Part shown: positions 1 to 64,000 of the stretch, piece after piece
Layout: each line of letters starts with the position of its first letter
How positions within the stretch are numbered: position 1 is the stretch's first letter
Assembly (NCBI GenBank): GCA_963735115.1
Contig: CAVTJR010000003.1
Coordinates: 1,352,641 to 1,416,640, forward strand
From: an uncultured Actinomycetota bacterium
Lineage (GTDB): Bacteria > Actinomycetota > Acidimicrobiia > Acidimicrobiales > Bog-793
Direction of reading: 5' to 3'
DNA: 64,000 nt
Translations under genes and position numbers: made by a program
Notes under the pieces: generated by a model
What the model was told of the DNA's origin: nothing
What the model saw: only the letters and a program-made list of their open reading frames with translations
Databases searched by the model: none

Positions 1-1251
1 GAGGCCAAGGCCGGCAACGGCAGGCCCGACTCGGATACGCACCGTCGGTGGCGAGAGCACATTGGTGAGTCGGGGGAGGGTCGAGGAGCGTGGCCAGACC
101 GCTTCGGTGTTCCAGAGCCCGACGGGGATGACGGCGGCACCCGTGCTGGCGGCCAAACGGGCCGCTCCCGTCTTTCCCTTCAGCTCGGGTTCGAAGAAGG
201 CCTTTCCTCGCGGGATCGTCCCCTGCGGGAGCACGACGATGCCCTCGCCCGCTCGCAGTACGCGCTCGGCCGGCCCGAGCGAGCTGGCAGGGTCGCCGGC
301 TCGCTCGACCGAGATGCCTCCGAGCGCCCGGGCGATCTGGCCGACGATCGGGGCGTCGAACACCTCCTTCTTGCCGAGGAACCTCGTCGGCCGGCCCTTC
401 TTCTGAACGACGAGGGCTACTGCAGCGACGTCGAAATAGCTGCGATGGTTGGCGACGAGGATGAACCCCCCTGTGTCGGGGATGTTCTCGACACCGTCGA
501 TGTCGAAGCGGGCGTAGGGGAACAGCTCGGGGCGAACGACCACCTTGGCGGCGTCGAATGCCTCCATCCCGGCGAGCGTCGCCACGCCCGGCGGGACGTC
601 GAGGTGAAGCACGGGCCAGCGCCGCAAGGTGGCGAGGGCGTGCAGGGCAAGATCGGGGTTGACAGCAGAGGGGTGTCCGACGGCTGACAGCATTGGGAGG
701 TCGTTGATGCTGTCGGAGTAGGCGAAGCTCTCTGAGAGGTCGACGTCGTTGCGCTCAGCCCACTTCCGCAGCGCAGTCAGTTTCCCGAAACCCCACACGA
801 ACCCGCCGTCCAGCCTCCCCGTGTAGACACCGTCGGTCCACGCATAGCGGGTGGCGACGACGTCGTCCATGCCGAGCTGCTCGGCGAGGGGCCGAACCAG
901 GTCCTCGGGTGTCGTCGTGGCGAGCACGAGGACGTGACCCGCTCGCCGGTGCTCCTCTAGCAGCCCGGGTACGTAAGCGGCCAGGTCATTGATGAGCAGC
1001 TCGGCAGCCTTGCGTCCCGCCGCCCGCAAGCGGTCCACCGGCCAGCCCCGCACGGCGAGCGCCGCCGCCCGGACGAACGCCATGCCGAGCGGGTTCTCCC
1101 CGAACAATTCGTAGGACTTGTAGAGCAGCCCCTCTCCGGGGACCTTGGTGCTGCGGAGCCCGAGCTCGGTGAGAGCCTCGTTGATGAGCGGTCCGCTCGC
1201 GCCGCGCAACAGCGTGCGATCGAGGTCGAAGATGGCGGCGGTACGGCCCAT
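1..1251 (-). CDS. HAD-IB hydrolase / 1-acyl-sn-glycerol-3-phosphate acyltransferase (PlsC-like) fusion; 3' end runs off the window
   Basis: Absent from the ORF track because it has no stop in the window. My reverse translation from ATG (1251-1249) reads MGRTAAIFDLDRTLLRG (HAD motif I) ... GFILVANHRSYFD (acyltransferase HX4D) ... VVLPQGTIPRG, and stays open to position 1. Mycobacterial bifunctional PlsC has the same two-domain layout. Confidence 0.8.
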   Translation of the reverse strand, partial: MGRTAAIFDLDRTLLRGASGPLINEALTELGLRSTKVPGEGLLYKSYELFGENPLGMAFVRAAALAVRGWPVDRLRAAGRKAAELLINDLAAYVPGLLEEHRRAGHVLVLATTTPEDLVRPLAEQLGMDDVVATRYAWTDGVYTGRLDGGFVWGFGKLTALRKWAERNDVDLSESFAYSDSINDLPMLSAVGHPSAVNPDLALHALATLRRWPVLHLDVPPGVATLAGMEAFDAAKVVVRPELFPYARFDIDGVENIPDTGGFILVANHRSYFDVAAVALVVQKKGRPTRFLGKKEVFDAPIVGQIARALGGISVERAGDPASSLGPAERVLRAGEGIVVLPQGTIPRGKAFFEPELKGKTGAARLAASTGAAVIPVGLWNTEAVWPRSSTLPRLTNVLSPPTVRIRVGPAVAGLGL

Positions 1252-1286
1252 GATCACGACAGTAGTGGCCGACGCCGCGACACAAT

Positions 1287-1694
1287 GTGGCCATGGCACG
1301 GCAATTACCCGAGAAGGACGAGGCCGCTTCCGCCCGCCAGGAGCTTCGCCGGTTCGCCCGCTCTTTGCCGGAGAGCTACGAGGAGTTCCCCTGGGGCGAG
1401 GTCGTCGCCAAGGTCAACAAGAAGGTATTTGTCTTCCTCGGAGCCGAGCCGGGAACGCCGGATACACCCGCGCTTTCCTGCATGAGCCTCAAGCTCGACG
1501 AGTCCCGCGAAGCGGCGCTGGCGGTGGAGGGAGCCGAGCCGACGCATTACGGCCTCGGCAAGCATGGTTGGGTATCCGTGCCCTACTCGAGCCCCGGTGG
1601 TCCGCCCATTTCCGTGCTGAGCGACTGGATCGAGGAGAGCTACCGCTTAGTGGCTCCAAAACGCCTGGTCAAGCTGCTGGATACCCGCTCCTGA
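1287..1694 (+). CDS. MmcQ/YjbR family DNA-binding protein
   Basis: The 135-aa ORF carries family-typical segments: EEFPWGEVVAKVNKKVFVFLG ... GKHGWVSV ... WIEESYRLVAPK. Confidence 0.75.
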   Translation: MAMARQLPEKDEAASARQELRRFARSLPESYEEFPWGEVVAKVNKKVFVFLGAEPGTPDTPALSCMSLKLDESREAALAVEGAEPTHYGLGKHGWVSVPYSSPGGPPISVLSDWIEESYRLVAPKRLVKLLDTRS

Positions 1695-1868
1695 TCGAGC
1701 CCGGACGCGAAGAAGGGGCCGGCGGGGGGGGTGCCGACCCCTTCTCAAGACTCAGCAGGGTCGGAGGGGGGGTCCGACGTGATCCTGTGGTCTGTACGCC
1801 AACTAGTTTGCGCTTTCCTTCACAATCCGTCAAGGATATGAGGGCGATATCGAGTATCGTTTTTTCCG

Positions 1869-2831
1869 ATGGAACTTCGCCAACTCAACGCCCTCGTCGC
1901 AATCGCCGACCACGGTTCTTTCTCCGCCGCCGCGGACGCCTTGCTCACCGTGCAGTCGAATGTCTCGGCTCACATCAAGAAGTTGGAGCGCGAGCTCAAC
2001 ACGACCCTCATCGACCGCTCGACAGGAAGCCTGACGAGCACCGGTGACCTCGCCGTTGCCCGGGCGAGGCGGATCCAGGCCGAGATCGACGCCCTCGAGG
2101 CCGACGTCCGAGCCCTTCAGCATGAGGTCGCCGGCACCGTTCGCATCGGCATCATCGGGACCACCGCCCGCTGGCTCGTCCCGCAACTGCTCGATGTCGC
2201 CCCCGCGAGGTTTCCAGACCTTCGGCTCATCTTCGTCGAGTCGACGACGACGACCCTCGAGTCCCAGCTCGACAGCGGTTACGTCGACATCGCCGTCCTC
2301 AACCTGCCCCATACCTCCCACGATCTGTTGCTCACGCCGCTGTTCGAGGAGGAGCTCGTGCTCGTGACGTCTCTCGACCACCCACTGGCTGCGGCCAAGG
2401 AGATCAGCGTCCGCCAACTGCGCGACATTCCCATCCTGCTGCCTTATCGAGGAACGGCCTTCCGCCAGGAGCTCGACGATGCCGTCGCCCCGCTCGGCAT
2501 GACGCTCGTTCCTCGCGCCGAGGTCGACTCCACGCGGCTCATCGCCTCGCTCACCTTCGAAGGCTATGGCCCGGCGATCCTGCCGGCGACGGCGGTGCCC
2601 AAGTACTTGGAGGATCGCTGGGCGACGGTGCGGATTCGCGGAATCCCCCCGCGGATCGTCGGCGTGGCCCAGCGTCCCCGCACCCTGCCTTCGGCACCCG
2701 TACGAGCCGCCCTCGACATGCTCACCGAGCTCGTCTTCGACATCGGGGTGCTGCCCTGGGGGCTGCGCCCTGTGCCGCCGGATCGGGTCAGGCCCGGCTC
2801 GGTCAGCCCCCGCCCGGCTCCCGCCACATGA
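1869..2831 (+). CDS. LysR family transcriptional regulator
   Basis: N-terminal HTH MELRQLNALVAIADHGSFSAAADALLTVQSNVSAHIKKLEREL, followed by a LysR substrate-binding-type region. Confidence 0.9.
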   Translation: MELRQLNALVAIADHGSFSAAADALLTVQSNVSAHIKKLERELNTTLIDRSTGSLTSTGDLAVARARRIQAEIDALEADVRALQHEVAGTVRIGIIGTTARWLVPQLLDVAPARFPDLRLIFVESTTTTLESQLDSGYVDIAVLNLPHTSHDLLLTPLFEEELVLVTSLDHPLAAAKEISVRQLRDIPILLPYRGTAFRQELDDAVAPLGMTLVPRAEVDSTRLIASLTFEGYGPAILPATAVPKYLEDRWATVRIRGIPPRIVGVAQRPRTLPSAPVRAALDMLTELVFDIGVLPWGLRPVPPDRVRPGSVSPRPAPAT

Positions 2832-3420
2832 GCCAGAGTTTCGTCTCGGTCCGAGGGACGAGAACCTCCTCGACGATCTCGTAGCCGTGCTCGTGGTAGA
2901 AGGCAAGGTTCTCTTGCTTGGACGATTCGAGATAGCTCGGGATCGACTCGTTGTCGCATCGGCTGAGAACGACCCGCAACAGCGCAGATCCGTAGCCCTT
3001 CCGTTGCACGGCTGGATCTGTCCCGACGGTGCCGAGGTAGAAATGCGGCACGCGCGGATGGTGGGATTCGAGCACCTGCATGAGGCGGAGCGCCCTGCCG
3101 GTTCGGCGACCGAGGATGACAACCACCGGAAGTTGTGACACGCCTTCTGCCATCGAGGGCGGCCATTGGTTGGGCGGCACCCACAGCGAAGCTGCGTCAA
3201 GGCTCGGCGTCGTCCACGCCTCCCCCCTCGGAAGGAACATGGTCCGGATCTGAAAGCGGAAATAACGCTCGAGGCGCTTGATGCGGCGGTGATCTTCCGG
3301 GAAGAGATAGCGCGACACCGGGTCGTCGTAAAAGGCCCGCGCCAGCGACTCGCTCAGCTTCGAGATGTCAGCCGGCAGGACCGGACGCACCTCGACACCG
3401 GTAGCGGGGCGCTCAGCCAC
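2803..3420 (-). CDS. GNAT family N-acetyltransferase
   Basis: The acetyl-CoA motif region is VGTDPAVQRKGYGSALL and the C-terminal end is FYHEHGYEIV. The track ORF extends to 3627, but that stretch is Arg/Ser-rich and overlaps the next gene. GTG at 3420 (VAERPATGVEVRPVLPADI) is a more plausible start; the start remains uncertain. Confidence 0.75.
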   Translation of the reverse strand: MAERPATGVEVRPVLPADISKLSESLARAFYDDPVSRYLFPEDHRRIKRLERYFRFQIRTMFLPRGEAWTTPSLDAASLWVPPNQWPPSMAEGVSQLPVVVILGRRTGRALRLMQVLESHHPRVPHFYLGTVGTDPAVQRKGYGSALLRVVLSRCDNESIPSYLESSKQENLAFYHEHGYEIVEEVLVPRTETKLWLMWREPGGG

Positions 3421-3604
3421 CAGCCGGATCGTAGTGGCCTGCCCACTCCGAACCGAATTGAGTACCGTCCGGTGCCGGGAGCGCCGTCGGCCCTCCGACG
3501 GGGCGACTCTGTCCGGCTGTCGGCCGCCGTTGGAGGGCAGCACGAATCGTCCGATCCGGACGCCGGCTTGGAATCCCTTGGCCCGGCGTGGCGTTGACCT
3601 CGAC

Positions 3605-4228
3605 GTGACCGATACTTTGCCATCCATCGCCCGAGAGTTCTCCGTGACGTGGGACTACCGCTGCCCGTTCGCCCGTAACGCCCACGAGCATCTGCTCACC
3701 GCCATCGAAGCCGGGGCCCCTTACGACGTCACATTCGTTCCCTTCTCCCTCAACCAGATGCATCTCGAAGAGGGAGCACCACCTGTGTTCGACGACCCGA
3801 CGCGGCACCGGGATCTCCTCGCCATGCTCGTCGGGATCGTCGTACGTGACCGCCGACCGGAGCAATGGCTTGCGGTCCACCGGGGGCTCTTCGCCCTCCG
3901 CCACGACGAAGGACGTGACCTCCGCGAGGAGCCGGAGCTTCGCTCCGTCCTCGAGAGCAACGGTGTCGACGCCGACTCCGTCTTCGGGGAGATCGCCAGC
4001 GGGTGGCCGCTCGACACCTTCCGCAAGGAGCACGACGCCGCCGAACGCGAGCATGCTGTCTGGGGTGTACCTACGTTCATCGTCGGCAATCAGGCGGCTT
4101 TCGTCCGAATCATGACGAGACCAAACGGTGAGGCCGCGACTGCGCGGCGCACGATCGACCGCATCCTCGGCATGCTCGAGGAGTTCCCCGAGCTGAACGA
4201 GCTGAAGCACACGTCCATCCCGAACTGA
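3605..4228 (+). CDS. DsbA-like thioredoxin-fold oxidoreductase
   Basis: The WDYRCPFARN active-site-like region and ...HAVWGVPTFIV... are typical of the DsbA / 2-hydroxychromene-2-carboxylate isomerase family. The track ORF begins at 3365. I place the start at in-frame GTG 3605 (or 3644). Confidence 0.7.
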   Translation: MTDTLPSIAREFSVTWDYRCPFARNAHEHLLTAIEAGAPYDVTFVPFSLNQMHLEEGAPPVFDDPTRHRDLLAMLVGIVVRDRRPEQWLAVHRGLFALRHDEGRDLREEPELRSVLESNGVDADSVFGEIASGWPLDTFRKEHDAAEREHAVWGVPTFIVGNQAAFVRIMTRPNGEAATARRTIDRILGMLEEFPELNELKHTSIPN

Positions 4229-4246
4229 GCCGGCGAGGGCTCGACC

Positions 4247-4609
4247 GTGTCGCAGGAGGAGGTGGAGGGGTACCTGGCGGCGCTCGACGAGCCAGGGCAG
4301 TCGACGTTGCGCGCCCTGCGTCAGATCATCGTCGAGATCGTTCCAGAGGCTGAAGAGTGCATCTCATACGGCATGCCCGCCTTCAGGTTTCGAGGCAAAG
4401 TGATTGCCGGGTTCGCAGCGTTCAAGAACCACCTGAGCTACTTCCCTCATAGCGGGTCCGTGATCCCGCTACTCCACGATGACGTTGCTGGTTACGCGAC
4501 GTCGAAGGGGACCCTTCAGTTCCCGATTGATCGTCCCTTACCGAAGGCGCTCGTCGAGAAGCTTCTTGCCGTGCGCCTACGGCAGGCCTTTCCGGACGCT
4601 GAGCGTTAG
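4247..4609 (+). CDS. DUF1801 (YdhG-like) domain protein
   Basis: The 120-aa ORF shows ...ECISYGMPAFRFRGKVIAGFAAFKNHLSYFP...GTLQFPIDRPLP..., the characteristic DUF1801 pattern. Confidence 0.8.
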   Translation: MSQEEVEGYLAALDEPGQSTLRALRQIIVEIVPEAEECISYGMPAFRFRGKVIAGFAAFKNHLSYFPHSGSVIPLLHDDVAGYATSKGTLQFPIDRPLPKALVEKLLAVRLRQAFPDAER

Positions 4610-5064
4610 CTCACCGGAGGCGGCTGGCGGTCGGCTACGTGCGAGTCCAGAAACAGCGTCAGTATGCCCGCGCATTGGCGTCCGTATTCCGGAACGAGGT
4701 CAAAAGCGTGGGGCGGGCCGTCGAAGATATGGATCTCCGCAGGCGCCTGGTCGTGAAGGTAGCCGAGGGCGGTGTGGACGTCGTCGATCTGCGCCGGCCA
4801 CTTGGCCTCATCGGCCAGCCGATACTCGCACGCCAGGCAGGTATATCCACTTCGCCCAAGGGCGATGCAGTAGCCACGAAGCTGGCGTCGGTCGCCCTGC
4901 GCGAAACCGCCTCCATGAATGAGCAGCACGCCGGCGCCCTTGGGCGCGGGCGGACGGTACAGGTCAGCGCAGAGATCGCGTGTGCCGCCCCGGCCCACGG
5001 TGACCGTCTCGAATGGGACGCGCTCGGACACGGACGCCTTTCTTCTGTCCAACGCAACCATCAA
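4606..5064 (-). pseudogene. Alpha/beta hydrolase (HSL-type esterase) remnant with an internal deletion
   Basis: The 152-aa ORF keeps the oxyanion HGGGF motif and the C-terminal ...FDGPPHAFDL... His region. The segment that normally carries the GxSxG nucleophile is missing between ...LGYLHDQAPA and EIHIFDG. Confidence 0.45.
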
Positions 5065-5163
5065 TGCCTGGCTCCCGCGTAAAAGCCCGTGGCCCTGATC
5101 TCAGGCGGATCTACGTCCGGTCTACGTGGCGGCGATCCGGCGCTACCCTGCTACCTCTGCAGT

Positions 5164-5242
5164 GACGACGGCGGCGGTCTCAGACTCGACCGTCCGGTGC
5201 CATCCTGAGGCCGCCCGAGGCTGACTCCCGCCGCCGGTCGTC
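5164..5242. other. Long imperfect hairpin in the noncoding region downstream of recA
   Basis: GACGACGGCGGCGG (5164-5177) pairs with CCGCCGCCGGTCGTC (5228-5242), with one bulged C. The stem encloses about 50 nt. No ORF is present. Confidence 0.5.
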
Positions 5243-5395
5243 ATGCAACCGTAACATTATGCGCTCGTGTCCCCATAATTGGTAGGGAGATTGCGCCGCT
5301 TGCTCCCCAGGTGCTCTCCTCCGCGTCGCCGCGTCAGAGCGAGCTACAACCTTCGTCTCGTGCAGTCGGCGTTTGTGCGGCGGTCACCCGGAAGG

Positions 5396-5441
5396 CGGTG
5401 AGGCCAAACAGGCACGGCCTCCTGCCCGTTGGCCCTCACCG
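5396..5441 (-). terminator. Candidate recA terminator hairpin
   Basis: CGGTGAGGCCAA (5396-5407) pairs with TTGGCCCTCACCG (5429-5441), about 29 nt after the recA stop. There is no U-tract, which is common in high-GC actinobacteria. Confidence 0.35.
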
Positions 5442-5469
5442 ACAGCCGGGTCCCCACCAGATCCCACGA

Positions 5470-6528
5470 CTAGCCCAACGAGATGGGTGCGTCCTCGTCG
5501 AGCTCACCGTTGAACTCCTCGTCGGCCGAGATAATGGCCGGCTCGCCCTGCACGCCCACCATCTCCCGAACCCGCTGATCGAGCTCGATCATCATTTCGG
5601 GCGTCGAGCAGAGGAACTGCTTGGCGTTCTCCCTGCCCTGGCCGAGCTGCTCACCCTCGTAGGTGTACCAAGCGCCCGACTTCTTCACGATGCCGAAGTC
5701 GACCGAAACGTCGAGAATCGAACCTTCCCGGCTGATGCCCTTGCCGTACATGATGTCGAACTCTGCCGAACGGAACGGCGGAGCGCACTTGTTCTTCACG
5801 ACCTTCACCCGCGTGCGGTTGCCGGTCATCTCGGCACCGTCCTTGATGGACTCCACCCGGCGGATCTCGAGGCGGATGGACGAGTAGAACTTGAGCGCGC
5901 GGCCGCCTGTCGTGACTTCGGGCGACCCGTAGGAGATGCCGATCTTCTCTCGCAGCTGGTTGATGAAGATGGCGATCGTGTTCGACTTCGACAGCGTTCC
6001 GGTCAGCTTCCGCAGAGCTTGGGACATGAGGCGCGCCTGCAGGCCGACGTGGGTGTCACCCATTTCGCCTTCGATCTCTGCCCGAGGCGTCAGGGCTGCG
6101 ACCGAGTCGATCACCACGACGTCGATCGCACCCGATCGGATGAGCATGTCGGTGATCTCCAGGCCTTGCTCGCCCGTGTCCGGCTGAGAGATCAGGAGCT
6201 CGTCGATGTCGACGCCGAGTGCCTTGGCATAGACGGGATCCATGGCGTGCTCTGCATCGATGTAGGCGCAGATGCCACCGTTCCGCTGCGCCTCGGCGAC
6301 GACGTGGAGGGCGAGAGTGGACTTGCCTGATGACTCCGGGCCGAAGATCTCGACGATCCGGCCGCGAGGCAAGCCTCCGATCCCGAGGGCCAGGTCCAGT
6401 GCCATCGCCCCGGTCGAGATTGCCGCCACACCAACTCCGGCGTGCTCACCCATCCGCATGATGGACCCCTTACCGAACTGCTTTTCGATCTGGCCGAGTG
6501 CCATGTCGAGTGCTTTGTCACGCTCCAT
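5470..6528 (-). CDS. recA: Recombinase RecA
   Basis: The sequence reads [27 protein letters not shown]...[13 protein letters not shown] (Walker A)...[19 protein letters not shown].... The start ATG at 6528 is preceded by GGAGA. The track ORF (to 6720) includes a non-RecA leader. Confidence 0.97.
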
Positions 6529-6677
6529 CGCCGTCAGTTCTCCTCTGTGCTCTACGTGTGGTCTCGGTCCGGTCCCGCTCTGTTCGGCTCCGGGCGATCC
6601 GATGTCCGGAACCATACGTATGGGGTGTGTCATTGCCCTCTGGCAGCTCCTCGAACGGTGCTCACAGCACTGTAGTT

Positions 6678-6692
6678 CCAAACACCTGTTCG
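6678..6692 (-). promoter_or_regulatory. Candidate LexA (SOS/Cheo-type) box
   Basis: The minus strand reads CGAACAGGTGTTTGG, against the Gram-positive/actinobacterial consensus CGAAC-N4-GTTCG. The left half is perfect and the right half matches 3 of 5. It lies about 150 nt upstream of recA in the recA/macro-domain divergent region. A TCGAAC half-site also sits at 6651-6656. Confidence 0.4.
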
Positions 6693-6761
6693 GTGGTGGA
6701 TTCCCCCCGACACCCCTCATACCTGTGCTGAGCAGGGCAAGCCGATTGTCCTGGGGATCGG

Positions 6762-7316
6762 GTGCTCGGCTGGATCGAGCCTTCGGGCAGAATGACGGCC
6801 GTGACGTCGCCGGAGAACTCGCTCCTGATCGTCCCTGTCCGGGGCGACATCACCGCCGAGGAGACCGACGTCGTCGTCAACGCCGCTAACTCGTCGCTCA
6901 TGGGGGGCGGCGGCGTGGACGGAGCCATCCACCGCGCGGCCGGCGCCGCTCAACTGCATGCCGCCTGCGCGGCCCTCGGTGGGTGCGCGACGGGTGAGGT
7001 GAAACTGACGGGGGGTTTCGCCTTGAAGGCGACGTGGATCGCTCATGCCGTCGGCCCCGTGTGGCGGGGCGGGGACCGGGGTGAGGCCGAGCTCCTCGCC
7101 AGCTGCTACCGGCGCAGCCTCGAGCTGGCCGACGAGGTCAGGGCGGTTTCGATCGCTTTCCCGGCCATCTCGACAGGCGCCTTCGGTTACCCGCCGCGCG
7201 AGGCGGCTCGCATCGCCGTCGACACCTTGCGCTCGACGCCGACGAACGTCAGGCTTGCTCGTCTCGTCGCCTTTGACTCGGAGACCTTCGCACTCTACGA
7301 AAGGCTGCTCGCATGA
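6762..7316 (+). CDS. Macro domain protein (O-acetyl-ADP-ribose deacetylase / YmdB-like)
   Basis: The sequence shows [34 protein letters not shown]...[14 protein letters not shown]. The start may instead be the ATG at 6792. Confidence 0.85.
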
Positions 7317-7954
7317 CCTTGTCTGGTATCGAGATCGACCTGCTCGGCCAGACCCGCAAGGACTACGACGATGCCGGCATCGTCGGGGCACACGCGTTCC
7401 ACCACGACCCGTTCTTCGTGTTCCTCGGTCCCCGGCCGGTGCAGCGGGCGCGCGGCCTTTCGTTGTTCTGCCGGGCCTACGTCTCGGTGCTCGGTGATGC
7501 CGGCTACGTGCTCGGCGCCCGGCAGGCTGGCGGGCGGCTCGTCGGTGTGGCGGCGTGGGTGCGGCCGGGTCACTACCCCGTCCCGGTTTCGGCCCAGCTT
7601 CGGCAGATGGGAACTGCCGTCTGGGCGCTCTCCAGCCGGCCGAGGGCGCTCGTCGATGGGACGAAGTACCTGCGGGCGATCGACAAGGTCCATCCGAAGG
7701 AGCGGCTCTGGTACCTGCAGCTCCTCGTGGTCGATCCACCATTCCAGCGGCATGGCCTTGGCTCCCTCTTGCAACGCCCAGGGCTGGCGCGAGCCGACGA
7801 GGACGGCCTGGCGTGCTACGTCGAAACCCAGAACCCGGACAACCTGCCGTACTACCGGCGCTTCGGCTACGAGGTCGTGGAGGAGCTGAGACCTGTCAAG
7901 AACGGCCCGCCGCTGTGGACGATGCGGCGCGAGCCGCAGGACCCGGGAACCTGA
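7313..7954 (+). CDS. GNAT family N-acetyltransferase, paralogue of 2803-3420
   Basis: Motifs are [15 protein letters not shown] and [10 protein letters not shown]. The C-terminal end LWTMRREPQ parallels LWLMWREPG of the other GNAT. An ATGA start/stop overlap links it to the macro-domain gene. Confidence 0.85.
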
Positions 7955-7968
7955 CACCCGGCGCCATC

Positions 7969-8565
7969 GTGACCGCTCCCCTGCTCGGCCGCCCGGAGGC
8001 GGCCATGCTGCTCGCCGTCGAGGGTGCCAACGGTGGCGAGCTGTCCGGTCTCGAACAGGTGCTCGTCGCTTTCGAGACTTTGTTCGACCGGCAGATGGAG
8101 CCGGAGGCCTACGCGCAGTCCTGCGCCTTGTTGTGCGAGGCGGGGCTCGTGGAGTTCGTCGAAGGGTGCCTCGGGCTCACGCCCGCGGGTCGCAAGCTCC
8201 TTCGCCGCACGGGTGTGCCTGGCAACCCGGGGCGGCCTCACAACGTCGCCGAGCAGCTCGCTCCCTTGGAGGAGCTCGATCTTGCCGGCGAGGGCTCGGT
8301 CCCCTCGCCCACGGTGGCGGCGTTCGAGGCGGCCGGCGCTGCTCTCAAATCGGACGGGGCAGCGGGCGACGCACCCTTGCTCGGCTCCGAGCTGGCGCCA
8401 CGGCCGCGGGGCATCCTCTCCGGCTACGGCGGGATCAACCAGGGGTCGACGCGGCGCTCGCCGCTCTTTCACGAGCACGACGCTCCTGTTCGGGACGCAC
8501 CCCGTGTCCGACCCGACGATTGGGACGAGCCGGAGCCGGGGCCGGGGCCGGGGCCGGACGGCTGA
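7969..8565 (+). CDS. Hypothetical protein
   Basis: This is the in-frame GTG start after the GNAT stop, inside track ORF 7555..8565. Composition is coding-like and the tail is acidic/Pro-Gly. I recognise no family. Confidence 0.4.
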   Translation: MTAPLLGRPEAAMLLAVEGANGGELSGLEQVLVAFETLFDRQMEPEAYAQSCALLCEAGLVEFVEGCLGLTPAGRKLLRRTGVPGNPGRPHNVAEQLAPLEELDLAGEGSVPSPTVAAFEAAGAALKSDGAAGDAPLLGSELAPRPRGILSGYGGINQGSTRRSPLFHEHDAPVRDAPRVRPDDWDEPEPGPGPGPDG

Positions 8566-8593
8566 GCCGGGAAGCTCAGACCGTTTCGCTCGA

Positions 8594-8643
8594 TTCTGGG
8601 TGGGTGAAAGGGACCGTCGCTGTCCCAAAGTGCGTCCAGAAGG
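8594..8643. repeat. 50-bp structured direct repeat, copy A
   Basis: TTCTGGGTGGGTGAAAGGGAccgtcgctgTCCCaaagTGCGTCCAGAAGG. It has nested inverted repeats (TTCTGG/CCAGAA and GGGAC/GTCCC). It ends 14 nt before the DUF559 gene stop. Confidence 0.9.
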
Positions 8644-8657
8644 CTGGCGATGACTCC

Positions 8658-9614
8658 TCAGGCCACGGTGCTCGACCGACCGAGTACCGCCTTCAGATCC
8701 GAGACGACCAGATGCGGTGCTTCGTGAACCGAAGCTGGCGTGGTCCGGAGCAGTATCCATCCGCTCGCCACGATCCGGTTGCCCCGCTCTCGGTCGTTGA
8801 CAAATGTCCGTGAGTCTGAGTGGTAGCGATAGCCGTCGAGCTCGAGCGCTACCCGCCGGTCGGGCCACGCCAGGTCGACGCGGCCCAAGAAACGCCCGCC
8901 GAGGCGGATCGAGTACTGCGTCTCCGGACGCTCGACGCCGGCGGTCACAAGCAGGTCGACCAGCCTGGCTTCCGCCACGCTGTCGACCTCACACAGACGT
9001 TCGACCACTCGCCGAAGACGGGCGAGCCCCTTTATGCCCCGTCCCGTAGATGACACGTACCTCTCGAGGCTGCGAATGCTCAGCAAGTGCTCGGCCACGC
9101 AATAGTCGAGGAACCCCTGTAACTGCTTGTCGTCGAGTGCCTCGCCGGCGATGTCGAGCATTGTGCGCAGGGGTCGCGTGACCTCAACTCCAGCGCGTCT
9201 CGTCGTAAGCCCTTCGAGGGTGCGGCGCGTCAGGTGAACGATCATGCCCGGCCGCCGGCACGGGTGGCATCCGTGTCGTACGGTCACGTGAATCGCCTCG
9301 CCTTCGAAACCCGCCCCGCGGTATCCCCACAGCTGGGCGGCAGTCTGGTGGGAGATGACCCCGCTGGTGTGGGTCGTCGCGACGAGCGCGCGTTCGGCGA
9401 GCCCCACCTCGGAACCGACGAGGCGGTAGACACCGTGGGCCTCTCTAATCAGCGCTCCCTTGGTCACGAGTCGCTGAAGTCGCTTCCGACTGATACCGAG
9501 GGCGGAGGCGGCGGTCGTCGTGACAATGCCTCGTGAACCGCCGGCCGCGTCCGCGAGCAGCTTCAACGGTTGCCGAACCGACTGCGCTTCGTCCACGCCG
9601 GCATCATCCCGCAT
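8658..9614 (-). CDS. AbiEi-like N-terminal HTH plus DUF559 (Vsr-like endonuclease fold) protein
   Basis: The N-terminal part is GIVTTTAASALGISRKRLQRLVTKGALIREAHGVYRL. The C-terminal part is RVDLAWPDRRVALELDGYRYHSD...ERGNRIVASGW. The start is taken at ATG 9614 (MRDDAG...), because the track start at 9653 lies inside repeat B. Confidence 0.8.
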   Translation of the reverse strand: MRDDAGVDEAQSVRQPLKLLADAAGGSRGIVTTTAASALGISRKRLQRLVTKGALIREAHGVYRLVGSEVGLAERALVATTHTSGVISHQTAAQLWGYRGAGFEGEAIHVTVRHGCHPCRRPGMIVHLTRRTLEGLTTRRAGVEVTRPLRTMLDIAGEALDDKQLQGFLDYCVAEHLLSIRSLERYVSSTGRGIKGLARLRRVVERLCEVDSVAEARLVDLLVTAGVERPETQYSIRLGGRFLGRVDLAWPDRRVALELDGYRYHSDSRTFVNDRERGNRIVASGWILLRTTPASVHEAPHLVVSDLKAVLGRSSTVA

Positions 9615-9630
9615 GGCTGTGTCACGCCGC

Positions 9631-9680
9631 TTCTGGGTGGGTGAAAGGGACACATAGCGTCCCTAACTGCGTCCAGAAGG
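9631..9680. repeat. 50-bp structured direct repeat, copy B
   Basis: TTCTGGGTGGGTGAAAGGGAcacatagcgTCCCtaacTGCGTCCAGAAGG. The 20-nt and 13-nt flanks and the stem bases are identical to copy A; the loop bases differ. It begins 16 nt upstream of the DUF559 start. Confidence 0.9.
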
Positions 9681-9735
9681 AGGCGGCGGCGGCGCGGCGG
9701 CCCGGCCGGCGGCGGCGGCGCGGCCGCGGCGGCGC
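9681..9735. repeat. GGC-rich simple-sequence tract
   Basis: aggcggcggcggcgcggcggcccggccggcggcggcggcgcggccgcggcggcgc lies between repeat B and the cinA stop. Confidence 0.7.
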
Positions 9736-10983
9736 TCAGTCGAGGTCGAGCAGCCGCTGGCGCACGACGTCGAGCACCGAGATCGTCGCCATCTGCCGTA
9801 TCCGGTCACGATCGCCCGGCACCCGCAACAGGACCGCCTCCGGCTCGCGCCCCGGCAGCGCCACGCCGGCGTACACCGTCCCCGGGGGCTGGTCGTCCTG
9901 GGAGGTCGGCCCGGCCACGCCGGTCACCGCCAGCCCAACGTCAGCCCCGAGTACCCGGCACGCCGCCGAGGCCATCTCGCGAGCGGCGGACTCGGAGACG
10001 ACGGGGCCCTCGCTGACGCCGAGGAGCGACCGCTTCACTTCGGTCGCGTAGGTCACGGCCGAACCGCGGAACCACACCGAGGCCCCAGGCACCGACACGA
10101 TGCGGGAGGCGACGAGCCCACCCGTCAGCGACTCGGCGAGCCCGATCGTCCAACCGCGATCGACCAGCAGCTGACCCACGACCGACTCCATCGTGTCGCC
10201 GTCGACACCGAAGACCGTGCGGCCGAGCAACGACTTGATCTCGGCGGCTTCGGCGTCGAGCGCCGCCGAGGCGCTCGCTGCATCGGCTGCCTTCACCGTG
10301 AGGCGGACCTTCAGACCCTCGATGCCGCTGGCGAGAAAGGCGATCGTGGGCACGCCGATCGCACCCTCGCCGAGCTTCTCGATGCGGGGGCCGAGCACCT
10401 CGGCCAGGCCCGACTCCGACATCCCCCAGGTACGCAGCGTGCGGCTGGCGATGACGGCGGTCTCGCCGGCCCGTGCACGCAGATCCGGCAGGACCGCCCG
10501 CTCCAGCATCTCGTGCATCTCGTAGGGAACGCCCGGCATGGCATAGACGACCTTCAGGCCGACCGGACAGATGAGACCCGGCGCCGTGCCCATCGTCTGG
10601 GGGATGAGAGTCGCCCCTTCGGGCACGTCGGCCTGCCGGCCGTTGTTGGCCGGCATCTCCCGCCGCCGCGAGGCGAACATCGCCCGGATGCGCTCGAGCA
10701 CCTCCGGATCGCGCCGGAGGGGGACGTTCATGACCTCGGCGATCGCCTCCCGGGTGATGTCGTCTTGCGTGGGGCCGAGGCCCCCGCACACGATGACGGC
10801 CTCACTGCGGGCAAGCGCTGTCCGCAACGCCAGCACGATGCGGGAGAGGTTGTCTCCGACTGACGTCTGGAAGTGGCAGTCGAGGCCCGAGGCCGCCAGT
10901 TGCTCGGCGATGTAGGCGGAGTTCGTATCGACGATCTGTCCGAGCAAGAGCTCGGTCCCGACAGCGACGATCTCGGTGCGCAC
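9736..10983 (-). CDS. cinA: CinA family competence/damage-inducible protein (MoCF-binding plus nicotinamide-nucleotide amidohydrolase domains)
   Basis: The sequence reads MRTEIVAVGTELLLGQIVDTNSAYIAEQL...VIVCGGLGPTQDDITREA..., with a C-terminal PncC-like half. Confidence 0.9.
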   Translation of the reverse strand: MRTEIVAVGTELLLGQIVDTNSAYIAEQLAASGLDCHFQTSVGDNLSRIVLALRTALARSEAVIVCGGLGPTQDDITREAIAEVMNVPLRRDPEVLERIRAMFASRRREMPANNGRQADVPEGATLIPQTMGTAPGLICPVGLKVVYAMPGVPYEMHEMLERAVLPDLRARAGETAVIASRTLRTWGMSESGLAEVLGPRIEKLGEGAIGVPTIAFLASGIEGLKVRLTVKAADAASASAALDAEAAEIKSLLGRTVFGVDGDTMESVVGQLLVDRGWTIGLAESLTGGLVASRIVSVPGASVWFRGSAVTYATEVKRSLLGVSEGPVVSESAAREMASAACRVLGADVGLAVTGVAGPTSQDDQPPGTVYAGVALPGREPEAVLLRVPGDRDRIRQMATISVLDVVRQRLLDLD

Positions 10984-11004
10984 TCGGCCGGCAGTGGCGG
11001 TGGA

Positions 11005-11601
11005 TCAGGCGGCGCCGGCGGGGCCGGCGGCCCCGGCGAGCAAGCGCCGCCCATCGTGGAGGTACTCGAGACCGGTGTACAGCGTGATTGCCACCGCGAC
11101 CCAGAGCAACCCCCTCACGAGGGCGATGTGGTGCTCGCCTACGAGCGGCATGAGGGCGAGCCCGACGACGATGTCCTGCAGCAGCGTCTTCACCTTCGCC
11201 GTCTGGCGAGCCGGGATCGACACGCCTCGTCTCGCCGCGTACGCCCGGAAGACGCTCATGGCGACTTCCCGGATGCCGATCAGAATGACCGGGAGCCAGG
11301 AGAGCTCATGAATCGAGGCGAGCGCCGCGAGCACTCCGAGGACGAGGAACTTGTCTGCCAACGGGTCGAGAAACGCCCCCGACCTCGTCGTCCCCTGCCG
11401 CCGCGCCACGTAACCGTCGAGGCCGTCGGAGCTGGCGCACACGAACCACACCCCGAACAGGGTCCACGTCGCCGGGCCGGTCAACACGACCATGGCCACC
11501 AGCACCGGGGTTGCCAGCAGGCGCGCGAGCGTCAGTACGTTCGCCGGCGTGGCGAGGGCGGACGGGCCGAAGGTCGACGTTGGCTTCTCGGCGGTGCTCA
11601 C
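11005..11601 (-). CDS. pgsA: CDP-diacylglycerol--glycerol-3-phosphate 3-phosphatidyltransferase
   Basis: The CDP-alcohol phosphatidyltransferase motif is DGLDGYVARRQGTTRSGAFLDPLADK. The GTG start at 11601 overlaps the rimO stop (GTGA). The track ORF's upstream extension is Arg-rich junk. Confidence 0.9.
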   Translation of the reverse strand: MSTAEKPTSTFGPSALATPANVLTLARLLATPVLVAMVVLTGPATWTLFGVWFVCASSDGLDGYVARRQGTTRSGAFLDPLADKFLVLGVLAALASIHELSWLPVILIGIREVAMSVFRAYAARRGVSIPARQTAKVKTLLQDIVVGLALMPLVGEHHIALVRGLLWVAVAITLYTGLEYLHDGRRLLAGAAGPAGAA

Positions 11602-12962
11602 GACACCACCATCGTGACAGGACTCAGGCGTCCCATGTCGAGCGTGGGCCGATCGCCGATCAGATCGGGGCCTTCCGCCGCGGTGACGACCACGTCGACG
11701 AAACCGCCGACGGCGAGGTGCTCCGGCACACGGACGATCCCGTCGATCTCCGGCGCCTCCCGGAAGCTGCGGCCGACGCCCGGGCGGTCGACGAGCACGG
11801 ACACGGTCGAGCCCACGAGCCGGCGCCGCCGCCGGGCCGTGACGAAGTCCTGCAACTCGGAGCACTCCCGCATGCGCTCGAGGGCGAGCTCGGGTGCGAT
11901 CTGCCGGTCGAGACCGGCGGCGTAGGTTCCGGCCTCCCTCGAGAACGTGAAGAAACCCGCCCAGTCCAGCTCCGCCTCCCCCAGGAAGGCGAGCAACTCG
12001 TCGTGATCCTCCTCGGTCTCGCCCGGGTAGCCGAGAATGAACGAGGAGCGCAGGGCCGCCTCGGGGGCCATCGCCCGAATCCTCCCGATCCGCTCGAGAA
12101 AGCGCTCCCCGTTCCCCCAGCGGCGCATCCTCCGCAGCAATGGGACGGAGACGTGCTGGAGGGAGAGGTCGAAGTAGGGCACGCCGGTGCCGAGGATCGT
12201 GTCGATCAACCTGTCACTGAGCGACGACGGGTAGAGATAGAGCAGACGTACTCGCTCGGTGCGGGCCGAGACCGCTTCCACGAGCTGCACGATGTCGCTG
12301 TCAACCGACGTGCCGACCGCCCTCGACTGATCGCGACCGAACGATGCGAGATCCTGCGCGACAAGGACGATCTCGCGTGCTCGCAGGGACTCGACCTCCG
12401 AAAGGATCGATGCCATCGTGCGGGAACGCTGCTTGCCTCGAAACGATGGAATGGCGCAGAAGCCGCACTTGCGGTCACACCCTTCGGCCACCTTGACGTA
12501 CGCCCATGGCGCCGTCGCCGGCGGGCGGGGCAGCTCGAGGAGGTCGAACGAGGGTACTTCGCCGCGGCGAAGGAGGCGCACCGGTTGGCGTTTCGTGGTC
12601 TCGTGCAGGCGGGTCGGCGAAGGCCCCCGAGCCGGACGCTGGAGGAAGTCCACGCCGAATCCGGCCACGACGTCGACCTCGGGCAGGGCTGCAGCCAGCT
12701 CGGGCCCGCTCCGCTCTGCCAGGCAGCCCGTCACCGCCAGGCGCGCCCCAGGTCGCCGGATCTGGCTGAGCTCGAGGATCGTGTTGATCGACTCCTCTCG
12801 TGCAGGCTCGATGAAGGCGCACGTGTTGACGACGACGAGATCGGCGTCACCGGGCTGGGACGTCTCGAGGTACCCCTCGGACTCGAGCAGCCCGACGAGC
12901 TTGTCCGAGTCGACGTCGTTCTTCGGGCAGCCCAAGGTCGCGATGAAGAAGCGTTGGGCCAC
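11598..12962 (-). CDS. rimO: Ribosomal protein S12 methylthiotransferase RimO (MiaB-family radical SAM)
   Basis: The sequence shows MAQRFFIATLGCPKNDVDSDKL...VVNTCAFI...EGCDRKCGFCAIPSFRG (radical SAM CxxxCxxC), with a C-terminal TRAM-like end. Confidence 0.9.
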   Translation of the reverse strand: MAQRFFIATLGCPKNDVDSDKLVGLLESEGYLETSQPGDADLVVVNTCAFIEPAREESINTILELSQIRRPGARLAVTGCLAERSGPELAAALPEVDVVAGFGVDFLQRPARGPSPTRLHETTKRQPVRLLRRGEVPSFDLLELPRPPATAPWAYVKVAEGCDRKCGFCAIPSFRGKQRSRTMASILSEVESLRAREIVLVAQDLASFGRDQSRAVGTSVDSDIVQLVEAVSARTERVRLLYLYPSSLSDRLIDTILGTGVPYFDLSLQHVSVPLLRRMRRWGNGERFLERIGRIRAMAPEAALRSSFILGYPGETEEDHDELLAFLGEAELDWAGFFTFSREAGTYAAGLDRQIAPELALERMRECSELQDFVTARRRRRLVGSTVSVLVDRPGVGRSFREAPEIDGIVRVPEHLAVGGFVDVVVTAAEGPDLIGDRPTLDMGRLSPVTMVVS

Positions 12963-13040
12963 TGCACGAGGCTACCCCCCTGGCCGGGCCACCCGATGCC
13001 CCCGCCGACCAGCCGCCACCTCAGGGTCCGCACGCGCCGC

Positions 13041-14192
13041 TCAGAGCGTGGCGATGACCCCGCTGTGGCGCAGCGACTCGACCCGGCTCTCTGGCACACC
13101 CCAGTCGAGGAGGGCGGCGACACCGCCTTCCCCGGGCCAGCCGGGACCGGCGGGGACCGTCGCCGGTTGCCGCCGGAAGCGGGGCGCCGGCGCCGGCTGC
13201 ACGACGCCGTCGACGTCGACAAAGGTGCCGCGGGCGAGGTTGTGGGGGTAGGCGGCCGCCTCCGTCATGGACAGGACGGGCGCCAGGCATGCGTCCTTGC
13301 CGGCCGCCAATTCCGCCCACTCGTCGCGCGTCTTGCGGCGGAAGACCTCGGCGTAGCGCCGCTTCGTCTCCGGCCAGTGCGAACGGTCCATCTGGGGCGG
13401 CTCAGCGTCGGCCGGAAGGCCCATGACCGCGAGCAGCTGGGCGAAGAACTGCGGTTCGAGAGCGCCGACTGCGACCATCTTCCCGTCCGCGCACTCGTAG
13501 GTGTCGTAGAAGGGCGCCCCAGTGTCCAACAGGTTGCTGCCGCGCTCGTCCCGCCAGACCCCGAGAGCCCGGAACGCCCAGGTCATCGTCATGAGCAGCG
13601 CCGCCCCGTCCACCATGGCGACGTCGATGACGTCCCCCTTCCCCGTCCGCTGGGCCGACCAGACGCCTGCCATGACCCCGAGCGCCAGCAGCATGCCGCC
13701 GCCGCCGAAATCCCCAACGAGGTTGAGCGGAGGCACCGGTCGCTCGCCGGTGCGGCCGATCGACTCGAGCACGCCGCCCACGGAGATGTAGTCGATGTCG
13801 TGCCCGGCGCGATCGGCCAAGGGCCCGGCTTGCCCCCAACCGGTCATGCGCCCGTAGACGAGCCGCGGGTTTCGAGCCAGGCAGGCGTCCGGGCCGAGCC
13901 CGAGACGTTCGGTCACGCCCGGCCGAAACCCCTCCACGAGCGCGTCCGCCTGCTCCGCCAATGCGAGCACGAGCTCGACGCCGTCACCCTGCTTCAGATC
14001 CGCCCCGATCGAACGCTTCCCCCGCTGGAGTAGATCCCAGGAGCTTCCTTCCGGTCGGGCCGCCGGCACGGCACCGGAGCGTTCGATCCGCAGCACGTCC
14101 GCGCCGAGGTCGGCGAGCACCATCGCCCCGAAGGGGCACGGTCCGATCCCGGCGAGCTCGACGACGCGCAGCCCGCTCAGCGGTCCGCTCAC
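13041..14192 (-). CDS. CoA-transferase family III protein (CaiB/BaiF, alpha-methylacyl-CoA racemase-like)
   Basis: The sequence reads LSGLRVVELAGIGPCPFGAMVLADLGADVLRIER...GRMTGWGQAGP...GHDIDYIS. A GTGA overlap links it to the upstream hydrolase gene. Confidence 0.9.
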   Translation of the reverse strand: MSGPLSGLRVVELAGIGPCPFGAMVLADLGADVLRIERSGAVPAARPEGSSWDLLQRGKRSIGADLKQGDGVELVLALAEQADALVEGFRPGVTERLGLGPDACLARNPRLVYGRMTGWGQAGPLADRAGHDIDYISVGGVLESIGRTGERPVPPLNLVGDFGGGGMLLALGVMAGVWSAQRTGKGDVIDVAMVDGAALLMTMTWAFRALGVWRDERGSNLLDTGAPFYDTYECADGKMVAVGALEPQFFAQLLAVMGLPADAEPPQMDRSHWPETKRRYAEVFRRKTRDEWAELAAGKDACLAPVLSMTEAAAYPHNLARGTFVDVDGVVQPAPAPRFRRQPATVPAGPGWPGEGGVAALLDWGVPESRVESLRHSGVIATL

Positions 14193-15094
14193 GAGGGCGC
14201 AGCGACGGGGCCCGACCGCTGCGCCTCCCCCTTGCGGGCGTTGCCGTCGACCTCATCGAGAATCTGATCCCAGACCTGCTCAGGAAGGTCGTGCCCCATA
14301 CCTTCGATCATCACGAGCTTGGCGCCCGCAATGGCCTTCGCCGTCGCCTCGCCGCCGGACGGGTTGACGAGAGGATCGGCGGTTCCGTGAATGACGACTG
14401 TCGGCACCGACACCGTAGCGAGGCCATGAGTGCGGTCGGGCGAGCCCAGGATCGCACCCATCTGCCGGGAGATGCCGGTCGGCTCGCTCGAACGGTCGTA
14501 GGCCTCCGCCGCCAAGCGACGCAGTCGGTCCTCGTCGGGAGGGAAGCCGGGTGATCCGATGATCTCGAACACCTTCGTGGCGAGATCGATCGATTCCTCC
14601 CTCGAAGTTGGGTTGAGGGAGAGGAGGGCTTCGGCGGCGGCTTGGGAGGGCTGCCCGACGTGGGGGTTGCCTGTGGTCGACATGATCGAGGTGAGGCTGC
14701 GCACCTTCGCCGGGTGATCGATGGCGAGCTGCTGAGCGATCATGCCACCCATCGAGATCCCAAGGACGTGGATCGACTCGATCCCAAGCGCGTCGAGCAG
14801 TCCGGCGACGTCGTCGGCCATGTCGCTCAAGAGGTAAGCGATGTTGGGGTCCTCGCCCCTCAGCAGCGCCAGCAGGTCGGGCACGCCGCACTCGACGAGG
14901 TGGGTGGACAGGCCAGCGTCGCGATTGTCGAAGGCGACGACGAAGTAGCCCTTGGCGGCCACGTTACTGATCCAATCGGAGCCCCAACTGACCATCTGCA
15001 TGCCGAGACCACAGATCAACAGCAGCGGTGGATGAGACTCGTCTCCGGCGGTCTCGTAGTAGAGATCGATCCCGTTCACGTGGGCAGTCGGCAT
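14189..15094 (-). CDS. Alpha/beta hydrolase
   Basis: The sequence reads MPTAHVNGIDLYYETAGDESHPPLLLICGLG...HVLGISMGGMIAQ (GxSxG)...IEGMGHDLP. The start is taken at ATG 15094, whereas the track ORF starts at 15232. Confidence 0.85.
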   Translation of the reverse strand: MPTAHVNGIDLYYETAGDESHPPLLLICGLGMQMVSWGSDWISNVAAKGYFVVAFDNRDAGLSTHLVECGVPDLLALLRGEDPNIAYLLSDMADDVAGLLDALGIESIHVLGISMGGMIAQQLAIDHPAKVRSLTSIMSTTGNPHVGQPSQAAAEALLSLNPTSREESIDLATKVFEIIGSPGFPPDEDRLRRLAAEAYDRSSEPTGISRQMGAILGSPDRTHGLATVSVPTVVIHGTADPLVNPSGGEATAKAIAGAKLVMIEGMGHDLPEQVWDQILDEVDGNARKGEAQRSGPVAAPS

Positions 15095-15188
15095 GACGGA
15101 ATGCTTCCCTGCAGCGGCGAAGCGGTCAAGCTGGCGGCCGCCCGCTTGGGCGCCCGGCAAGATCGACCGACCGTGGCACGATGTGTCG

Positions 15189-16634
15189 ATGCCCGGCTTG
15201 CTCGGCGATTCGTTCCGTTTCGGGGTGGCCACGGCGGGCTTTCAGGTCGAGGGCGGTTTCAACGGTCCAGGCGAACCGCGCAACAACTGGTACGAGTGGG
15301 AGACCGAAGGACGCGTCGAGGTGTCGGGGATCGCTCTCGACTTCTGGAACCAGTTCGAGCACCACCTCGATAAGGCCGCCGCCCTCGGCATCGACTCGTT
15401 TCGGCTGTCGCTCGAGTGGGCAAGGTGTGAGCCGAGCGAGGGCCGCTACGACGACGATGCCTTCGAGCGCTACCGCAGCATCCTCACCGCCTGCCGGGAG
15501 CGCGGGATGGAACCGCTATTGACACTGCTGCACTTCACCCATCCGGCCTGGCTAGGCGTGGACTTCTGGTCGAGGGCCGATTCTGCGGAACGCTACGCGG
15601 GCTTCGCAGCCGAGGCGGTGACACGGCTGTCGTCGGAGTGCCAGAACTGGGTGACCCTGAACGAGATCAACGTCCTCGCCCTCATGAGCTTCTTCCTCGG
15701 TGGTTTCCCGCCCGGGAGGCGCCTCGACGGACCGACCACCCTCAAGGCGGCCGACCTCCTCTTGTCGGCCCACGTCCTCGCCTACGAGCGCATCAAGCGG
15801 CTGCAACCCGCCGGCGTCGTGAGCACGAACAACTGCAGCTTCTCGATCTACGAGCTCGACCGACTCCTCATCGACCTGCTGCTCGCTCGCTCACGCGGGG
15901 TCGACCGCGACGACCTCGATGCCCACCTCGCCGAGCGCCGCACCGACTTCTACGCCAGCGATGCCGGCAAGGGAGTACCCGGCCCGAGCGGGAGCACGCG
16001 CCGCTGGGCGACGGGCGAGGAGGCGCTCCGACGTCTCGCCCGGCAGCTCGTGCACCCGGTGCAGGCCTTCGCCCGGACGATCGAAGCTGTCTACGCCAGC
16101 CCACACGAGCGCACGCTCGACGTCACCCAGCTCGACTATTACGACCCCGAGACCGCGAGCCATCTGCAGCCCCCCTTCATGCCGACGGCGGGCGGGCGAT
16201 GGCCTCTGCCGCAGCGCCCCCTCTGGGACGACCCTGCCAACCCGCCCGGGCTGTCGGCCTACTGCGCCGTCAACACCGAAACTGACCTCGACCTCTGGAT
16301 CGTCGAGAACGGTCTCTGCAACCGCGTGCGCCGTGGCCGCGCTTTTCCCCGCCTCGACGGATGGGACCGTCCCCGCTATCTCCGGGAGAACCTGGCGGCT
16401 GTTCTGACATCAATTTCCGCCGGGATCCCAATTTCTGGTTATTGGCACTGGTGTTTGGCCGATAACTACGAGTGGGGTAGCTACGAGCCCCGATTCGGCA
16501 TATATGGCATCGACCGGGAACGGTCCTGCCGATGGGACGAACTTGATTCGATGGGTAAGGACTCGGCCGGTGCGTACCGGCGGATCATCGAGGGACTGCG
16601 AGCCGGCGATACCTCCGTGCTCAGCGACCGGTAG
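15189..16634 (+). CDS. Glycoside hydrolase family 1 (beta-glucosidase)
   Basis: The sequence shows FRFGVATAGFQVEGG..., TLNEINV (acid/base) and LWIVENGL (nucleophile). The start is taken at the internal ATG 15189. Confidence 0.9.
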   Translation: MPGLLGDSFRFGVATAGFQVEGGFNGPGEPRNNWYEWETEGRVEVSGIALDFWNQFEHHLDKAAALGIDSFRLSLEWARCEPSEGRYDDDAFERYRSILTACRERGMEPLLTLLHFTHPAWLGVDFWSRADSAERYAGFAAEAVTRLSSECQNWVTLNEINVLALMSFFLGGFPPGRRLDGPTTLKAADLLLSAHVLAYERIKRLQPAGVVSTNNCSFSIYELDRLLIDLLLARSRGVDRDDLDAHLAERRTDFYASDAGKGVPGPSGSTRRWATGEEALRRLARQLVHPVQAFARTIEAVYASPHERTLDVTQLDYYDPETASHLQPPFMPTAGGRWPLPQRPLWDDPANPPGLSAYCAVNTETDLDLWIVENGLCNRVRRGRAFPRLDGWDRPRYLRENLAAVLTSISAGIPISGYWHWCLADNYEWGSYEPRFGIYGIDRERSCRWDELDSMGKDSAGAYRRIIEGLRAGDTSVLSDR

Positions 16635-16641
16635 CCCGGCG

Positions 16642-17721
16642 ATGCAGGCACGCGAGCCGAGGTCAGACGGTCGCGGCGACGGCCCGATCGAGGCCGTGAC
16701 GGCGTTCGCACCCGGGCGGGTCACCCTCATCGGCGATCACACCGACTACACCGGTGGTCTCGCCCTGCCGATCGCGATCAACCTCGGCACCGAGGTCGTC
16801 TTCCACCCGGATGCCACCGCCGACTGCATCGAGCTCTCCTCCTCCCTCGAGCCGGAGAGCGCCCGCATCCCGCTCGCCGTCCCTGCCAACCCTTGGGATC
16901 TGGGGATGATCCTGCCGGAGTGGGGTCGCCACGTCGGCGCGATCGCTTCGATCGTGCGCCCGCGGTACGGCGGCAAGGGCACGATCACCACGACGCTGCC
17001 GGTCGGGGCGGGCCTCTCCTCGAGCGCCGCCCTCGAGATCGCCGTAGCGCTGGCGCTCGGTTATGCGGGCGACGCCCTCTCCCTCGCGCAAGCTTGCCAA
17101 CTCGCCCAGCAGGTAGCTTCGGGTGTCCGCACTGGCATCGTCGATCAGCTGGCGATCACCCTGGCGGAGGCGGGTCACGCCATGCTGCTCGACTGCTCCA
17201 CGCTGCGGGCGACGGCGGTGGCGATCCCCGAGGAAGTCGAGGTCATCGTCGCCCATTGCGGCGTCGTGCGATCCATCGTCGCATCGGCCTACGCCGAACG
17301 CAGGGCGGAGTGCGAGGCGGCCGAGCGCCTGGTCGGACCGCTCCGCTCGGCGACGCCGTGGGAGGTGGACCGGCTGTCCGACCCCGTCCTCCGGCGCCGT
17401 GCGCGCCACGTCGTGAGCGAGAACGCCCGCGTGCGCCAGTTCGTCGCAGCCCTCCAGCGGAACGACCTCCGCGCTGCCGGCCAGCTCATGAACGACAGCC
17501 ACGCCAGCCTCGCCGCCGACTTCGAGGCATCGATCCCGGAGCTCGACGGGTTGGCCGAGCGACTCCGGTCGATGAGTGGGGTGTTCGGGGCGAGGATGAC
17601 CGGGGCCGGATTCGGCGGCTGTGTCGTCGCCCTGGCCGAGCGCGGCTCTGTCCGGCTGCCGCTGCGAGGCGTGCAGGCGTGGCGGACTCTTCCGTCCGAG
17701 GCTGCGCGGCGACGCTCGTAG
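16642..17721 (+). CDS. galK: Galactokinase (GHMP kinase)
   Basis: The sequence shows FAPGRVTLIGDHTDYTGGLALP (galactokinase signature) and LPVGAGLSSSAALE (GHMP motif). The start is taken at ATG 16642, after the GH1 stop. Confidence 0.9.
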   Translation: MQAREPRSDGRGDGPIEAVTAFAPGRVTLIGDHTDYTGGLALPIAINLGTEVVFHPDATADCIELSSSLEPESARIPLAVPANPWDLGMILPEWGRHVGAIASIVRPRYGGKGTITTTLPVGAGLSSSAALEIAVALALGYAGDALSLAQACQLAQQVASGVRTGIVDQLAITLAEAGHAMLLDCSTLRATAVAIPEEVEVIVAHCGVVRSIVASAYAERRAECEAAERLVGPLRSATPWEVDRLSDPVLRRRARHVVSENARVRQFVAALQRNDLRAAGQLMNDSHASLAADFEASIPELDGLAERLRSMSGVFGARMTGAGFGGCVVALAERGSVRLPLRGVQAWRTLPSEAARRRS

Positions 17722-17744
17722 ACCAAGGCGGGAGGACTCGCCCG

Positions 17745-18692
17745 TCAGCGACCTTCGAGCAGCTCCCGCCGCTTGGTTTCGTACTCGGCGTTCGTGATCA
17801 CCCCTAGCCGGAGCAGCTCGTCGAGCCGCGTCAGCTCCTCACTCGACGATGACGGCAGCGAGTCAGCCGGCGCCGGAACCGGCTGGGCGGCTGGAGGCGC
17901 GACCGGAGGCGGGGCGTACTGCTGGGACACCTGCTGCTGCGGGTACTGGGGCGAGGGTTGCTCGGGTAGCGGTGACGGCGTCGGGTAGGTCGGAGGTTGC
18001 GGTTGCACCGGGTGCTGCGCTGGCTCGTACCGGGGTGGTTGGTACTGGGGCGGCTGGTACTGTGCCGGCTGGTACTGGGGTTGCGGGTTCGGCTGGGCGT
18101 ACTGGGGTGGAGGCTGGTTCTGCGCCGGCTGGTACTGGGGTTGCGGGTTGGGCGGGGCGTACTGGGGCTGCTCGTAGGCGCCCTGGGGTGGGTACGCGCC
18201 AGCGCCGTAGCCCGCCGCTGGGGGCGAGATCAGCCGGTTCATCAGCGACTGAACGGCGGCGGGATGCCGTATGTCCGGGAACGGCTCCTCGCCTCCGGCG
18301 CCGGCTGACTGAATCGTCAGGCTGCCGGCACCCACGAGGCGCTCGACGATGCTCTGCGAGTACGTCACGTCTTGCACGCGGTCGAGGGGGATCTCACGAC
18401 CGAGACGGCGCAGGACACCCGTTCGATACACGACCCGCCGGTTCGTGAGCACGAGCGTGGTGGAGCGCCACACGCCGATCTTGCCGAGCACCCAGAGGAA
18501 GAACACACCGGCGATGCCGAGAAGCACCCAGCCCACCCACAGTGGAGCATGTGTCCACTCCACCACGACGGTGACAGAGGCGGCGACGACCAGCAGGAAC
18601 AGCGACACGCGAGGGACGAGGATCGACCAGTTCGGGTGCGCCTCAAGGACGATGTCCTCGCCCGGGGCGAGGAGCTTGCGAGGAAAGGCCAT
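17745..18692 (-). CDS. Membrane bPH_2 (YdbT-like PH) domain protein with a P/Q/Y-rich linker and C-terminal SHOCT-like domain
   Basis: The N-terminal part MAFPRKLLAPGEDIVLEAHPNW has two TM helices, followed by TNRRVVYRTG...IPLDRVQDV. Then comes a long QPQYQP-type low-complexity stretch. The C-terminal end is LTRLDELLRLGVITNAEYETKRRELL. Confidence 0.8.
   Translation of the reverse strand: MAFPRKLLAPGEDIVLEAHPNWSILVPRVSLFLLVVAASVTVVVEWTHAPLWVGWVLLGIAGVFFLWVLGKIGVWRSTTLVLTNRRVVYRTGVLRRLGREIPLDRVQDVTYSQSIVERLVGAGSLTIQSAGAGGEEPFPDIRHPAAVQSLMNRLISPPAAGYGAGAYPPQGAYEQPQYAPPNPQPQYQPAQNQPPPQYAQPNPQPQYQPAQYQPPQYQPPRYEPAQHPVQPQPPTYPTPSPLPEQPSPQYPQQQVSQQYAPPPVAPPAAQPVPAPADSLPSSSSEELTRLDELLRLGVITNAEYETKRRELLEGR
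18061..18167. repeat. Tandem ~60-bp duplication inside the PQ-rich linker coding region
   Basis: tgYgccggctggtactggggttgcgggttSgg..gggcgtactgggg occurs at 18061 and again at 18121. It encodes QPNPQPQYQPAQ-type repeats. Confidence 0.8.
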
Positions 18693-18708
18693 TGGGCTGT
18701 CTCTTCGC

Positions 18709-19917
18709 TCAGCCGAGCTTGCCGGAGATCGCACCGGCGCCCCGCAGCACCGTCCCGTCGGCCCCTGCGACCGAGAAACTCACCGACGGCCTTGCGATCG
18801 CCTCCCCCAGCAGATCGAGCAGCAACCTGGCGAACGGCACGGGCGGGTCGATCCAGAGATAGCGGGCGAGCGAGCCCGGGATCGTGTTCACCTCGTTCAC
18901 GAAGACCGCCTCGCCGTCGGACAGGAAGTCGATGCGGGCGACACCGCGCACGCCGACAAGATGCGCCACCTCGGGCGCGATGGTACGGAGCTCTCGTTCG
19001 AGCTCGGGGCTGATGCGCGCGGGTAGCTCGCGCGGCGCCGTCGTCATCCCCTCCGGCCCGACGTACTTGTCCGAGTAGGCGAGGATCTCGCCGGCTCGCG
19101 TCCGCAACGGCTTCTCGATCGCCGAGAGCTGCACTTCGGGCCAGAGGCGCACTCCGATCTGCAGGTCGAACAGCTCCGGTTGGTACGGCTCGAGGACCGC
19201 CCCGCGTTTCAAGTGCGGGTTCACCCGCAGGCGTGCACGGGCCGTCTCGTAGTCCGCCACGACCTCGACGCCGATCGACGAGCCACCGAAGCGGGGCTTC
19301 ACGATGTAAGGCCCGGGAAAGCTGGGCGGGGGGACGGCCTCGGACAACGGGACCCTGGGAAGCATCTGCATCCAGGCGGAGGCGGCCATGGCGCTGAACA
19401 CGAGCTTGTCCATCCCGATGAGGGCCCCGGCCATGTTTGGGCCCGTGTACGGCAGGCCGATCATGTCGAGCGCCCCCTGCAACGAGCCATCCTCACCGGG
19501 TCCCCCGTGGCAGCAGACCAGCACGGCGTCGACTTCGATGAGCTGCTCCTTCGATCCGAAGCGTCCTCCCCGCTGAGCGAAGAAACCCCCACCCGCCCCC
19601 ACCACCAGCCGCAACGGCCCGGCACCGGCGGGTACGCCCTGAACGAAGGCAGACGCCTCGAGGTTCGTGGGCACCTCGAACCACTCGCCCGTCTTCGACC
19701 AGTAGAAAGAGTGCAGCTCACCGATGTTGGGCACCTGGTTGAAGCCCCGCAACACCTGCAGGCCCGTCAGGATCGAGACGTCGTGCTCCGGGGACGGCCC
19801 GCCGAAGACGACGGCGATCCGAGCGAGCGCCCCTCCGCTGCGAAGCCCGACCGCCCCCGTGATCCCGAGCGCGCCGCGTTCGTCGAAGGTGAGCCGGCGG
19901 CCCCTGTTCAAACCCAT
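18709..19917 (-). CDS. ddl: D-alanine--D-alanine ligase family ATP-grasp enzyme
   Basis: The sequence shows RIAVVFGGPSPEHDVSILTG..., GEDGSLQGALDMIGLPYTG, YIVKPRFGGSSIGV and RIDFL...VFVNEVNTIPGS. The start is either ATG 19917 or GTG 19929. Confidence 0.85.
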   Translation of the reverse strand: MGLNRGRRLTFDERGALGITGAVGLRSGGALARIAVVFGGPSPEHDVSILTGLQVLRGFNQVPNIGELHSFYWSKTGEWFEVPTNLEASAFVQGVPAGAGPLRLVVGAGGGFFAQRGGRFGSKEQLIEVDAVLVCCHGGPGEDGSLQGALDMIGLPYTGPNMAGALIGMDKLVFSAMAASAWMQMLPRVPLSEAVPPPSFPGPYIVKPRFGGSSIGVEVVADYETARARLRVNPHLKRGAVLEPYQPELFDLQIGVRLWPEVQLSAIEKPLRTRAGEILAYSDKYVGPEGMTTAPRELPARISPELERELRTIAPEVAHLVGVRGVARIDFLSDGEAVFVNEVNTIPGSLARYLWIDPPVPFARLLLDLLGEAIARPSVSFSVAGADGTVLRGAGAISGKLG

Positions 19918-20018
19918 TGCGGCGCTCACTCTAGCGGCAGCTAGCAGGTTGTAAGGGGATCGAAAGGGCGTCTCGGGGGGTTTCGGACGGACGACGAGAT
20001 GCGGGCTGACGAGGGCGA

Positions 20019-21572
20019 TCAGGGGAAGTGATCGGGCAGATCGTTCTCGTAAAGGACGGCGTCTCCAGGGCCGAGATTCTGGCGGGCCCAGGCGACCGCT
20101 TCGTCGAGTCGATCGACAAGAAGCACCGAGGCGCCATCGGCTCGGCGGCGTGCCCCTTCGGACAGCGCCCGGCGGTTCGTGCGTGCCACGACGACAAGGT
20201 CGGAGACGACAGCGGCGGCGGCCTCGGCCAGGGCGGCATTCTCGTAGGCCTGCTGCCTGCCGAGCTCCACCATGCCGGGCGTCACGAGCACTCGGCGGCC
20301 CCGCGGTGCCTCGAGCTGCAAGCGGGCAAGAGCGAGGCGGGCGCCCGCCGGATTCGAGTTGAAGGTGTCATCGAGCACGACATAGCCGGCCTCGGCGACG
20401 TAGCGCTGCAGCCGGTTGGCCGGCACGGGCAGGGTGGCCAGCCTCGGCAACAGCGTCTCCGCCTCGACACCCAGCTCCAGAGCGACGCCGGCGGCGCAGG
20501 CGGCGTTCGAAAGGGCCGTAGGCCGGTCCGCCACCGCTGTCATGGCCGTCCCGAGGCGCCGCCCGCCAACGCGAAGCTCGATGCCGTCCGGCACCGCCAG
20601 CACGGCGACGTCGGCTTCCGAGCTGCAGCCGGAGGCGCCCACGACGTGCTTGCCGGCGCTCACGAGCTGCTTGGCCAGGCCGGCGAGCCGTTCGTCGTCG
20701 ATGTTGAGCACGACAACGCGTGCCCTCTCGGTGATCTCCGCCTTCGCCTTCAGCGTGCGATCGAGGCTCTTGAAGCGCTCGAGGTGAGCAGGACCGATCG
20801 CCGTGATGACGGCGATCTCCGGCGGCATCCAGGTGCAGAGCTCGGCGATCTCACCTGGCCCGTAGGCGCCCATCTCGGCCACGAGCACCTCCGTGGCCGG
20901 TCCGAGGTGCTCATTGATGGTACGCGACAAGCCGGCGCGGTTGTTGTAGCTCTGCGGGCTGGCCAGCGTGTCCTTGGCGGCGCTCACGAGATGGGCGATG
21001 TAGCCCTTCGTGGTCGTCTTGCCGTACGAACCGGTGACGGCGACGACGACCGGGTGCACCCGCTCCAGCCGAGCGGTTGCCTGACGAACGTAGGACGTGG
21101 CGAGGCGGGTTTCGATCGGGCGCGTGACGGCGAGACACAGGTCGAGCGCGACTGGCGCCAGCAGGCACAGGCATGCGGCCGCAACGACCGCTCCGTGCAG
21201 GCCGGCGATGGCGGCGCCGAGGGCGACGGCCAACCCCTCGAGGAGGCCCACGGCCAACGCGAGCGCCGTGAGCCGACGCGTCCAGACGAGCCTCGACGTC
21301 CGCCCGCGGACGCCAAGGCGCCGGGGTGCGGCGATGGCCACGGCGGCGGGGAGGACGGCGGCCGGTGCGACGAAGGCCGAAGCGACGATGCCGAGGACGC
21401 CGGCGAGCGAGAGGATGGCGTCAACCGGCGTGCTCTGCCACCAGCGGAGGGCGAAACGTGTGGCGGACCCCGCCAAGTAGTGCTCCCGCTGGGCCACCCG
21501 CAGCCACTTCAGCGAGCCGACGATGGTGCCCGCCAGGGCGACCGCCAGGCTGACGCTGGTGATCGCCGTCAC
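20019..21572 (-). CDS. Mur ligase family protein, MurF-like, with an N-terminal multi-TM domain
   Basis: The first ~150 aa are hydrophobic helices. They are followed by VAVTGSYGKTTTKGYIAHL (P-loop), SPQSYNNRAGLSRT, VITAIGPAHLERF and DDTFNSNPAGARLAL (MurF-like). The GTG start overlaps the upstream hydrolase stop (GTGA). Confidence 0.85.
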   Translation of the reverse strand: MTAITSVSLAVALAGTIVGSLKWLRVAQREHYLAGSATRFALRWWQSTPVDAILSLAGVLGIVASAFVAPAAVLPAAVAIAAPRRLGVRGRTSRLVWTRRLTALALAVGLLEGLAVALGAAIAGLHGAVVAAACLCLLAPVALDLCLAVTRPIETRLATSYVRQATARLERVHPVVVAVTGSYGKTTTKGYIAHLVSAAKDTLASPQSYNNRAGLSRTINEHLGPATEVLVAEMGAYGPGEIAELCTWMPPEIAVITAIGPAHLERFKSLDRTLKAKAEITERARVVVLNIDDERLAGLAKQLVSAGKHVVGASGCSSEADVAVLAVPDGIELRVGGRRLGTAMTAVADRPTALSNAACAAGVALELGVEAETLLPRLATLPVPANRLQRYVAEAGYVVLDDTFNSNPAGARLALARLQLEAPRGRRVLVTPGMVELGRQQAYENAALAEAAAAVVSDLVVVARTNRRALSEGARRRADGASVLLVDRLDEAVAWARQNLGPGDAVLYENDLPDHFP

Positions 21573-22354
21573 GGAAGCAGGCGTTCGATGGCAGCCCGTA
21601 GCTCACCGGGCACGCTCATCGGCGTCATGTGTCCGGCACCTTCGCACACGACGAGATGGGCACCGCCCGGAATGGCGGCTTGGATCTTGTGGGCGACCGC
21701 GAGCGGCACAGCCGTGTCGTCGTCACCCCACACGAGCTCGACGGGACATGCGATCTGCGAGAGCGCCTCGGTGTAGTCCTCCTGCACGAGGGTCACGAAG
21801 ACGTCCCGCATCACACCGCTGGCCGCTTTGTAGTCGGCCGAGCCGTACCGCTGGCGATGCTGCTCGAGGCGCCCTTCCGAGACGAGGCCGACACCTGCCA
21901 ATCTTTTGACGACCCTGAAGCGGAGGGGCGAACGGCGGGCAGCCGCCGAGCGGAACAGCGGGACTCCCGTGAGCACGAGGCCGCCGATGCGCTCCGGGGC
22001 GATGGCTGCCAGGTGGACACCCACCCGCCCGCCGAACGAATGGCCGATCACGACCACCCGGGCCTGCATCTCCTCGAGCAGCGGCAAGAGCGCCTCTGCG
22101 TAGCGGGGTGACCCCCACACCTCCGCCGGAGGTGGCGTTCCCCCGAAGCCGGGCAGGTCGAGGGCGATAGCGTCGAGCGCCGGCTCGGGTTCGGTGAGCG
22201 TGGCGACGAAGTCCTGATGGTCTCGACGCCAGCCGTGCAGCGCTAGCACAACGGGGGTACCGGCCCCGTAGGACTCACCAAACAGCTGTGCGCCGGCAAA
22301 GGAGGTCAGCACCGCTTGGAACATACCTGAGGCGAGGCCTCGCCCCGGTGACAC
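21569..22354 (-). CDS. Alpha/beta hydrolase
   Basis: The sequence shows VVLALHGW..., VVVIGHSFGGRVG (nucleophile elbow) and ...CEGAGHMTP. The start may instead be ATG 22324. Confidence 0.85.
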   Translation of the reverse strand: MSPGRGLASGMFQAVLTSFAGAQLFGESYGAGTPVVLALHGWRRDHQDFVATLTEPEPALDAIALDLPGFGGTPPPAEVWGSPRYAEALLPLLEEMQARVVVIGHSFGGRVGVHLAAIAPERIGGLVLTGVPLFRSAAARRSPLRFRVVKRLAGVGLVSEGRLEQHRQRYGSADYKAASGVMRDVFVTLVQEDYTEALSQIACPVELVWGDDDTAVPLAVAHKIQAAIPGGAHLVVCEGAGHMTPMSVPGELRAAIERLLP

Positions 22355-22376
22355 AGTCCCGCGGTACCGTCATCAT

Positions 22377-24240
22377 GTGGCCGACGATCGGAGCACTCGC
22401 GACTGGACGCGCCCGGCGGGCGACCTCCTCGCCGGATGCGACCCCGAGCAGATCGAGGCGATCACCACCACGGCGACGCCGCTGTGCGTGCTGGCGGGAG
22501 CCGGCTCGGGCAAGACGCGGGTGCTCACCCGACGGATCGCCTGGCGGGTGACGAACGGCTCTGCCACCGCCGCTCATGTCCTCGCCCTCACCTTCACCCG
22601 CAAGGCAGCCACCGAGCTGCGATCGCGGCTGGCGACACTCGGGCTTCCGGAGGCCGTCACGGCCGGGACGTTCCACTCCGTCGCGCTCTCCGAGCTGAAG
22701 CGCCTCGCCGCCGAGCAGGGGCGGCGTCCGCCGGTCGTGCTCAGCTCCAAGGTGCGCATGTTGATGAACGTGCTCGACGACGCCGGCATGCCTGCCCGCA
22801 TATCACCCAAGCGGCGAGCGGCCGGGAGCGCGCCGGCTCGGGGCGCTCAGAGGTCCGTGGCGGATTCTCGCCTCCGAGATCGAATGGGCGAAGTCGCGCT
22901 GCCTGCGTCCCGACGAGCTCGTGCGGGCGTCCGCCTTTGCCGGTCGACGGGGCACCTGGGACCCCACGGAGGTGGCAGAGGTGTGGGAGCGCTATGAGCT
23001 CCACAAGCACCGCCGCGGCGTGCTCGATTTCGAGGACCTGCTCGATCGCTGCACCCAGCAGCTGCTGAGCGATCACGAGTTCGCCGCGTCCGCTCGCTGG
23101 CGCTTCCGGCACCTGTTCGTCGACGAGTATCAGGACGTCAACGACGCTCAACAACGCCTCCTGCGCGCCTGGCTCGGCTCCAACGACGATCTCTGCGTCG
23201 TGGGCGATCCACATCAGGCGATCTACTCGTGGAACGGGTCGAACCCGCGCGCCATCACCGATTTCGGCGAGGACTACCCGGCGGCCTCGATCCTGCGGCT
23301 GTCGATCAACTACCGCTCCACACACGAGGTGCTGACGGTTGCCGGCGCCGTCCTCGGGCAGACACGGGCGGCGCAGGCGGGAGGGGTGCGCCCCGAGGGG
23401 CCGATCCCGACGGTCGTTTCCTATGCCGACGAGAGGGCGGAAGCAGCCGGGGTGGCCGAGGTTGCCCGGCGCGCCAAGCGACCCGGGCGGTCCTGGTCGC
23501 AGATCGCCGTGTTGGCGCGCACGAACGCCCAACTGGGCGCCTTCGAGGAGGCGTTCTCCTCTCGCGGTGTTCCCTGCCATGTCGTCAGTGCGGCCGGTCT
23601 GCTCGGAAAGCCGTGGGTGCAGGAAGCGGTGAGAGCGGCCGCTCATACGCCGGACACGGCTGCGCTCGCCGCCTGGACCGCCGACCTCGCCTCGAGCGTG
23701 AGGGCAGGGCACGACGACGAGCAATCGGACGAGGAGGAGGCCGTTCAAGACGACGCTCGGCTCGATCTGTCGGCGTTGGTCCGCCTCGCCGGCGAGTACT
23801 TGGCGGAGGATGTCTTTGCGAACGGGGCGGGTTTCAGGAATTGGCTCGAGGCCGCCCACGGGCGCGAGCAGGATCCCGTGCGCCGCGATGCCGTCGAGCT
23901 CACGACATTCCACCGCGCCAAAGGACTCGAATGGGCCATCGTCTTCGTCACCGGCCTCGAGGACGGTTATGTCCCCATCGCCCACGCCCGTGATCCTGAC
24001 GCCCTCGCCGAAGAGCGCAGGCTGCTGTACGTCGCCTGCACACGCGCTGAGGAGGAGCTGCATTGCTCGTGGGCGGCCGAGCGCTCCTTCGCCTCGAGCG
24101 GGCCGATCCCGCGTGTTCCCTCGCCCTGGCTCTGCGCAATCGAAGCCGCTCACCGGGATCTGCAGCGTTTGCGCAGAGCTGCCCCAGAGGCGGCCCGACG
24201 GGCCCTGGCCGACAGCCGGCGCGCCCTCGAGGGAGCGTGA
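22377..24240 (+). pseudogene. UvrD/PcrA-family helicase, frame-disrupted
   Basis: Frame 0 (22377-~22800) reads LCVLAGAGSGKTRVLTRRIAW...LTFTRKAA...AGTFHS. Frame +1 (open from ~22765, recognisable helicase sequence from ~22860) reads ILASEIEWAKSRCLRPDEL...HLFVDEYQDVN...VVGDPHQAIYSWNG...INYRST...TFHRAKGLEW...LLYVACTRAEEEL. A one-nucleotide shift is needed between ~22790 and 22865. Confidence 0.75.
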
Positions 24241-24455
24241 CGCATCGCCGTCGATATCGGTCGAGCGCACTTGCCGGCGTCTTCAGCCCATTGTTCTCCG
24301 CGGGGGTGTCCGGCGGTTGTAGGCTGTTCACGCGAAGTGACGGCTCGGCTACTCAGAGCCGTAGATGTGTGAGTGTACGGCGGGCTCGCATGAGGCGTCG
24401 TATGGTCGACCTCCAAGTGGCGCGCTAGCGTTGGGGATCGGGAGGAGGATGCCGG

Positions 24456-24944
24456 ATGGCGAATGCTGACACGAGAGCGGCAGACCTTGAGGCGCGCAAC
24501 CAGTACCTGGGAATCATCGACGACGCCTGGGAGATCTACCGGGAAGCCGTCGAGCGGGCCTGGGATGCATTCGAGACCGCCCTCGATCCCGCCCGAGTCG
24601 CCTACGAGCAGATGCAGTCGACGGCCGAGAGCACGCACGGCCAGCAGATCGACGAAGCATGGGCGTTGTACAAGCAGGCCGTCGCCAACGCCCCATCGAC
24701 CATGCGCCGTGACATCGTGGCCCAGGCGAGAGCGACCTACAACGAGACGGCGGCGCAGGTTCGCAAGACCTACAACGAGAACATGGCGATCGCCAGGGAC
24801 GACTACCTACGCAACGTGAACGACGCCCGCAACACCTACCGGGCGGCCGTCGATGGTGAGCTGGACGCCCACCGCGAGGCCGTGCGGGGTGCTTGGGGCA
24901 ACTACCTCGAGATGGTCGATTCGCACCTCATGGTCGACGACTGA
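24456..24944 (+). CDS. Hypothetical helical-repeat protein
   Basis: The 162-aa ORF is preceded by GGGAGGAGG. It has internally repetitive A/Y/W-containing helical segments (DDAWEIYREAVERAW, DEAWALYKQAV, ARATYNETAAQVRKTYNENMA, ARNTYRAAV). I recognise no family. Confidence 0.55.
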   Translation: MANADTRAADLEARNQYLGIIDDAWEIYREAVERAWDAFETALDPARVAYEQMQSTAESTHGQQIDEAWALYKQAVANAPSTMRRDIVAQARATYNETAAQVRKTYNENMAIARDDYLRNVNDARNTYRAAVDGELDAHREAVRGAWGNYLEMVDSHLMVDD

Positions 24945-24989
24945 GGAGACTTCAACTCCGCCCACTCGCACAAGTGCACATAATTCGGG

Positions 24990-25457
24990 TTGAATGCTGG
25001 TGTGCACATCTCTGCCCGGGTCGAATATGCCCTTCGAGCCCTCTGTACCCTCGCTGCCCGAAACGGTGAACCGCTCACCGCAGAGGAGCTCGCCAATGCT
25101 CAAGGCCTCCCCGTACGCTTCCTGCGAGCCATTCTGAACGAGCTTCGTCGCGTCGGCATCGTCACCAGCCAGCGGGGCAACGAGGGCGGCTACCAGCTCG
25201 CTCGGCCGGCGTCGGAGATCACGATAGGCGAGGTCTTTCGTCGCCTGGAGGGTCCTCTCGCCGAAGTGCGCGGAGTCCGCCCGGAAGCGACCACCTACGA
25301 AGCGGCCGCCGAGCACCTGCAGTCCGTCTGGGTGGCCGTGCGAGCCTGCCTGCGTAACGTCCTCGACGAAGTCAGCCTCGAGCAAGTGGTGACTGGCGAC
25401 CTGCCGGAACACGTGCGCAAGATGCTCGCCCAACCGGACGCCTGGGACCCCCGCTGA
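24990..25457 (+). CDS. Rrf2 family transcriptional regulator
   Basis: The sequence reads ISARVEYALRALCTLAARNGEPLTAEELANAQGLPVRFLRAILNELRRVGIVTSQRGNEGGYQLARP. It has no three-Cys Fe-S ligand cluster. Confidence 0.9.
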   Translation: MNAGVHISARVEYALRALCTLAARNGEPLTAEELANAQGLPVRFLRAILNELRRVGIVTSQRGNEGGYQLARPASEITIGEVFRRLEGPLAEVRGVRPEATTYEAAAEHLQSVWVAVRACLRNVLDEVSLEQVVTGDLPEHVRKMLAQPDAWDPR

Positions 25458-25493
25458 GCCGTCTTGCAGCACTGCCGCCCGGCGGCGAGACGC

Positions 25494-26744
25494 TCAGACC
25501 GCGCGCAGTTCGAACGCCGGCTCGCTTCGCCAACCCGGCTTGGCAAGCACGATCTGCACGTCGCTGATGTGGCGCTCCAGGAAGGCTGCTTCGCAGTAGC
25601 ACAGGTACAGATCCCAGAGGCGCTGGAAGCGCTCATCGAGCCCAGCATCCCGCAGGCGAGACCGGCCGGCTCGAAGGGCGATGTCCCAACGGCGGAGGGT
25701 TTCTGCGTAGTGGCGGCCGATGTCCTCGAGGTCGATGACGATGAGGTCCGTGGCGCGACGTGCAGAGCGGACGATCGCCTCGATCGACGGGATGCACCCG
25801 CCAGGGAAGATCATCTTGCGGATGAAGTCGTCGTGGAGCTTGGCGCGCTCGTAGCTACGGTCAGCGATCGTGATGGCCTGCAGTGCCATCAACCCCTGCG
25901 GGCGCAGCAGTCGCGAGCAGGCTCCGAAGAACGCGTCGTGCGCGCGCCAGTCGACAGCCTCGATCATCTCGATGGAGACGAGCTTGTCGTATCGCCCTTC
26001 GAGCTCCCGGTAGTCGCGTCCGAGCACCGTCACACGGTCCGCTAGCCCCGCTTCTGCCACCTTCTTGGCGGCCACCTCCCGCTGGGCGTCGGAGATGGTC
26101 GTCGTCGTCACCCGGCAGCCGTAGCGCTCGGCCGCGTGGATGGCGAAACCACCCCATCCCGTTCCGATCTCGACGACATCGTCCTCCGGGCGGAGTCGCA
26201 GCTTGCGGCAGAGCCGGTCGAACTTCGCCCGCTGGGCCTCGGCCAAGGTGACGCCCGGTCGTTCGAAAACGGCACACGAGTACGCCATCGTCTCGTCGAG
26301 CATGACTTCGAACAGTTCGCCCGGGAGGTCGTAGTGAGCCTGCACGTTGCTGCGGTCCTGGGCGGCCGTCCGCGGGCGCAGCTTCGCCAGCTGATCCACG
26401 AGCGGCGTGGCCGCCTGCCCGAGACCGTCGAGGGCCGACCGGAGCGTCGAGGTGTTGACGATGAGGATTCGCACGAGATCGGTGAGGTCATCGGCATCCC
26501 ACCAGCCCTCTACGTAGCCCTCTCCAAGCCCGACGGAGCCCTTCCTGAGCAGACCCGACCACGCCCGTTCGTCGTGGATGGTGACGTTGACGACTGGTTC
26601 GCCGTCCCCGAGTTTCCAGTGATCGCGGCCGTCCTCGACCACGACGGTTCCGCCGCGAAGGCGCCGACCGAGCAACCGGATCATCCTCGAGGCCTGTGGC
26701 ACACCGTGACGATAGGACCTCAGACCGATCGCCCGCACTGGCAA
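25494..26744 (-). CDS. cfa: Cyclopropane-fatty-acyl-phospholipid synthase family SAM-dependent methyltransferase
   Basis: The sequence reads HYDLPGELFEVMLDETMAYSCAVF...VVEIGTGWGGFAIHAAERYGCRVTTTTIS...IEMIEAV. Confidence 0.9.
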   Translation of the reverse strand: MPVRAIGLRSYRHGVPQASRMIRLLGRRLRGGTVVVEDGRDHWKLGDGEPVVNVTIHDERAWSGLLRKGSVGLGEGYVEGWWDADDLTDLVRILIVNTSTLRSALDGLGQAATPLVDQLAKLRPRTAAQDRSNVQAHYDLPGELFEVMLDETMAYSCAVFERPGVTLAEAQRAKFDRLCRKLRLRPEDDVVEIGTGWGGFAIHAAERYGCRVTTTTISDAQREVAAKKVAEAGLADRVTVLGRDYRELEGRYDKLVSIEMIEAVDWRAHDAFFGACSRLLRPQGLMALQAITIADRSYERAKLHDDFIRKMIFPGGCIPSIEAIVRSARRATDLIVIDLEDIGRHYAETLRRWDIALRAGRSRLRDAGLDERFQRLWDLYLCYCEAAFLERHISDVQIVLAKPGWRSEPAFELRAV

Positions 26745-26967
26745 GGACGGGCTCGAACGGCTGCGACGGCTGCGATTGCCGAATCAGTCGTCCGCAATGT
26801 GCAATTCAACGGAATCCGAAGGCCCGGCGCGCACTTCTCTGCGTTTTTCACGTGACGGCGCCGGTCGGGCGGGCTATGGTTTCCCGGAACTCCAGGGGTG
26901 AGCGGAACGAGCGTGCCGTGGCACGGCCGAGTCACACCTGATCTCGCGTCGCAGGGGGAGGGGCGAA

Positions 26968-28554
26968 GTGGCTTCAGTTGTGGTGGAACCCGCCAGTGAA
27001 GCACCGAAGAAGGGCCTGAAGGGCGGAGCGCTCGGGCTCATCTCGAGCGTCGTCATCGGCGTCGCCTCGACGGCCCCGGCGTACAGCCTGGCGGCCACGC
27101 TCGGATTCGTCGTGGCCGTCATCGGCTTCCAGGCGCCCATCGTCACGATCCTGGCCTTCATCCCGATGTGGTGCATCTCGGTCGGCTACAACGAGCTCAA
27201 CAAGGCCGACCCGGACTGCGGTACGACCTTCACGTGGGCGACGAGAGCCTTCGGGCCGAAGACGGGCTGGTGGGGCGGTTGGGGCATCATCGCTGCCGAC
27301 GTCATCGTCATGGCCAGCCTCGCTCAGATCGCCGGTCAGTACGTCTTCGACCTCTTCAACACCACGAGCATCGGCGACGTCCCCTCGAGCGGCTGGGTGC
27401 TACTCGTCGGCATCCTCTGGATCGTCCTCATGACGGCGATCTGCTACGTCGGAATCGAAGTGTCGGCCAACTTCCAGAAGGCTCTCCTCGGCATCGAGCT
27501 GACGATGTTGACGCTGATGTCGGTGTTCGCCCTTGTCAAAGTAGGTAACGGCTCTGCCCCGGTCGGGCACCTCACGCCCGCCTGGAGCTGGTTCAACCCG
27601 CTCGACGACCACGTCAGCAACCTGATCGTCGGCTTCTCGCTCATGCTGTTCATCTACTGGGGGTGGGACACGGCTGTCGCCTGCAACGAGGAGACAGCCG
27701 ACGCAGAGACTGTGCCCGGCAAGGCTGCCGTCCTCTCGACGTTCATACTGCTCGCCATCTACGCCCTTGTCGTCCTCTCGGTGCAGTCCTTCGCCGGGCT
27801 CGGTACGACGGGAATCGGTCTCAGCAACCCGAACAATGTCAACGACGTCCTCTCCGTCCTCGGGCCGGCCATCTTCGGCCACTCCCACCTGGCCTCCATC
27901 CCCGTCCACTTGCTGTACCTGATGATTCTGTCTTCAGCGGCAGCGTCCACACAGACCACGATCCTGCCCACGGCACGCACGACGTTGTCGATGGCGGTGT
28001 ACAGGTCCATCCCGTCGAAGTTCGCCCAGATGCACAAGCGCTTTCTCACACCCACGTTCTCGACGCTGGTCATGGGCCTGGTTTCGATCGTGCTCTATGT
28101 CATCATGAACTACCTCTCCCAAGGGCGGGTCATCGGCGACGCCGTCTCGGCGATCGGCGTGTGGATCGCCTTCTACTACGGACTCACCGGCTTCTCTTGC
28201 GTCTGGTACTACCGATCGACGCTGCGTGAAAGCACCCGCAACCTCTTCATGAGAGGAATCGTCCCCGCCTTCGGTGGCGTGGTGCTGTTCTTCATCCTCG
28301 GTTGGAGCTTCTGGTACTACTGGAGCGCCTCTCGTAGCGGCAGCTACACGTCGTTCACGCTTCCGTTCCCGCCACACGAACAGGTGAGCGGCGTCTTCGT
28401 GATCGACGTTCTCACGATCGTCGTCGGGATCATCCTGATGTTCGTTTACAAGGCCATCGCCCCGGCCTTCTTCCGCGGCGAGACGCTCAACCGGGACTCG
28501 GCGACCCTCGTTACGGAAGACTTCCTCGCCAGACAGGGCGCCCCAGAGCAGTAG
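26968..28554 (+). CDS. APC family amino acid/polyamine permease
   Basis: The 528-aa protein is polytopic and hydrophobic. The N-terminal part LKGGALGLISSVVIGVASTAPAYSLAATLG is typical of the APC superfamily. Confidence 0.9.
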   Translation: MASVVVEPASEAPKKGLKGGALGLISSVVIGVASTAPAYSLAATLGFVVAVIGFQAPIVTILAFIPMWCISVGYNELNKADPDCGTTFTWATRAFGPKTGWWGGWGIIAADVIVMASLAQIAGQYVFDLFNTTSIGDVPSSGWVLLVGILWIVLMTAICYVGIEVSANFQKALLGIELTMLTLMSVFALVKVGNGSAPVGHLTPAWSWFNPLDDHVSNLIVGFSLMLFIYWGWDTAVACNEETADAETVPGKAAVLSTFILLAIYALVVLSVQSFAGLGTTGIGLSNPNNVNDVLSVLGPAIFGHSHLASIPVHLLYLMILSSAAASTQTTILPTARTTLSMAVYRSIPSKFAQMHKRFLTPTFSTLVMGLVSIVLYVIMNYLSQGRVIGDAVSAIGVWIAFYYGLTGFSCVWYYRSTLRESTRNLFMRGIVPAFGGVVLFFILGWSFWYYWSASRSGSYTSFTLPFPPHEQVSGVFVIDVLTIVVGIILMFVYKAIAPAFFRGETLNRDSATLVTEDFLARQGAPEQ

Positions 28555-28595
28555 CTCACGGCAACCGAGCCAGCGAACCTGCCGTCCTACCCAAC

Positions 28596-28640
28596 CTGGT
28601 AGTGAGTTAGGTACCAATTTCGACCGAAACCCACTACCAG
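28596..28640 (+). terminator. Hairpin downstream of the permease gene
   Basis: CTGGTAGTGAGTT (28596-28608) pairs with AACCCACTACCAG (28628-28640), with one mismatch and an AT-richer loop. Confidence 0.45.
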
Positions 28641-28734
28641 AACTCTCCCCGCGCCAGCTTCGGGAGGCGGCGTCGGCCGCTGAGTGGGGAACGGGCGCGC
28701 ACCGACCAGGCGTCGGCCGCCGAGCGCCGGCCGC

Positions 28735-29874
28735 TCAGGCGAGCGCCTGCGCGAGATCGGCTACGAGGTCGCCGACGGACTCGAGACCGACGGACAAGCG
28801 AAGCAGGCCGGCATCGACGGCGAGCGGTGAGCTCGCAACGGAGGCGTGCGTCATGCGCGCCGGGTGCTCGATGAGGGATTCGACCGCTCCGAGCGATTCG
28901 GCGAGCGTGAACAGCTTCGTCCTGGCGGCCACCTCGAGGGCCGTCACCTCGCCGCCGGCGAGTACGAACGACACCATGGCGCCGAAGTCCCGCATCTGGC
29001 GCTTGGCGACGTCGTGTCCGGGGTGGGAGGCGAGACCCGGGTAGCAGACTCGTGAGACGGCCGGGTGCTCGACGAGGAACTCAGCCACGACACGAGCGTT
29101 GGCGCACTGCCGGTCCATGCGGACGGCGAGGGTTTTGAGGCCGCGTTGCACGAGATAACAGTCGAAGGGGCTCGGCACCGCCCCGGCGGAGTTTTGGATG
29201 AACGCCACGTGCTCCGCCAGGGCTGCGTCACTGGTGAGCACGGCCCCACCGACGACGTCGGAGTGGCCGCCGAGATACTTCGTGGCCGAGTGCACGACGG
29301 CATCAGCCCCGAGCGCGAGCGGCTGCTGGAGGTAGGGAGTCGCGAAGGTGTTGTCGACCACGCACCAACCCTGACGAGAATGAGCGACGTGGGCGAGCGC
29401 CTCGATGTCGGCGATCCGAAGCGTCGGGTTGCTAGGGGACTCGATCCATACGAGCTTCGTCGACGGCTGCCAGGCGGATGCCACGGCATCCGGGTCGGTG
29501 ACATCGACCGGCGTGTGCGAGATGCCGTACTCGCCAAAGACGCGGGCAATGAGGCGCCAGGTCCCCCCGTAGGCGTCCTCCGGAATCAGCAGGTTGTCCC
29601 CGGGCCGCAGGCGCCGCAAAAGAGCGTCCTCGGCCGCCATCCCGCTCGCGAAGCAGAAGCCGTGCGCCGCCCCCTCGAGCGCCGCCAGCGTTCCCTCCAG
29701 CGTGGCGCGCGTCGGGTTGGCCGTCCGGCTGTAGTCGAAGCCCTTGTGCTCGCCGACGGCACGCTGGGCATAGGTCGTCGCCAGATGCACCGCCGGGATG
29801 ACGGCCCCGGTGGCTGCATCGGGAGGTTGGGCGGCGTGGATCGCCAAGGTCTCGAACCCGAGCTCTGCAGTCAT
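28735..29874 (-). CDS. Cystathionine gamma-lyase/gamma-synthase family PLP enzyme
   Basis: The sequence reads ETLAIHAAQ...YSRTANPTRATLE...HSATKYLGGHSDVVGGAV (PLP-Lys region). A 4-nt overlap (29871-29874) links it to the upstream CBS gene, consistent with reverse transsulfuration. Confidence 0.9.
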   Translation of the reverse strand: MTAELGFETLAIHAAQPPDAATGAVIPAVHLATTYAQRAVGEHKGFDYSRTANPTRATLEGTLAALEGAAHGFCFASGMAAEDALLRRLRPGDNLLIPEDAYGGTWRLIARVFGEYGISHTPVDVTDPDAVASAWQPSTKLVWIESPSNPTLRIADIEALAHVAHSRQGWCVVDNTFATPYLQQPLALGADAVVHSATKYLGGHSDVVGGAVLTSDAALAEHVAFIQNSAGAVPSPFDCYLVQRGLKTLAVRMDRQCANARVVAEFLVEHPAVSRVCYPGLASHPGHDVAKRQMRDFGAMVSFVLAGGEVTALEVAARTKLFTLAESLGAVESLIEHPARMTHASVASSPLAVDAGLLRLSVGLESVGDLVADLAQALA

Positions 29875-31583
29875 CTGCCCTTCTCCCCCGTCCGGTTCGC
29901 CTGGGCAAGAAACCCAAGGGCGTCCGTTCTCGTCAACACCCCGACCGGGTGCCCGTGGTCGATCACGAGCACGGCCGGCGCCTCCTCGAGGCGGTGGATG
30001 GCCAACTCGACGCTCTCGCCACTGCCGACGGTCGGCAGTGGCACGCTCATGACCTCGCGTACCGACCGGTCGAGGAGGGAAGCGTCCTCGAAGGCACGCT
30101 GCATGAGCTCGCGTTCGTGCACGGCCCCGATGACCTCCGCCTCGGCGAGCGGTGGCTCCGCCTGCACGACCGCCAACTGCGAGACCCCGAACTCCTGCAT
30201 GATGCCGATCGCCTCCCTAGCCGAGTCGTCCGGGTGGACATGGATCAGCTCCGGCAGCGTCGCCCCTTTGCGCTCCAACAGATCTGCCACCGTCTGCCCG
30301 ATCTCGCGAAGGAAGCCGTGGTCGGCCATCCACTCGTCGTTGTAGAGCTTCGACAGGTAGCCGCGGCCGGAGTCGGGGATCAACGTGACGACGACGTCGT
30401 CTGCGTGCAGCTCGGGTGCGAGATGCAACGCAGCCCAGAGCGCGGTGCCCGTCGAGCCGCCGACGAGGATCCCTTCCTCCACACCGACCCGCCTCGCCAT
30501 CAGGAAGGAGTCCGTGTCCCTCACCATGATCACCCGGTCGACGACGTCCGGGTCGTAGGTCGTCGGCCAGAAGTCCTCGCCGATCCCCTCGACAAGGTAG
30601 GGCCGGCCCGAACCGCCGGAGTAGACCGAGCCCTCCGGGTCCGCGCCGATGATCTGCACGTCCGGGTTCTCCGACTTGAGATAGCGGCCGATCCCGCAGA
30701 TCGTGCCGCCCGTGCCGATTCCGGCGACGAAGTGCGTCACCCGGCCGGCTGTCTGGCGCCAGATCTCCGGGCCGGTCGTGCGTACATGTGAGTTCGGGTT
30801 CTCCGGGTTGTGGTACTGGTCCGGGTGATAGGCACCCGGGATCTCCTCAGCAAGGCGAGCCGTCACCGAGTAGTACGACTCCGGGTGGTCCGGCGGCACG
30901 GCGCTCGGGCACACGACCACCTGTGCGCCGTAGGCGCGCAAGAGGGTGATCTTCTCCGCCGACATCTTGTCCGGCATCACGAAGATGCAGTGGTAACGAC
31001 GGCGTGCTGCCACGATGGCAAGGCCGACGCCGGTGTTGCCCGAGGTGCCCTCGATGATGGTCCCCCCCGGCTTGAGGAGGCCGTCGCGCTCGGCTTGATC
31101 GATCATCGCCAGGGCGGGCCGGTCTTTCACGCTTCCCCCGGGGTTGAGGTGCTCGAGCTTGGCCAGGAGCGGGCACGGGAGGTCCTTGCCGATGCGATCG
31201 AGTCGGACGAGCGGCGTGTTGCCGACCAGCTCGAGCAACGAGCCGACCACGTCCATGGGCGCCCCGCGGTCGCTGAGCGGGAGCACCTCGACGCCGGCGA
31301 GGCTCGGCCGGCCGGTGACGTCCTCGTCGGTATGCAGGCGTACCGGCAGCCCGGCGCGGTGCAGACGAGCCGCCACCTCCGGGGCGAAGGGACCCACGAC
31401 AGTGACGCGCTTTGGCAGGCGTGCCCGCAGGTCCGTCATGACGAGCGGCGACACCTCGGCGTCGGGCAGATCGACGACGCGGGTGTTGCGGGCGATAAGG
31501 AAGTCGGGCACCGTCGCCTGACCTGCGATCACGAGTACTTCCATTGCCCCATGTTGCCGCGTGCGGGCTGTCAGTGTCGCCAT
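29871..31583 (-). CDS. Cystathionine beta-synthase (PLP domain plus CBS-pair) with an in-frame ~95-109 aa N-terminal extension
   Basis: The core from ATG 31256 reads MDVVGSLLELVGNTPLVRLDRI...LNPGGSVKDRPAL...GTSGNTGVGLA, with a C-terminal CBS pair. The frame stays open upstream to 31583 with coding-like codon usage. Confidence 0.9.
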   Translation of the reverse strand: MATLTARTRQHGAMEVLVIAGQATVPDFLIARNTRVVDLPDAEVSPLVMTDLRARLPKRVTVVGPFAPEVAARLHRAGLPVRLHTDEDVTGRPSLAGVEVLPLSDRGAPMDVVGSLLELVGNTPLVRLDRIGKDLPCPLLAKLEHLNPGGSVKDRPALAMIDQAERDGLLKPGGTIIEGTSGNTGVGLAIVAARRRYHCIFVMPDKMSAEKITLLRAYGAQVVVCPSAVPPDHPESYYSVTARLAEEIPGAYHPDQYHNPENPNSHVRTTGPEIWRQTAGRVTHFVAGIGTGGTICGIGRYLKSENPDVQIIGADPEGSVYSGGSGRPYLVEGIGEDFWPTTYDPDVVDRVIMVRDTDSFLMARRVGVEEGILVGGSTGTALWAALHLAPELHADDVVVTLIPDSGRGYLSKLYNDEWMADHGFLREIGQTVADLLERKGATLPELIHVHPDDSAREAIGIMQEFGVSQLAVVQAEPPLAEAEVIGAVHERELMQRAFEDASLLDRSVREVMSVPLPTVGSGESVELAIHRLEEAPAVLVIDHGHPVGVLTRTDALGFLAQANRTGEKGR

Positions 31584-31658
31584 CTCCCCGCCCGGAGCCC
31601 GCTCTCGGCCGGTGAGAGCGTCCGTCGTCTGCTCCGGCAGGCCAGGCCGCCGCTCGGA

Positions 31659-33629
31659 TCAGTCAGGCCTGAAGACGACGACCTGGTCGCGACCCCGCGC
31701 CTTGGCGCGGTACATCGCCAGGTCCGCCTCGTGCACGACTTCCTCCAGCGACGGACCGTGCGTCGGGAAGAGCGCCACGCCGATCGAGGCGGTCACGCTC
31801 CCAAGCCCCGCGCAGGTGGGCGGGAGGGCAGCCAAGGTCTTGCGTACCATTTCGGCCACGCGCTCAGCCCCGCGGGCATCAGCGCCGTGCAACACGAGCA
31901 GGAACTCGTCGCCGCCGAAGCGCACGGCAGCATCACCCGACCGCACGGCGCCGGCCAGCACGCGGGCGGCGTTGCGCAGCGTCACGTCTCCCACGGCGTG
32001 CCCGCAGGTGTCGTTCACGCGCTTGAAGTGATCGAGATCCACGAGGAGGATGGCCAGCTCGGAGCCCATGCGCAGCGCCTGGGCGGCTTCTCTGGGCGCC
32101 AGCTCGTCCCACCAGCGCTTGTTGAGGAGGCCCGTCAGCTTGTCGGTGAGGACTCGCTGCTCGAGCTCGGAGTAGAGCTGGGCATTCCGCCACGCGGCTG
32201 CGGCCAAGTATCCGATGAGAGCGCAGCGCTCGACCTCTTCCTCGCTGAAGCGGTCGAGGCCGTCGCGCCAGACGTCGAGCGCTCCGAGCCGCTGGTCGCC
32301 GGCGATCAACGGGATGACCACGATCGACTCGTCATAACGTCCGCCGGTGCTGCCGGGGATGTGGGCGGCCTCCGCATGGGTGAACGTGTCGCCGCAGTTG
32401 TAGGGCTCGCCCCGGAGAAACGCCCAGCCCGTGATGCCCGTATCCATGAGGTCGTCGACGTCGGCGAGCCCCTCCAACCCCTCGCCTTTCACAACGAGGG
32501 GGCGCAGCGTGTAGTGGTTCCAGTCAGCCTCGAAGATCGCCAAGCGGTCGACGGGCAGCACGCGGGGCAGCAATTCGGCGACGGTCTCGAGAATGTGGAG
32601 CGGATCGTGCTCGGCTTGCAAGGTCCGCGCCGCATTGCCAAGGGCGCGGGCGAACTCACGATCGTCGGCGGCAACCTTCGAGCTCGACAGGGGGGAGTAG
32701 GAGACGGGAATCCGCTCCCGGTCGTGCCGCCCGAGCACGCGCACCGAACGCTCACGGAACCACGATCGATTGACGACCTGGTCGCCAGCCTCGGCGAGCC
32801 ACGGATCGAGCACCACAGGTGGGTGCAGGTAGGTGCCGATGCCGACTTGCTGGCCCAGCTCGATCCAGAGCTGGGCGGCGTGCTCGTCGTCCACCTTGCG
32901 CACGACGATCCTCGTCCCGAGCCGGCCGAAATACGACATGAGCGCCGCCACCTCGGCTCGTGCCCGCGGCTCGGCGCGGATCCGGTCAGCAAAGCTGCCC
33001 TGCAGCATGGCAAAGGCCGGCTGCAATTCCGCCACCTCGGCACTGGCGAGCGACGACACGTCGATCTCGTCGAGGGCCAAGGCGAAACCCATCTTCGAGA
33101 GCCAGTGCGCCCGCTCGAGGCTCCGAGCAGGCGACTCATCGGGCCGCCTCGCCGGCAGCAGCCACACGAGCTCAGCCGGCATGACGCCCGCAGCCGCCGT
33201 CATGGCAGGCAGGTCCTCTCCCACGTCCAAGAACAGCCGCTCGTCCGCCGGCACCACCAGGACGGCCGGGTTCACGATCGGCACGAGCTCGAGCGCCCGG
33301 GCGAAGTCCTCGACGGGCTGCGACGGGCCGTGCAGAGGTCGGCGCAGCACCTCGTAGCCGACGGCGCTCCGGTCGCCGATCTCCAGCAGCGGCTGCAGAG
33401 CGATGCCCTGTTTCAGTAGCTGATTGCCCTCCGAGCTGCCTGAATGCGGGCGCGCGGCGTCAAGCTGAGCCATTTGCACAGAGGAGCCGCCCGAGCCTTC
33501 GCTCTCGGGCGCCGGTATGCCCACGGGCGCAAGAGTACCGGGGGAGGAAGGCACGCTGTCGACTCCGCACCGTCGCTCCTGGTCGCCGCTTCCCGGCACG
33601 CTGTCGGGCATCGCCGCCGGGAGGGTCAC
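31659..33629 (-). CDS. Degenerate EAL - GAF - GGDEF signalling protein (diguanylate cyclase)
   Basis: The N-terminal part is LQPLLEIGDRSAVGYEVLRR (EAL-like, with later metal-binding motifs degenerate). The middle is a GAF-like region. The C-terminal part is LTGLLNKRWW...DLDHFKRVNDTCGHAVGD...RFGGDEFLL...ADLAMYRAK. Confidence 0.85.
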   Translation of the reverse strand: MTLPAAMPDSVPGSGDQERRCGVDSVPSSPGTLAPVGIPAPESEGSGGSSVQMAQLDAARPHSGSSEGNQLLKQGIALQPLLEIGDRSAVGYEVLRRPLHGPSQPVEDFARALELVPIVNPAVLVVPADERLFLDVGEDLPAMTAAAGVMPAELVWLLPARRPDESPARSLERAHWLSKMGFALALDEIDVSSLASAEVAELQPAFAMLQGSFADRIRAEPRARAEVAALMSYFGRLGTRIVVRKVDDEHAAQLWIELGQQVGIGTYLHPPVVLDPWLAEAGDQVVNRSWFRERSVRVLGRHDRERIPVSYSPLSSSKVAADDREFARALGNAARTLQAEHDPLHILETVAELLPRVLPVDRLAIFEADWNHYTLRPLVVKGEGLEGLADVDDLMDTGITGWAFLRGEPYNCGDTFTHAEAAHIPGSTGGRYDESIVVIPLIAGDQRLGALDVWRDGLDRFSEEEVERCALIGYLAAAAWRNAQLYSELEQRVLTDKLTGLLNKRWWDELAPREAAQALRMGSELAILLVDLDHFKRVNDTCGHAVGDVTLRNAARVLAGAVRSGDAAVRFGGDEFLLVLHGADARGAERVAEMVRKTLAALPPTCAGLGSVTASIGVALFPTHGPSLEEVVHEADLAMYRAKARGRDQVVVFRPD

Positions 33630-34414
33630 GCTCCGAAGATTACGGCTCCTTTGCTGGTGTACCAGTCGAGCACCTTCACGACGAGCCTTCCCGCCCGAAC
33701 GGCCGGATCGTCCTCCGCCAGCAGGCGGGCCGTTTCCCGCGATCCGGTCTCGTACAGGCCGATACCGCGCATGGACTCGCCGTCTTCGCCCGCAAGTGGG
33801 CCGGCCACACGCAGGTAGCCAGCCGCTCGCATCTTGGCGAGATGCCCTAGGTGCAGGCTCTGCAACGATGCCAGCTCCTCCTCGGACTCGTCGGGGAGAT
33901 CGTCGGGGCGGATGAGAAGGACGAGCTCATAGCGGTCGAACTCGGCGGGCGGCTCCCCGGGCTGCAGCACTTCCAGCGCGCGAAGCTGCTCCCGGTGAAG
34001 ATCCAGGTGGAAGCTTGCGTTGCCCTCGCAGAGAGACCCGATCGGCGTCGGCTGATCGACCACGACCACTCCCCCGTCCCGAATCATCGCCGGCACTGGC
34101 GTCGTCGCCTTCGCGCCGAGGGCGGTGTGGGCGGCGGCCAGGCGGGCGGCGGAGCGCTCGACAGCGTCGGCCAGCTCGCCGAGCCCGCCGGAAGCCAGTG
34201 CCTGCAGTCGGTCGTCGTCGACCGCTGGGGCGTTGTCGTAGCTCGGATGCTCCCCTGCCATCACCCGCTCGGCCACCTCGGCGATGAGGTCGTTGTTCAC
34301 AGCCACGTGGGCGGCGATGAGCCCTGCGGGCCAGCCCTCCTCCGGCGTGTTGAAGGAGCCCGCTCGCAGGCTCGCGATGAACGGGGCATAGGCGGCTTCG
34401 ATCGTGTCGCTCAT
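33626..34414 (-). CDS. DinB/MDMPI-like N-terminal domain fused to a YciI-like domain
   Basis: The start ATG at 34414 is preceded by GAGGAAGAGGAG. The sequence MSDTIEAAYAPF...HVAVNNDL... is DinB-like. The C-terminal part YELVLLIRPDD...HLGHLAKMRAAGYLRVAGPL...DDPAVRAGRLVVKVLDWYT is YciI-like. A 4-nt overlap links it to the GGDEF gene. Confidence 0.7.
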   Translation of the reverse strand: MSDTIEAAYAPFIASLRAGSFNTPEEGWPAGLIAAHVAVNNDLIAEVAERVMAGEHPSYDNAPAVDDDRLQALASGGLGELADAVERSAARLAAAHTALGAKATTPVPAMIRDGGVVVVDQPTPIGSLCEGNASFHLDLHREQLRALEVLQPGEPPAEFDRYELVLLIRPDDLPDESEEELASLQSLHLGHLAKMRAAGYLRVAGPLAGEDGESMRGIGLYETGSRETARLLAEDDPAVRAGRLVVKVLDWYTSKGAVIFGA

Positions 34415-34650
34415 CCGGTGCTCCTCTTCCTCGAGGTGGGAAGAGCCCGAGGCGGACGTTTCCTGGGCCCTGTTGACCTGGACACTGTCAAGCGGGCGGG
34501 ACCATGTCAATGGCCACTGACGAGCGGGCGGCGAGGACGTCGGTTCCGGCTCCGGGCGACCGCAACAGCTTGATGATCTGACTGAGCTACCGTTTGGGAG
34601 CGCCTCGGCCTTCCTCGGGTCGAGTGTTGGCGCAAAAGGAGGCGGTACCG

Positions 34651-35751
34651 ATGTCGCATGCAACGACGAGCCGTTCGGAACGGGCACGGCGGCGCAAGAG
34701 GCAGTCGGTGGCGGCGTCGACCCTGACTGCGGGCTTGCTCCTCGGTGCGCTCGTGGCGGCGAGTCCCGCCGGCGCGGCGCTTCGAAGCACCCATCCCAGC
34801 TCGAAGAGGCCAGGCGACTACCGCTTCAACGCCCCTGACGCAGCCGCAGTCGCCGGCGCGGACCTGTTCGTCGCCAACAGGATGGGTAACTCCATCACCG
34901 AGGTGAGGGCCTCCAACGGAGCCTTCGTCAGGCTCATCGAAGGCTCGAGATACCGCTTTGACGAACCAAGCGCCCTGCTCGTGCTCGGCAAGGACCTCTT
35001 CGTGGCGAACGCGAAGGCTGGCGTGACCGAGCTCGCCATCAGCAACGGTGCTCTCGTGCGAACATTCCGGGGCGCCAGGTACTTCTCGGGCGCGGTCGCC
35101 CTCGCCACGGACGGCTCCAACGTGTACGTCCTTAATGCCGGCGGGTCGGGCTCGGTCACCAAGCTCGCCGCGGGCACCGGGAAGATGAGCGTGGCCAAGT
35201 TCCGGTTCGATGTGCCGACAGCAATCGTCTCGGTTGGCACCGAGCTGTTCGTGACGAACAGCAGGGGCAACTCCGTCACCGAGATCGACGCCACCACCAT
35301 GACGTCGAACACCCTGAAAGCTTCCAGGTATCAGTTCGAAGAGCCGACCGGGATGGCCGTTGACGGCGGAGCCGTGTGGATCACCAACTACCTGGGCCCG
35401 ACGGTGACGGTGATCTCCGCCAGCACCGGCGAACTCGTGAAGGTGGTTCCGGACATGGACGGCAACCTGCCGAATCCCGGCCCGATCATCTTCGCCGACG
35501 GCAACTTCTATGCCGCCAGCCCGCCTGGGTCCTCCCCCATGATCACGAGGGTCCAACCAGGTAACACAGTGATGATGCCCTGGATGATGTGCAACACCAA
35601 CGGTCCCTACGAATTCAGCAATCCGCAAGCTTTGGCGGTCGCCGGGAGCACACTGTGGGTGGTCAACGAAGGAGGGCTCAATGCGCCCTACGGCCCGTCT
35701 CTGACGGAGATGAACGCCAGTTCCGGGGCCTTGATCCGGACGATCTCTTAG
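34651..35751 (+). CDS. Secreted beta-propeller repeat protein (NHL/YncE-like)
   Basis: AAGGAGG lies upstream of ATG 34651. The signal-like N-terminal part reads SRSERARRRKRQSVAASTLTAGLLLGALVAASPAGA. The repeated motif is ...LFVANxxGNSVTEI.... Confidence 0.75.
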   Translation: MSHATTSRSERARRRKRQSVAASTLTAGLLLGALVAASPAGAALRSTHPSSKRPGDYRFNAPDAAAVAGADLFVANRMGNSITEVRASNGAFVRLIEGSRYRFDEPSALLVLGKDLFVANAKAGVTELAISNGALVRTFRGARYFSGAVALATDGSNVYVLNAGGSGSVTKLAAGTGKMSVAKFRFDVPTAIVSVGTELFVTNSRGNSVTEIDATTMTSNTLKASRYQFEEPTGMAVDGGAVWITNYLGPTVTVISASTGELVKVVPDMDGNLPNPGPIIFADGNFYAASPPGSSPMITRVQPGNTVMMPWMMCNTNGPYEFSNPQALAVAGSTLWVVNEGGLNAPYGPSLTEMNASSGALIRTIS

Positions 35752-35861
35752 CTCGTAGTCAGGAGCCCTCGGGCGCCAGCCTCGGATCGTCTTTCTCTCG
35801 AGGTGTCGATATCGCCTCGCCTCGTTCGTCGTGATGGCAACGAGCGACTAGAGGAGGATCC

Positions 35862-36213
35862 ATGCGATACCTACTGATGATCTGTGGCGACGAGGCCGGC
35901 CTGGCGAGCTTGAGCCCGGAGGACGACTCCCGCATGTCGAGCGGGTACGAGGACTTCGGCAAGGAGATGGCTCAGCGCGGCGTCCTGCAGGGTGGCGAGC
36001 GCCTGCGGCCTTCAACCGACGCCACGACGGTGCGCGTGCGCAATGGCGACATCATCACGTCCGACGGCCCATTCGCCGAGACGAAGGAGCAAGTCGGTGG
36101 TTACTTCGTCGTGGACTGCAAGGATCTCGACGAGGCCATCGAGGTGGCGTCCAAGAATCCCCGGGGCACAATCGGGATCGATCGAAGTGAGGCCTATCTG
36201 GGAGATGACGTAG
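35862..36213 (+). CDS. DGPF / YciI-like protein; the canonical C-terminus is only reached by a +1 shift near 36153
   Basis: The sequence reads MRYLLMICGDE...SDGPFAETKEQVGGYFVVDCKDLDEAIEVAS in the 35862 frame. The family-typical end RIPGAQSGSIEVRPIWEMT plus stop (36211-36213) lies in the +1 frame, matching the tail of track ORF 35992..36213. Confidence 0.7.
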
Positions 36214-37448
36214 CAGCCGACGTCGCTACGGCCGTTGCCGATGCCTTCAGCGGCGAATGGGGACGGGTGGTTGCCACCCTGATCCGCGCTACGGGCGACT
36301 GGGACGTGGCCGAGGAGTGCACGCAGGATGCCTTCGCGCTGGCGCTGGAGCGATGGCCGCGCGACGGCATCCCGCGCAACACGGGTGCATGGCTCACAAC
36401 CGCAGCCCGCAACCGCGCCATCGACCGGGCGCGCAGGGCGGCCACCGGTGCGGCCAAGCTGCAGGAGGTGGCGGTCTTGTCGTCTCGTAACGACGCGCCG
36501 GACGATGAGGACAGCGGTGTCGCAGACGACCGGCTCCGGCTGATCTTCACCTGCTGTCACCCGGCCCTGTCGATCGAGGCGCAGGTCGCCCTCACACTTC
36601 GAACCCTCGCGGGGCTGACCACCGCCGAGATCGCACGAGCGTTCCTCGTGCCCGAGGCCACGATGGCCCAGCGCCTCGTGAGGGCGAAGCGAAAGATCCG
36701 CAACGCCGGCATCCCCTACCGGGTGCCGCCTGGCCACATGCTGCCTGAACGCACCGGAGCCGTTCTCGGCGTCCTCTACCTGCTGTTCAACGAGGGTTAT
36801 TCAGCCACTGCGGGCACCGACCTCATGCGCCAGAACCTCTCGGGCGAAGCCGTCCGGCTTGGCCGCGTTCTCGCCCGCCTCATGCCGGACGAACCGGAGG
36901 CGCTCGGCCTGCTCGCTCTCATGCTCCTCCACGACGGCCGACGCAACTCGCGCGTGGACGCGGCCGGCGATCTCATCCCCCTCGAGGAACAGGACCGCAG
37001 CCGCTGGGACCGGGCTTCGATCGACGAAGGACTAGCCGTGCTGGCCGGGGCGCTCCGTCGCGCCCGTCCGGGTCCGTACCAGGTGCAGGCCGCCATCGCC
37101 GCCTGCCACGCCACCGCCGCACGAGCGGACGAGACCGACTGGGTGGAGATTGCGGCCCTGTATGACCGGCTGGCGGTCATGGTGCCCTCCCCCGTGGTCG
37201 AGTTGAACCGCGCCGTCGCCGTCGCCATGGCAGAGGGACCTCGCGCCGGGTTGGTCCTCCTCGAGTCGCTGGAGGTCTCCGGTGCGCTCGCCGGATACCA
37301 TCTGCTTCCCGCCACGCGGGCCGACCTGCTCCGTCGCCTCGACCGCCCTGTCGAGGCGGCCGAGGCGTATCGCCAAGCGCTCGAGCAGGCGCCGACGGCG
37401 GCGGAACGCCGCTACCTCGCCCGTCGCCTGGCGGAGACGACGGGCTGA
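36198..37448 (+). CDS. ECF sigma factor with a long C-terminal TPR-like extension (ECF42-type)
   Basis: The sequence reads EWGRVVATLIRATGDWDVAEECTQDAFALALERWPRDGIPRNTGAWLTTAARNRAIDRARR...LAGLTTAEIARAFLVPEATMAQRLVRAKRKI, followed by ~230 aa of helical repeats. The start is unresolved: there is no ATG or GTG in frame between the DGPF region and GTG 36267, and CTG 36198 is possible. In the window the frame is continuous with 35862. Confidence 0.8.
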   Translation: MGDDVAADVATAVADAFSGEWGRVVATLIRATGDWDVAEECTQDAFALALERWPRDGIPRNTGAWLTTAARNRAIDRARRAATGAAKLQEVAVLSSRNDAPDDEDSGVADDRLRLIFTCCHPALSIEAQVALTLRTLAGLTTAEIARAFLVPEATMAQRLVRAKRKIRNAGIPYRVPPGHMLPERTGAVLGVLYLLFNEGYSATAGTDLMRQNLSGEAVRLGRVLARLMPDEPEALGLLALMLLHDGRRNSRVDAAGDLIPLEEQDRSRWDRASIDEGLAVLAGALRRARPGPYQVQAAIAACHATAARADETDWVEIAALYDRLAVMVPSPVVELNRAVAVAMAEGPRAGLVLLESLEVSGALAGYHLLPATRADLLRRLDRPVEAAEAYRQALEQAPTAAERRYLARRLAETTG

Positions 37449-37487
37449 GGGCCGACTGAACCTGCAGATGAGCTTTTCCGAAGGCGG

Positions 37488-39032
37488 TCAGCCGATGTCG
37501 ATCACGGTGGACTTCAGCGCCCTGCGTCCGCCGTTGCGGCTGACCGTCTGACCCGTGAACACGACCGAGGTCGAAGTGCCGAGCGAGTCCGTCACGACGA
37601 GGGTGATCGTGTACTTGCCCTTCTTGGCATAGGTGTGGCTGGTTGTCGGGCCTTGGCGGGACGTCGCCCCGTCGCCGAACCTCCAGCTGTAGCGGGCGAT
37701 CGTGCCGAACCAGGCCGAGGAAGAGCTGGCGTTGAGACTGACGGTGAGGCCGGAGACTCCCACGGTGAATTCCGCCCTGGGTGCCTGATCCGGTGTGATG
37801 GCAATGGCGGAGATCTGTGAGACGCCGTCGGCCAGCACGATCGGTGCGGACGGCGACGCCGTGGCGACGACCGCGGGCGCGATGACCGCCTCGGAAGCGC
37901 CACAGAAGAAGGCGGTTCCGCCGGCGGGCTCAACGGCGCCCGCGTCGACCTGCAACGGTACGTCAGTGGGGTCGACCAGTGGGATCCTGGTGACGGCATG
38001 GGAGCCGCTGAGCGTGACGCGGTCCGCTCCGTTGGCTGGCGATCCGAGCGCGGCGAAGGCGTAGGCACCGTTCGGCGCGATCGACAGGTCGATCGGCGAT
38101 GCGCCCAGCCTCACCTTCTTGCCCACCTTCGATGTCGCCAGATCGACGGGGACGAGGTCGTCGTCCAGGCTGTTGGCGACCCAGAGGGTTGTGCCGTTCG
38201 GCGTCACCGCCAGCGACGTCGGAAAGGCACCGACGCTGATCGGCTTGCCGGCCTTGCCGGTCCTCGCCGAGATCGGGGTGACGGTGCCGTTCTCGGCGCT
38301 GCTGACCCACACGGTGCGCCCGTCGGGGGTGATCGCGAGCCCTCCTGCGCCGGCGCTTTCGAGCGGGCCGACGCGGACCGCCTTGCCGGTGCTGCGGTTC
38401 GAGGTGTTGATCGCCACGACGCTGGCGTGCTGAAGGTTCACAAAACCGAGCACGTAGGCGTGCGACCCGTTCGGCGTGACCGCCACCGAGACCGGCTCGT
38501 TGCCGACCTTGATCGGGTTGCCGAGGGTTTGGTTCGTCAAGTCGATGGGCAGCACCTCGCGCGCCCACTCGACGGCGAGGTAGGCCGTCTGCCCGTTCGG
38601 GGTGATCGCCAGCTCACCGGCCGTCCCGCCGACGTTGTCTCCGATGGAGTCCGGGATCAGGATGCTCGCGACGATTGCGTCCGTCGCGACGTCGATCCCC
38701 ACGAGCTCGGTGGAACCCCCCGGGCTCCACAACGTCCATGCCGTCGGCTCCGCCGGCACGAGCGAGCTGCGCGGGACGCCGGCCACCGCCGGACCGGCCG
38801 TCAGGGCGACGACCAGCACGCAGGCGAGGGAGGCCGTTGCCACCCTCGCCGCCCGGACGCCGTACCTACCGGCTCCTCGTGGCCGCAGCCGCGGCGGCAC
38901 CTTGGTTGCTCTGTCCTGTTGCACCGTTTCTCCTTTGCTGGGGCGACGGAGTGCCGCCATCCGTACTTCGGTTTTGGAGCACTCTCGAGCGCTCAACGGG
39001 CCTCGGCCCTTCGTCGTCATCGCCGCGTTCAT
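37488..39032 (-). CDS. Secreted YVTN-family beta-propeller repeat protein with a C-terminal PKD domain
   Basis: The repeats are of the form ...AITPNGQTAYLA... / VAVTPNGSHAYV / LAITPDGRTVWV / LAVTPNGTTLWV. The C-terminal part is YSWRFGDGATS...HTYAKKGKYTITLVVTD (PKD). ATG 39032 overlaps the DUF4242 stop (ATGA). Confidence 0.85.
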   Translation of the reverse strand: MNAAMTTKGRGPLSARECSKTEVRMAALRRPSKGETVQQDRATKVPPRLRPRGAGRYGVRAARVATASLACVLVVALTAGPAVAGVPRSSLVPAEPTAWTLWSPGGSTELVGIDVATDAIVASILIPDSIGDNVGGTAGELAITPNGQTAYLAVEWAREVLPIDLTNQTLGNPIKVGNEPVSVAVTPNGSHAYVLGFVNLQHASVVAINTSNRSTGKAVRVGPLESAGAGGLAITPDGRTVWVSSAENGTVTPISARTGKAGKPISVGAFPTSLAVTPNGTTLWVANSLDDDLVPVDLATSKVGKKVRLGASPIDLSIAPNGAYAFAALGSPANGADRVTLSGSHAVTRIPLVDPTDVPLQVDAGAVEPAGGTAFFCGASEAVIAPAVVATASPSAPIVLADGVSQISAIAITPDQAPRAEFTVGVSGLTVSLNASSSSAWFGTIARYSWRFGDGATSRQGPTTSHTYAKKGKYTITLVVTDSLGTSTSVVFTGQTVSRNGGRRALKSTVIDIG

Positions 39033-39307
39033 GGCGCCGAGTAGAAGTAGGGGTCGAGAACGCGGATCTCGGTGATCTGGTCGACGGGCAGATGGTTGAG
39101 GGCTGCCGCCTGGCGCACGGCCTCCGGCGAAGGACCGTCGTAGATGCAAAACGACTTGCGACGGTCGGCGCTCACGTAGGAATGCAGCCAGGTCACGTCG
39201 GCGCGGGCGTTGCGCTCGGCGACGACTCGACAGGCTTCGTAGCCGTCGGCTGCCGCCGGCAGAGGGAGACCGTCGTCGAACGAGCGCTCTATGAGATAAC
39301 GGGGCAT
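39029..39307 (-). CDS. DUF4242 domain protein
   Basis: The sequence MPRYLIERSFDDGL...VTWLHSYVSADRRKSFCIYDGPSPEAVRQAA...ITEIRVLDPYFY shows the characteristic DUF4242 pattern. Confidence 0.85.
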   Translation of the reverse strand: MPRYLIERSFDDGLPLPAAADGYEACRVVAERNARADVTWLHSYVSADRRKSFCIYDGPSPEAVRQAAALNHLPVDQITEIRVLDPYFYSAP

Positions 39308-39435
39308 CGGGCCTCCTAGCCATTAATCGCCAGTGGTCACCGTACGATTGCGGTGCGCCCGCAACATCGGGGCCTGCCCCTATTTTTCCGAGTGCCTACC
39401 CTTAGGTTTCGTGCCCGTCCTCGACCCACGAGGCG

Positions 39436-42159
39436 CTATCGCCCGCCGGCCCCGCCCTCGGATTCGCCATCGCCCGAGAGAAACCCGCGCCTGCGTGCCT
39501 CCGCCAGCGCCGCCGTCCGGTTGCGGGCCCCGAGCTTCGACAGCACCGCACTCACGTGGTGCTCGACGGTCTTCACGGAGACGAACAACCGCTCGGCTAC
39601 CTCCGCGTTCGTCAAACCGTCTGCAACGAGGTAGAGCACTTCCAGCTCACGGCGGGTGAGCTGGGAAGGGTTGCGCTGGGTTTCTTTGCGAGCGCCGCGA
39701 GGCACGCTGCGGACACCGTGCTCCCGCAGGCGTCTTGCCGCCACGGTGGCTGCCAGGCGCGCGCCGAGGCGCTGCAGCTCCTCCACCGCCCCGCGGCGCT
39801 CCGCGTCGCCGCCCTCCTCGCTCCAGGCAAGCGCCACAGCGGCTTCATAAGGACAACCAATGGCGTGCCAGGCGTCCGCCGCCGACTGGGCGTCTCCGCA
39901 CAGCTCCAATCGCCAGGGCTCGGCCACAGGCGTCGTCACCTCCATCGGAGCGCCGGCGCGAGCGAGCCACACGTGGAGCTCGCCGGTCAACCAGGGCGAG
40001 GCGCGCTCCTGGGCGAGCCGCAGCGTCGCCGCCGCCGCTGGTACGGCGTCCTCCGACCGCACTCCAAGGAGCAGGCAGGCCTCAAGACGGGCGACTGCCA
40101 CCGGCCCGAGATACTGCACCTCTGCCTGCCGGCCTGCCAACTCCCACGCCTCGTCGAGCGCCTCCCACACGCCGGGGTCGCCGCGCAGCGTCCTCACCCG
40201 GCCGAGCACCGTGAGCGCTGACACACGTGTGTCCTGTGCTTCTGTCCGCCGGAGGCAGTCAGTGGCGGCGGCCGACGCCACCTCGAGATTCCCGGTCTCG
40301 AGATCGAGTCGCGCCCGCTCGGCACGCATCATCATTCCCAAAGCGTCCCGTCCGCGCTCGTCGCAGAAGGCGATGCCTTCGTCGAAGGCGGCACGGGCGA
40401 GCGTGTACTGACGGTGCAGGAGATGGACGACACCGAGGTTGAGCAGGCCCCTGCCGAACTGTTCCTCCTCGCCGGCGACCTTGGCGCGCAGGATCGCCTC
40501 TTCGAGGCGCCGCTGTCCGGCGGCGTTACCGGTTCGCTCGAATTCCGACGACCCGACAGTGACGAGCGAGTAGATCAAGATCGCCTCCTCGCCGAGCTCG
40601 TCAGCCAGCTCGACGGCGCGCTCCCCGTAACTGATGACGTCGTCGTACTCGTTCGCCCTCATGGCGATCCGCGAGCGGGTACTGAGGGCCATGGCGAGCT
40701 CCGGCCCGGCCGGAACAGCCTCGAGCACGGCGATGGCCGCATCTGCGGCCTGCCTTGCTTCCGTTCCGTGCCCGTACGTCAGCAGCACGCGAGAAAGCTG
40801 TTGCAGCGTGTCACCGGTTTGGGCGGCATCGCGGAGCCCCTCCCAGATGGCCAGTGCTCGTCGATAGAGCGCCAGCGCCGCCGAGTGCTGGTCGCTCACG
40901 TTGCACTCATAGGCTTGGCGGCTCAGCAAACCGGCGAGCTCAGCCGGCAGAAGGCGACCGTCGCCAGCTTCGACTGCCGCCGCTAAATGGGCGGCGGCTT
41001 CTCGGTGTGCACCCAGCTCAGCGGCACGGCGCGCCGCCAATGGGGCGAACTCGAGCAGGGCAACAGCGTCGCCCGCGCCGATGGCATGGTGGACGACTCG
41101 TGGCAAAGCCCGGTCGTCCCCACGGGAACGCAACCACGCCAACGCCTGTCGGTGCAACATTGCCCGACGGGCCGCCGGCAGGTCGGATTCGATGGCGCTG
41201 CGGGCGAGCTCGTGGCGAAACCGCAGCCCGAACCCGTCGGCGACGAGCATGCCGCGCCGCTGACATTCGTCGATGGCAGCCTCCGAGTCTGGTCGCATCG
41301 TCAGCAGGAGATCGAGCTCGATGTGGAGAGGGACGACGGCAGCCGCCTCGAGCACAGCCCGGGCGCCGGGAGACAGCCGTGACGCCCGAGCGAGCACGGC
41401 GTCCCGAACCGCCTCCGGCAACTCCTGCCCGCCCGCTGCCAACACCTCCGTGACGAAGAAGGGGTTGCCTCCCGTTCGGCGACACAGATCCGCGGCGTCA
41501 ACAGCGTGTCCGGCAGCGAGGGCGGTGACGGCCGCCTGGGAGAGGGGGTGGAGAGACAGGCGCACAAGGCTGTCGGCACCGGACAGCTCCCCGAGCAGGG
41601 CGCGCAGCGGGTGGTGCTCGTCGAGTTCGTCGTTTCGATACGTGCCCAAGAGGACCGCATGGGTCGATCCGATCCGACGGGCGAGGTAGCGGATCAAATC
41701 GAGTGTGGCCGCGTCCGCCCACTGCAAGTCCTCGAGCACGACGAGGCAAGTGGCCCGCGACAGCAGCTCGAGATAGGCGCCGAACACTTCATGTCGGCGT
41801 GGTGCTCCTTCGAGGATCTGCAGGAGATTGGCGTCGCCGACCTCGGCGGCAATGTCACGGAACGGACCGAGTGGCCGCGGTGTCGCCAAGGCGTCGCAGG
41901 CTCCAATGAGCACGGAGATGCCTTGTTCCTGCGCATCGCGGGAGGCCACATCGGCGAGGGCGCTCTTTCCGACGCCCGCCTCACCGCCGACGAGCACGAG
42001 CGACCCGCGGCCCTCTGACGCAGCCGTCAGCCGCCCGGCAATGGCGGCAGCAGGCTCTTCCCGTTCGAGCAGCACGGTGGCCACGTCTCGATCAGCCTCG
42101 TGCCCAGACGGCGCCAGCGGGCGCCGGACGAACGACCACTCGCTCGCACGGGCGAGCAC
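39436..42159 (-). CDS. LuxR-family regulator with N-terminal AAA ATPase and TPR region (LAL/MalT-like STAND)
   Basis: The Walker A region is [13 protein letters not shown], followed by a long helical-repeat middle. The C-terminal part is [44 protein letters not shown]. Confidence 0.9.
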
Positions 42160-42348
42160 GCATTGCGGTGGTCTTCATCGACTCGCCTTACCTCAGGATC
42201 CTTCGGACGGCAGGGGTGATTGGCCAGAACCATCGCGGACGCATAGAGCGTATCTGCCGAGGAAGGTGCGACCCGGCTTGCGTATCTCCGACTACCAACT
42301 CGGTGACAGGTCCGCCCGGGCCGCCCGGCGGCGCTGCCGGCAGTCTCC

Positions 42349-42387
42349 GATCTCTCGCGACATCCGTCTCCGGTGTCGCGAGAGATC
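42349..42387 (-). terminator. Perfect 14-bp inverted repeat just 3' of tRNA-Arg
   Basis: GATCTCTCGCGACA (42349-42362), an 11-nt loop, then TGTCGCGAGAGATC (42374-42387). It sits 4 nt from the tRNA 3' end. Confidence 0.5.
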
Positions 42388-42391
42388 ACAG

Positions 42392-42468
42392 TGGCGCCCC
42401 CGGCACGACTCGAACGTGCGACCGTCTGCTTAGAAGGCAGCTGCTCTGTCCAACTGAGCTACGGGGGC
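42392..42468 (-). tRNA. tRNA-Arg (anticodon TCT), CCA encoded
   Basis: The reverse complement GCCCCCGTAGCTCAGTTGGACAGAGCAGCTGCCTTCTAAGCAGACGGTCGCACGTTCGAGTCGTGCCGGGGGCGCCA folds as a cloverleaf. The anticodon loop is CTTCTAA. Confidence 0.95.
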
Positions 42469-42611
42469 ATTCATACAGCTTGTGACCTGCGGGTTTCAGG
42501 CTATCTCCCGATCGATCCATGCTTGCACACCGCTCCGACAGAGGTTGCCCTTTGCGAAAGAGAGCCAACGAGGGCCAGTTTGGTGGCGCCAGGAGCGCGG
42601 CGCCCCGACCC

Positions 42612-45600
42612 TCAGTCCGGTACCTGCTCGAGCCTGGCCGCATGGTTGAGCCGCTCCAGGAAGGGCTTGGCTCCCAGCTCGGTGAAGATGTCCCGGGCTT
42701 CCTTGGCCATCGTGGCGTCCGGGTGATCGGGACCGAGGAGCAGGACGCGGTCGAGCTCGCACAGGGCCAGGTCGAGAGTACAGTCGAGCGCCCGCCACGC
42801 CTCGACCGCCTTTCGGTAGGTCTCGGCCGCCTCCTGCACTCGACCTTCGAGCGCAGCCAATCCGGCCTCCATCGTCAGGCGCTCGGCCGTCATCCACCGG
42901 CCGCGAAAGGGCCTCATCGCCAAAAGAGCCTCTTGCACACCGACGGTGTCACGCAGCCACAGGCAGGCGCGCGCGCGAATCGCTAGAGCATGCCGACTGT
43001 TTGTCCCAGCCGGTTCGAGGGCCACGGCATCGCCCGCCTCCCGCTGGGCCGCGTCGAGGTCACCGGCCGCCAGGCTCACCAGAGAGCGATCCACCAAGTA
43101 CGTGGTGCGCGCGGCCAGGAACTCGCTCGACGCCGCCACTTGCTCACCGGCCTCTTTGAGGGCGGCCGCGGCCGTGGCGGACTCTCCGGTGAGCGCCGCC
43201 AGCATCGCCTTGCGGATGGGCAACGTGACGCGCCTTACAGACGTGGGCTCTCGCTCTTCCAGCTCAGCGATGGCGGTCCGTGCGCGACCCCAGTCGCCTA
43301 GGAAAAGCGATCCTTCGGCAGTGTCGCCCAGCTTCCACATCTCGAGGAGTCGGTCCCCAGCCCGCCTCGCCAGATCAGCCGCCTCCATCGTGGCGAACAG
43401 CGACTCTCTGGGGTTTTCTTCGAAGACAAGGAGGCCCAGAAGACTCTGAGCCAGAGCGAGGTCTCGGAGGGAACCGGCCGCCTCGGCGAGGGCGACATGC
43501 CCTCGAGCGAGTATGACGGCCTCGAGGTGGCGACCGAGGTTGTACAAGGCGTACGACTTGGAGACGATCGTCTGTGCCACGAGGGCAATGTCGTCGAGCT
43601 GCTCGGCGAGGACGAGGGCGGTCTCGGACCACTCGAGGGCGCGCGCGGGCGAGCCCGAGTTCGCGTGAGCGACCGTCAGCTCGCAGGCGAGACCAGCCCT
43701 GACGCGCTCCTCGCCTTCGTCGCCTAGGGCCTCGAAGGCCCGCTCGACCCGCTCGATGGCCTCCGAGTAGCGGTCCAAGCCGCCGAGCGCGCGAGCCAGC
43801 GCGGCGGTGGCACGACCGGCGGCATCGTGGTCGCCGGCCGCGTCGTAGTAGGCAATGGCCTCCTCGAGACGGGCCATCGCCTTTTCGTAGGCCATCGCGC
43901 GCCCTCCAGCCTCGCCGGCGGCCTCGAGGAGCAAGGCGTGCTCGGGCCCGGCCGGTGTCATCTCGAGGGCCTGTTCGAAGAAGGCGAGCGCCTGCTCGGG
44001 CGAGCCGAGGGAGAGGGCGCGCTTTCCTGCCCGCGAGAGCCACTCACGGGCACCGACGGCGATCTCGGTGGCCTCGGTTTCCGGGGCGGCCCGCTGTGCC
44101 TCGACGTAGTGGGCGGCCACGAGGCCGGTGAGCTCCTCGTCGCCGAGGGATTCAAGGTGGCGAGCGACTGCGAGGTGCTTGGCGCTGCGGTCGTGCCTCG
44201 CGAGGGTGGCAGCGGCAACCTCGGCGATGATCCCCTGCACGAAGCCGTGCTGGCCTCGCTGGGGTGAGCGGGGGGCGGTCTCGAGGTAGAGGAACTCCTT
44301 TCGCACGAGGTCCCGCAGCTCAGGCTCGAGGCTGGCGGCGGTCTCCCCGCCGTGCAGGGCGGCCAGGGCCTCGGTCGGAAAGGTCCGCCCGACGACGGCG
44401 GCGTCCTGCAGGAGGGAGCGCTCCTCTGGCGAGAGGGCGTCGAGGCGGGCGGCGACAAGGGCGTGCAGGGTGTCTGGGATCTGGAGAGAGCCAAGTTCGC
44501 CAACAAGGCGGTAGCTGCCGTCCTCGCGCACGAGGACGCCCCGGTCGACGAGCATGCGCACCGTCTCGACGCCGTAGAGGGGGACGCCCTCGGAGCGTGC
44601 CCGCACGGCTTCGACCACCTCGTCCGGCACACCTTCGACGAGGCCGTGGAGGAGGTCGCCCATTTCGGTCTCCGAGAGCGGCTCGAGGTGAAGGGCGGCG
44701 AAGCTGTGCTGCCCGGCCCCCCAGGCGGGCCGACTGTCGAGCAGCTCGGGTCGGGCGAGGGTCACGACCAGGATCGGGTGGTTTGAGGACCACTCGAGGA
44801 TCGACTCGACGAAGTCGATGAGCCCCGCATCAGCCCACTGCAAGTCCTCGAAGACCATGACGGTGGTCGCCGTGTCGGCGACGGCCTCGAAGAAGCTCCG
44901 CCAGGCGGAGAAGAGCTCGTTGCGGTCGCCCGGCGGGGCCTCACCGATGCCGAGGAGGTGGGCGAGGGACGCCCCCACCCAGCGGCGGTCGCGTTCGTCA
45001 GCGACGAACTCGGCCACACAAGCCGAGAGCTTGGCCCTCGAGGAGCCGGGCTCTTCTGACTCGCCGATGCCCGCGCGCATGCGCACCATCTCGCCAAGTG
45101 CCCAGAAGGTGATGCCGTCGCCGTAGGCGGGCGAGCGTCCCTCATGCCAGTGAACCGGCTCGACGAGTCCGTCGGTGTACTTGGCGAACTCCCACACGAG
45201 CCGGGTCTTGCCGATGCCGGGGACACCCATGACCGACAGCAGTCTTGCGCGGTGCTCGCGTTCGGTCGCCGCCAAGAGGTCCTTCATGAGCCGGAGCTCC
45301 TCGGCCCGGCCGACGAAGGGGGCTTCGAGCGCTTCCGAGCGCCCTACGCCTCGTCGCTGGGCGACGACGCGAAGCGCCCGCCAGGCGGTGACGGGCTCGG
45401 ACTTACCCTTCAGCTGAAGCTCCCCCACCTCCGAGAAGCCCCCAGACGGCCATGACGGCGTCACCGATGAACTTCTCCACCGTGCCGCCGTAGCGGGCGA
45501 TGACCCGCTCGGCACGCCCGAAGTAGTCCGAGAGCAGCTCGCGTACCTCCTCCGGGTCGCGCTTTTCCACGAGCGGTGTGAAGCTGACGAGATCTACGAA

Positions 45601-45804
45601 GAGCACCGAGCAGAGACGCCGCTCGGCGACAGGACCCTCAGCAGCCTCGGGCGCGGAGACAGCTGCCCCGCAGTCAACACAGAAGCGGTTGTCCGCCTCG
45701 AGGGGTGCCCCACAGGCCGGGCAGGCGGCGGCGAGCGAGCCGCCGCAGTGCTTGCAGAACCGTTTCCCCTCGGGGGTCTCGCCTCCACAAGCTGGGCAGC
45801 GCAT
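42612..45804 (-). pseudogene. Zinc-ribbon - class III adenylate/guanylate cyclase - AAA ATPase - TPR protein, with the cyclase domain internally deleted and frameshifted
   Basis: GAGGAGG lies upstream of ATG 45804. The sequence MRCPACGG...CPACGA...LCSVLFVDLVSFTPL...GGTVEKFIGDAVMAVWG then changes frame directly into GFSEVGELQLKGKSEPVTAWR (the cyclase C-terminal end). It continues ...VMGVPGIGKTRL (P-loop) with a long TPR-like tail (track ORFs 45403..45852 and 42612..45515). Confidence 0.75.
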
Positions 45805-45995
45805 ATCTACCTCCTCTTCGAAGGCTACGACGCTGCCGGTAGTACCGCACACCCTGCCGGCTGTGACGCTGTCCGGCTTTGGGGCTTCAGGTGCGCCCGA
45901 CTCGTGATGTCCACCTCAACGACAGGAGACAAGTGTGCGACCTTCGCTCGCGTCTGTCCTGGTCAAACACTAAGTAGTAGCCGCTCAGCCCGGAG

Positions 45996-46026
45996 TGCTT
46001 AGAAGGCAGCTGCTCTGTCCAACTGA
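45996..46026 (-). repeat. 31-bp exact copy of an internal tRNA-Arg segment (D-loop through anticodon arm)
   Basis: tgcttagaaggcagctgctctgtccaactga is identical to 42427-42457 in the same orientation. The flanking bases differ on both sides. Confidence 0.9.
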
Positions 46027-46262
46027 AGGTCGCTATGCCGCCATCAGAGCGGCGTCCTCGACTTCAGGGCTGACTCGGGTCGGGCAAGTTCTCGGGGCTC
46101 GCCTTTGCCCGTGACGGCACCCTGCTCGCGGTTGCCCAGGAGAACGCTTTGGCGACCGTCTGGTCGCTCCAGTCACGGAGGGAGACCGAAGCCCTGGTAG
46201 GACGGGCGGCCTCGATCGTATCCAGCCGCGACCGCAGGTAACTGGGCCACGCGGATAGTAAA

Positions 46263-46303
46263 GAACCCGACTCGGGAAGGCACTGCCCTCCCGAGTCGGG
46301 TTC
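46263..46303. terminator. Strong hairpin, likely a bidirectional terminator (SBP gene on the minus strand)
   Basis: GAACCCGACTCGGGA ... TCCCGAGTCGGGTTC form a perfect 15-bp stem. On the minus strand it is followed by TTTACTATCC. It lies 31 nt after the SBP stop. Confidence 0.6.
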
Positions 46304-46333
46304 TCTCGTCAAGTCTTGACTGCTAGATCCCGT

Positions 46334-48343
46334 CTACGACTTGAAGTACCAGTACTCGGGATTGAGGTTGTCGAGGGCGTTGACCGGAAGCACTCCACCG
46401 ATCCTGTTGGAGACCTCGACGGCGGTTGCCGCCAGTGGCTGCCAGATGACGGGCAGCTGCTGGGCGAGGTAGTCCTCCCACTGGTAGAAGACGCTCAGGC
46501 TCGAGTTCTCGTTCGTCTCCCGGATCAAGGTGTCGTTCTGGGCGTTCGAGTAGTCGCCCTGGTTCGAGCCGGCACCGGTGGCGAAGATCTCCTCGCCGGT
46601 GGGCAGGTAGTCGGGCGAGTAGAGCCAACCGCCGCCCCAGTTCGCCATGTCCCATGCGTGGCAGGCCGCCGTGGCGGTCGGGTAGCAGGAGACGGCGTCC
46701 TTGAGGACGTTGTCGAACGGCTCAGCCTTGAGGCTGACCTTGATGCCCTCCTTGGCCCACTCGGACACCTCGTAGTCGACCGCCTGCGTGAGCGACTGCG
46801 TGCCGCTGGCATACACCTCGGTGAAGGTGAGCGGCGTGCCGCTCGGGATGCCTGCGCCGCACTCACCGGCGCCTGACCCGGGCTTCGTGCACGTCGTCGT
46901 GCCTCCCGGGACGACGTTCCAGCCGTTGGCCTTCAACGTGGCCGCCGCCGTCGTGGGGCTGAAGGGGTAGGGACCACCCGTCTTCAGCTCGACGCCGTGG
47001 GCGAAGTTGTTCGGTGGGTAGACGGGCGCCGGGCCGTAAGTGGGCACGCCGTAGCCCTTGAAGTAGGTCGAGATGATGCCCGTCTGGTCGACCAGCTCCT
47101 GCAGCACCTGGCGGAAGTACAGCTGCTTGAAGACCGCACCGGCGTGACCGCCCGCTCCCAGCGTGGAGTTGAAGTTCTCCGGGAAGTAGTTGATCTGCCA
47201 GGACTCGGTCTGCGTGATCCCGTACGTGCTCGTAAGGGCGGTGGCGTTGGCCCCCGCCGTTGTCGGCCCGAGGTTGGCCGCCTTCTGCGGCAGGTTCTGC
47301 GAAGGCAGGTAGCCGACGTCCGGAGCGGTGCTGCCTCCGGCGGCGAGGGCGTTGTACTCGGCGGTGTCGGAGGTGTAGGGCACCTCGACGAACTCGGAGA
47401 GGATCGGCTTCTGCGGTCCGCTGTAGGCCGGGTTCGGCACGAAGGTCGACTGCCCGGTGGAGGCATCGAATGCGCTCAGCTTCCAGGGACCGTCGACGCC
47501 GTCTGCCCACAGCTTGTTGGAGGCATAGGTGGCAAGGTCACCGGACATCTGCGGGTGCTTGGAGGTGGCGTTGTTGTCCGTGTCGAAGGTCCACACGGCC
47601 ACGCAGGCTTTCGTCACTGCCTTGCTCGGGAGGCTGGCGGTCTTCGTGGCAACCCCGCAACCACCGGACCCAGGGGCGGCCGTCAAGGAGGTGATGTCCC
47701 AGGCTTCGGCCATCGGGTAGATCTGCGAGAGCTCGTTGTACTGGAACCACGTCGTGCTGAAGGTGCCGTCGAGGTTGATGACGACGGTGTTGCCCGTGGG
47801 TCCGTCAGGCGCCGAGTAGCTCTTGATGTTGCCCGGCCACTGGTTCGGGCCAGGAGCCGTGCCGGCCCAGTTGGCGGACTCGGCTTCGATCATGTTCAGC
47901 CAGAAGATGACGCTCTGGGCGTCGACGCTCTGGCCGTCGGCGAACTTCCAGGGCTTCAAGGTGATCGTGATGGTCTTGTCGCCGTTCGACCACACGGGTG
48001 CGTTGCCGGGCGAGAGCGAGTAGTCCACGTCCGGGGACGTGCTCGTGGGGGAGCCGAACCAGTAGAGCGGCCGGTACAGGAGGAACTCGAACTGCTCTTC
48101 GTTCGCCACCGAGAAGAACTGCAGACTCGAGAACGGGAAGATCCAGTCGGGTGTCACCTGCGGCGCCATCGCCCAGTAGGCCGTGCCACCCTTCAGATGG
48201 CTCGAAGGCGTCGAGGTCGCCGACGGGCTCGTGGTGGTCGTTGACGAGGACGTGCTGCTTCCGCAGGCCGCCAGCACGAGCGCGCCTACGGCGAGCCCTG
48301 CTCCTATTTTCCAGGCTGCTCTCAGTCTCGGTTTCCGTTGCAT
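46334..48343 (-). CDS. ABC transporter substrate-binding lipoprotein, family 5 (peptide/nickel type)
   Basis: The signal plus lipobox is GAGLAVGALVLAACGSS, followed by an S/T linker. The body reads ...FEFLLYRPLYWFG.... No permease or ATPase genes lie adjacent. Confidence 0.85.
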   Translation of the reverse strand: MQRKPRLRAAWKIGAGLAVGALVLAACGSSTSSSTTTTSPSATSTPSSHLKGGTAYWAMAPQVTPDWIFPFSSLQFFSVANEEQFEFLLYRPLYWFGSPTSTSPDVDYSLSPGNAPVWSNGDKTITITLKPWKFADGQSVDAQSVIFWLNMIEAESANWAGTAPGPNQWPGNIKSYSAPDGPTGNTVVINLDGTFSTTWFQYNELSQIYPMAEAWDITSLTAAPGSGGCGVATKTASLPSKAVTKACVAVWTFDTDNNATSKHPQMSGDLATYASNKLWADGVDGPWKLSAFDASTGQSTFVPNPAYSGPQKPILSEFVEVPYTSDTAEYNALAAGGSTAPDVGYLPSQNLPQKAANLGPTTAGANATALTSTYGITQTESWQINYFPENFNSTLGAGGHAGAVFKQLYFRQVLQELVDQTGIISTYFKGYGVPTYGPAPVYPPNNFAHGVELKTGGPYPFSPTTAAATLKANGWNVVPGGTTTCTKPGSGAGECGAGIPSGTPLTFTEVYASGTQSLTQAVDYEVSEWAKEGIKVSLKAEPFDNVLKDAVSCYPTATAACHAWDMANWGGGWLYSPDYLPTGEEIFATGAGSNQGDYSNAQNDTLIRETNENSSLSVFYQWEDYLAQQLPVIWQPLAATAVEVSNRIGGVLPVNALDNLNPEYWYFKS

Positions 48344-48479
48344 GTGGCTCAGTTACCTCCCTGATCTCAACGACGCTGTTGGCACCGGCGCGCTCAGGTC
48401 CCCCTTCTACGGGAAACCACAGCCCGCGGCACTGTAGCGCATCCGTAATGTTTCGTACATCGAATGGCACCGAGACGGA

Positions 48480-48640
48480 GCGAGCTGAAGCTGGCTAACC
48501 GGGGCCGAACCGCCCACCTCCGGGATCAACCGACTACGAAATGTCGGGCATCAACCGAACTTCCCGGCCACCTCGGTGACGCTGAACCCGTCACGAATGA
48601 CGCCCATGACGGCGTAAACCCATCGGACGCAGCGGGTATC
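48480..48640 (-). mobile_element. Highly degraded IS481-like transposase 5' remnant
   Basis: The minus-strand translation RWVYAVMGVIRDGFSVTEVAGKFG(stop)...RSRLIPEVGGSAPV parallels the N-terminal HTH region of the better-preserved remnant at 49943-50235. The DNA is also similar (gccacctcggtgacgctgaacccgtcacgaatgac vs gccgcctcggtgacggtcattccgtcccggatgac). Confidence 0.4.
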
Positions 48641-48977
48641 CGTTCAAAGCCGCTGACGAGGCGCTGATCTTCGGAGATTGGGCCTGTCAGGAGTGCCCGA
48701 TGACAGGTCAAAGCTCCACTTCAGCGGTTGCGGAGCGCGCTGCCGAGGCCGCGGCGACCTCCGTAGCAACCGCTTTTATCGTCGATGGCAGTTGCCCGCG
48801 CACTCACACACAGGGCGGGCACACCACCGACAGTTCGTCGCGGCGTCCACCCTCGAGCCAGAGCTTCGAGGATTGTGTTTGCTCATCCATGGCCGCAGCC
48901 TCGCCGAGGGGTGTATCACTGCCATTCGCCAGGGATCCGGCCCAGTTTCCGAGACTCACCCGATCGGTACCCAGCGA

Positions 48978-49693
48978 TCAGGACAGCGTGACCATGCCTG
49001 TGCCCGTCAGGCTGGGCAGACCCGACGACCTGCAGGTGCTGAGGACTCCCTTCTCGGTCATGTCCGTGTAGGAGGATGCACTGGAGCCCGCGCCGTGGTC
49101 ACTGCCTGCAAAGGAACCCGTCACGGAGGCCGTGCCCCCGCTGTTGGGGAACACGAACCCGACGTCACCAGCGCTGTTGGTCACGATGCGGTGGCCCGAG
49201 AAGGTGACCATGCTGTTCGCAACAGAACTCGGGGTCCACCGCGCCGTCCACGTCGGGGGCCCCGACGCGGAGTTCGACGTCCCGAGAACGCGGCAGGCGT
49301 TGGACGCGAGGTGAATCGTCAGCGTGGAGGTGGCGCCGGTTACCTTGGAGACGTTCGACCCGCTCGTCGTGCAGGTGGAAGCTGCGATCGTGATCGTCAC
49401 CGTCTCAACAGGGCTGGTGCCACTCTTTTGCAGTGGCGGGTCGAACGTCACCGTGCCGGTTCCGGAGCAGCTGATGCCGCCCGTGGCGACCGTCGGCGCA
49501 CTCGTCGACGAACTAGTGGACGTCGAACTGCTCGTGGCAAGCGGGACGTGGAAGTGGACGTGGAAGTGGACGTAGAAGCTGTCGTCGGCTTGTGGCTACT
49601 CGAACAGGCCGACATGAAGACCAAGGAGACCACCAGGACGACGCCGGCTACGGCCAGAGACCGGTCTCGCAATGAGAATCGCATACGAGGCAT
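48978..49693 (-). pseudogene. Lipoprotein gene with a frame break after a Thr/Ser-repeat linker
   Basis: The signal/lipobox MRFSLRDRSLAVAGVVLVVSLVFMSACSSS plus TSTSTSTS lies in the frame of ORF 49448..50107. The body (PLATSSSTSTSSSTSAPTVATGGISCSGTGTVTFDPP...) lies in the frame of ORF 48978..49451. The shift occurs near 49530-49545, next to a 12-bp tandem repeat. Confidence 0.5.
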
Positions 49694-49942
49694 TGTCTGC
49701 CGCAGCCTCGGCTCGATCCAGGGGCTTTCGTCACATGAGACACGAACTCCAGGGCCGCGAGTCCAGCACCAGAGTTTGACGGTATGCCGCCGTGGACTGA
49801 AAGCAGACTCAGATGACGTGGCTGATCGTGGGGACACAGAACGACGGAGGCACCGGACTCGCGGGTCGGCGCGTATTCGGCGACTGGCGAAGGCGGCGAG
49901 GCGGGAGACGACGAAGCGCGCCGGTGTGGCGGGCGGGGAGGC

Positions 49943-50235
49943 CCGCTCCAGCTGGTGCCGGAGGCGCAGCGGCCGCCAGCTCGGATGTTGCCGACGCAGT
50001 TCCAAGACGCGGGCCTCGAACACCGCCGGCATCTGATGCGGGACGCGTTTAGGCCGATGCGAGCGGTCGACGAGGGCTTCGAGGCCGCCGGCCTCGTAGC
50101 GCGACATCCATCAGTAGAGCGTCTGGCGGCTGACTCCGTACTTCTCTGCCGCCTCGGTGACGGTCATTCCGTCCCGGATGACCGCGACGACGGCGTCGTA
50201 GCGCTGCTCCACTTTGGTGAGCTCCTTGATCACTC
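49943..50235 (-). mobile_element. IS481-like transposase N-terminal remnant (in-frame stop; catalytic core absent)
   Basis: From GTG 50235 the sequence reads VIKELTKVEQRYDAVVAVIRDGMTVTEAAEKYGVSRQTLY(TGA at 50111-50113)WMSRYEAGGLEALVDRSHRPKRVPHQMPAVFEARVLELRRQHPSW.... Similarity to transposases is lost after ~95 aa and no DDE region follows. Confidence 0.7.
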
Positions 50236-50385
50236 CGGCCACCTCCCTCCCACTCGGAGGCGGAGGACGGTGGGGCCGAGGTGTCAAGCGTCAGCTGTTA
50301 CAGGGTCACGGATCACCCGTTACTGCGTTCCACATCACGCGTTATCGATCTGTGACAGATCAGGCGTGGTCTTACAGCTGATCGG

Positions 50386-50459
50386 TGCGCCCCCTGGGAC
50401 TCGAACCCAGAACCTGCGGATTAAGAGTCCGTTGCTCTGCCAAATTGAGCTAGAGGCGC
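50386..50459 (-). tRNA. tRNA-Lys (anticodon CTT)
   Basis: The reverse complement GCGCCTCTAGCTCAATTTGGCAGAGCAACGGACTCTTAATCCGCAGGTTCTGGGTTCGAGTCCCAGGGGGCGCA folds as a cloverleaf. The anticodon loop is CTCTTAA. Confidence 0.9.
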
Positions 50460-50557
50460 CTGCCGGCAGGCCAGACTAGTCGCTCCGGCCGACGACGGAG
50501 CTGAACCGCACTCGGGCACCACAAACTGCAACCGAGGCGCGACTCGACATCGAAACG

Positions 50558-50631
50558 GGTGGCCGAGGGGACTTGAACCCCCGACTTCCAGGACCACAAC
50601 CTGGCGCTCTGCCAACTGAGCTACGACCACC
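50558..50631 (-). tRNA. tRNA-His (anticodon GTG) with an encoded G-1
   Basis: The reverse complement is GGTGGTCGTAGCTCAGTTGGCAGAGCGCCAGGTTGTGGTCCTGGAAGTCGGGGGTTCAAGTCCCCTCGGCCACC. The anticodon loop is TTGTGGT, and the extra 5' G pairs with C73. Confidence 0.9.
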
Positions 50632-50805
50632 ATGGGAGCCGGCACCGTCGGGCGCACCGACGGCGTCGACCCTTCCAGCATGGCACATCGACCGAGGGTG
50701 AAAAAAGCAACCGGCTGCGGCGCCGGTCGCGTCCCAACCAGCTTGTGGGCACCGAATTCCCAGCATCCCGGGTATGCCGCACCCCTCGTTACCTACGTGC
50801 CAAAC

Positions 50806-50834
50806 TTGACCGCTTCGCCTGCTTCGCCTAATTT
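50806..50834 (+). promoter_or_regulatory. Candidate sigma70-type promoter of the pst operon
   Basis: TTGACC (50806-50811), a 17-nt spacer, then TAATTT (50829-50834), about 58 nt before the GTG start. The spacer is a tandem GCTTCGCCT GCTTCGCC repeat, and the region is locally AT-richer. Confidence 0.3.
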
Positions 50835-50892
50835 CATAGTTTCAGTAGCAAATCAGGCCGTGCCCGACGGCCGCCGACAAAGGAGATACAGC

Positions 50893-52179
50893 GTGCCGAA
50901 TCAACGACGCCGCCGAGCGCGGGCCGGTCTCATCGGGGGGGTCTCGGTGCTGGCAGCGGTTGCCTGCATGAGCCTCACCGGCCTCGTAACGGCGAGCGCA
51001 TCCAACCTGCCGCCAGGTAACACCGTCATCATCGGAAGCGGATCACAGACCGCTTACAGCTTGATGACCGGCCTCGACGACCTCTTCAACTCCTCGCAAG
51101 GCTGCAACGAGATCGCCGCCGCCGGAACCTCCGAGGTCCAGTCGTTGAGCTTCAACTGTGCAGCCGGTCCTGCCGGCGCGGTCGGCTTGCCCGCCGCCAA
51201 CGGCGAGAACCCCCTCAATGACGTCGCCCTGCAGGAGCCGCCTCTCGGCGGTTCGAATGGCCTGAAGCAGCTCGAAGGGCAAGTTCCCGTGCTCGGGACC
51301 GAACCGATCAGCTTCGCCACGACGGTGCGAAACCCAACCGCCTCTGATCCGCAGGGCCTCAACTTCGTGAACTACGCCGACGACGCCATCTCCTGGTTCC
51401 ATTTCACCAAGGTGGGCAAGAAGGCGACCCCGTCGGCGAAGATCAAGTCGCTCACGATCTTGCAGCTGGAGAACATCTGGCTCGGGAACATCACCAACTG
51501 GAAGTCGCTCGGCGGCAAAAGCGCTCCCATCAAGGTGTACGTCACGAACTCGGGCTCAAGCTTGCTGACCATCTGGAATACCAGTCTCGGGAACATCAAC
51601 TCCCAGACGTACCCGGAGACAGAAGGTCCCTCCTACGTCATCGAGCAGAACGAGGACGCTTCGATCATCAAGAACGGCAACGAGGCTGACGCCATCTTCT
51701 TCTTCTCTCGCGGCCGCTTCCTGCAGACTTGTGACGAAGGCACCTGTGGTGGCTCGCGAATCCCTGGCGGTGGTACCACCGCCCTCGGCGAGATCAACGG
51801 GGTCAAACTCACCAACGCCAACATCTTGAGCGGCTTGTGGCCCGTCCGGGTCTTCCTGTCGAACGTGTACTCGGACGGCTCGAACTCCAAGATCCCGGCC
51901 GCCAACCAGGCGACGCTCAACTACGTGAGCGAAGACGGTTTCTTGTGCAAGTCGCAAACGTCCCACGGCAAGCGCATCCTCGACCCGCTCACAGGCGTGT
52001 GGTACCGCACCGAGATCGACAACCTCATCGCCGCCGATGGCTTCGTCCCGATACCGATCGGCTCAGAAGGGCTCGTCACGAACCCCGCAGTGCCCGGCTC
52101 GCCCTACAGCGGATACGACTCTTCCGGCAGCGACCCGAGGGGCTACTGCAAGGTGAGCACGACGGACGGGAACGCCTGA
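50893..52179 (+). CDS. PstS-like (PBP_like_2) substrate-binding protein, atypical
   Basis: AAAGGAG lies upstream of GTG 50893. The signal-like N-terminal part is RRRRARAGLIGGVSVLAAVACMSLTG. The body reads VIIGSGSQTAY...ADDAISWFHF...LTILQLENIWLGNITNWKSLGG...VTNSGSS. Codon usage looks AT-richer than in neighbouring genes. Confidence 0.75.
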   Translation: MPNQRRRRARAGLIGGVSVLAAVACMSLTGLVTASASNLPPGNTVIIGSGSQTAYSLMTGLDDLFNSSQGCNEIAAAGTSEVQSLSFNCAAGPAGAVGLPAANGENPLNDVALQEPPLGGSNGLKQLEGQVPVLGTEPISFATTVRNPTASDPQGLNFVNYADDAISWFHFTKVGKKATPSAKIKSLTILQLENIWLGNITNWKSLGGKSAPIKVYVTNSGSSLLTIWNTSLGNINSQTYPETEGPSYVIEQNEDASIIKNGNEADAIFFFSRGRFLQTCDEGTCGGSRIPGGGTTALGEINGVKLTNANILSGLWPVRVFLSNVYSDGSNSKIPAANQATLNYVSEDGFLCKSQTSHGKRILDPLTGVWYRTEIDNLIAADGFVPIPIGSEGLVTNPAVPGSPYSGYDSSGSDPRGYCKVSTTDGNA

Positions 52180-52213
52180 TCTCGACATCACAGCGACCAG
52201 GTGCGCAACTTCG

Positions 52214-52250
52214 CCCGGGTTCGGCTCTCTCCCTCGGAGCCGAATCCGGG
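52214..52250 (+). terminator. Intercistronic hairpin after the first pstS-like gene (attenuator or processing candidate)
   Basis: CCCGGGTTCGGCTC ... GAGCCGAATCCGGG form a 14-bp stem with one mismatch. More stems follow: CTCCGGCC/GGCCGGAG near 52396-52417 and CTGTCG/CGACAG just after. Confidence 0.4.
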
Positions 52251-52447
52251 CGACCGCACTGAGCAAGTGGAGGATCGAACATTCGAATCGCCTACAACCG
52301 AGCGGGACTCCCGCTGAACCTGAGGAAAGCGGGCTTTGCCGGTGGCGGGACTCGAGAATCCGGACTGATGAAAGCCACATTGCACCGAGCGACACTCCGG
52401 CCGAGGACGGCCGGAGCTGTCGCGTTGAAACGACAGTCGAGAGACGC

Positions 52448-53461
52448 TTGAGCAAGAGCACTGAGATGACCCCAGAAGGTGATGGCAGGTCGAGCGGACG
52501 GGACACGGCGGCGATGCCGCGGCCGGTCACGAGCGAGCACCGCTTGGACGATCGCCTGTTTCGCGGGGGCACGCGGAGCGTCGGACTTGCTGTCTTCGGG
52601 CTCTTGTTCGCCATCGGTGCCTTCCTGTTGTGGAAGTCCATGCCGGCCTTCGACAAGAACGGCCTCATCAGCTTTCTCACGACGACCGGCTTCACTACGA
52701 GCGGCGTCGCCCATCCGGTCTTCGGCGTGGCCGCCCTCCTCTTCTGGACAGTCGTCATCGCCCTCATCGCCGCCGTGATCGGTGTCCCCATCGCCGTCGG
52801 CACTGCGCTGTTCATCGTCGAATTCGCCCCGGCGCGGCTCCGACGCGTCCTCATCGCCGTAATCGACCTGCTGGCGGTCGTTCCCTCGATCATCTTCGGG
52901 CTGTGGGGAGTGTTCTTCCTGCAACCCCGGATGGTGGGCTTCGAGCAGTTCCTCTCCGCTCACCTGAGCTTCATCCCCATCTTCGCCACGACCTCGGCCG
53001 TGCTGAAAGGATCGGCATTCATCGCCGGCACGGTCGTTGGGATCATGATCGTGCCCATCGTCACCTCGATCACTCGCGAGATCTTCTCCCTCGCGCCGCA
53101 AGGAGAGCGAGAGGCGGCGCTCGCACTCGGCGCCAGCAAGGCATCGATGATCCGGGCCGTCGTGCTGCCGTTCGGACGCGGCGGCATGATCGGGGCGGTC
53201 ATGCTCGGGATCGGGCGGGCGATGGGAGAGACCGTCGCCGTGGCCACGATCATCTCGACCATCTTCGTCATCAACCCGCACATCTTGCAGGTGGGCGCCA
53301 ACTCGATCGCGGCCTTCATCGTGCTGCGCTTCGGAGCAGGCGGACCGCTTGGCTTGTCGGCGCTGATGGGGATCGGCTTCGTGCTCTTCTGCTTCACGTT
53401 GCTCGTGAACCTGGCTGCGTCCTTCATCGTGAACCGCTCGCGCACCGGAGCGAGCGCCTGA
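52448..53461 (+). CDS. pstC: Phosphate ABC transporter permease PstC
   Basis: The 337-aa polytopic protein reads ...REIFSLAPQGEREAALALGASKASMIRAVVLPFGRGGMIGAVMLGIGRAMGET.... Confidence 0.9.
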   Translation: MSKSTEMTPEGDGRSSGRDTAAMPRPVTSEHRLDDRLFRGGTRSVGLAVFGLLFAIGAFLLWKSMPAFDKNGLISFLTTTGFTTSGVAHPVFGVAALLFWTVVIALIAAVIGVPIAVGTALFIVEFAPARLRRVLIAVIDLLAVVPSIIFGLWGVFFLQPRMVGFEQFLSAHLSFIPIFATTSAVLKGSAFIAGTVVGIMIVPIVTSITREIFSLAPQGEREAALALGASKASMIRAVVLPFGRGGMIGAVMLGIGRAMGETVAVATIISTIFVINPHILQVGANSIAAFIVLRFGAGGPLGLSALMGIGFVLFCFTLLVNLAASFIVNRSRTGASA

Positions 53462-54606
53462 TGTCGATCGCCACACTCGAGAGAGCCGGGGCCACACCGC
53501 CCAACGAGCAGCCGAGCCCTCGCGACCTCCACCGGCGACGTCCCCGCCAATTCACCGGCACGGATCTCGTCGTGCTCGTCTCCTCGGCTCTGGCAGCAAT
53601 CAGCTTCGTGTGGATCGTCTTCTACCAGCTGACGCTGCTGGCCGGCGGCTCCGGCTTCGTGATCTGTGCCCTGCTGTCGTTCCTCGTCATCTACTACCTT
53701 GCGAATCGCAGCCTTTTCGGCCACATGGCGGCCGTCAATCGCGTGATCGGGGCGCTCGTGACCTCGAGCGCAGTCGCAGTCACCATCGCCCTCGCCCTCG
53801 TCGTGGTCTTCCTCGTCTCGCGCGGCTATCACCTCATCAGCCTGCACTTCCTGACCCACGACCAGGGTGACGTCACCCAGACGGCGCCGGCGAGCGCCGG
53901 TGGCGTCAGCCACGCGATCGTGGGCACGCTCGAACAGGTCGGTCTGGCAGTCGTCATCGGCGCCCCGGCAGGCATCATCACCGCCATCTTCATCAACGAG
54001 GTCGGCGGCCGCGTCACCTCCCTCGTGCGCACGGTCGTCACGGCCATGAGCGCCTTGCCGACGATCGTGGCCGGGTTGTTCATCTACGTCATCTACATCT
54101 CAGCCACCCATCACGGCTTCTCAGGCCTCGCCGGCTCCCTCGCATTGTCGATCATGCTGCTCCCGAACGTCACCCGCACCACTGAGGAGGTGCTGAAAGT
54201 CGTGCACGGGTCGCTGCGGGAGGCCTCCATGGCTCTCGGTGCACCGCAATGGCGGACCGTCTGGTCCGTCGTTCTGCCGACGGCGCGCGCCGGCATCGCC
54301 ACGGCGGTGCTGCTCGGCATCGCCCGCATCGTCGGAGAGACGGCCCCGCTGATCGTGACGATCTTCGGCAGCACCTTCATGCAGACGAACCCTCTGCATG
54401 CTCAAGAAGCCCTTCCCTTGTTCATCTGGCAGAGCTATGGCCTCCCCCGCCAGGCGGACATCGAGCGCGCCTTCGCCGCCGGCCTCGTCCTCGTCGGCCT
54501 CGTCCTCATCCTGTTCGTCCTCGCCCGTCTCGTCGCCTCCATCCGCCCGGGGGCGGTCCACCGCATGGTCACGAGGCTGCGCCCGAGCCGTCTGGAGGCA
54601 TCGTGA
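53461..54606 (+). CDS. pstA: Phosphate ABC transporter permease PstA (long N-terminal region)
   Basis: ATG 53461 overlaps the pstC stop (TGATG). The sequence reads ...TEEVLKVVHGSLREASMALGAPQWRTVWSVVLPTARAGIATAVLLGIARIVGETAPL.... Confidence 0.9.
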   Translation: MSIATLERAGATPPNEQPSPRDLHRRRPRQFTGTDLVVLVSSALAAISFVWIVFYQLTLLAGGSGFVICALLSFLVIYYLANRSLFGHMAAVNRVIGALVTSSAVAVTIALALVVVFLVSRGYHLISLHFLTHDQGDVTQTAPASAGGVSHAIVGTLEQVGLAVVIGAPAGIITAIFINEVGGRVTSLVRTVVTAMSALPTIVAGLFIYVIYISATHHGFSGLAGSLALSIMLLPNVTRTTEEVLKVVHGSLREASMALGAPQWRTVWSVVLPTARAGIATAVLLGIARIVGETAPLIVTIFGSTFMQTNPLHAQEALPLFIWQSYGLPRQADIERAFAAGLVLVGLVLILFVLARLVASIRPGAVHRMVTRLRPSRLEAS

Positions 54607-55457
54607 GCACGACCGAAGACTTCGTCTCTTCCGGCACCCTCTCGTCCCCCTACGACTCGGCGGCGCCCGCGGCCGCCTCGCACGCCTCCGAGCTCGTGGC
54701 CGAGGACGTCTCGGCCTGGTTCGGCGGCCACCTCGTCTTGGAGCGGGTGAGCCTTTCGATGGAGCGCTCCAAGGTGACGGCCCTCATCGGGCCTTCCGGC
54801 TGTGGCAAGTCGACGTTCTTGCGCATCTTGAACCGCATGCACGAGGTCGTGCCCGGGGCCGAGCTCGGCGGCCGGGTGCTCCTGGAGGGCGAAGACGTCT
54901 ACGGGCCGCAGATGCGCGCCACCGAGGTGCGCAAGCAAATCGGCATGGTCTTCCAGAAGCCCAACCCCTTCCCCGCCATGACCATCGAGCACAACGTGCT
55001 CGCCGGCCTGCGCTTTGCCGGCACGAAGGTGCGCGCCGCCGACCGCCGTGAGCTCGTGCAGGAGATGCTCGTGAAGGCCGGCCTGTGGAACGAGGTGCGC
55101 AACCGCCTCTCCGCCCTCGGGGGCGAGCTCTCCGGTGGCCAGCAGCAGCGCCTCTGCATCGCGCGGGCCCTGGCGGTGCGCCCGAACGTCTTGTTGATGG
55201 ACGAGCCCTGCTCGGCCCTCGACCCCACCTCCACGCGGCGCATCGAGGAGACGATCCGCGAGATCGCCGACGACGTCACCGTCGTCATCGTCACCCACAA
55301 CATGCAGCAGGCCCAGCGGGTGAGCCACGCCTGCGCCTTCTTCCTGGCGGCCGAGAACCAGCCGGGCCGCATCGTCGAGTCCGGCACGACCGAGCAGATC
55401 TTCGAGAGCCCGAGCGACGAGAGGACGGCGGACTATGTCCATGGGCGCTTCGGCTGA
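54603..55457 (+). CDS. pstB: Phosphate ABC transporter ATP-binding protein PstB
   Basis: GTG 54603 overlaps the pstA stop (GTGA). Motifs are GPSGCGKSTFLR (Walker A), LSGGQQQRLCIARA (signature), LLMDEPCSALDP (Walker B) and ...ADYVHGRFG. Confidence 0.95.
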   Translation: MSTTEDFVSSGTLSSPYDSAAPAAASHASELVAEDVSAWFGGHLVLERVSLSMERSKVTALIGPSGCGKSTFLRILNRMHEVVPGAELGGRVLLEGEDVYGPQMRATEVRKQIGMVFQKPNPFPAMTIEHNVLAGLRFAGTKVRAADRRELVQEMLVKAGLWNEVRNRLSALGGELSGGQQQRLCIARALAVRPNVLLMDEPCSALDPTSTRRIEETIREIADDVTVVIVTHNMQQAQRVSHACAFFLAAENQPGRIVESGTTEQIFESPSDERTADYVHGRFG

Positions 55458-57193
55458 GGGCTCGGCCGCGGCCGGCGGCCTCTCCCGCGGGATCGGTTGC
55501 GATCTCGCTCCTGGCGGCTCTGGCATTCGTGACCGTGTCGGCTCAGAGCGTCGGCATGACCCGGGCGCTCGCAGCCGGTCCGGAGGTCACCGGCGCAGGC
55601 TCGAGCTACGCCGCGCTCGCCATCAACAACTGGGACGCTCAGATCTCCACGGTCTACGGAGACACCGTCGACTACAGCACGTCCTCCTCCGTCATCGGCC
55701 TCAACCTGTTCGCCCAGAACCAGGTGACCTTCGGTGCCTCCGAGATCGGCTACTCGACCGGGCAAGCCAACTACACGCCCACGACGCCCTACCAGTACCT
55801 GCCCGACATCGCCGGGGCGACGTGCCTCATGTACAACGTCAAAGGCCGGCTGGGCAACCAGGTTCGATCGCTCAACCTCGACTCGCGGGTCCTGGCAGAG
55901 ATCTGGACGGGCACGATCACGAAGTGGGACGACCCAGCCATCGCCGCCATCAACCGAGGTGTCGACCTGCCGAACGCGCCCATCATCGCCGTCTTTCGCA
56001 CCGATGCGTCCGGGGAGAATTACGTCTTCTCCCAGTACCTCGACTACCTGCAGCCCGCCATCTGGGTGCCTTTCGTGAAGGCACTTCAGGCCGGCTCGCC
56101 CGTGAGCGCCGACTTCCCGCAGGGCAGCAGCAGCTCCCGCCGGTACCACCTCTCCAACTTCTTCGGTCAGAGCGGATCGGACGGCACCTCTGACCTCGTC
56201 GCCAGCACGAACGACGCCGTCACCTATGTCGAGACCGGCTATGCCATCTTGCACCACATGCCGTGCGCCTACGTGGAGAACGCCAGCCACAACTGGGTGC
56301 AGCCCTCGGAGGAGACCGACGCCGTCGGACTCGAGCGCGCCGAGCTGCTCCCCGACCTCGAGCAGAAGCTGCAAGGCGTCTACTCGAACCCGCTCCCGAG
56401 CGCCTACCCGATCTCCGCCTACAGCTACCTCATCACGCCCAAGGGCCCTGGTTCGATGTCGCCGGCGGAAGGGGCCGTCCTCGGCCAGTACATCCGCTTC
56501 TTCGCCTGCACGGGTCAGCAATCGGCCGGAACGCTCGGGTACTCGCCTCTTCCGCCCAACCTCGTTGACGCCGACTTCGCCGCCATCAACCGCATCCCCG
56601 GCGCAGCCAGAGCGCCGGCCGCCGCCACGGCGGCGAACTGTCCGGATCCATATGTCGACGGCCAAACCGTCCTCCCGGGCGAACCCTGCATCGTCGGGCA
56701 GCCCTGCCACTCCTCGGGCGGCGGCACGACGCCTCCGACCACGTTGCCCACCGCCACCATCACGACGACCACGACGGCGCCCACCAGCGGTGTCCCTCAC
56801 CACAAATCGGGCGGCTCCAAGCGCCACAACGCCGGCCACACCAAGCCAGCTCGCTCAGGTCAGCACTACGGCGGGGGCGGGAGCAGCGGCAGCGGGGGCG
56901 GCGGGACGACGAAGCCCGGGTCTCCGTCGCTCGCCAACGGACAATGGCCGGGCAAGAAGATCGTCCCTGGGGCGCAGCCGGGTGCCAACCTGCCGAATGG
57001 GCAGACCCTCGGCAATGAGCTCGCCACAGAGGACTTCACGTTGCTCGGTGTGAGAGTCTCGCCCGCGACGATGTGGGGCTCGGTCGCCTTGCTGATCCTC
57101 CTTCTCGCCGTCCCGCCCACCCTGGCCCGCGTGCGCAGGCGCCGGAAGCTCGGTCGCTTGGCCACGACGGACTCTCGTGGAGCTCGACAATGA
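55454..57193 (+). CDS. pstS: PstS-type phosphate-binding protein with a Thr-rich stalk, Gly/basic tract and C-terminal TM anchor
   Basis: The sequence reads GAGSSYAALAINNWDAQIS...FGASEIGYS...LAEIWTGTITKWDDPAI...TDASGENYVFSQYL. The C-terminal part is TTPPTTLPTATITTTTTAPT...GGGGSSGSGGGGTT...WGSVALLILLLAVPPTLARVRRRRK. The start is inferred as CTG 55454 overlapping the pstB stop (CTGA), because the frame has no ATG, GTG or TTG before the signal peptide. Confidence 0.75.
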   Translation: MRARPRPAASPAGSVAISLLAALAFVTVSAQSVGMTRALAAGPEVTGAGSSYAALAINNWDAQISTVYGDTVDYSTSSSVIGLNLFAQNQVTFGASEIGYSTGQANYTPTTPYQYLPDIAGATCLMYNVKGRLGNQVRSLNLDSRVLAEIWTGTITKWDDPAIAAINRGVDLPNAPIIAVFRTDASGENYVFSQYLDYLQPAIWVPFVKALQAGSPVSADFPQGSSSSRRYHLSNFFGQSGSDGTSDLVASTNDAVTYVETGYAILHHMPCAYVENASHNWVQPSEETDAVGLERAELLPDLEQKLQGVYSNPLPSAYPISAYSYLITPKGPGSMSPAEGAVLGQYIRFFACTGQQSAGTLGYSPLPPNLVDADFAAINRIPGAARAPAAATAANCPDPYVDGQTVLPGEPCIVGQPCHSSGGGTTPPTTLPTATITTTTTAPTSGVPHHKSGGSKRHNAGHTKPARSGQHYGGGGSSGSGGGGTTKPGSPSLANGQWPGKKIVPGAQPGANLPNGQTLGNELATEDFTLLGVRVSPATMWGSVALLILLLAVPPTLARVRRRRKLGRLATTDSRGARQ

Positions 57194-59577
57194 GCCGGCT
57201 GGCGCGCCTGCTTGCCGCTGCCGGCCTGGCAACGCTCGCGATCGCAGGACTGACGCTCGGGGCGACAGCGGCGCGGGCAACCCCGATGGGCGGTGCTGCC
57301 GGCGCCCGATCTGGGGCGACGCCGAAGCGGGCGTGTGCCCCCGGCGCCACCTGCGTGACGATCCCCTCCCCGTGTCCGTCCGGGTCGAGGTGCCCGACGG
57401 TGTCCGTAGAGCCGTCGAACGGCCTCGGCCAGAACCAGTGGATCTACCTGAATTTCTCCGACTTCGCCGCCGGAAGCGTCGCCCAGATTTACTACTGCGA
57501 GAACCAGACGCCGCTCACCGCCACCAGCCCGCCCTACTGCGTCCTCGAGGGCACGCCCACCTTCACCTACCCCAACCAGGAGCTCCCGATCTCGGCGAAC
57601 GGCAGCGGGGCGATGAGCTTCCAGACGCTCGACGACCCCAACGTGGCGGGTGACACCGCCCTCGTCGGTCAGATCCCGGGCGACACGACGGCGCCGCCGC
57701 AGAACTTCTATTGCGGCGACACCGCCGACCAGTGCTCGGTCGACGTCGTCGACTGGTCGCTCCTGAGCTCGCCGCGTCCGAGCAACATCGCCATCCCACT
57801 GCCGTCTGACACGGCCGTCATCCCGCTCGGATTCGCCCCACAGAGCAACGGCTGCCAGCAGGCGACGTTGGTGTCGACCTTCAGCGACAACAGCATCGAA
57901 TGGCTCATCCCGCACGAGTCGCCGGTCGTGTGCAAACAACAGCATGCCGCCGTCGCACTGAACACCTCCACGAGCACGTCGTTGATCCTGGGCTCGCTGC
58001 AAAACGGCAACGTCGTGTTCCTGGACGATCCGCAGGCGGCCGATGTGCGGGCGGCGCTCTCCAAGGTCCATTACGCCGTCGTACCGGTCGTGGCCTCTGC
58101 CGTCGTCATGGGATACGTCGCCGCCATGGAACAGCAAGGCCTCAGCTACCCGTTCAACGACTTCCGCCTGACGCCCAACGAAGTGGCCGGACTTGTCACC
58201 TATGCCTATCAGGGCCCTTACGACGGCGACCTCGTGAAATGCAAGGGCGGTCCGTGCTCCGCCCTGCAGGGCCTGAACTCCGTCCGGGGCTTCGTGGGCG
58301 CCGGCCAGTACGGGGTATTCATCCCCTCGGAGACAACAAGTGTCACCGAGACAATCACGAACTGGGTGTGCAACGCCCCAAACGTTCCCTTCGTGCTGAA
58401 CGGCAAGCTCATCACGGACCCGAACAGCGCCCAGAAGACGTTCACGACCTCGGTCAACCAGCGCCCGTGGCCGATCACCAGATGCACGACCTTCGACCAA
58501 TTCCCGGCGCTCAAGCCCTTTGCGACCTTGTTCGAGCAGGCGGCCGACCCGATCCATGCCGTGAAGTACCTCCGCACCTTCGCCGTCCCGCCCCAGTTCC
58601 AGCCCTCGCCCGTGGCAGGGTTCGCACCCATCGACTGGGGAGACGCCCGTTACTACGGCCTCGACGCTGCTGCCTTGCAGAACGCCGCCGGACAGTTCAT
58701 CGCCCCCAGCACGGCCTCGGTGCAGGCCGAGATAGCGGCCGAGCCTCTCTCGAACGCCGGCTACCCCCTTCCGGACGCCAAGCTGCGCGTGAGGGGCGGC
58801 TACCCGATGTCGACGGTCATCGACGCACTCGTGCCGGAAGGCCCGCTCCCAGCTACCCAATCGAAACCCATCGCCCAGATGATGACCGATCTCCTCGACT
58901 ACACGACGACGGCGCCCCTACCCGACGGCTATGTCCGGCTGCCGGCAAAGCTGAGGGCCCTCGCCCACCGGGAGCTCACGAACGCCCTGGAAGCTGAGAC
59001 GGGGGCGGTGACGAGGACGCGCGCCTTGATCCGGCCGACGTCGGTGACGCAGGGACACCCCGTCAGATACGTGGCGAAGGTGTCGTCAGCCCGCCGCAGC
59101 CCGACGGGGAACGTGACGTTCACGACGGGAGCGACAACGCTCTGCAGCGCCCAGCTGACAAGGGGGAGGGCGGCGTGCACGGCCTCGGACGCCCCGGTCG
59201 GCTTCGACAACGTGACGGCAAGCTACGCAGGTACCGTCAGTTTCGGTCCTTCGGTGGCCACGGCCACGCTCGACGTCTCGGCCCCTCCCCCGCCGCCTAC
59301 GACCGTCGTGACGGTCACCACGATGCCGCCGCGTTCGCGGACGACCACCACGACGACGACGGTGCGCTCGACCGTGCCCTCGACGGTGCCGTCCAAGGCC
59401 AAGGGGTCCGGCCCGAGCACGCTGTCGGTCGCCGACGTCAGGCTGGCGGCCGCAGCCGACAGCGTCGCCCTCCCGATTGCGCTCGCGGCGGGAGGGGCCT
59501 TGATCGCACTCAGTCTCGGACTGTCCTTCGTCGGAGTCCTTCGACGTCGCCACGCAGGTCGTACCGAGGGTGCCTGA
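57190..59577 (+). CDS. Large Cys-rich secreted protein with a PstS-like-looking core, Ig-like segment, Pro/Thr stalk and C-terminal TM anchor
   Basis: ATG 57190 overlaps the upstream stop (ATGA). The signal is MSRLARLLAAAGLATLAIAGLTLGATAARA. An Ig-like stretch reads GNVTFTTGATTLCSAQL...ASYAGTVSFGPS. The C-terminal part is PPPPPTTVVTVTT...TTTTTTTV... then ALPIALAAGGALIALSLGLSFVGVLRRRH. Confidence 0.7.
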   Translation: MSRLARLLAAAGLATLAIAGLTLGATAARATPMGGAAGARSGATPKRACAPGATCVTIPSPCPSGSRCPTVSVEPSNGLGQNQWIYLNFSDFAAGSVAQIYYCENQTPLTATSPPYCVLEGTPTFTYPNQELPISANGSGAMSFQTLDDPNVAGDTALVGQIPGDTTAPPQNFYCGDTADQCSVDVVDWSLLSSPRPSNIAIPLPSDTAVIPLGFAPQSNGCQQATLVSTFSDNSIEWLIPHESPVVCKQQHAAVALNTSTSTSLILGSLQNGNVVFLDDPQAADVRAALSKVHYAVVPVVASAVVMGYVAAMEQQGLSYPFNDFRLTPNEVAGLVTYAYQGPYDGDLVKCKGGPCSALQGLNSVRGFVGAGQYGVFIPSETTSVTETITNWVCNAPNVPFVLNGKLITDPNSAQKTFTTSVNQRPWPITRCTTFDQFPALKPFATLFEQAADPIHAVKYLRTFAVPPQFQPSPVAGFAPIDWGDARYYGLDAAALQNAAGQFIAPSTASVQAEIAAEPLSNAGYPLPDAKLRVRGGYPMSTVIDALVPEGPLPATQSKPIAQMMTDLLDYTTTAPLPDGYVRLPAKLRALAHRELTNALEAETGAVTRTRALIRPTSVTQGHPVRYVAKVSSARRSPTGNVTFTTGATTLCSAQLTRGRAACTASDAPVGFDNVTASYAGTVSFGPSVATATLDVSAPPPPPTTVVTVTTMPPRSRTTTTTTTVRSTVPSTVPSKAKGSGPSTLSVADVRLAAAADSVALPIALAAGGALIALSLGLSFVGVLRRRHAGRTEGA

Positions 59578-60550
59578 CGCGAGGCTCACCAAAGAGTCGC
59601 CACTCGTAGAAGACGTGCCTGACGCCCTTCCTGCCGAGGAAGCCACTGATGACGGCGAACCGGTTACGACCAGCTCCAGCGTGCCGGCGGGGACGGACTC
59701 CCGCAGGGGGCGCCGACGCCACCAGCCAGGCTCCATCGTCTTCACGGCTGCGGTCATCACCGCCGGCATGGGCCTTCTCGTGGCGGGCTTCGCCGTCTAC
59801 CTGTTCGGCTTCACGAGCCTGGAGGCCTTCCACGCCCAGCATCGCCTCGCTGAGCAGTTGGCCGGCTCGGCCGGCCTGGCCGCCCTCAATGGCACGACAC
59901 CGCCCGAAGGCGAGGCTGTCGCCATCCTCGACATCCCCACGATCGGGATCCGCCAAGTCGTGGTGGAGGGTACGTCGTCAGAGGATCTGGAAGCGGGCCC
60001 CGGCCTCTTGATCGGTTCCGCGCCGCCGGGGACGGGCGGCGACGTCGTCATCGCCGGGCGGCGCACGACCTACGGCTCCCCCTTCGCGCGCCTCGACCGG
60101 CTGAAGAACGGCGACACGGTCATCCTCACGGGTGCGCTCGGGGAATTCCGCTACACGGTGTCGACGACGCGGGTCGTCCGTCCCGGGTCCCCACTGCCGG
60201 CGAGCCCGACCAGCGCCGGCCGGTTGACGCTCGTCACCTCGACACCGGCTGTGGAGGCGTCGTCCCTCCTCGTCGTTACGGCCGATCTCGCCGGCAAGCC
60301 CGTCGCCTCCGTGCCGCTCAGCGACGCGGCGCTTCCCTCCACGCAATTCGGTCTGGCGGGCGACGGCGCCGCCGTGGCTCCGGCCATCGGCTGGGGCGGT
60401 GCCCTCATCGGCGTTCTTCTCTGTGCCTGGTACCTGTTGCGCAGGTCGAGAAAGACGTGGCTCGTCTACGGACTGGCAACCCCGATCGTGATCGCCGCTG
60501 CGATCCTCTGCTACGCCAACGTGGCGGCGCTGTTGCCTGCGACGTTGTGA
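59570..60550 (+). CDS. Class E sortase-fold membrane protein lacking the His/Cys/Arg catalytic triad
   Basis: It has an N-terminal TM helix. The sequence reads GEAVAILDIPTIGIRQVVVEGTSSEDLEAGPG...DVVIAGRRTTYGSPFARLDRLKNGD (sortases have AGHR here)...RLTLVTSTP (sortases have TLxTC)...SLLVVTADL (no Arg). Two additional C-terminal TM helices follow. Confidence 0.8.
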   Translation: MPDARLTKESPLVEDVPDALPAEEATDDGEPVTTSSSVPAGTDSRRGRRRHQPGSIVFTAAVITAGMGLLVAGFAVYLFGFTSLEAFHAQHRLAEQLAGSAGLAALNGTTPPEGEAVAILDIPTIGIRQVVVEGTSSEDLEAGPGLLIGSAPPGTGGDVVIAGRRTTYGSPFARLDRLKNGDTVILTGALGEFRYTVSTTRVVRPGSPLPASPTSAGRLTLVTSTPAVEASSLLVVTADLAGKPVASVPLSDAALPSTQFGLAGDGAAVAPAIGWGGALIGVLLCAWYLLRRSRKTWLVYGLATPIVIAAAILCYANVAALLPATL

Positions 60551-61083
60551 ACCCCGCCTTCGGCGGCGCGCCCAGCCGCTCGCACGGGCGGCGGCGCCTG
60601 GCGCTCGCCGCGGCCATCGCCGCGGTGTGCTTCGGCACCGGTGCCTGCTCCTCCGGCTCGAGGGCTGCTTCGTCGCCCCACGAGAGCACGACCTCCTCGA
60701 GGGTGCCCTCGAGCTCGACCGTCACTATGACAACGGTGCGCTATTCGGGATACGTGACCATCAAGGGCAAGAAGGTCGGCATCCCGGAGGAAGGCACGAC
60801 TCCGATCAGCCTGGTCGAGAACGTCGGCGAGCAGATCATCATCACGCCGAGCCGCATCGAGCCACACCTCCTCTTCGCCCAGGTCGACTACCGACTGACG
60901 TTCACGAACCTGACGTCGGCTCCCCAGCGGCTGCGTTTCGTGAACGACGGCAACTGGCGCTCACCCGCTATCCCGCCCGGCGGGACGTGGCACTACACGC
61001 CCCGCGACGGCATCTCCTACTACTTCGTCACCAGCACCGGGCTGCAGGCAACGTTCCAGGCATCCCCCGCCGGCGCCCCGTAG
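60547..61083 (+). CDS. Lipoprotein with a small beta-sandwich (cupredoxin-like?) domain
   Basis: GTG 60547 overlaps the upstream stop (GTGA). The signal plus lipobox is LALAAAIAAVCFGTGACSSG, followed by an S/T linker. The domain reads ...LTFTNLTSAPQRLRFVNDGNWRSPAIPPGGTWHYTP... The fold assignment is tentative. Confidence 0.65.
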   Translation: MNPAFGGAPSRSHGRRRLALAAAIAAVCFGTGACSSGSRAASSPHESTTSSRVPSSSTVTMTTVRYSGYVTIKGKKVGIPEEGTTPISLVENVGEQIIITPSRIEPHLLFAQVDYRLTFTNLTSAPQRLRFVNDGNWRSPAIPPGGTWHYTPRDGISYYFVTSTGLQATFQASPAGAP

Positions 61084-61092
61084 TCGGCCGGC

Positions 61093-61599
61093 TCAACCCG
61101 AGGCGACGGCCGCCCGCACGGCCTCCACGTCGCGGTGCATCTGCTCGATCAGCTGCTGGCTGTCGTCAAAACGCCCCTGGCCCCGCACGATGTGCCCTAC
61201 ACCCAGCCGCACGCGCTCCCCGTAGAGATCACCGTCGAAGTCGAGCAGGTACGCCTCAACGAGCCGGGCGCCCCCTTCGCCATAGTACGTAGGCCGCGTA
61301 CCCACCGAGATGGCCGCCACGAAACGACTGCCGTCCGCCCGCTCGAACCAGCCGGCGTAGACGCCATCGGCCGGGAGCACGCTGGTGCCGGGCACTTCGA
61401 CGTTCGCCGTCGGGAAGCCGAGCTCCCTCCCCCGCCCGTCGCCGTGCACGACCACACCTTCGAGCACGAGCTCCTCACCGTCGAGCACCGCCTTCGAGGC
61501 TACCGTCCCTCGACTGCCCGCTATCGTCCCGACCGTGCCCGGGAGCCGACCACTGTCACATGATCGAGACCTCGGTTCCCTGCCCGAGACCGTCGTCAT
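61093..61599 (-). CDS. Riboflavin kinase domain protein (monofunctional, no FAD synthetase domain)
   Basis: The sequence reads GVVVHGDGRGRELGFPTANVEV...DGVYAGW...ISVGTRPTY...VEAYLLDFDGDLYGERVRL. The real start is probably internal (for example GTG 61503). Confidence 0.8.
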   Translation of the reverse strand: MTTVSGREPRSRSCDSGRLPGTVGTIAGSRGTVASKAVLDGEELVLEGVVVHGDGRGRELGFPTANVEVPGTSVLPADGVYAGWFERADGSRFVAAISVGTRPTYYGEGGARLVEAYLLDFDGDLYGERVRLGVGHIVRGQGRFDDSQQLIEQMHRDVEAVRAAVASG

Positions 61600-62488
61600 C
61601 CGAGAGGTCGGACCTCGAGACGGGCTCCAGTCCGAGCCGCCCCTGTCAGCTCAGGATCGTGCGGCCATCATCGACCGGCTCGCCGGCGCCGGGTGCAAGC
61701 GCATCGAGGCCGTCAGCTTCGTCTCCGAGCGGATCGTGCCCGCGATGGCGGGCGCTGCCGAGGTACTGGCAGCGCTCACGACGCGCGGGACGTTCCGCCT
61801 CACGGCTCTCGCGGCCAACCTCCGCGGTGCGGAGTCGGCCCTCGCCGCCCGAGTGGACGAGATCACCGTCACGATCTCGGTTTCGCCGACGTACAACGAG
61901 CGCAACGTTCACCGCCCCGTCGCCGAGTCGCTGCAGGAGGTTGCGAGGGTGTGCGAGCGGGCGAGCGAGGCGGACGTGCCCGTCGACGCCGTCGTGTCCT
62001 GCGCCTTCGGCTCTCCCTACGAGGGCGACATCGGCGCCCGAGACGTGCACGAGCTGTGCCATCGCCTCGGGGACGCCGGCTGCACCGCCATCACGCTCGC
62101 CGACACGACCGGAATGGCGACACCGCGCCTCCTCGCCGAACTACTCGCCCTCACCGGGAGCGACGTGGGTCTCCATCTCCACGAGACCCGTGGGACCGGC
62201 CTCCTCAACGCCTACGCCGGCCTACAGGAGGGCGTGCGCCGCTTCGACACCGCTGTCGGTGGTCTGGGTGGCTCCCCATTCGCGGCAGGGGCGGCAGGCA
62301 ACCTCGCCACCGAGGACCTCGTTGCCCTCCTCGACGACCTCGGGGTCGCCTCGGGCATCGATCTCGACGGCATGATCGCCGCCGCCCGCTTGGTCGCCGC
62401 CCTCGTGGGTCACCCCGTGCCGAGCAGGGTCTCGGCCGTCGGCCCGCGCACGCAGCTTGTCACGCCCGCCGTCACGCCGGAGGACTGA
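61535..62488 (+). CDS. Hydroxymethylglutaryl-CoA lyase family (HMGL-like) protein
   Basis: The sequence reads VVIREVGPRDGLQSE...EAVSFVS...ITLADTTGMATP...GLHLHETRGTGLLNAYAG...FDTAVGGLGGSPFA.GAAGNLATEDL. The start is uncertain: GTG 61535 is in frame, while the track start at 61385 overlaps the opposite gene. Confidence 0.85.
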   Translation: MPGSRPLSHDRDLGSLPETVVIREVGPRDGLQSEPPLSAQDRAAIIDRLAGAGCKRIEAVSFVSERIVPAMAGAAEVLAALTTRGTFRLTALAANLRGAESALAARVDEITVTISVSPTYNERNVHRPVAESLQEVARVCERASEADVPVDAVVSCAFGSPYEGDIGARDVHELCHRLGDAGCTAITLADTTGMATPRLLAELLALTGSDVGLHLHETRGTGLLNAYAGLQEGVRRFDTAVGGLGGSPFAAGAAGNLATEDLVALLDDLGVASGIDLDGMIAAARLVAALVGHPVPSRVSAVGPRTQLVTPAVTPED

Positions 62489-62623
62489 CGGCGCTCGGGC
62501 TCGGGTCCGGTTCAGCATCCGCCACATGGCGACCGAGCGGCGTTAACCTCGATTTGCAGGGTGCGATGAGCCGCCGGTCTCTTCCGCATCGAGACGTGTC
62601 GGCCTCGTGAAGGAGCAGGTGGA

Positions 62624-63730
62624 TTGGAGCAAGAGCGGTCGAGCTTCCGGGCCCGCATGACCGACCACCTCCCCATAGCCGTCGGCACGACCCATGGGCT
62701 CTTCTTCGTGAGTGACGGCATCGCCGACGGCCCGTTCTTCAAGGGCAGCCGGGTGCCGGCCTTCTTACAGGTGGGGGTTCGCTACTACGCCGCTACCGTC
62801 GACCCGGGCGGGCGGTCGGCCTTGCAGACGAGCGACGACGACGGGCAGAGCTGGAGCACCCAGGGCACGTCGGTCACCTTCCCGGACGATATCGGCGCCA
62901 CCGTGGCGCAGATATGCCAAATTCAACCCGACCACGCCTCACCGCCCTCGGCGGGCAGATCCGCCCTCCTCGTGGGCGTCGAGCCGGCGGCACTCTTCCG
63001 CTCCAGCGACGGCACGAGCTTCGAGCTCCTACGCGGCCTCTGGAACCATCCGGATCGCCCGGTCTGGCAGGCGGAAGCTGGCGGTGGACTCGACACGGTG
63101 CTGACCCATCAAGATCGGCCAGGCAGGATCATCGTCGCCATCGCCGCCGGAGGTGTCTACCGCTCCGACGACGACGGGCAGACCTGGCTGGCGCGAAATG
63201 GTGGCATCGCCGTGCGCCCGGCTGACGTGTGGAGCGGCCCCCGGCGGCGTGTTCACAAGCTGGCCTTGGACGCTGCAAGCCCGGACTCGCTCTTCGCGCA
63301 GACTAATACCGGCACCTATCACTCCGACAACGCCGGCGACAGCTGGACCCGAGTAGGTCGAGTCGAGGAGGAGGATGGCCTCGCCTCGGACTTTGGGTTT
63401 CCCGTCGTTGCCCACCCGGTGGAGCCGGGCACGGCCTTCGTGTTCCCGCTCGAGTCTGAGTCGTACCCCTGCAGTCCCGAGGGTCGCCCCCGCGTCTACC
63501 GTACGACCGACGGCGGTGCCCACTGGGGGATGCTCGACGACGGTCTGCCGCGTGAGAATGCCCACGTGACAGTCCTTCCCGATGCCTTCACGATCGGCCA
63601 GAGCTCTCCGTACCCCCTCGTGTTCGGCACGAAGGCAGGGCAGCTGTTCGCCTCCCTCGACCATGGCGACAGCTGGCGACTGTTCGCCTGGGGGCTTCCG
63701 CCAGTGCTCTGCCTCCGCCTCCTCGAGTAG
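62624..63730 (+). CDS. BNR/Asp-box repeat beta-propeller protein (sialidase-like / Ycf48-like fold)
   Basis: Five Asp-box motifs (SxDxGxxW) are present: SDDDGQSW, SDDDGQTW, SDNAGDSW, TTDGGAHW and SLDHGDSW. Confidence 0.8.
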   Translation: MEQERSSFRARMTDHLPIAVGTTHGLFFVSDGIADGPFFKGSRVPAFLQVGVRYYAATVDPGGRSALQTSDDDGQSWSTQGTSVTFPDDIGATVAQICQIQPDHASPPSAGRSALLVGVEPAALFRSSDGTSFELLRGLWNHPDRPVWQAEAGGGLDTVLTHQDRPGRIIVAIAAGGVYRSDDDGQTWLARNGGIAVRPADVWSGPRRRVHKLALDAASPDSLFAQTNTGTYHSDNAGDSWTRVGRVEEEDGLASDFGFPVVAHPVEPGTAFVFPLESESYPCSPEGRPRVYRTTDGGAHWGMLDDGLPRENAHVTVLPDAFTIGQSSPYPLVFGTKAGQLFASLDHGDSWRLFAWGLPPVLCLRLLE

Positions 63731-63733
63731 CCA

Positions 63734-64000
63734 TCAACCGAGCGGCACCGACTGAGGGAACCTGAACACGTCGTCAGGGTCGTAGGTGCCCTTCACCGTC
63801 TCGAGACGCCGCAGGTTGGAGCCGTAGTAGGCGTTGGCCCAGTCCGTCAGCTCCGGGTCCGGGTAGTTCTGATACGCCTGGCCGCTGACGTAGGGCCGCA
63901 TCGACTCCCAGGACGATCGCAACCAGCGGCGATTTTGCCGCACCGTCGAGGGTGGTGCGCCTTCCGGCCAGCCGGCGCTGTACTGCAGGGTGCAGCGGGC
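63734..64000 (-). CDS. FAD-linked oxidase, berberine-bridge-enzyme-like C-terminal end; 5' part beyond the window
   Basis: The C-terminal part ...YVSGQAYQNYPDPELTDWANAYYGSNLRRLETVKGTYDPDDVFRFPQSV matches the BBE C-terminal domain pattern. The frame stays open to the window end. Confidence 0.7.
   Translation of the reverse strand, partial: ARCTLQYSAGWPEGAPPSTVRQNRRWLRSSWESMRPYVSGQAYQNYPDPELTDWANAYYGSNLRRLETVKGTYDPDDVFRFPQSVPLG

What the first reader, a model, noticed from the sequence alone, without database searches (positions are those of the whole stretch)
8594..9680. DUF559/AbiEi-like gene bracketed within 14-16 nt by two 50-bp structured direct repeats
Seen in sequence: copy A (8594-8643) and copy B (9631-9680) share TTCTGGGTGGGTGAAAGGGA ... 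TCCC .... TGCGTCCAGAAGG.
- The outer arms TTCTGG/CCAGAA and the inner arms GGGAC/GTCCC are preserved in both copies. The 7-nt inner loop and a 4-nt spacer differ, so sequence is conserved mainly in the stems and the flanking single-stranded segments.
- The repeats sit 14 nt beyond the stop (8658) and 16 nt upstream of the likely start (9614) of a single gene. That gene lies between otherwise conserved neighbours (cinA and the recA region).
- A GGC simple-sequence tract follows copy B.

Inference: either the repeats are recombination or attachment-type sites delimiting a one-gene mobile cassette, or they are a family of structured RNA or REP-like elements acting as 5' and 3' UTR elements of this gene. 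I saw no further copy in the window.
Basis: partly seen in the sequence, partly recalled or inferred. Interest (0 to 1): 0.6.

Follow-up and report, generated by a model that had tools for sequence, protein, structure and literature searches.

The report
Palindrome-flanked AbiEi–nuclease gene cassette
The two 50-bp repeats are copies of a REP-like palindromic DNA element that is scattered through related Acidimicrobiia genomes, and together with the DNA-binding nuclease gene between them they form a small accessory cassette, a layout that recalls REP elements and their RAYT transposase but involves a different, uncharacterised protein family.

Summary
Copies A (8594-8643) and B (9631-9680) share 21 + 13 identical bases and bracket one gene. 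They are the only copies in the window.

They are not a private pair. A pattern scan and a covariance model show a family of about 48-nt palindromes in Acidimicrobiia genomes, with at least 27 copies in one MAG. Most copies sit just after stop codons. The arms are species-specific and covary.

The gene encodes a complete AbiEi-type winged-helix module fused to a Vsr/DUF559-type nuclease. Homologues in at least four other chromosomal contexts, including a 27%-identical Mycobacterium protein, are flanked by lineage-specific palindromes of the same design. Close relatives of the window organism (CinA 85-92% identical) lack the gene and both repeats. The hairpin-gene-hairpin unit is therefore an indel.

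There is no RNA-strand bias, no recombinase, no HUH transposase and no Rfam match.

Best reading: a REPtron-like cassette in which the palindromes are the cognate DNA sites of the encoded protein. Known AbiEi proteins bind two 23-bp inverted repeats with a similar geometry. Protein binding and any nuclease-driven mobility are inferred, not shown. I found no description of this association in the literature I could search.

The parts
8594..8643 (.). Downstream palindromic repeat (copy A), a degenerate member of the Acidimicrobiia REP-like palindrome family. It lies 14 nt after the stop of the AbiEi-nuclease gene and 28 nt after the convergent hypothetical gene's stop (8565).
   Evidence: Covariance model hit of 38.3 bits, E 2e-9. 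Identical in all same-species contigs.
8658..9614 (-). Gene for a 318-aa protein: a full AbiEi-type module (wHTH plus AbiEi C-terminal domain, residues about 20-192) fused to a Vsr/DUF559-type (REase_MTES_1575) nuclease domain (residues about 205-300).
   Evidence: - Pfam: AbiEi_4 at 1.5e-10, MTES_1575 at 2e-5.
- PADLOC: AbiEi model at 7e-26 across the full profile.
- AlphaFold model with pLDDT 88.
- Foldseek hits: 6Y8Q AbiEi, 1ZEL Rv2827c, 3R3P I-Bth0305I, 1VSR, 3HRL.
- Conserved S212, E215, D247, E258, D260, H265, D274, R277.
9615..9624 (-). Conserved leader motif TGACACAGCC (family consensus TGACACACCC, followed 6-8 nt later by ATCATG or ATGATG). It lies 6 nt after the upstream palindrome and directly before the ATG.
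   Evidence: Present once in each of 13 homologous loci. In most of the loci that have an upstream palindrome it lies about 5-7 nt after it (a few more in L094, L087 and L099). Its reading frame relative to the ORF varies, so it is non-coding.
9631..9680 (.). Upstream palindromic repeat (copy B), in the same orientation and with the same asymmetric arms as copy A. It lies 16 nt before the ATG and about 55 nt after the cinA stop.
   Evidence: Covariance model hit of 46.2 bits, E 1e-11. One loop SNP among strains, in L010.
9681..9735 (.). GGC-rich, length-variable tract between the cinA stop codon and copy B. It is part of the segment that is absent from relatives.
   Evidence: The tract is 50, 55 or 88 nt in same-species contigs. 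The whole 8566-9735 interval is replaced by 25 nt in L097.
8566..9735 (.). The full indel segment (cassette) between the stop codons of the hypothetical gene and cinA.
   Evidence: Empty sites in L096, L097 and L098 have no gene and no palindrome.

Best explanation
The two repeats are members of a dispersed, REP-like family of about 48-bp extragenic palindromes found across the class Acidimicrobiia. They are the cognate DNA sites of the protein encoded between them. Palindrome, gene and palindrome form one accessory unit, analogous to a REPtron (a RAYT gene flanked by REPs). The protein, however, is an AbiEi-type winged-helix DNA binder fused to a Vsr/DUF559-type PD-(D/E)xK nuclease.

Proposed mechanism:
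1. Two AbiEi modules bind the two 21-23-nt arms of each palindrome, as AbiEi and Rv2827c bind pairs of 23-bp inverted repeats.
2. The upstream copy sits 5-7 nt from a conserved leader, so binding there would autoregulate the gene.
3. The fused nuclease would be brought to the palindromes at both ends of the gene and to solo copies elsewhere. Nicking or cutting there would promote recombination.
4. That recombination would explain why the whole unit is gained or lost as a block. It would also explain why solo copies resembling the gene-flanking copies are scattered through the genome, either as seeded copies or as solo-LTR-like scars of recombination between the two direct repeats.

Shown:
- The repeat family and its palindromic covariation.
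- The extragenic 3'-end location of the copies.
- The recurrent flanking of this gene family in several contexts.
- The presence/absence polymorphism of the whole unit.
- The protein's domain make-up and intact active site.

Inferred:
- That the protein binds these palindromes.
- That the nuclease acts on them.
- That this drives mobility.
For: Repeat family:
- The genome scan gave 66 loci, about 55 of them in Acidimicrobiia. These include at least 27 copies in MAG SPRUCE 675, 14 in SM_70_13, 7 in SMAG_U7928, and copies in Actinospongicola, Iamiaceae and Microthrixaceae.
- The unspecified arm positions covary strongly: 83.8% of cells paired against 71% in shuffles; 180 double-change cells against 84; slid controls 32-46%.
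- Compensatory changes also occur within single genomes.
- Most copies lie within tens of nt after stop codons.

Specific link to the gene:
- Among all scan loci, only L069 carries a homologue (66.6% identity). It is bracketed by two copies that differ by 1 nt from each other and by 2-3 nt from a solo copy. The median pairwise distance in that MAG is 9.
- Palindromes also flank homologues at ThiF|gene|MCM (both sides in L011, L015, L069 and L099, with a degenerate upstream copy in L099; downstream only in L090), at MaoC|gene|thiolase (L087, L091/92, L094), in L093 and on the downstream side of the truncated L095. L085 has a related palindrome upstream only.
- The centre GGAC-N6-GTCC is shared. 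The outer arms are lineage-specific.
- MAG CAZAMA01 has both the flanked gene (L099) and a solo copy with the same arm (L054).
- A Mycobacterium interjectum homologue (27% identity) lies between two 54-nt direct repeats, at least the upstream of which folds as a 21-nt-arm palindrome.
- My estimate of the chance that one gene has a copy in both flanking spacers is about 3e-4 per genome. It rests on a density of at most 27 copies per 1.56 Mb (contig lengths).

Cassette behaviour:
- Relatives with CinA 92%, 87% and 85% identical have cinA next to the same neighbours. They have no gene and no palindrome there.
- At the ThiF locus the neighbours are 92-97% identical, but the AbiEi-nuclease proteins are only 64-68% identical and the arms differ.

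Protein:
- It has a full AbiEi fold plus a Vsr-like nuclease with conserved catalytic residues.
- AbiEi binds two 23-bp inverted repeats 3 bp apart. Rv2827c binds pairs 13 bp apart (PMC7319586). The element here has 21-23-nt arms with a 6-7-nt spacer.

DNA level rather than RNA level:
- G.U pairs show no strand bias, and stability is equal on both strands.

Carrier:
- The gene is not carried on plasmids, phages or viral contigs.
Against: - No solo copy was found in the window genome itself. Only 64 kb plus flanks could be read, and the metagenome scan for the window-specific arm returned nothing.
- The window copies are the weakest palindromes of the family.
- In repeat-rich genomes, ordinary genes (a siderophore-interacting protein, 6-phosphogluconate dehydrogenase) are also bracketed.
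- Some homologues lack this palindrome type. L016 and L084 carry other tandem repeats, and L090 lacks the upstream copy.
- I could not test whether SM_70_13, SMAG_U7928 or Actinospongicola encode the gene. No Actinospongicola homologue appeared in a word-indexed protein search.
- Vsr-type nucleases are not known to carry out strand transfer, so a transposition mechanism is unproven.
- The gene sits at the same locus in several species, so movement is rare.
- The empty sites contain no solo palindrome. A homing-into-a-solo route is therefore not directly supported.
Confidence: 0.5

Rival explanations
1. Autoregulated toxin or defence gene with operator and terminator. The AbiEi-nuclease would be a single-chain AbiE-like toxin-antitoxin or abortive-infection effector. 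The upstream palindrome would be its AbiEi operator and the downstream one a terminator or second operator. The cassette would be gained and lost by ordinary horizontal transfer or recombination. The dispersed palindromes would be extra binding sites or an unrelated host element, and the nuclease would not mobilise them.
For: - AbiEi-type fold and a PADLOC AbiEi match.
- Known AbiEi and Rv2827c autoregulation through 23-bp inverted repeats.
- Fixed spacing of the upstream palindrome to a conserved leader.
- Fast evolution relative to neighbours, typical of conflict genes.
- The gene stays at one locus over several species.
Against: - The downstream copy is at least as conserved as the upstream one. 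L090 keeps only the downstream copy, and it is the only side preserved on the truncated L095 contig.
- The two copies share private asymmetric arms.
- Solo copies 2-3 nt away from the gene-flanking copies occur elsewhere in the same genome.
- There is no AbiEii/DUF1814 partner gene.
- Within-genome compensatory arm changes point to intrastrand pairing rather than operator recognition alone.
Confidence: 0.25
2. Generic REP-like or terminator-like palindromes with no specific relation to the gene. They would accumulate at 3' ends of genes, and two of them happen to sit at the 3' ends of cinA and of this gene.
For: - The family is dispersed and mostly sits just after stop codons, often between convergent genes.
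- Housekeeping genes can also be bracketed.
- Mycobacteria have an analogous palindromic terminator-like family, TRIT, with 147 copies (PMC3152330).
Against: - Bracketing recurs in at least 10 homologous loci, in at least 4 chromosomal contexts and in two classes of Actinobacteria.
- The arm type changes with the protein lineage.
- The relatives' empty sites lack both palindromes together with the gene.
- The window has no other copy in 64 kb.
Confidence: 0.1
3. Attachment or recombination sites of a site-specific recombination system (integron-attC-like or IS200/IS605-like ends) acted on by an enzyme encoded elsewhere.
For: - Structured direct repeats with conserved stems and variable loops delimit a single promoter-proximal gene.
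- The unit is an indel.
- Loops of the flanking copies are reverse complements in L011 and L015, which suggests strand exchange or template switching within the stems.
Against: - No integrase, HUH or TnpB gene is called next to the cassette in the same-species or homologous loci read. The wider window was not screened.
- There are no attC core sites.
- The empty sites carry no single att copy.
- The arms covary with the lineage of the encoded protein.
Confidence: 0.05
4. Structured RNA elements: 5'/3' UTR hairpins, an sRNA, or a transcript stabiliser or terminator selected at the RNA level.
For: - Position at gene ends.
- Stable hairpins in many family members, -25 to -52 kcal/mol as RNA.
Against: - No Rfam family matches.
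- G.U pairs are equally frequent on sense and antisense strands (19 against 19), with stability 14 against 12.
- In the window the extra G.U pairs are on the antisense strand, and sense-strand stability for copy A is at shuffle level.
- There is no U-tract.
Confidence: 0.05

Closest known systems
REPtron / REPIN-RAYT systems (REP-associated tyrosine transposase flanked by REP sequences; Nunvar 2010, Bertels & Rainey 2011, Ton-Hoang 2012; PMC3116915, PMC3733652)
   Same: - A usually single, largely vertically inherited gene is bracketed by copies of a short palindromic element.
- That element is dispersed in tens of extragenic copies in the same genome.
- The arm sequence is specific to the lineage of the flanked gene.
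- Doublets and clusters of copies occur.
   Different: - The flanked protein is not an HUH/Y1 transposase but an AbiEi wHTH fused to a Vsr-type PD-(D/E)xK nuclease.
- There is no GTAG or CGTC tag.
- The flanking copies are in direct rather than inverted orientation, judged by their asymmetric arms.
- Each unit is itself a 48-nt palindrome.
- Activity on the repeats is untested.
AbiE type IV toxin-antitoxin system: AbiEi antitoxin and its operator (PMC7319586, PMC3985639)
   Same: - The N-terminal two-thirds of the protein has the AbiEi fold (6Y8Q, 1ZEL).
- The palindrome directly upstream of the gene has the geometry of AbiEi operators: two roughly 23-bp inverted repeats with a short spacer.
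   Different: - There is no AbiEii/DUF1814 nucleotidyltransferase partner. A nuclease is fused instead.
- A second copy lies downstream of the gene.
- Solo copies occur elsewhere in the genome.
TRIT, the 'Tuberculosis Rho-independent terminator' palindromes of Mycobacterium (RNIE paper, PMC3152330)
   Same: - A sequence-conserved, bidirectional palindromic motif in roughly 100 or more copies, tightly associated with gene 3' ends.
- The repeats flanking the Mycobacterium interjectum homologue start at the stop codon, as described for TRITs.
   Different: - TRIT is reported only from Mycobacterium and is interpreted as a terminator with no associated protein.
- The sequence is unrelated to the Acidimicrobiia element.
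- Identity of the L100 repeats with TRIT could not be tested because no model or sequence was available.
Vsr-fold nucleases: E. coli Vsr, DUF559 (NGO0050, 3HRL), homing endonuclease I-Bth0305I (3R3P)
   Same: The C-terminal domain has this fold and the conserved D...ExDG..H...D.R signature. The best structural match is the catalytic domain of a selfish homing endonuclease.
   Different: - It is not in an intron or intein.
- The gene does not split a target site but lies between two complete palindromes.
- No cytosine methyltransferase partner was seen.
Integron gene cassettes with attC sites; IS200/IS605 elements with subterminal hairpins
   Same: Single genes delimited by imperfect palindromes in which the stems are conserved and the loops variable. 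A single-strand or hairpin form is plausibly relevant.
   Different: - There is no IntI, TnpA (HUH) or TnpB.
- There are no attC core sites.
- The left and right elements are the same sequence.

Membership tests
REP/REPIN-type dispersed extragenic palindromes | Short imperfect palindrome present in tens or more copies per genome | tested here: met
   At least 27 copies in MAG SPRUCE 675, 14 in SM_70_13 and 7 in SMAG_U7928. For the window genome itself only the 2 copies in 64 kb could be seen.
REP/REPIN-type dispersed extragenic palindromes | Extragenic location, typically at gene 3' ends | tested here: met
   With a crude GC3-based gene caller, 50 of 72 copies lie next to at least one 3' end and 6 lie between divergent genes.
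REP/REPIN-type dispersed extragenic palindromes | Palindromic symmetry maintained by compensatory change | tested here: met
   covariation score 0.334 against 0.124 in shuffles and 0.06-0.10 in slid controls. Compensatory variants also occur within one genome.
RAYT-type REP (GTAG/CGTC-tagged) | GTAG (or CGTC) tetranucleotide at one end | tested here: not met
   The ends are TTCTGG...CCAGAA, often extended by CG on both sides.
REPtron | The flanked gene encodes an HUH/Y1 (IS200/IS605-like) transposase | tested here: not met
   Pfam, PADLOC and Foldseek give AbiEi plus a Vsr-like nuclease only.
REPtron | Gene flanked by copies of the element that is dispersed in the same genome | tested here: met
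   L069 in SPRUCE 675, with flanking copies 2-3 nt from a solo copy. L099 plus L054 in MAG CAZAMA01. Not testable for the window genome.
AbiE type IV toxin-antitoxin | AbiEi antitoxin (wHTH plus C-terminal domain) | tested here: met
   PADLOC AbiEi at 7e-26 over profile positions 8-178 of 184. Foldseek 6Y8Q at E 1e-8.
AbiE type IV toxin-antitoxin | Adjacent AbiEii (DUF1814) nucleotidyltransferase toxin in a bicistronic operon | tested here: not met
   The neighbours are cinA and a conserved hypothetical gene that is also present at empty sites.
AbiE type IV toxin-antitoxin | Antitoxin binds paired roughly 23-bp inverted repeats in its own promoter | not testable with these tools
   The geometry fits: 21-23-nt arms, a 6-7-nt spacer, and a position immediately upstream. 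Binding needs EMSA or footprinting.
Vsr / DUF559 nuclease superfamily | Vsr-type fold with conserved acidic and histidine catalytic residues | tested here: met
   D247, E258, D260, H265, D274 and R277 are invariant or nearly so in 29 homologues. Foldseek hits 3R3P, 1VSR and 3HRL. The Pfam MTES_1575 hit is below its gathering score (24.9 against 38.2 bits).
Integron gene cassette | attC with R''/R' core sites, and an IntI integrase with attI nearby | tested here: not met
   No core-site consensus in the repeats. No integrase among the called neighbours.
Known RNA families (Rfam 15) | Match at or near the gathering score | tested here: not met
   Only tRNAs in the window. Nothing relevant at E<=10 in 8400-9900.
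Mycobacterial TRIT | Match to the TRIT covariance model; restricted to Mycobacterium | not tested
   No TRIT model or sequence was available. Only the descriptive features of the L100 repeats agree. There is a sub-threshold Rfam hit to Ms_IGR-8 (20 bits against a gathering score of 44).

The most novel reading that the evidence does not exclude
The large, uncharacterised AbiEi-wHTH/Vsr-nuclease family is a second, non-HUH class of REP-associated proteins. It comprises about 6,000 50%-identity clusters at E<=1e-10. Each lineage would recognise its own roughly 48-bp palindrome through the AbiEi module. Through its nuclease it would create, spread or homogenise the species-specific extragenic palindromes of Actinobacteria. 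These may include the mycobacterial TRIT 'terminators', whose sequence conservation has had no explanation.
Probability: 0.3. Interest if true: 0.85.

Novelty: new variant of a known kind. Interest (0 to 1): 0.65.

Why it matters
Dispersed palindromes (REPs) are common in bacterial genomes. [quoted passage not shown]

Here a very large and functionally unstudied protein family, an AbiEi DNA binder fused to a Vsr-like nuclease, is repeatedly found bracketed by lineage-matched palindromes. In at least two genomes the same palindromes are also scattered at gene ends.

If the protein acts on these sites, three things would follow:
- It would define a new protein-repeat partnership.
- It would give a function to thousands of 'DUF559/AbiEi-domain' genes.
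- It might explain sequence-conserved terminator-like palindromes such as TRIT in Mycobacterium.

The hypothesis can be tested directly with one purified protein and one oligonucleotide.

Tried and rejected
- Rfam at gathering and permissive thresholds gave no relevant family.
- The promoter and terminator consensus scan of 8300-10000 found nothing at the repeats.
- The metagenome scan for the window-specific arm (TTCTGGGTGGGTG-N4-GGGAC-N5-8-GTCC) gave zero hits, although JGI contigs with it exist in another index. That collection evidently lacks those samples, so the absence of solo copies in the window species is not established.
With 18 sequences it gave only 6 loci.
- The PDB sequence search and NCBIfam gave no hits.
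- The gene and the palindrome are absent from phages and viral contigs. Plasmids gave only two weak partial protein matches. A search for the Mycobacterium repeat in plasmids found nothing.
- The RNA-level hypothesis was tested by G.U strand asymmetry and rejected.
- I considered TGACACACCC as the true N-terminus (MTHP...). It lies in different frames in different loci, so it is non-coding.
- I considered it as a sigma-70 -35 element. The spacing to the conserved ATCATG (about 12 nt) does not fit.
- A profile search for an Actinospongicola homologue, identifiable by its contig length of 4,081,608, found none among 120 listed hits. The word index limits sensitivity, so this is inconclusive.
- The 12 non-actinobacterial pattern hits match on one strand only and lack palindromic arms. 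I treat them as the chance matches expected for a 20-base degenerate pattern.
Full report
**1. The observation**

The sequence is as described.
- Copy A (8594-8643) and copy B (9631-9680) are identical over the first 21 nt (TTCTGGGTGGGTGAAAGGGAC), over the inner GTCCC, and over the last 13 nt (TGCGTCCAGAAGG).
- They differ in the 7-nt loop and in a 4-nt spacer.
- The 21-mer and the 3' block each occur exactly twice in the 64-kb window, even with three mismatches allowed. None is expected in shuffles.
- The gene between them (8658-9614, minus strand) ends 14 nt from copy A and starts 16 nt from copy B.
- cinA lies immediately upstream. A hypothetical gene, a GNAT gene, a macro-domain gene and recA lie on the other side.
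- As free hairpins the two copies are modest. Only the 6-bp outer and 5-bp inner stems pair on both strands. Three further pairs, two of them G.T, form only on the + strand, which is antisense to the gene. Folding energies are close to shuffled controls.

**2. The repeats belong to a dispersed palindrome family**

Homologues of the gene at 64-67% identity lie in a different chromosomal context, between ThiF/MoeB and methylmalonyl-CoA mutase. They are flanked by related elements of the form TTCTGG-N11-GGAC-N6-GTCC-N11-CCAGAA, whose arms are long and nearly perfect palindromes.

I scanned one genome per species for that degenerate pattern.
- The scan gave 66 loci, about 55 of them in Acidimicrobiia.
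- There were 25 loci (at least 27 copies) in MAG 'Acidimicrobiales bacterium SPRUCE 675', 14 in SM_70_13 and 7 in SMAG_U7928.
- Others were in Actinospongicola halichondriae, Iamiaceae, Microthrixaceae and Ilumatobacteraceae.
- The 12 hits outside this group match on one strand only, lack symmetric arms, and are consistent with chance.

Within each genome the 11 unspecified arm positions are complementary, but they differ between genomes. Examples are GTGCACG.../...CGTGCAC, CAGGGAAAACC/GGTTTTCCCTG and CGCGGAGATCT/AGATCTCCGCG. Compensatory variants also occur within a single genome.

On a 53-sequence alignment:
- 83.8% of cells pair, against 71% in column shuffles and 32-46% when partners are slid.
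- There are 180 double-change cells, against 84 in shuffles.

The invariance of TTCTGG, GGAC, GTCC and CCAGAA in that alignment is partly an artefact of the search pattern. The covariation is not.

A covariance model (R1) gave these results:
- It recovers all copies plus nine that the pattern missed.
- It finds only copies A and B in the window. They have the lowest scores of the family, 46 and 38 bits against a typical 55-69.

**3. Where the dispersed copies sit, and at what level they are selected**

I used a simple GC3-based gene caller.
- Most copies lie in intergenic spacers within tens of nt of a stop codon.
- 33 lie between tandem genes, 17 between convergent genes and 6 between divergent genes.
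- The 10 'inside' cases are probably caller artefacts.

For 26 copies with an unambiguous transcribed strand, G.U pairs are equally frequent on sense and antisense strands (19 against 19). Neither strand folds better (14 against 12). Rfam has no match. The element therefore behaves as a DNA-level palindrome of the REP type, not as a strand-specific RNA.

Doublets of two copies 14-57 nt apart are common. In SPRUCE 675 they often pair two arm subfamilies, which resembles BIME clusters.

**4. The link to the gene is specific**

- tblastn of the window protein against all scan loci hits only L069 (SPRUCE 675). There the gene is bracketed by two copies.
- Those two copies differ by 1 nt from each other and by 2-3 nt from a solo copy on another contig. 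The median pairwise distance in that MAG is 9.
- The same bracketing is found at ThiF|gene|MCM in L011-14, L015, L069 and L099 (degenerate upstream copy). L090 keeps only the downstream copy.
- It is also found at MaoC|gene|thiolase in L087, L091/92 and L094, and in L093. The truncated L095 contig shows a downstream copy, and L085 has a related palindrome upstream only.
- In these loci the centre (C/G)GGAC-ACATGT-like-GTCC(C/G) is retained. The outer arms differ by lineage: CTGGTAGTG..., GGCTAGTAG..., CCTTGATAGTG..., TTCTGGCTGC....
- MAG CAZAMA01 has both the flanked gene (L099) and a solo copy with the same GGGTGGGTG arm (L054).
- A Mycobacterium interjectum homologue of only 27% identity, between ileS and dinX, lies between two 54-nt direct repeats. 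At least the upstream one folds as a 21-nt-arm palindrome.
- Exceptions: L016 and L084 carry other tandem repeats instead, and L090 has lost the upstream copy.

In repeat-rich genomes a few housekeeping genes are also bracketed. At the observed density, at most 27 copies per 1.56 Mb of hairpin-bearing contigs, I estimate the chance of one given gene having a copy in both flanking spacers at about 3e-4 per genome. Recurrence across independent contexts and classes therefore cannot be coincidence.

**5. The unit is an indel**

- All 20 same-species contigs that were read carry the cassette. The ten that were fetched have identical repeats apart from one loop SNP.
- Relatives with CinA 92% (L096), 87% (L097) and 85% (L098) identical keep rimO-pgsA-cinA and the recA-side neighbours.
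- These relatives have no AbiEi-nuclease gene and no palindrome at the site.
- L097 has 25 nt between the convergent stop codons. L096 has a DUF6186 gene there instead.
- The 1,170-bp segment 8566-9735 was therefore gained in the window lineage, or lost precisely elsewhere, as one block. The block comprises the GGC-rich tract, copy B, the leader, the gene and copy A.
- At the ThiF locus the flanking proteins are 92-97% identical between genomes. The AbiEi-nuclease proteins there are only 64-68% identical, no closer to each other than to the window protein, and their palindrome arms differ. Gene and arms diversify or are replaced together, much faster than their surroundings.
- The unusual arm variant TTCTGGACG(C/T)A is shared by both window copies and by the first downstream copy of L011. 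This hints that the palindromes travel with the gene.

**6. The protein**

- Residues about 20-192 match complete AbiEi antitoxin models (PADLOC 7e-26; Pfam AbiEi_4).
- The C-terminal about 100 residues match REase_MTES_1575, described as a novel Vsr-family REase (PMC3710099).
- An AlphaFold model (pLDDT 88) superposes on S. agalactiae AbiEi (6Y8Q) and M. tuberculosis Rv2827c (1ZEL).
- Its C-terminal domain superposes on the I-Bth0305I homing-endonuclease catalytic domain (3R3P), on Vsr (1VSR) and on the DUF559 protein NGO0050 (3HRL).
- The signature S212, E215, D247, E258-x-D260-G, H265, D274 and R277 is invariant or nearly so in 29 homologues. The nuclease is therefore probably active.
- There is no AbiEii partner gene.
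- The family is very large: 6,261 representatives of 50%-identity clusters at E<=1e-10, mostly full-length proteins of about 300 aa. It includes many Mycobacterium, Cellulomonas, Georgenia and Nocardioides proteins annotated only as 'DUF559' or 'AbiEi family antitoxin domain' proteins.
- It is not found on phages or viral contigs, and plasmids gave only two weak partial matches.

**7. How it most likely works**

Established knowledge: AbiEi binds two 23-bp inverted repeats separated by 3 bp in its own promoter. Rv2827c binds pairs separated by 13 bp. Both autoregulate (PMC7319586).

The element here has the same geometry.
- It has two 21-23-nt arms with a 6-7-nt spacer.
- In most of the loci that have an upstream palindrome, the copy ends about 5-7 nt before a conserved non-coding leader, TGACACACCC-N6-8-ATCATG.

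From this I infer three steps:
1. The AbiEi module of this protein binds the arms of its cognate palindrome and represses its own gene at the upstream copy.
2. The fused Vsr-type nuclease is thereby positioned at both ends of the gene and at solo copies.
3. Nicking or cleavage there promotes recombination.

Such recombination would account for block-wise gain and loss of the unit and for solo copies that closely resemble the gene-flanking copies. The solo copies could arise in two ways. One is dispersal of the palindrome. The other is recombination between the two direct repeats, which would leave solo copies as solo LTRs are left.

Compensatory arm changes within a genome occur. In L011 and L015 the loops of the flanking copies are exact reverse complements while the arms stay direct (ACATAG/CTATGT and AAATGC/GCATTT). 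Both observations indicate that the arms really do pair intrastrand, as a hairpin or cruciform, at some stage.

Steps 1-3 are inference. No binding, cleavage or transposition has been shown. A Vsr-type nuclease alone has no known strand-transfer activity.

**8. Rivals**

- The most serious rival is that the gene is simply an autoregulated AbiE-like toxin or defence gene with an operator and a terminator, and that the dispersed palindromes are unrelated. This does not explain the conserved downstream copy, the shared private arms, or the near-identical solo copies.
- Pure coincidence with a generic REP is excluded by the recurrence.
- att sites of a recombinase are disfavoured by the absence of any recombinase next to the cassette and by empty sites without a single copy.
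- RNA UTR elements are disfavoured by the lack of strand bias.

**9. Comparison with known systems and novelty**

- The architecture works like a REPtron (a RAYT flanked by REPs, with REP/REPIN copies dispersed). It fails the defining membership tests: there is no HUH/Y1 transposase and no GTAG tag.
- It shares the AbiEi fold and operator geometry with type IV AbiE systems but lacks the AbiEii toxin.
- The mycobacterial TRIT family consists of 147 palindromic, bidirectional copies that begin just inside the stop codon. Its authors suspected 'further cellular machinery' (PMC3152330). TRIT resembles the repeats flanking the Mycobacterium homologue, which begin at the stop codon. I could not test identity, so this is only a lead.
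- Literature searches for DUF559, MTES_1575, AbiEi with repeats, and extragenic palindromes in Actinobacteria found no description of this association.
- I rate it a new variant of a known kind: a REP-plus-associated-gene system with a different protein class.

**10. Limits**

- Solo copies in the window organism itself could not be assessed beyond about 75 kb.
- MAG binning may mix genomes.
- Gene calls around the dispersed copies are approximate.

Noticed in passing
window 9615-9624 (minus strand); also L011, L015, L016, L069, L084, L085, L087, L090, L091, L093, L094, L099: A conserved non-coding leader, TGACACA(C/G)CC followed 6-8 nt later by ATCATG or ATGATG, precedes every homologue. In most loci with an upstream palindrome it lies about 5-7 nt after it. 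Its frame relative to the ORF varies, and its spacing does not fit a sigma-70 promoter. Its function is unknown; it could be an operator, a promoter for another sigma factor, or an element end.
   Followed up: partly
window 9681-9735; L099:3700-3784; L091:2818-2892; L015 upstream of 5918; L084 upstream of 5001: Short tandem or simple repeats recur immediately upstream of the upstream palindrome. Examples: the window GGC tract of 50, 55 or 88 nt among strains, caused by a 38-nt duplication; 17-nt x4; 14-nt x4; 68-nt x2.5; 77-nt x3. This suggests slippage or instability next to the palindrome.
   Followed up: partly
L011:5888-5935 against 6935-6982; L015:5918-5965 against 6967-7014: The loops of the two gene-flanking copies are exact reverse complements (ACATAG/CTATGT and AAATGC/GCATTT), while the asymmetric arms keep direct orientation. 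This is a 'flip-flop' of the loop, as expected from template switching or recombination within the inner stem.
   Followed up: partly
L020, L035, L039, L071 (MAG SPRUCE 675); L075; L076; L011:6935-7065: Palindromes often occur as doublets 14-57 nt apart. In SPRUCE 675 four doublets pair the two arm subfamilies (TTCTGGATGG... with TTCTGGGTGC...), which resembles BIME clusters of E. coli REPs.
   Followed up: no
L100:2903-2956, 3121-3136, 3860-3913 (Mycobacterium interjectum LT546237.1): The mycobacterial homologue is flanked by palindromic direct repeats that begin at the stop codons of ileS and of the gene itself (CCTGACCGCGAAAG). A third, exact 16-nt copy of the repeat start lies inside the ORF. 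The repeats fit the published description of TRIT elements. There is a sub-threshold Rfam hit to Ms_IGR-8.
   Followed up: partly
L096:3979-4722: In the closest relative (CinA 92% identical), the same cinA|hypothetical spacer is occupied by a different gene (DUF6186) instead of the cassette. This spacer is therefore a hot spot for accessory-gene insertion.
   Followed up: no
L011, L015, L069, L090 (ThiF|gene|MCM locus): The AbiEi-nuclease proteins at this one syntenic locus are only 64-68% identical, while the flanking ThiF and MCM proteins are 92-97% identical. This indicates either very fast evolution or repeated allelic replacement.
   Followed up: partly
window 42427-42457 and 45996-46026: An exact 31-nt direct repeat. 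The first copy lies within a tRNA gene (42395-42468, minus strand) and the second is an isolated partial copy 3.5 kb away. The interval encodes a 967-aa AAA_16 ATPase and a zinc-ribbon/cyclase-like protein but no integrase. It looks like the remnant of a tRNA-targeted insertion.
   Followed up: partly
window 18019-18175: A degenerate 15-nt periodic tandem array (GGCTGGTACTGGGGN-like, 6 or more units). It is probably a coding repeat and was not examined.
   Followed up: no

Follow-up and report, generated by a model that had tools for sequence, protein, structure and literature searches.

The locus described here carries a conserved unit of an alpha/beta hydrolase, a membrane-integrated MurF variant and a Ddl. 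Together these probably form the branch of peptidoglycan precursor synthesis by which the lineage adds D-Ala-D-Ala, in a membrane-integrated version not described before. The window, the whole 64-kb stretch of DNA that was analysed, comes from a genome of the Acidimicrobiales. Four ORFs, all on the minus strand, were found where the initial annotation had placed them, and encode an alpha/beta hydrolase, a Mur ligase, a Ddl-type ligase and a bPH_2 protein. For the hydrolase, the Ddl and the bPH_2 protein, independent gene callers place the start inside the ORF, which gives shorter proteins.

21569..22354, minus strand: alpha/beta hydrolase, ORF of 261 aa (251 aa from the gene callers' probable start at 22324)
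21569..21572, minus strand: GTGA overlap, read from the sequence, the hydrolase stop TGA lying within the ligase start GTG
20019..21572, minus strand: Mur ligase, 517 aa
21099..21572, minus strand: N-terminal membrane domain of the ligase, residues 1 to about 158
20019..21098, minus strand: MurF-type ligase core, residues about 159-517
18709..19929, minus strand: Ddl-type ligase, a D-Ala:D-Ala ligase homologue (402 aa from the callers' probable start at 19917)
17745..18734, minus strand: bPH_2 membrane protein with a PQ-rich linker and a SHOCT-like end (315 aa from the callers' probable start at 18692)

The GTGA overlap between the hydrolase and ligase genes, which the initial annotation had also reported, suggests translational coupling; a 4-nt overlap recurs at this junction in loci L084, L132, L133, L134 and L136, and one of 7 nt in L135. 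With the called starts, the gap between the ligase and ddl genes is 101 nt and that between the ddl and bPH_2 genes 16 nt, where the initial annotation gave about 90-100 and 16 nt. No dcw genes are found within the 64-kb window. The claim that the operon lies outside any dcw context holds for the window only; elsewhere, one homologous trio sits within a dcw cluster.

MurF-type core of the ligase

By sequence and predicted fold, the ligase core is a MurF. Its only Pfam domains are Mur_ligase_M (PF08245, 8.7e-28) and Mur_ligase_C (PF02875, 3.6e-11), and the MurF-like motifs VTGSYGKTTTK, SYNNRAGLSRT and DDTFNSNPAGA, pointed out earlier, are all found in the translation. The P-loop TGSYGKTTTK is invariant or nearly so in the family, which also has its own C-terminus, LYENDLPDHFP. 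The top NCBIfam match of the ligase is TIGR01143 (murF), with 189.9 bits over profile positions 60-402, below the curated cutoff of 288.6 bits. Relatives in other lineages score 213-249 bits, still under that cutoff, with up to 248 bits coming from profile positions 63-403 alone. A PDB sequence search likewise gives MurF as the top matches, and Foldseek places the predicted fold best on the MurF structures 4qf5, 4cvm and 3zl8 (about 370 aligned columns), with MurT structures ranking under MurF, MurE, MurC and MurD. In all three comparisons (NCBIfam, PDB sequence search and Foldseek) the ligase is nearer to MurF than to MurC, MurD, MurE, MurT or Mpl.

Two other identities were tried and rejected. 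The MurT model NF052464, whose cutoff is 800 bits, gives 18.4 bits, and there is no GatD-like neighbour. CapB/PgsB is absent among the 19 NCBIfam matches, and no pgsC/pgsA-like conserved neighbour is present.

A membrane domain at the ligase N-terminus

The N-terminus of the ligase had been described as hydrophobic helices standing in place of the soluble MurF domain, and this description is borne out. The hydropathy plot is strongly hydrophobic over a domain of about 155 residues, for which six helices are predicted; the AlphaFold model places them at residues 2-29, 36-47, 49-65, 69-81, 99-137 and 139-172, with pLDDT about 95. The last of these joins the membrane domain to the core of the ligase without a break (pLDDT >90). 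Several motifs mark the domain, namely RVAQREHY, W44, P83, WTRR (T98, R100), D144 and PxE (E154), and their columns are invariant in 100 sequences and also kept in wider samples of the family. The invariant residues include Gln, Arg, Glu, His, Tyr and Thr.

The domain is conserved, confidently folded in the predicted model and without a known relative. No Pfam or NCBIfam model matches it, and ligase residues 1-178 are without any Pfam domain, PF01225 included; Foldseek finds no analogue in the PDB (best E 1.5), and hhalign likewise detects no relationship to the N-domain of E. coli MurF (probability 0.5%), a protein whose residues 1-60 have no counterpart in the ligase. The UDP-binding N-domain of canonical MurF is truly absent, and a conserved polytopic membrane domain stands in its place. 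A mis-called start, raised as a possible source of error, does not account for this: the ligase reads in a single frame, a protein of 517 aa is also called in other assemblies, and more than 100 family members align from residue 1, in a region modelled with pLDDT about 95.

The Ddl, the hydrolase and the bPH_2 protein

The Ddl carries the Pfam domains Dala_Dala_lig_N and Dala_Dala_lig_C. On TIGR01205 it scores 165.8 bits and does not reach the cutoff of 245.65, while the trio-linked Ddls of L132, L134, L135 and L136 pass curated Ddl cutoffs with 260-288 bits. Among the residues checked, its sequence contains the complete D-Ala:D-Ala ligase catalytic set: in DdlB numbering, every one of 64 orthologues keeps E15, H63, K97, K144, S150, K215, Y216, R255 and E270, and 63 of the 64 keep D257, N272 and G276; the window protein has them all. 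Only two DdlB positions are altered there, S281 being a Y and K181 a P. Assignment to the VanA/VanC type of D-Ala-D-Lac or D-Ala-D-Ser ligases was rejected (59-104 bits against cutoffs of 495-775); Tyr216 is retained, and no van partners occur in the window.

The hydrolase matches Abhydrolase_6 (PF12697, 7e-18, 66.5 bits) and Abhydrolase_1 (PF00561, 5e-16, 59.6 bits), both above cutoffs. Its nucleophile elbow is GHSFGG and its triad Ser106/Asp213/His242 (ORF numbering); the triad and a polar lid of R147, E164, R167, D174, Y175, R183 and E192 are at least 93% conserved among 56 orthologues. No NCBIfam cutoff for a specific subfamily is reached, and the PDB matches are generic esterases only. 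The textbook peptidoglycan pathway gives no role to such a hydrolase. It had been proposed as an editing or release partner of the ligase. The tight linkage of the genes is real (74/76 loci); the editing or release role is unsupported guesswork, and our own suggestion, that the enzyme might trim or edit stem-peptide precursors and so feed or proofread the ligase, is likewise a guess.

The fourth protein has a bPH_2 domain (PF03703, 3.3e-18, 66.1 bits, above cutoff) and a visible PQ-rich linker; its SHOCT match (PF09851) scores 23.9 bits, under the gathering score of 27. Its gene lies directly after the Ddl in 36/66 loci and somewhere in the locus in 43/66; the Actinomarina-like, Dehalococcoidia, Rhodothalassiaceae, L134, L135 and L136 versions lack it. 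It is a frequent but dispensable neighbour, outside the conserved core.

Linkage and distribution

We surveyed 80 related species-level genomes for linkage. The hydrolase gene adjoins the ligase gene, directly upstream, in 74 of 76 loci, and the Ddl gene is its immediate downstream neighbour in 69 of 74, or 71 of 74 when two loci with a frameshifted ligase gene are counted. This arrangement is far beyond chance. Of the four genes expected to co-occur, then, hydrolase, ligase and Ddl hold together, and the bPH_2/SHOCT gene, with its 36/66, does not; no other conserved neighbours of the trio were found in the surveyed loci.

All named close matches are from Acidimicrobiia, and confirmed relatives bearing the RVAQREHY motif are found in at least 581 GTDB species genomes. 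The full-length alignment extends to genomes of 33% GC. The trio also occurs in low-GC contigs resembling Ca. Actinomarina, in a Dehalococcoidia MAG and in a Rhodothalassiaceae MAG; the hydrolase's place directly upstream of the ligase is kept in these Chloroflexota and Alphaproteobacteria MAGs. Across Acidimicrobiia the trio is passed on as one unit, and it is found in two or more further phyla. The module is conserved vertically, with host-like base composition and within a neighbourhood of the core genome. In Acidimicrobiia the ligase normally has this membrane form, and it is probably the main or only MurF there. Of 83 loci, each spanning about 20 kb, L024 and L032 alone showed a second Mur ligase or Ddl; L032 has a second, short-type Ddl that scores above its cutoff and lies 2 kb away from the trio. 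Some family members lack a Ddl, namely L027 and L041, which lie beside a PF04185 phosphoesterase, and L137, which stands alone.

Several of these trios lie among other genes of peptidoglycan synthesis. L136 has the dcw order mraY-ftsW-murG-murC-murB-ddl-hydrolase-TM-MurF-ftsQ, in which the trio's Ddl fills the ddl slot. Other homologous trios are found in an operon of the order class A PBP-hydrolase-TM-MurF-Ddl, near mreBC and PBP2; between dapB and thyX-dapA; beside a VanX-like dipeptidase, alanine racemase (alr), pgeF, murD and a murL-like gene; and beside an Amidase_2 gene. VanX-like M15 dipeptidases are close to the trio in L024 and L032. There are precedents for a murF away from dcw: clusters of dcw genes without murF, murE being followed directly by mraY, are seen in a Firmicutes-like locus (L126) and in Nocardioides dongkuii, and in B. 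subtilis ddl and murF form an operon of their own. Alphaproteobacteria normally carry murF and ddl in the dcw cluster, so the Rhodothalassiaceae trio may be an extra copy.

Interpretation

The initial annotation had kept in reserve the explanation that the locus is an unusual version of the housekeeping murF/ddl of the lineage, and this is the one we favour: the form is the normal one across Acidimicrobiia, the Ddl has a full active site, and homologous trios occur in the dcw, PBP-operon, dapB-dapA and alr/murD/pgeF contexts. The Ddl would make D-Ala-D-Ala, which the ligase core would join to the MurNAc-tripeptide stem via an acyl-phosphate. The positive-inside rule predicts a cytoplasmic position, beside the catalytic core, for two Arg-rich loops (residues 22-48 and 82-100) and for the conserved polar residues; this would put the reaction at the inner membrane surface, presumably next to MraY. 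We counted against this explanation the sub-cutoff scores of both window ligases (189.9 vs 288.6 and 165.8 vs 245.65 bits), the second Ddl of L032, the Rhodothalassiaceae trio, the Ddl-less L027, L041 and L137, the missing UDP-binding domain, and a universally linked hydrolase without a textbook role.

With the UDP-binding domain missing, the canonical substrate could not be bound in the canonical way, and a membrane domain in its place keeps alive the leading idea of the initial annotation, an acceptor that is membrane-associated and not nucleotide-linked. In one form of this idea, which we consider unlikely, the membrane domain binds undecaprenyl-pyrophosphoryl-MurNAc-tripeptide: MraY would act first, the MurF variant would add D-Ala-D-Ala to the lipid-linked intermediate, and the hydrolase would be an obligatory partner that, for example, trims or proofreads lipid-linked stems. 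If true, the final amino-acid-adding step would be shifted onto the membrane and the lipid I/II pathway reordered in Acidimicrobiia and at least some Dehalococcoidia and Alphaproteobacteria. In another, the main one put forward in the initial annotation, the trio is a second, specialised system, with canonical murF and ddl elsewhere in the genome, that attaches a D-Ala-containing dipeptide to a different membrane-bound carboxylate acceptor, for instance a free carboxyl group of lipid II or of some other envelope lipid, with the hydrolase preparing or editing the acceptor. The invariant polar residues of the domain that replaces the UDP-binding one, the hydrolase partner obligate across three phyla and the sub-cutoff scores of ligase and Ddl would fit such a system, as would the canonical second Ddl in L032, the alphaproteobacterial trio and the family members paired with a phosphoesterase in place of a Ddl; MurT, a Mur-type ligase working on lipid II, is a precedent. 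We nevertheless regard it as unlikely, given that the trio's Ddl occupies the dcw ddl slot in L136 and exceeds canonical cutoffs in four lineages, that L024 and L032 alone among the 83 loci have a second Mur ligase or Ddl, and that no candidate pathway for an alternative acceptor is co-conserved. Actinomarina-type genomes are very small, and their retention of the trio argues against a dispensable extra copy.

A van-type module for alternative precursors or resistance, in which the Ddl homologue makes a non-standard dipeptide or depsipeptide, a dedicated MurF2-like ligase adds it and the hydrolase clears away normal precursors, is highly improbable. The combination of ligase, hydrolase and MurF-like gene does resemble van cluster logic, vanHAX clusters of Actinobacteria come with MurF-like genes (PMC8698665), and the M15 dipeptidases of L024 and L032 and the change of Ser281 to Tyr point the same way; however, VanH, VanT, VanR and VanS are not found nearby, Tyr216 and all checked D-Ala:D-Ala residues are retained, VanA-, VanC- and VanG-type models stay far under their cutoffs, and the survey in that paper reports none of the van-like genes from Acidimicrobiales or Actinomarinales (PMC8698665). 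Vertical conservation, the core-genome neighbourhood and the host base composition also speak against it. That the adjacency is incidental, or the N-terminus an annotation artefact in which an unrelated small membrane ORF precedes a soluble MurF, has next to no likelihood: high-GC DNA does yield many long spurious ORFs, but the single frame without internal stop, the full-length alignment of over 100 proteins, with genomes as low as 33% GC among their sources, the bridging helix 139-172 and the linkage of 74/76 and 71/74 refute it.

Comparison with known systems

Canonical MurF (EC 6.3.2.10; 1GG4, 4CVK/4CVM, 4QF5, 3ZL8) shares with the ligase the central ATP-binding domain with its P-loop, the C-terminal domain and linkage to ddl. 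Its soluble N-terminal domain holds the UDP moiety of the substrate; the ligase described here has instead a membrane domain of about 155 residues without detectable homology to it, and differs further in the LYENDLPDHFP end, the obligate alpha/beta hydrolase partner and the score under cutoff. The ddl-murF operons of Firmicutes such as Bacillus subtilis also keep Ddl and MurF together, away from murE-mraY, but have a soluble three-domain MurF, no hydrolase and the order ddl then murF. The bPH_2 genes ydbS and ydbT presumably lie near the B. subtilis operon; a literature search for a link between them and ddl-murF found nothing.

MurT/GatD, the lipid II isoglutamine synthase, resembles the trio in its Mur-ligase fold, membrane-bound lipid II substrate and hydrolase-type partner, whereas MurT is a soluble protein, with DUF1727 as its C-terminal domain, and is partnered by a glutaminase. 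The poly-gamma-glutamate synthetase CapB/PgsB is Mur-ligase-like, has an N-terminal membrane anchor and acts at the membrane; unlike the ligase here, PgsB is anchored by one helix and polymerises glutamate, with PgsC and PgsA as its partners. The vanHAX (+murF2) clusters of Actinobacteria likewise combine a Ddl-family ligase, a precursor hydrolase and a dedicated MurF-like ligase (PMC8698665). The trio differs from them in having no dehydrogenase, racemase or two-component regulator, in a Ddl that keeps Tyr216, in a hydrolase of the alpha/beta fold rather than M15, and in being core and vertically inherited.

A hydrolase, ligase and Ddl gene trio

The initial annotation had described four minus-strand ORFs as an operon built around a membrane-anchored MurF-like ligase and lying outside any dcw (division/cell-wall) gene context. 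All four are present as described, and their domains were confirmed by Pfam:

21569-22354, minus strand, alpha/beta hydrolase (ORF and gene calls; called start 22324)
20019-21572, minus strand, Mur ligase of 517 aa, hereafter the ligase (ORF and Pfam domains)
18709-19929, minus strand, Ddl homologue (ORF and gene calls; called start 19917)
17745-18734, minus strand, bPH_2 protein (ORF and gene calls; called start 18692)

The proposed GTGA overlap and intergenic gaps also hold, from direct reading of the sequence or from independent gene calls, the gaps measuring 101 nt and 16 nt. A promoter and terminator scan of the operon gave no signal over background. The window (~68% GC, high-GC DNA) itself contains no dcw genes, as had been claimed; one flank carries recA, cinA, miaB, galK and genes for a CoA-transferase and a GH1 enzyme, the other uvrD, genes of sulfur amino-acid metabolism, an Rrf2 regulator and a cyclopropane-fatty-acid synthase. 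The named close homologues among the matches listed in the homologue search are all from Acidimicrobiales.

Several features of these surroundings deserve separate mention. The UvrD-family helicase (22377-24240, plus strand) is broken into ORFs 22377-22997 and 22921-24240, which overlap. Contig JBKQIU010000039.1 (GCA_052148235.1) is almost identical to the window, differs by one indel and encodes a single 620-aa UvrD-family protein; the split reflects either an error in the assembly or a frameshift of recent origin. The recA-cinA interval contains an antitoxin-like gene of the AbiEi_4 type (8658-9653, minus strand) whose product has a REase_MTES_1575-like domain; the related loci examined lack it at this position. 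A 162-aa protein encoded between uvrD and the Rrf2 regulator (24456-24944, plus strand) gave a borderline AbpA-like match (27.1 bits); in three related loci (L001-L003) an equally long gene without a Pfam match occupies that position. The bPH_2 protein (17745-18734, minus strand) carries a Pro/Gln/Tyr-rich low-complexity linker of ~130 residues with repeated PQPQYQPAQ units. The B. subtilis bPH_2 genes ydbS and ydbT are likewise located near ddl-murF; our literature search found no paper on a link between ydbS/ydbT and murF.

A MurF-like core joined to a conserved membrane domain

The core of the ligase is MurF-like by every measure used. Its top NCBIfam match is the MurF model TIGR01143, at 189.9 bits, which misses the cutoff of 288.6 and covers profile positions 60-402 only. 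MurF proteins are the best matches in a sequence search of the PDB, and MurF structures rank first in a fold search, over ~370 columns, with MurE, MurC, MurD and MurT behind them. The Ddl homologue scores 165.8 bits against the Ddl model TIGR01205, below its cutoff of 245.65, and keeps all the checked catalytic and D-Ala-specific residues of E. coli DdlB, including the E15-S150-Y216 triad; across orthologues the DdlB catalytic residues are retained in 63-64 of 64, the sole replacement noted being S281 to Tyr. The hydrolase triad Ser106-Asp213-His242 and a charged lid are kept in 56 orthologues, and NCBIfam and PDB searches relate this protein to generic esterases only. In four related loci (L132, L134, L135 and L136) the Ddls of the trio exceed curated Ddl cutoffs, and the ligases score 213-249 bits against the MurF model although they lack its first 60 positions. 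Since these related trios score higher, the window proteins belong to the more divergent members of a family that has no sharp boundary with ordinary MurF and Ddl. Scores below the curated MurF and Ddl thresholds also explain the inconsistent names at NCBI, where some members are called 'Mur ligase family protein' and others MurF; the curated libraries hold no model for a membrane-integrated MurF.

Residues 1-178 of the ligase have no Pfam match, and neither Pfam nor NCBIfam has a model for the N-terminal membrane domain. A mis-called start had been a concern, but the hydrophobic N-terminus is genuine: it is in frame with the ligase core, and the full length is called in other assemblies. It aligns from residue 1 in >150 representatives (50% identity) and in 100 selected family members. 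The invariant polar residues R25, Q28, R29, E30, H31 and Y32 form the motif RVAQREHY; W44, P83, T98, R100 and E154 are likewise invariant, as is D144 in the N-domain alignment (nearly invariant in that of the 100 family members). AlphaFold2 modelled the whole ligase with a mean pLDDT of 95.4 and a pTM of 0.91, and the N-domain alone with a pLDDT of 95.3; six N-terminal helices are predicted, the last of which (139-172) is continuous with the ligase core. The positive-inside rule predicts a cytoplasmic location for two Arg-rich loops (22-48 and 82-100) and for the stretch that follows residue 150; the conserved polar residues would then lie where membrane and cytosol meet, next to the catalytic core.

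Foldseek searches of the PDB returned no significant fold analogue of the membrane domain. Weak matches to Wzx/MurJ-type flippases (E 1.5-9) have no evidential value, and an apparent motif resemblance, TR[RK]L against TDTRKL, is unsupported. Homology to the N-domain of canonical (E. coli) MurF was rejected, there being no detectable relation.

Conservation and distribution of the trio

Scanning GTDB species genomes for the RVAQREHY motif matched at least 599 stretches, 581 of them confirmed. The best 80 loci come almost entirely from Acidimicrobiia MAGs, Ca. Microthrix and marine MedAcidi among them. Among these best 80 of at least 581 confirmed loci, the hydrolase is directly upstream of the ligase in 74 of the 76 with enough flank. 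Ddl is the next gene downstream of the ligase in 69 of 74, to which two loci with a frameshifted ligase can be added, and the bPH_2 gene comes next after Ddl in only 36 of 66. Beyond the trio, bPH_2 and uvrD there is no further conserved neighbour, no other family occurring in more than about a quarter of the best 80 loci. These counts identify the trio as the core, with the bPH_2/SHOCT gene optional, and there is no doubt that the hydrolase belongs to the unit. The trio is also found in low-GC contigs of the Ca. Actinomarina type, whose genomes are very small, in a Dehalococcoidia MAG, and, in the order ddl-hydrolase-ligase, in a Rhodothalassiaceae MAG; the last two share the hydrolase-ligase stop/start overlap. 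A signal of horizontal transfer was looked for in L132, L133 and L134 and not found: the GC content of the trio there matches that of its flanks.

Some family members depart from this arrangement. In two loci (L027, 1793-4905; L041, 8287-11593) the membrane ligase is translationally coupled to a phosphoesterase of PF04185, the phospholipase C/acid phosphatase family, in place of the alpha/beta hydrolase and with no adjacent Ddl; this subgroup may be a functionally diverged branch. In another (L137) the ligase stands as an orphan with no partners. The library protein P0230, a 532-aa fragment, has the C-terminal part of the hydrolase in one reading frame with the membrane ligase; this is either a genuine fusion or the result of a one-base error where the stop and start codons overlap.

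Peptidoglycan gene contexts

Elsewhere, homologous trios lie in clear cell-wall gene contexts. A JGI contig (L136) has the overlapping genes mraY-ftsW-murG-murC-murB-ddl-hydrolase-TM-MurF-ftsQ, TM-MurF being the membrane-integrated ligase, so that the Ddl of the trio is the dcw Ddl. At its start (1-1603) ftsW directly follows mraY and murD is absent; the contig ends inside mraY, leaving the murE side outside. An mraY-ftsW junction with no murD, together with a membrane MurF relocated after ddl, marks this as a remodelled dcw cluster. In L135 a single operon of overlapping genes unites a class A PBP with the hydrolase, ligase and Ddl, and mreB, mreC and a PBP2-type gene are next to it. The trio is flanked by dapB and thyX-dapA in L134 and adjoins an Amidase_2 gene in L132. 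Downstream of the trio in an Acidimicrobiales MAG (L024) are a VanX-like dipeptidase, an alanine racemase, pgeF, murD and a murL-like epimerase.

This L024 stretch (11639-18323) is a compact D-amino-acid and precursor cluster immediately past the trio. Its VanX-like dipeptidase is of the M15 type, its MurD is above the TIGR01087 cutoff, and its distant MurL-like UDP-MurNAc-L-Ala-L-Glu epimerase scores 316 bits against a cutoff of 700, which hints at a MurD2/MurL route to D-Glu outside Xanthomonadales; the metagenome scan with this MurD as bait found murL-murD pairs in at least 30 loci. In L032 the trio adjoins a stretch (8145-9841) with a homologue of M15 D-Ala-D-Ala dipeptidases and, on the opposite strand, another Ddl, of the short type; this Ddl is above the NF002378 cutoff, and the genome has two Ddl paralogues within 3 kb.

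Is the trio the only MurF and Ddl of the lineage?

Among the matches listed from homologue, representative and genome/metagenome searches there was neither a canonical Acidimicrobiia MurF nor an Acidimicrobiia dcw cluster, and those listed from the homologue and representative searches were of the membrane form only. Scanning metagenomes with the L024 MurD retrieved, besides murL-murD loci, two dcw clusters, Nocardioides-like and Firmicutes-like, neither from Acidimicrobiia; a homologue search with the MraY of L097 gave matches in Nocardioides. In the dcw clusters of the Firmicutes-like contig, Nocardioides dongkuii and relatives, murE and mraY have no murF between them, and since such clusters exist, an off-cluster murF is ordinary. 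The trio is retained in the Actinomarina-type contigs in spite of the very small size of such genomes, which is in keeping with a sole pair. Apart from murD in L024 and the second Ddl in L032, no second Mur ligase or Ddl was found in 83 loci. That Ddl, ~2 kb from the trio, speaks against a sole pair; it is not strong evidence, because E. coli likewise has two Ddls, DdlA and DdlB. The occurrence of the trio in an alphaproteobacterial MAG also points against a sole pair; in Alphaproteobacteria, murF and ddl are normally in dcw.

The full order in the N. dongkuii locus (L128, CP059903.1, 1491545-1504636), seen also in L127 and L097, is mraZ-rsmH-ftsL-pbp-murE-mraY-murD-ftsW-murG-murC-ftsQ.

Proposed mechanism and significance

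Textbooks describe MurF, a target of antibiotics, as a soluble enzyme, and the UDP end of its substrate is assumed to be bound by the N-terminal domain. We consider the following mechanism the most likely and, on balance, probably correct: Ddl would make D-Ala-D-Ala, the MurF core would activate the stem-peptide carboxylate with ATP and then add the dipeptide, and the membrane domain would hold this addition step at the inner membrane face, beside MraY. Loss of the canonical UDP-binding domain leaves two options: UDP binds to a new surface, or the acceptor is lipid-linked by this stage. The latter we regard as unlikely; if true, it would mark a genuine break with the textbook pathway. As for the hydrolase, our guess is that it trims tetrapeptide precursors to the tripeptide used by MurF, or edits mis-made precursors.

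The whole class Acidimicrobiia, abundant in soils, fresh water and the ocean, appears to use a MurF with an integral membrane N-terminal domain, of a fold with no known relative, and this enzyme appears firmly tied to a hydrolase for which the standard pathway has no role. We found no description of a membrane-bound or atypical MurF in the searchable literature, nor, in a literature search, of the peptidoglycan genes of Acidimicrobiia or Actinomarinales. The membrane form is a widespread and unexplained remodelling of an enzyme that is both essential and a drug target, and the trio itself is presumably essential. At the least, the last step in the cytoplasm can be fixed to the membrane beside MraY, which bears on the long-standing proposal that Mur enzymes form a precursor-channelling complex; at the most, D-Ala-D-Ala addition after transfer to the lipid carrier becomes a testable possibility.

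Comparison with known systems

The free-standing novel pathway for which the initial annotation had hoped is not what we find. The system is a variant of MurF/Ddl, whose ligase departs from MurF in two defining features, the N-domain and the family cutoff, and agrees with it in the others. MurT/GatD, PgsB and the van clusters each have one aspect in common with the trio, but it proved to be a member of none of them; the closest known counterpart is canonical MurF with Ddl, as in the ddl-murF operons of Firmicutes.

What the first reader, a model, noticed from the sequence alone, without database searches (positions are those of the whole stretch)
36140..36270. One-nucleotide frame change fuses a DGPF (YciI-like) gene to its partner ECF42-type sigma factor
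Seen in sequence: in the 35862 frame the DGPF protein reads ...EAIEVASKNPRGTIGIDRSEAYLGDDVAADVA... and continues without a stop into the sigma factor (528-codon ORF). The +1 frame from about 36154 reads RIPGAQSGSIEVRPIWEMT-stop (36211-36213), which is the family-typical DGPF/YciI C-terminal end. Skipping one base near 36153 (ccAAGAAtCCCCGGGG context) restores a canonical ~116-aa DGPF protein. With that correction, the sigma frame has no ATG or GTG start until GTG 36267; only CTG 36198 is available.

Established knowledge: ECF42 sigma factors have C-terminal TPR-like extensions and are genomically paired with separate DGPF genes.

Inference: there are three possibilities.
- It is an assembly indel.
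- It is a genuine mutation creating a DGPF-sigma fusion.
- The sigma factor depends on translational coupling or frameshifting.
Basis: partly seen in the sequence, partly recalled or inferred. Interest (0 to 1): 0.55.

Follow-up and report, generated by a model that had tools for sequence, protein, structure and literature searches.

The report
One-base assembly error fuses two genes
The apparent fusion of a small YciI/DGPF protein to its partner ECF42 sigma factor comes from one extra A found only in this long-contig assembly, so it is almost certainly a consensus error in an ordinary two-gene operon.

Summary
Window 35862-37448 is one 528-codon ORF: a YciI/DGPF domain without its C-terminal end, running into an ECF42-type sigma factor. 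The cause is one extra A (GATC read as GAATC, 36155-36159). Twelve independent contigs of the same population (99.85-100% identical) all lack it. They encode a separate 116-aa DGPF and the sigma factor. None of 77 other species has a fusion.

Across about 50 kb compared with those contigs, the window has only two private indels. The second is also GATC to GATTC (22863-22867) and breaks a UvrD-like helicase. The 528-aa product is on record from a single 1.75-Mb contig. Best reading: a motif-linked consensus error of a long-read assembly (about 0.85), not a fusion, lesion or programmed frameshift.

One real puzzle survives the correction. The codon at the conserved sigma start is GTA (36210-36212), overlapping the DGPF stop TAG. 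GTAG, GTAA or CTAG replaces the usual GTGA/ATGA in 15 of 67 species, from roughly ten independent origins. The roughly 19 codons downstream still evolve as coding sequence and hold invariant residues. The annotated GTG 36267 start is probably too short, and sigma may be made by termination-coupled initiation at a non-canonical codon.

The parts
35804..35830 (+). ECF-type promoter-like motif TGTCGAT-N16-CGTC upstream of the DGPF gene
   Evidence: TGTCGA-N17-CGTC, always with spacing 17, lies 57-99 nt upstream of the DGPF start in 22 of 73 orthologous loci. Background is 17 of 1600 random 150-nt windows. That it matches the published ECF42 target motif is from my memory and was not checked.
35851..35857 (+). 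Shine-Dalgarno GAGGAGG for the DGPF gene
   Evidence: Read directly from the sequence, 4 nt before ATG 35862.
35862..36213 (+). DGPF/YciI-family gene. True length is 351 nt (116 aa plus TAG); here it is 352 nt because of the extra A.
   Evidence: With one A removed the product equals P0121, named 'YciI family protein' by NCBI and found on 10 contigs. YCII score is 65.3 bits over profile 1-94 of 95.
36155..36159 (+). GAATC: the GATC site that carries the window-private extra A (36156 or 36157)
   Evidence: All 9 other sequences in alignment A1 read AAG-ATCCCC; the other 190 columns are identical. All 14 BLAST alignments, from 12 distinct contigs, show this single gap.
36198..36200 (+). CTG in the sigma frame, a possible near-cognate start, with GAGG (36189-36192) 5 nt upstream
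   Evidence: Read directly from the sequence. The codon is a by-product of the conserved DGPF residues I-W. It is not present in every species that has GTA at the junction.
36200..36204 (+). GGGAG, Shine-Dalgarno-like, 5 nt before GTA 36210
   Evidence: Read directly from the sequence. It lies inside the conserved W-E codons of DGPF.
36210..36213 (+). GTAG junction: sigma-frame codon GTA (36210-36212) overlapping the DGPF stop TAG (36211-36213)
   Evidence: Orthologues have GTGA (34), ATGA (13), CTGA (5), GTAG (8), GTAA (6) or CTAG (1) at this exact register.
36210..36266 (+). 19 sigma-frame codons (VAADVATAVADAFSGEWGR) upstream of the annotated start; probably the true N-terminal part of sigma
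   Evidence: A12, F13, W17 and G18 are invariant in 56 orthologues. Differences among species with a non-canonical junction codon concentrate at third codon positions, 152/205/484. The AF2 model has one helix spanning residues 2-28. The Pfam r2 match extends upstream of residue 20.
36267..37448 (+). ECF42-type sigma factor as annotated in public records (393 aa, GTG start, TGA stop)
   Evidence: P0001 is 100% identical and named 'RNA polymerase sigma factor' from an Acidimicrobiales bacterium MAG. Domains, in coordinates of the 528-aa ORF: Sigma70_r2 135-194, r4_2 228-279, DUF6596 297-397, sub-threshold TPR_2 485-512.
22863..22867 (+). GATTC: second window-private one-base insertion at a GATC site, breaking a UvrD-like helicase (22377-24240, 620 aa when corrected)
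   Evidence: All alignments that cover it (L092, L093, L095, L096, L101, L102; 5 distinct contigs) lack one T. The corrected ORF is 620 aa, the length of the product called on the other contigs.

Best explanation
The locus is an ordinary DGPF(YciI-like)-ECF42 sigma factor operon. It has a conserved ECF-type promoter, a 116-aa DGPF gene, and a sigma gene in the -1 frame whose first codon overlaps the DGPF stop.

The 528-codon fusion exists only because this assembly reads one GATC site as GAATC (extra A at 36156/36157). The extra base is most likely a consensus error of a long-read assembly, tied to the GATC motif, and is not present in the organism's DNA.

What is shown: the base is private to this assembly, and a second private insertion of the same kind breaks another gene. 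What is inferred: the sequencing technology and the cause of the error. In the real organism DGPF and sigma are made as two proteins.
For: 1. Independent contigs. Twelve distinct contigs from NCBI MAGs, ENA megahit assemblies and Logan single-run assemblies carry the same locus at 99.85-100% identity. All have AAGATC, a separate 116-aa DGPF and the sigma gene.

2. Record counts. The 528-aa product is on record from one contig only, 1,753,808 bp long. The intact DGPF is on 10 contigs.

3. Private indels. Over window 1-50257 the only window-private indels are 36156 and 22865. Both are GATC to GAATC/GATTC, the same change seen on either strand, and both are in coding sequence. The chance that two random one-base insertions both do this is about 6e-5. 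Conditioned on duplicating an A or T it is about 2e-3.

4. Ratio to substitutions. In 19870-41584 I found only one substitution (22801) carried by all covering contigs against the window, next to two frameshifting indels. That ratio suits error better than evolution.

5. No conserved fusion. 0 of 77 other species loci are fused. The two closest fused database proteins, P0002 and P0003, come from contigs with at least two frame changes inside the DGPF gene. Among the best 150 representatives, the extended proteins P0248 and P0164 are frame-garbled, and P0187, P0263 and P0210 show no YCII domain.

6. Domain damage. The fusion truncates the YCII domain (profile 1-85 of 95, 46 bits). The corrected protein matches 1-94 at 65 bits.

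7. Literature. Residual errors inside GATC are reported for nanopore assemblies (PMC12392509). Large nanopore-only, Medaka-polished soil MAG sets exist in ENA/NCBI (PMC12313526).
Against: No reads could be inspected. The source's sequencing technology is inferred only from contig length. The insertion extends a single A to AA rather than a long homopolymer. The methylation-linked nanopore errors I could read about are mostly substitutions. Only 2 of about 382 GATC sites are affected, so the motif link rests on two events. A rare real variant in the sampled strain cannot be formally excluded.
Confidence: 0.85

Rival explanations
1. The extra A is a genuine strain-specific frameshift mutation. 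This strain would make a 57-kDa protein: a DGPF domain lacking its last strand, joined to a full-length sigma factor. That is a recent lesion or pseudogenisation.
For: The ORF is open over all 528 codons. The sigma frame is stop-free for 119 codons upstream of the junction, across the whole DGPF gene, so a +1 insertion anywhere in DGPF would give a fusion. One in-frame DGPF-sigma fusion of unknown origin exists in the protein database (P0004). [quoted passage not shown]
Against: It is private to one assembly out of 13 of the same population. It is accompanied by a second private frameshift of the identical GATC type in an unrelated gene 13 kb away. The window is otherwise 99.98-100% identical to its nearest relatives L105 and L108, so two inactivating indels against a handful of substitutions would be an odd mutational spectrum. 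The frameshift also destroys the conserved G-x-IEVRP end of the YCII domain.
Confidence: 0.11
2. The fused frame is a natural, conserved DGPF-sigma fusion in this lineage. Alternatively, the extra base is real and is compensated by programmed +1 ribosomal frameshifting at AAG-AAU.
For: Three other proteins with both YCII and sigma domains appeared among the closest database hits (P0002, P0003, P0004).
Against: 0 of 77 species loci are fused. P0002 and P0003 change frame at different positions and carry further frame breaks in the same gene. Every other contig of the same population lacks the base. No shift-prone motif or conserved stimulator is present, and there is nothing to compensate once the base is removed.
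Confidence: 0.02
3. On the corrected sequence only: the public annotation is right, sigma starts at GTG 36267 (393 aa), and the conserved upstream codons are a relic.
For: GTG 36267 is the first canonical start. GGGGA lies 3 nt upstream. NCBI and JGI call the 393-aa product. Several species with a non-canonical junction codon also have GTG at this valine.
Against: That GTG encodes a conserved valine and is present whatever the junction type. Starting there removes invariant A12, F13, W17 and G18 and two-thirds of the predicted first sigma-2 helix. Eight species with a non-canonical junction codon lack any canonical start there, and in L032 and L065 the first one is at codon 79-88. The upstream codons show coding-type substitution patterns, including in the sister pair L019/L051, which both have GTAG.
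Confidence: 0.35

Closest known systems
ECF42 sigma factor / DGPF (YCII-related) gene pairs, e.g. Streptomyces venezuelae Sven_0747, Sven_4377, Sven_7131 (Liu, Pinto & Mascher 2018, as summarised in PMC8999054)
   Same: It has sigma-2 and sigma-4 domains plus a C-terminal extension of about 200 aa (DUF6596 and a sub-threshold TPR hit). A YCII-domain gene lies immediately upstream in the same orientation. A conserved ECF-type promoter motif lies in front of the pair.
   Different: Nothing essential differs once the extra A is removed. The organism is an uncultured Acidimicrobiales bacterium, and the sigma start codon position holds GTA.
Natural YCII-ECF sigma fusions (Q9A8M4_CAUVC of Caulobacter vibrioides, mentioned in PMC8999054)
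   Same: A YCII domain and an ECF sigma factor sit in one polypeptide, which is what the window's ORF looks like.
   Different: Here the YCII domain is cut at profile position 85 of 95 and followed by 18 out-of-frame residues. The fusion is absent from 12 contigs of the same population and from 77 related species. I did not examine the Caulobacter protein.
Residual motif-linked errors in nanopore-only bacterial assemblies (errors inside GATC reported in PMC12392509)
   Same: These are isolated errors at a palindromic methylation-type motif in an otherwise very accurate long-contig assembly. Here there are two events in about 50 kb, both at GATC.
   Different: The technology of the source is not known to me. 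The events here are one-base insertions, and methylation of GATC in this organism is untested.
Translational coupling by termination-reinitiation at 4-nt stop/start overlaps (ATGA/GTGA; PMC6728339, PMC10666635), and the recJ GUA start-codon mutant rescued by IF3 mutations (Haggerty & Lovett 1997, cited in PMC2268962)
   Same: The sigma-frame first codon overlaps the DGPF stop in 67 of 78 species, mostly as GTGA or ATGA. GUA acting as a weak start in a coupled, SD-poor context has a genetic precedent.
   Different: In 15 of 67 species the overlap reads GTAG, GTAA or CTAG, which the cited surveys do not treat as an overlap at all. No natural GUA-initiated gene is known to me. Nothing here has been tested experimentally.

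Membership tests
ECF42 group of ECF sigma factors | Sigma-70 region 2 and region 4 only (ECF core) | tested here: met
   PF04542 at 34 bits, PF08281 at 39 bits, TIGR02937 at 52 bits.
ECF42 group of ECF sigma factors | C-terminal extension of about 200 residues with TPR-like repeats | tested here: met
   DUF6596 (127 bits) plus a sub-threshold TPR_2 hit at 485-512. The AF2 model shows an all-helical C-terminal half with pLDDT 85-97.
ECF42 group of ECF sigma factors | Conserved neighbouring YCII/DGPF gene | tested here: met
   A 116-aa YCII protein lies immediately upstream in 12 contigs of the same population and in 75 of 78 species loci.
ECF42 group of ECF sigma factors | Group-specific target promoter in front of the DGPF gene | tested here: inconclusive
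   TGTCGAT-N16-CGTC is conserved in 22 of 73 loci. I could not read the primary paper, so identity with the published motif rests on memory.
ECF42 group of ECF sigma factors | Assignment by the ECF classification HMMs | not testable with these tools
   No ECF-group HMM library was available. Assignment rests on domain architecture and gene neighbourhood.
YCII-related (DGPF) protein family, PF03795 | Full-length match to the family profile above the gathering score | tested here: met
   The corrected protein scores 65.3 bits over profile 1-94 of 95. The product as written in the window scores 46.2 bits over 1-85 only.
Natural YCII-sigma fusion protein | Single ORF with both domains intact, conserved in orthologues | tested here: not met
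   The YCII domain is truncated. 0 of 12 same-population contigs and 0 of 77 species loci are fused. Other fused database entries are frame-garbled.
Programmed ribosomal frameshift site | Frame change conserved in relatives, with a shift-prone motif | tested here: not met
   The frame change is absent from all relatives. No X_XXY_YYZ or +1 shift motif is visible at 36150-36213 (read by eye).

The most novel reading that the evidence does not exclude
After the artefact is removed, this operon belongs to a recurrent class: 15 of 67 species, from roughly ten independent origins. In this class the ECF42 sigma factor has no canonical start codon at its conserved N-terminus, and the codon overlapping the DGPF stop is GUA (or CUA) instead of GUG/AUG.

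The DGPF stop codon drifts among TGA, TAG and TAA at background frequencies, as if the overlapping sigma start imposed no constraint. The downstream N-terminal codons nevertheless stay under protein-level selection.

The reading this allows: sigma synthesis depends on ribosomes that terminate on DGPF and restart at, or one base before, the stop with little regard for start-codon identity. That would be a natural case of start-codon-independent or GUA-initiated termination-reinitiation, and it would tie sigma output to DGPF translation.
Probability: 0.4. Interest if true: 0.5.

Novelty: not a real feature. Interest (0 to 1): 0.2.

Why it matters
For the finding as written, the fusion should not be carried forward as biology. 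It is also a useful warning. Single-base GATC to GAATC errors in long-read MAGs create convincing 'domain fusions' and 'pseudogenes'; here they produced a sigma-factor fusion and a broken helicase. Such products already sit in public protein collections (P0122, and probably P0002, P0003 and P0248).

For biology, the locus is a normal member of a large but poorly understood regulatory pair. ECF42 sigma factors number more than 10,000 sequences, and the role of the DGPF partner is unknown.

The surviving puzzle is that a fifth of these operons lack a canonical sigma start at a strictly conserved stop/start overlap. If confirmed, it would say something about how sigma and DGPF amounts are tied together. 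It would also show that gene callers systematically truncate these sigma factors by about 20 residues, including invariant ones.

Tried and rejected
- An exact look-up of the 528-aa product among gene positions found nothing, although the sequence is in the protein collection. The source contig could therefore not be fetched or named.
- A junction pattern scan of JGI metagenome contigs gave 0 hits.
- Look-ups with window ORFs 15093-16634, 50632-52179 and 6717-7742 failed, probably because the start-codon choice differs.
- A reference-free scan asked whether deleting a base at each GAATC/GATTC site merges ORFs. It flagged 2924/3065, 3544/3571, 15207 and 16492/16545 as well as 22863. Comparison with independent contigs showed these extra sites are identical in all assemblies, so they are false positives caused by long open off-frames in 68% GC DNA.
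- Window 50258-64000 could not be compared with any other assembly.
- The primary ECF42 paper (PMC6182237) and the recJ GUA paper (PMC179599) are not held, and searches for the promoter motif in the literature found nothing usable.
- I considered -1 ribosomal frameshifting at the end of DGPF as the route to sigma. I rejected it because the last codons hold no slippery heptamer and the P-site tRNA cannot re-pair in the -1 frame (reading output).
- I considered stop-codon readthrough for the nine spacer-type loci. I rejected it because several have further in-frame stops.

Full report
**What is in the window**

Positions 35862-37448 (+) form one 528-codon ORF. Pfam finds a YCII-related domain at residues 1-106, but it matches only profile positions 1-85 of 95. 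This is followed by Sigma70_r2, Sigma70_r4_2, DUF6596 and a sub-threshold TPR_2 hit. NCBIfam agrees on an ECF-type sigma factor.

The +1 frame from about 36151 reads RIPGAQSGSIEVRPIWEMT and stops at TAG 36211-36213. Removing one base at 36155-36157 gives a 116-aa protein ending ...ASKIPGAQSGSIEVRPIWEMT. Its YCII score rises from 46.2 to 65.3 bits and covers profile 1-94 of 95.

**Is the extra base real?**

The 393-aa sigma factor read from GTG 36267 is in the public protein collection (P0001, 'RNA polymerase sigma factor', MAG Acidimicrobiales bacterium). Fetching every contig that encodes it, and later every contig that encodes a neighbouring gene, gave 12 distinct contigs covering the junction:
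- four NCBI MAGs;
- five ENA megahit assemblies;
- three Logan single-run assemblies.

All 12 have a separate 116-aa YCII gene followed by the sigma gene.

In a 190-nt alignment the window differs from nine of them at one column only: AAGAATC in the window against AAGATC elsewhere. Over up to 21.7 kb the identity is 99.85-99.95%. The exact 528-aa product is on record from a single contig of 1,753,808 bp, whereas the intact DGPF is on 10 contigs. The extra A is therefore private to one very long contig.

**What kind of event is it?**

I tiled window 1-50257 with independent contigs of the same population. Identity to the closest ones is 99.98-100%.

There are exactly two window-private indels. 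One is 36156. The other is an extra T at 22865/22866, which all six alignments that cover it (five distinct contigs) lack. It breaks a UvrD-like helicase that is 620 aa elsewhere and is again 620 aa when the base is removed.

Both events turn GATC into GAATC/GATTC, which is the same change read on either strand. With 382 GATC sites in 50 kb, two random one-base insertions would both do this with probability about 6e-5. Even if one conditions on duplicating an A or T, the probability is about 2e-3.

In 19870-41584 I found only one substitution (22801) that all covering contigs carry against the window. Two frameshifts in coding sequence at one motif, next to a single private substitution, in a 1.75-Mb contig, is the signature of a motif-linked consensus error of a long-read assembly. 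It is not the signature of evolution.

Residual nanopore assembly errors inside GATC are documented (PMC12392509). Large nanopore-only, Medaka-polished MAG collections are in ENA/NCBI (PMC12313526). That this window comes from such a data set is my inference and is not shown.

**Is there a conserved fusion elsewhere?**

No.
- A scan of species-representative genomes returned 80 loci. In the 75 with an adjacent DGPF gene, that gene ends at its own stop, and none is fused.
- The two closest fused database proteins, P0002 and P0003, come from contigs with Flye-style names. Each has at least two frame changes within the 350-nt DGPF gene, at positions different from the window's.
- An exhaustive search of 1.8 billion representatives put stand-alone sigma factors of 400-430 aa at the top.
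- Of the longer proteins I checked, P0248 and P0164 are frame-garbled remnants, and P0187, P0263 and P0210 show no YCII domain.
- Only P0004 is a clean in-frame join (…IEVRPLWE|EWGRVV…). No DNA is available for it.
- Natural YCII-ECF fusions are mentioned for other ECF groups (PMC8999054), but this locus is not one.

**How the real locus most likely works**

- A motif TGTCGAT-N16-CGTC (35804-35830) lies 58 nt before the DGPF start. It is conserved with invariant spacing in 22 of 73 loci, against about 1% background.
- DGPF has a strong Shine-Dalgarno sequence and ATG 35862.
- Sigma lies in the -1 frame.
- In 67 of 78 species the first sigma-frame codon overlaps the DGPF stop by the classic 4-nt arrangement. 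This arrangement is known to give termination-reinitiation coupling (PMC6728339, PMC10666635).
- From established knowledge of ECF42 (PMC8999054), the C-terminal TPR-rich extension is required for activity, and the YCII neighbour is suspected to take part in regulation.

I infer an autoregulated two-gene operon with translationally coupled products.

**The part of the finding that survives**

That is true, and comparison with other species makes it more interesting than the fusion.

At the conserved overlap the 67 species read GTGA (34), ATGA (13), CTGA (5), GTAG (8, including this one), GTAA (6) and CTAG (1). So in 15 species the start position holds GTA or CTA. On a neighbour-joining tree of the sigma proteins these 15 are scattered among GTGA relatives, which implies roughly ten independent changes.

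DGPF stop usage at the overlap is TGA 52, TAG 9, TAA 6. This is indistinguishable from background:
- sigma-gene stops are 52/22/7 (Fisher p = 0.10);
- 36 genes of this species are 28/7/1 (p = 1.0).

Little selection therefore seems to keep NTG at the junction.

Yet the codons between the junction and V20 look translated:
- A12, F13, W17 and G18 are invariant in 56 orthologues.
- Differences among the 15 species with GTA or CTA at the junction fall 152/205/484 by codon position, like the next 11 codons at 249/119/446.
- The sister pair L019/L051, which both have GTAG, differs 1/1/4 by codon position and by an in-frame two-codon indel.
- The Pfam r2 match and a single AF2 helix (residues 2-28, pLDDT 72-81) run through the annotated start.
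- Eight of the 15 have no canonical start up to V21. In L032 and L065 the first one is at codon 79-88, which would delete most of sigma-2.

Caveat: much of the between-species divergence may predate the GTG-to-GTA changes, so only the L019/L051 pair tests the GTA state directly.

My reading, at about 0.4-0.5, is that sigma is initiated at or next to the GUA/UAG overlap (or at CUG 36198) by ribosomes finishing DGPF. GGGAG (36200-36204) lies 5 nt upstream of GTA. GUA as a weak start in a coupled context has one genetic precedent: the recJ GUA mutant, cited in PMC2268962. The alternative, about 0.35, is the annotated 393-aa protein.

**Verdict**

The fusion is not a real feature. It is a one-base consensus error (confidence about 0.85) in an ordinary DGPF-ECF42 operon of an uncultured Acidimicrobiales bacterium. 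A genuine private lesion is possible (about 0.1). A conserved fusion or programmed frameshift is effectively excluded.

Interest in the finding as stated is low. The recurrent non-canonical stop/start overlap is a modest, testable lead.

Noticed in passing
window 22863-22867 (gene 22377-24240, + strand): A second window-private one-base insertion, GATC to GATTC, splits a UvrD-like helicase that is 620 aa in five other contigs. It is the same motif and the same kind of change as at 36156.
   Followed up: yes
window 36210-36213; loci L010, L019, L023, L024, L026, L032, L040, L043, L044, L049, L051, L053, L065, L080: The sigma-frame codon overlapping the DGPF stop is GTA or CTA (GTAG, GTAA, CTAG) in 15 of 67 species, from roughly ten independent origins. 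The N-terminal codons downstream stay conserved and coding-like. Eight species have no canonical start before the conserved core. Public annotation truncates these sigma factors by about 20 residues.
   Followed up: partly
loci L012, L030, L046, L052, L063, L064, L068, L084, L089 (about 10320-10480 in most): In all nine loci where sigma sits in the same reading frame as the DGPF stop rather than overlapping it in the -1 frame, it begins at its own start 3-78 nt downstream. Eleven loci lack the -1 overlap, so 9 of 11 in one frame is far more than the one in three expected, although the loci are related to one another. Several have extra in-frame stops, so readthrough is unlikely. This may be a trace of an ancestral fusion or split.
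   Followed up: no
window 33626-34414 (- strand): A second, longer YCII-domain protein (262 aa in the other contigs) lies about 1.4 kb upstream on the opposite strand, next to a GGDEF/EAL/GAF protein. There are thus two YCII genes near one ECF42 sigma factor.
   Followed up: no
window 35804-35830: A TGTCGAT-N16-CGTC motif with invariant spacing is conserved in front of the DGPF gene in 22 of 73 species loci. It is probably the autoregulated ECF42 promoter.
   Followed up: partly
L090 1501-3054 and L091 1501-3021: The two database 'YCII-sigma fusion' proteins closest to the window (P0002, P0003) each sit on contigs with at least two frame breaks inside the DGPF gene. P0248 and P0164 look the same. 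Frameshift-made fusions of this gene pair recur in public protein collections.
   Followed up: yes
protein P0004 (510 aa, no DNA available): A clean in-frame join of a complete DGPF to sigma (…IEVRPLWE|EWGRVVATLIR…). It deletes the sigma N-terminal tail, and the join lies between two short TGGG(A/G) repeats. It could be a real deletion fusion or an assembly collapse.
   Followed up: partly
window 22801: The window has T (CATATC) where all four covering contigs have C (CACATC). This is 64 nt from the second insertion, inside the same helicase gene.
   Followed up: no
whole window: GATC is 2.5-fold over-represented: 474 observed against 191 expected from base composition, at 67.8% GC.
   Followed up: no
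window 9690-9718; 44817-45353; 49543: Strain-level structural differences from other contigs: a GGC-rich intergenic stretch with several small indels in L106 and L107; a stretch of about 0.5 kb (44817-45353) that does not align to L109; and a 22-nt indel against L109.
   Followed up: no
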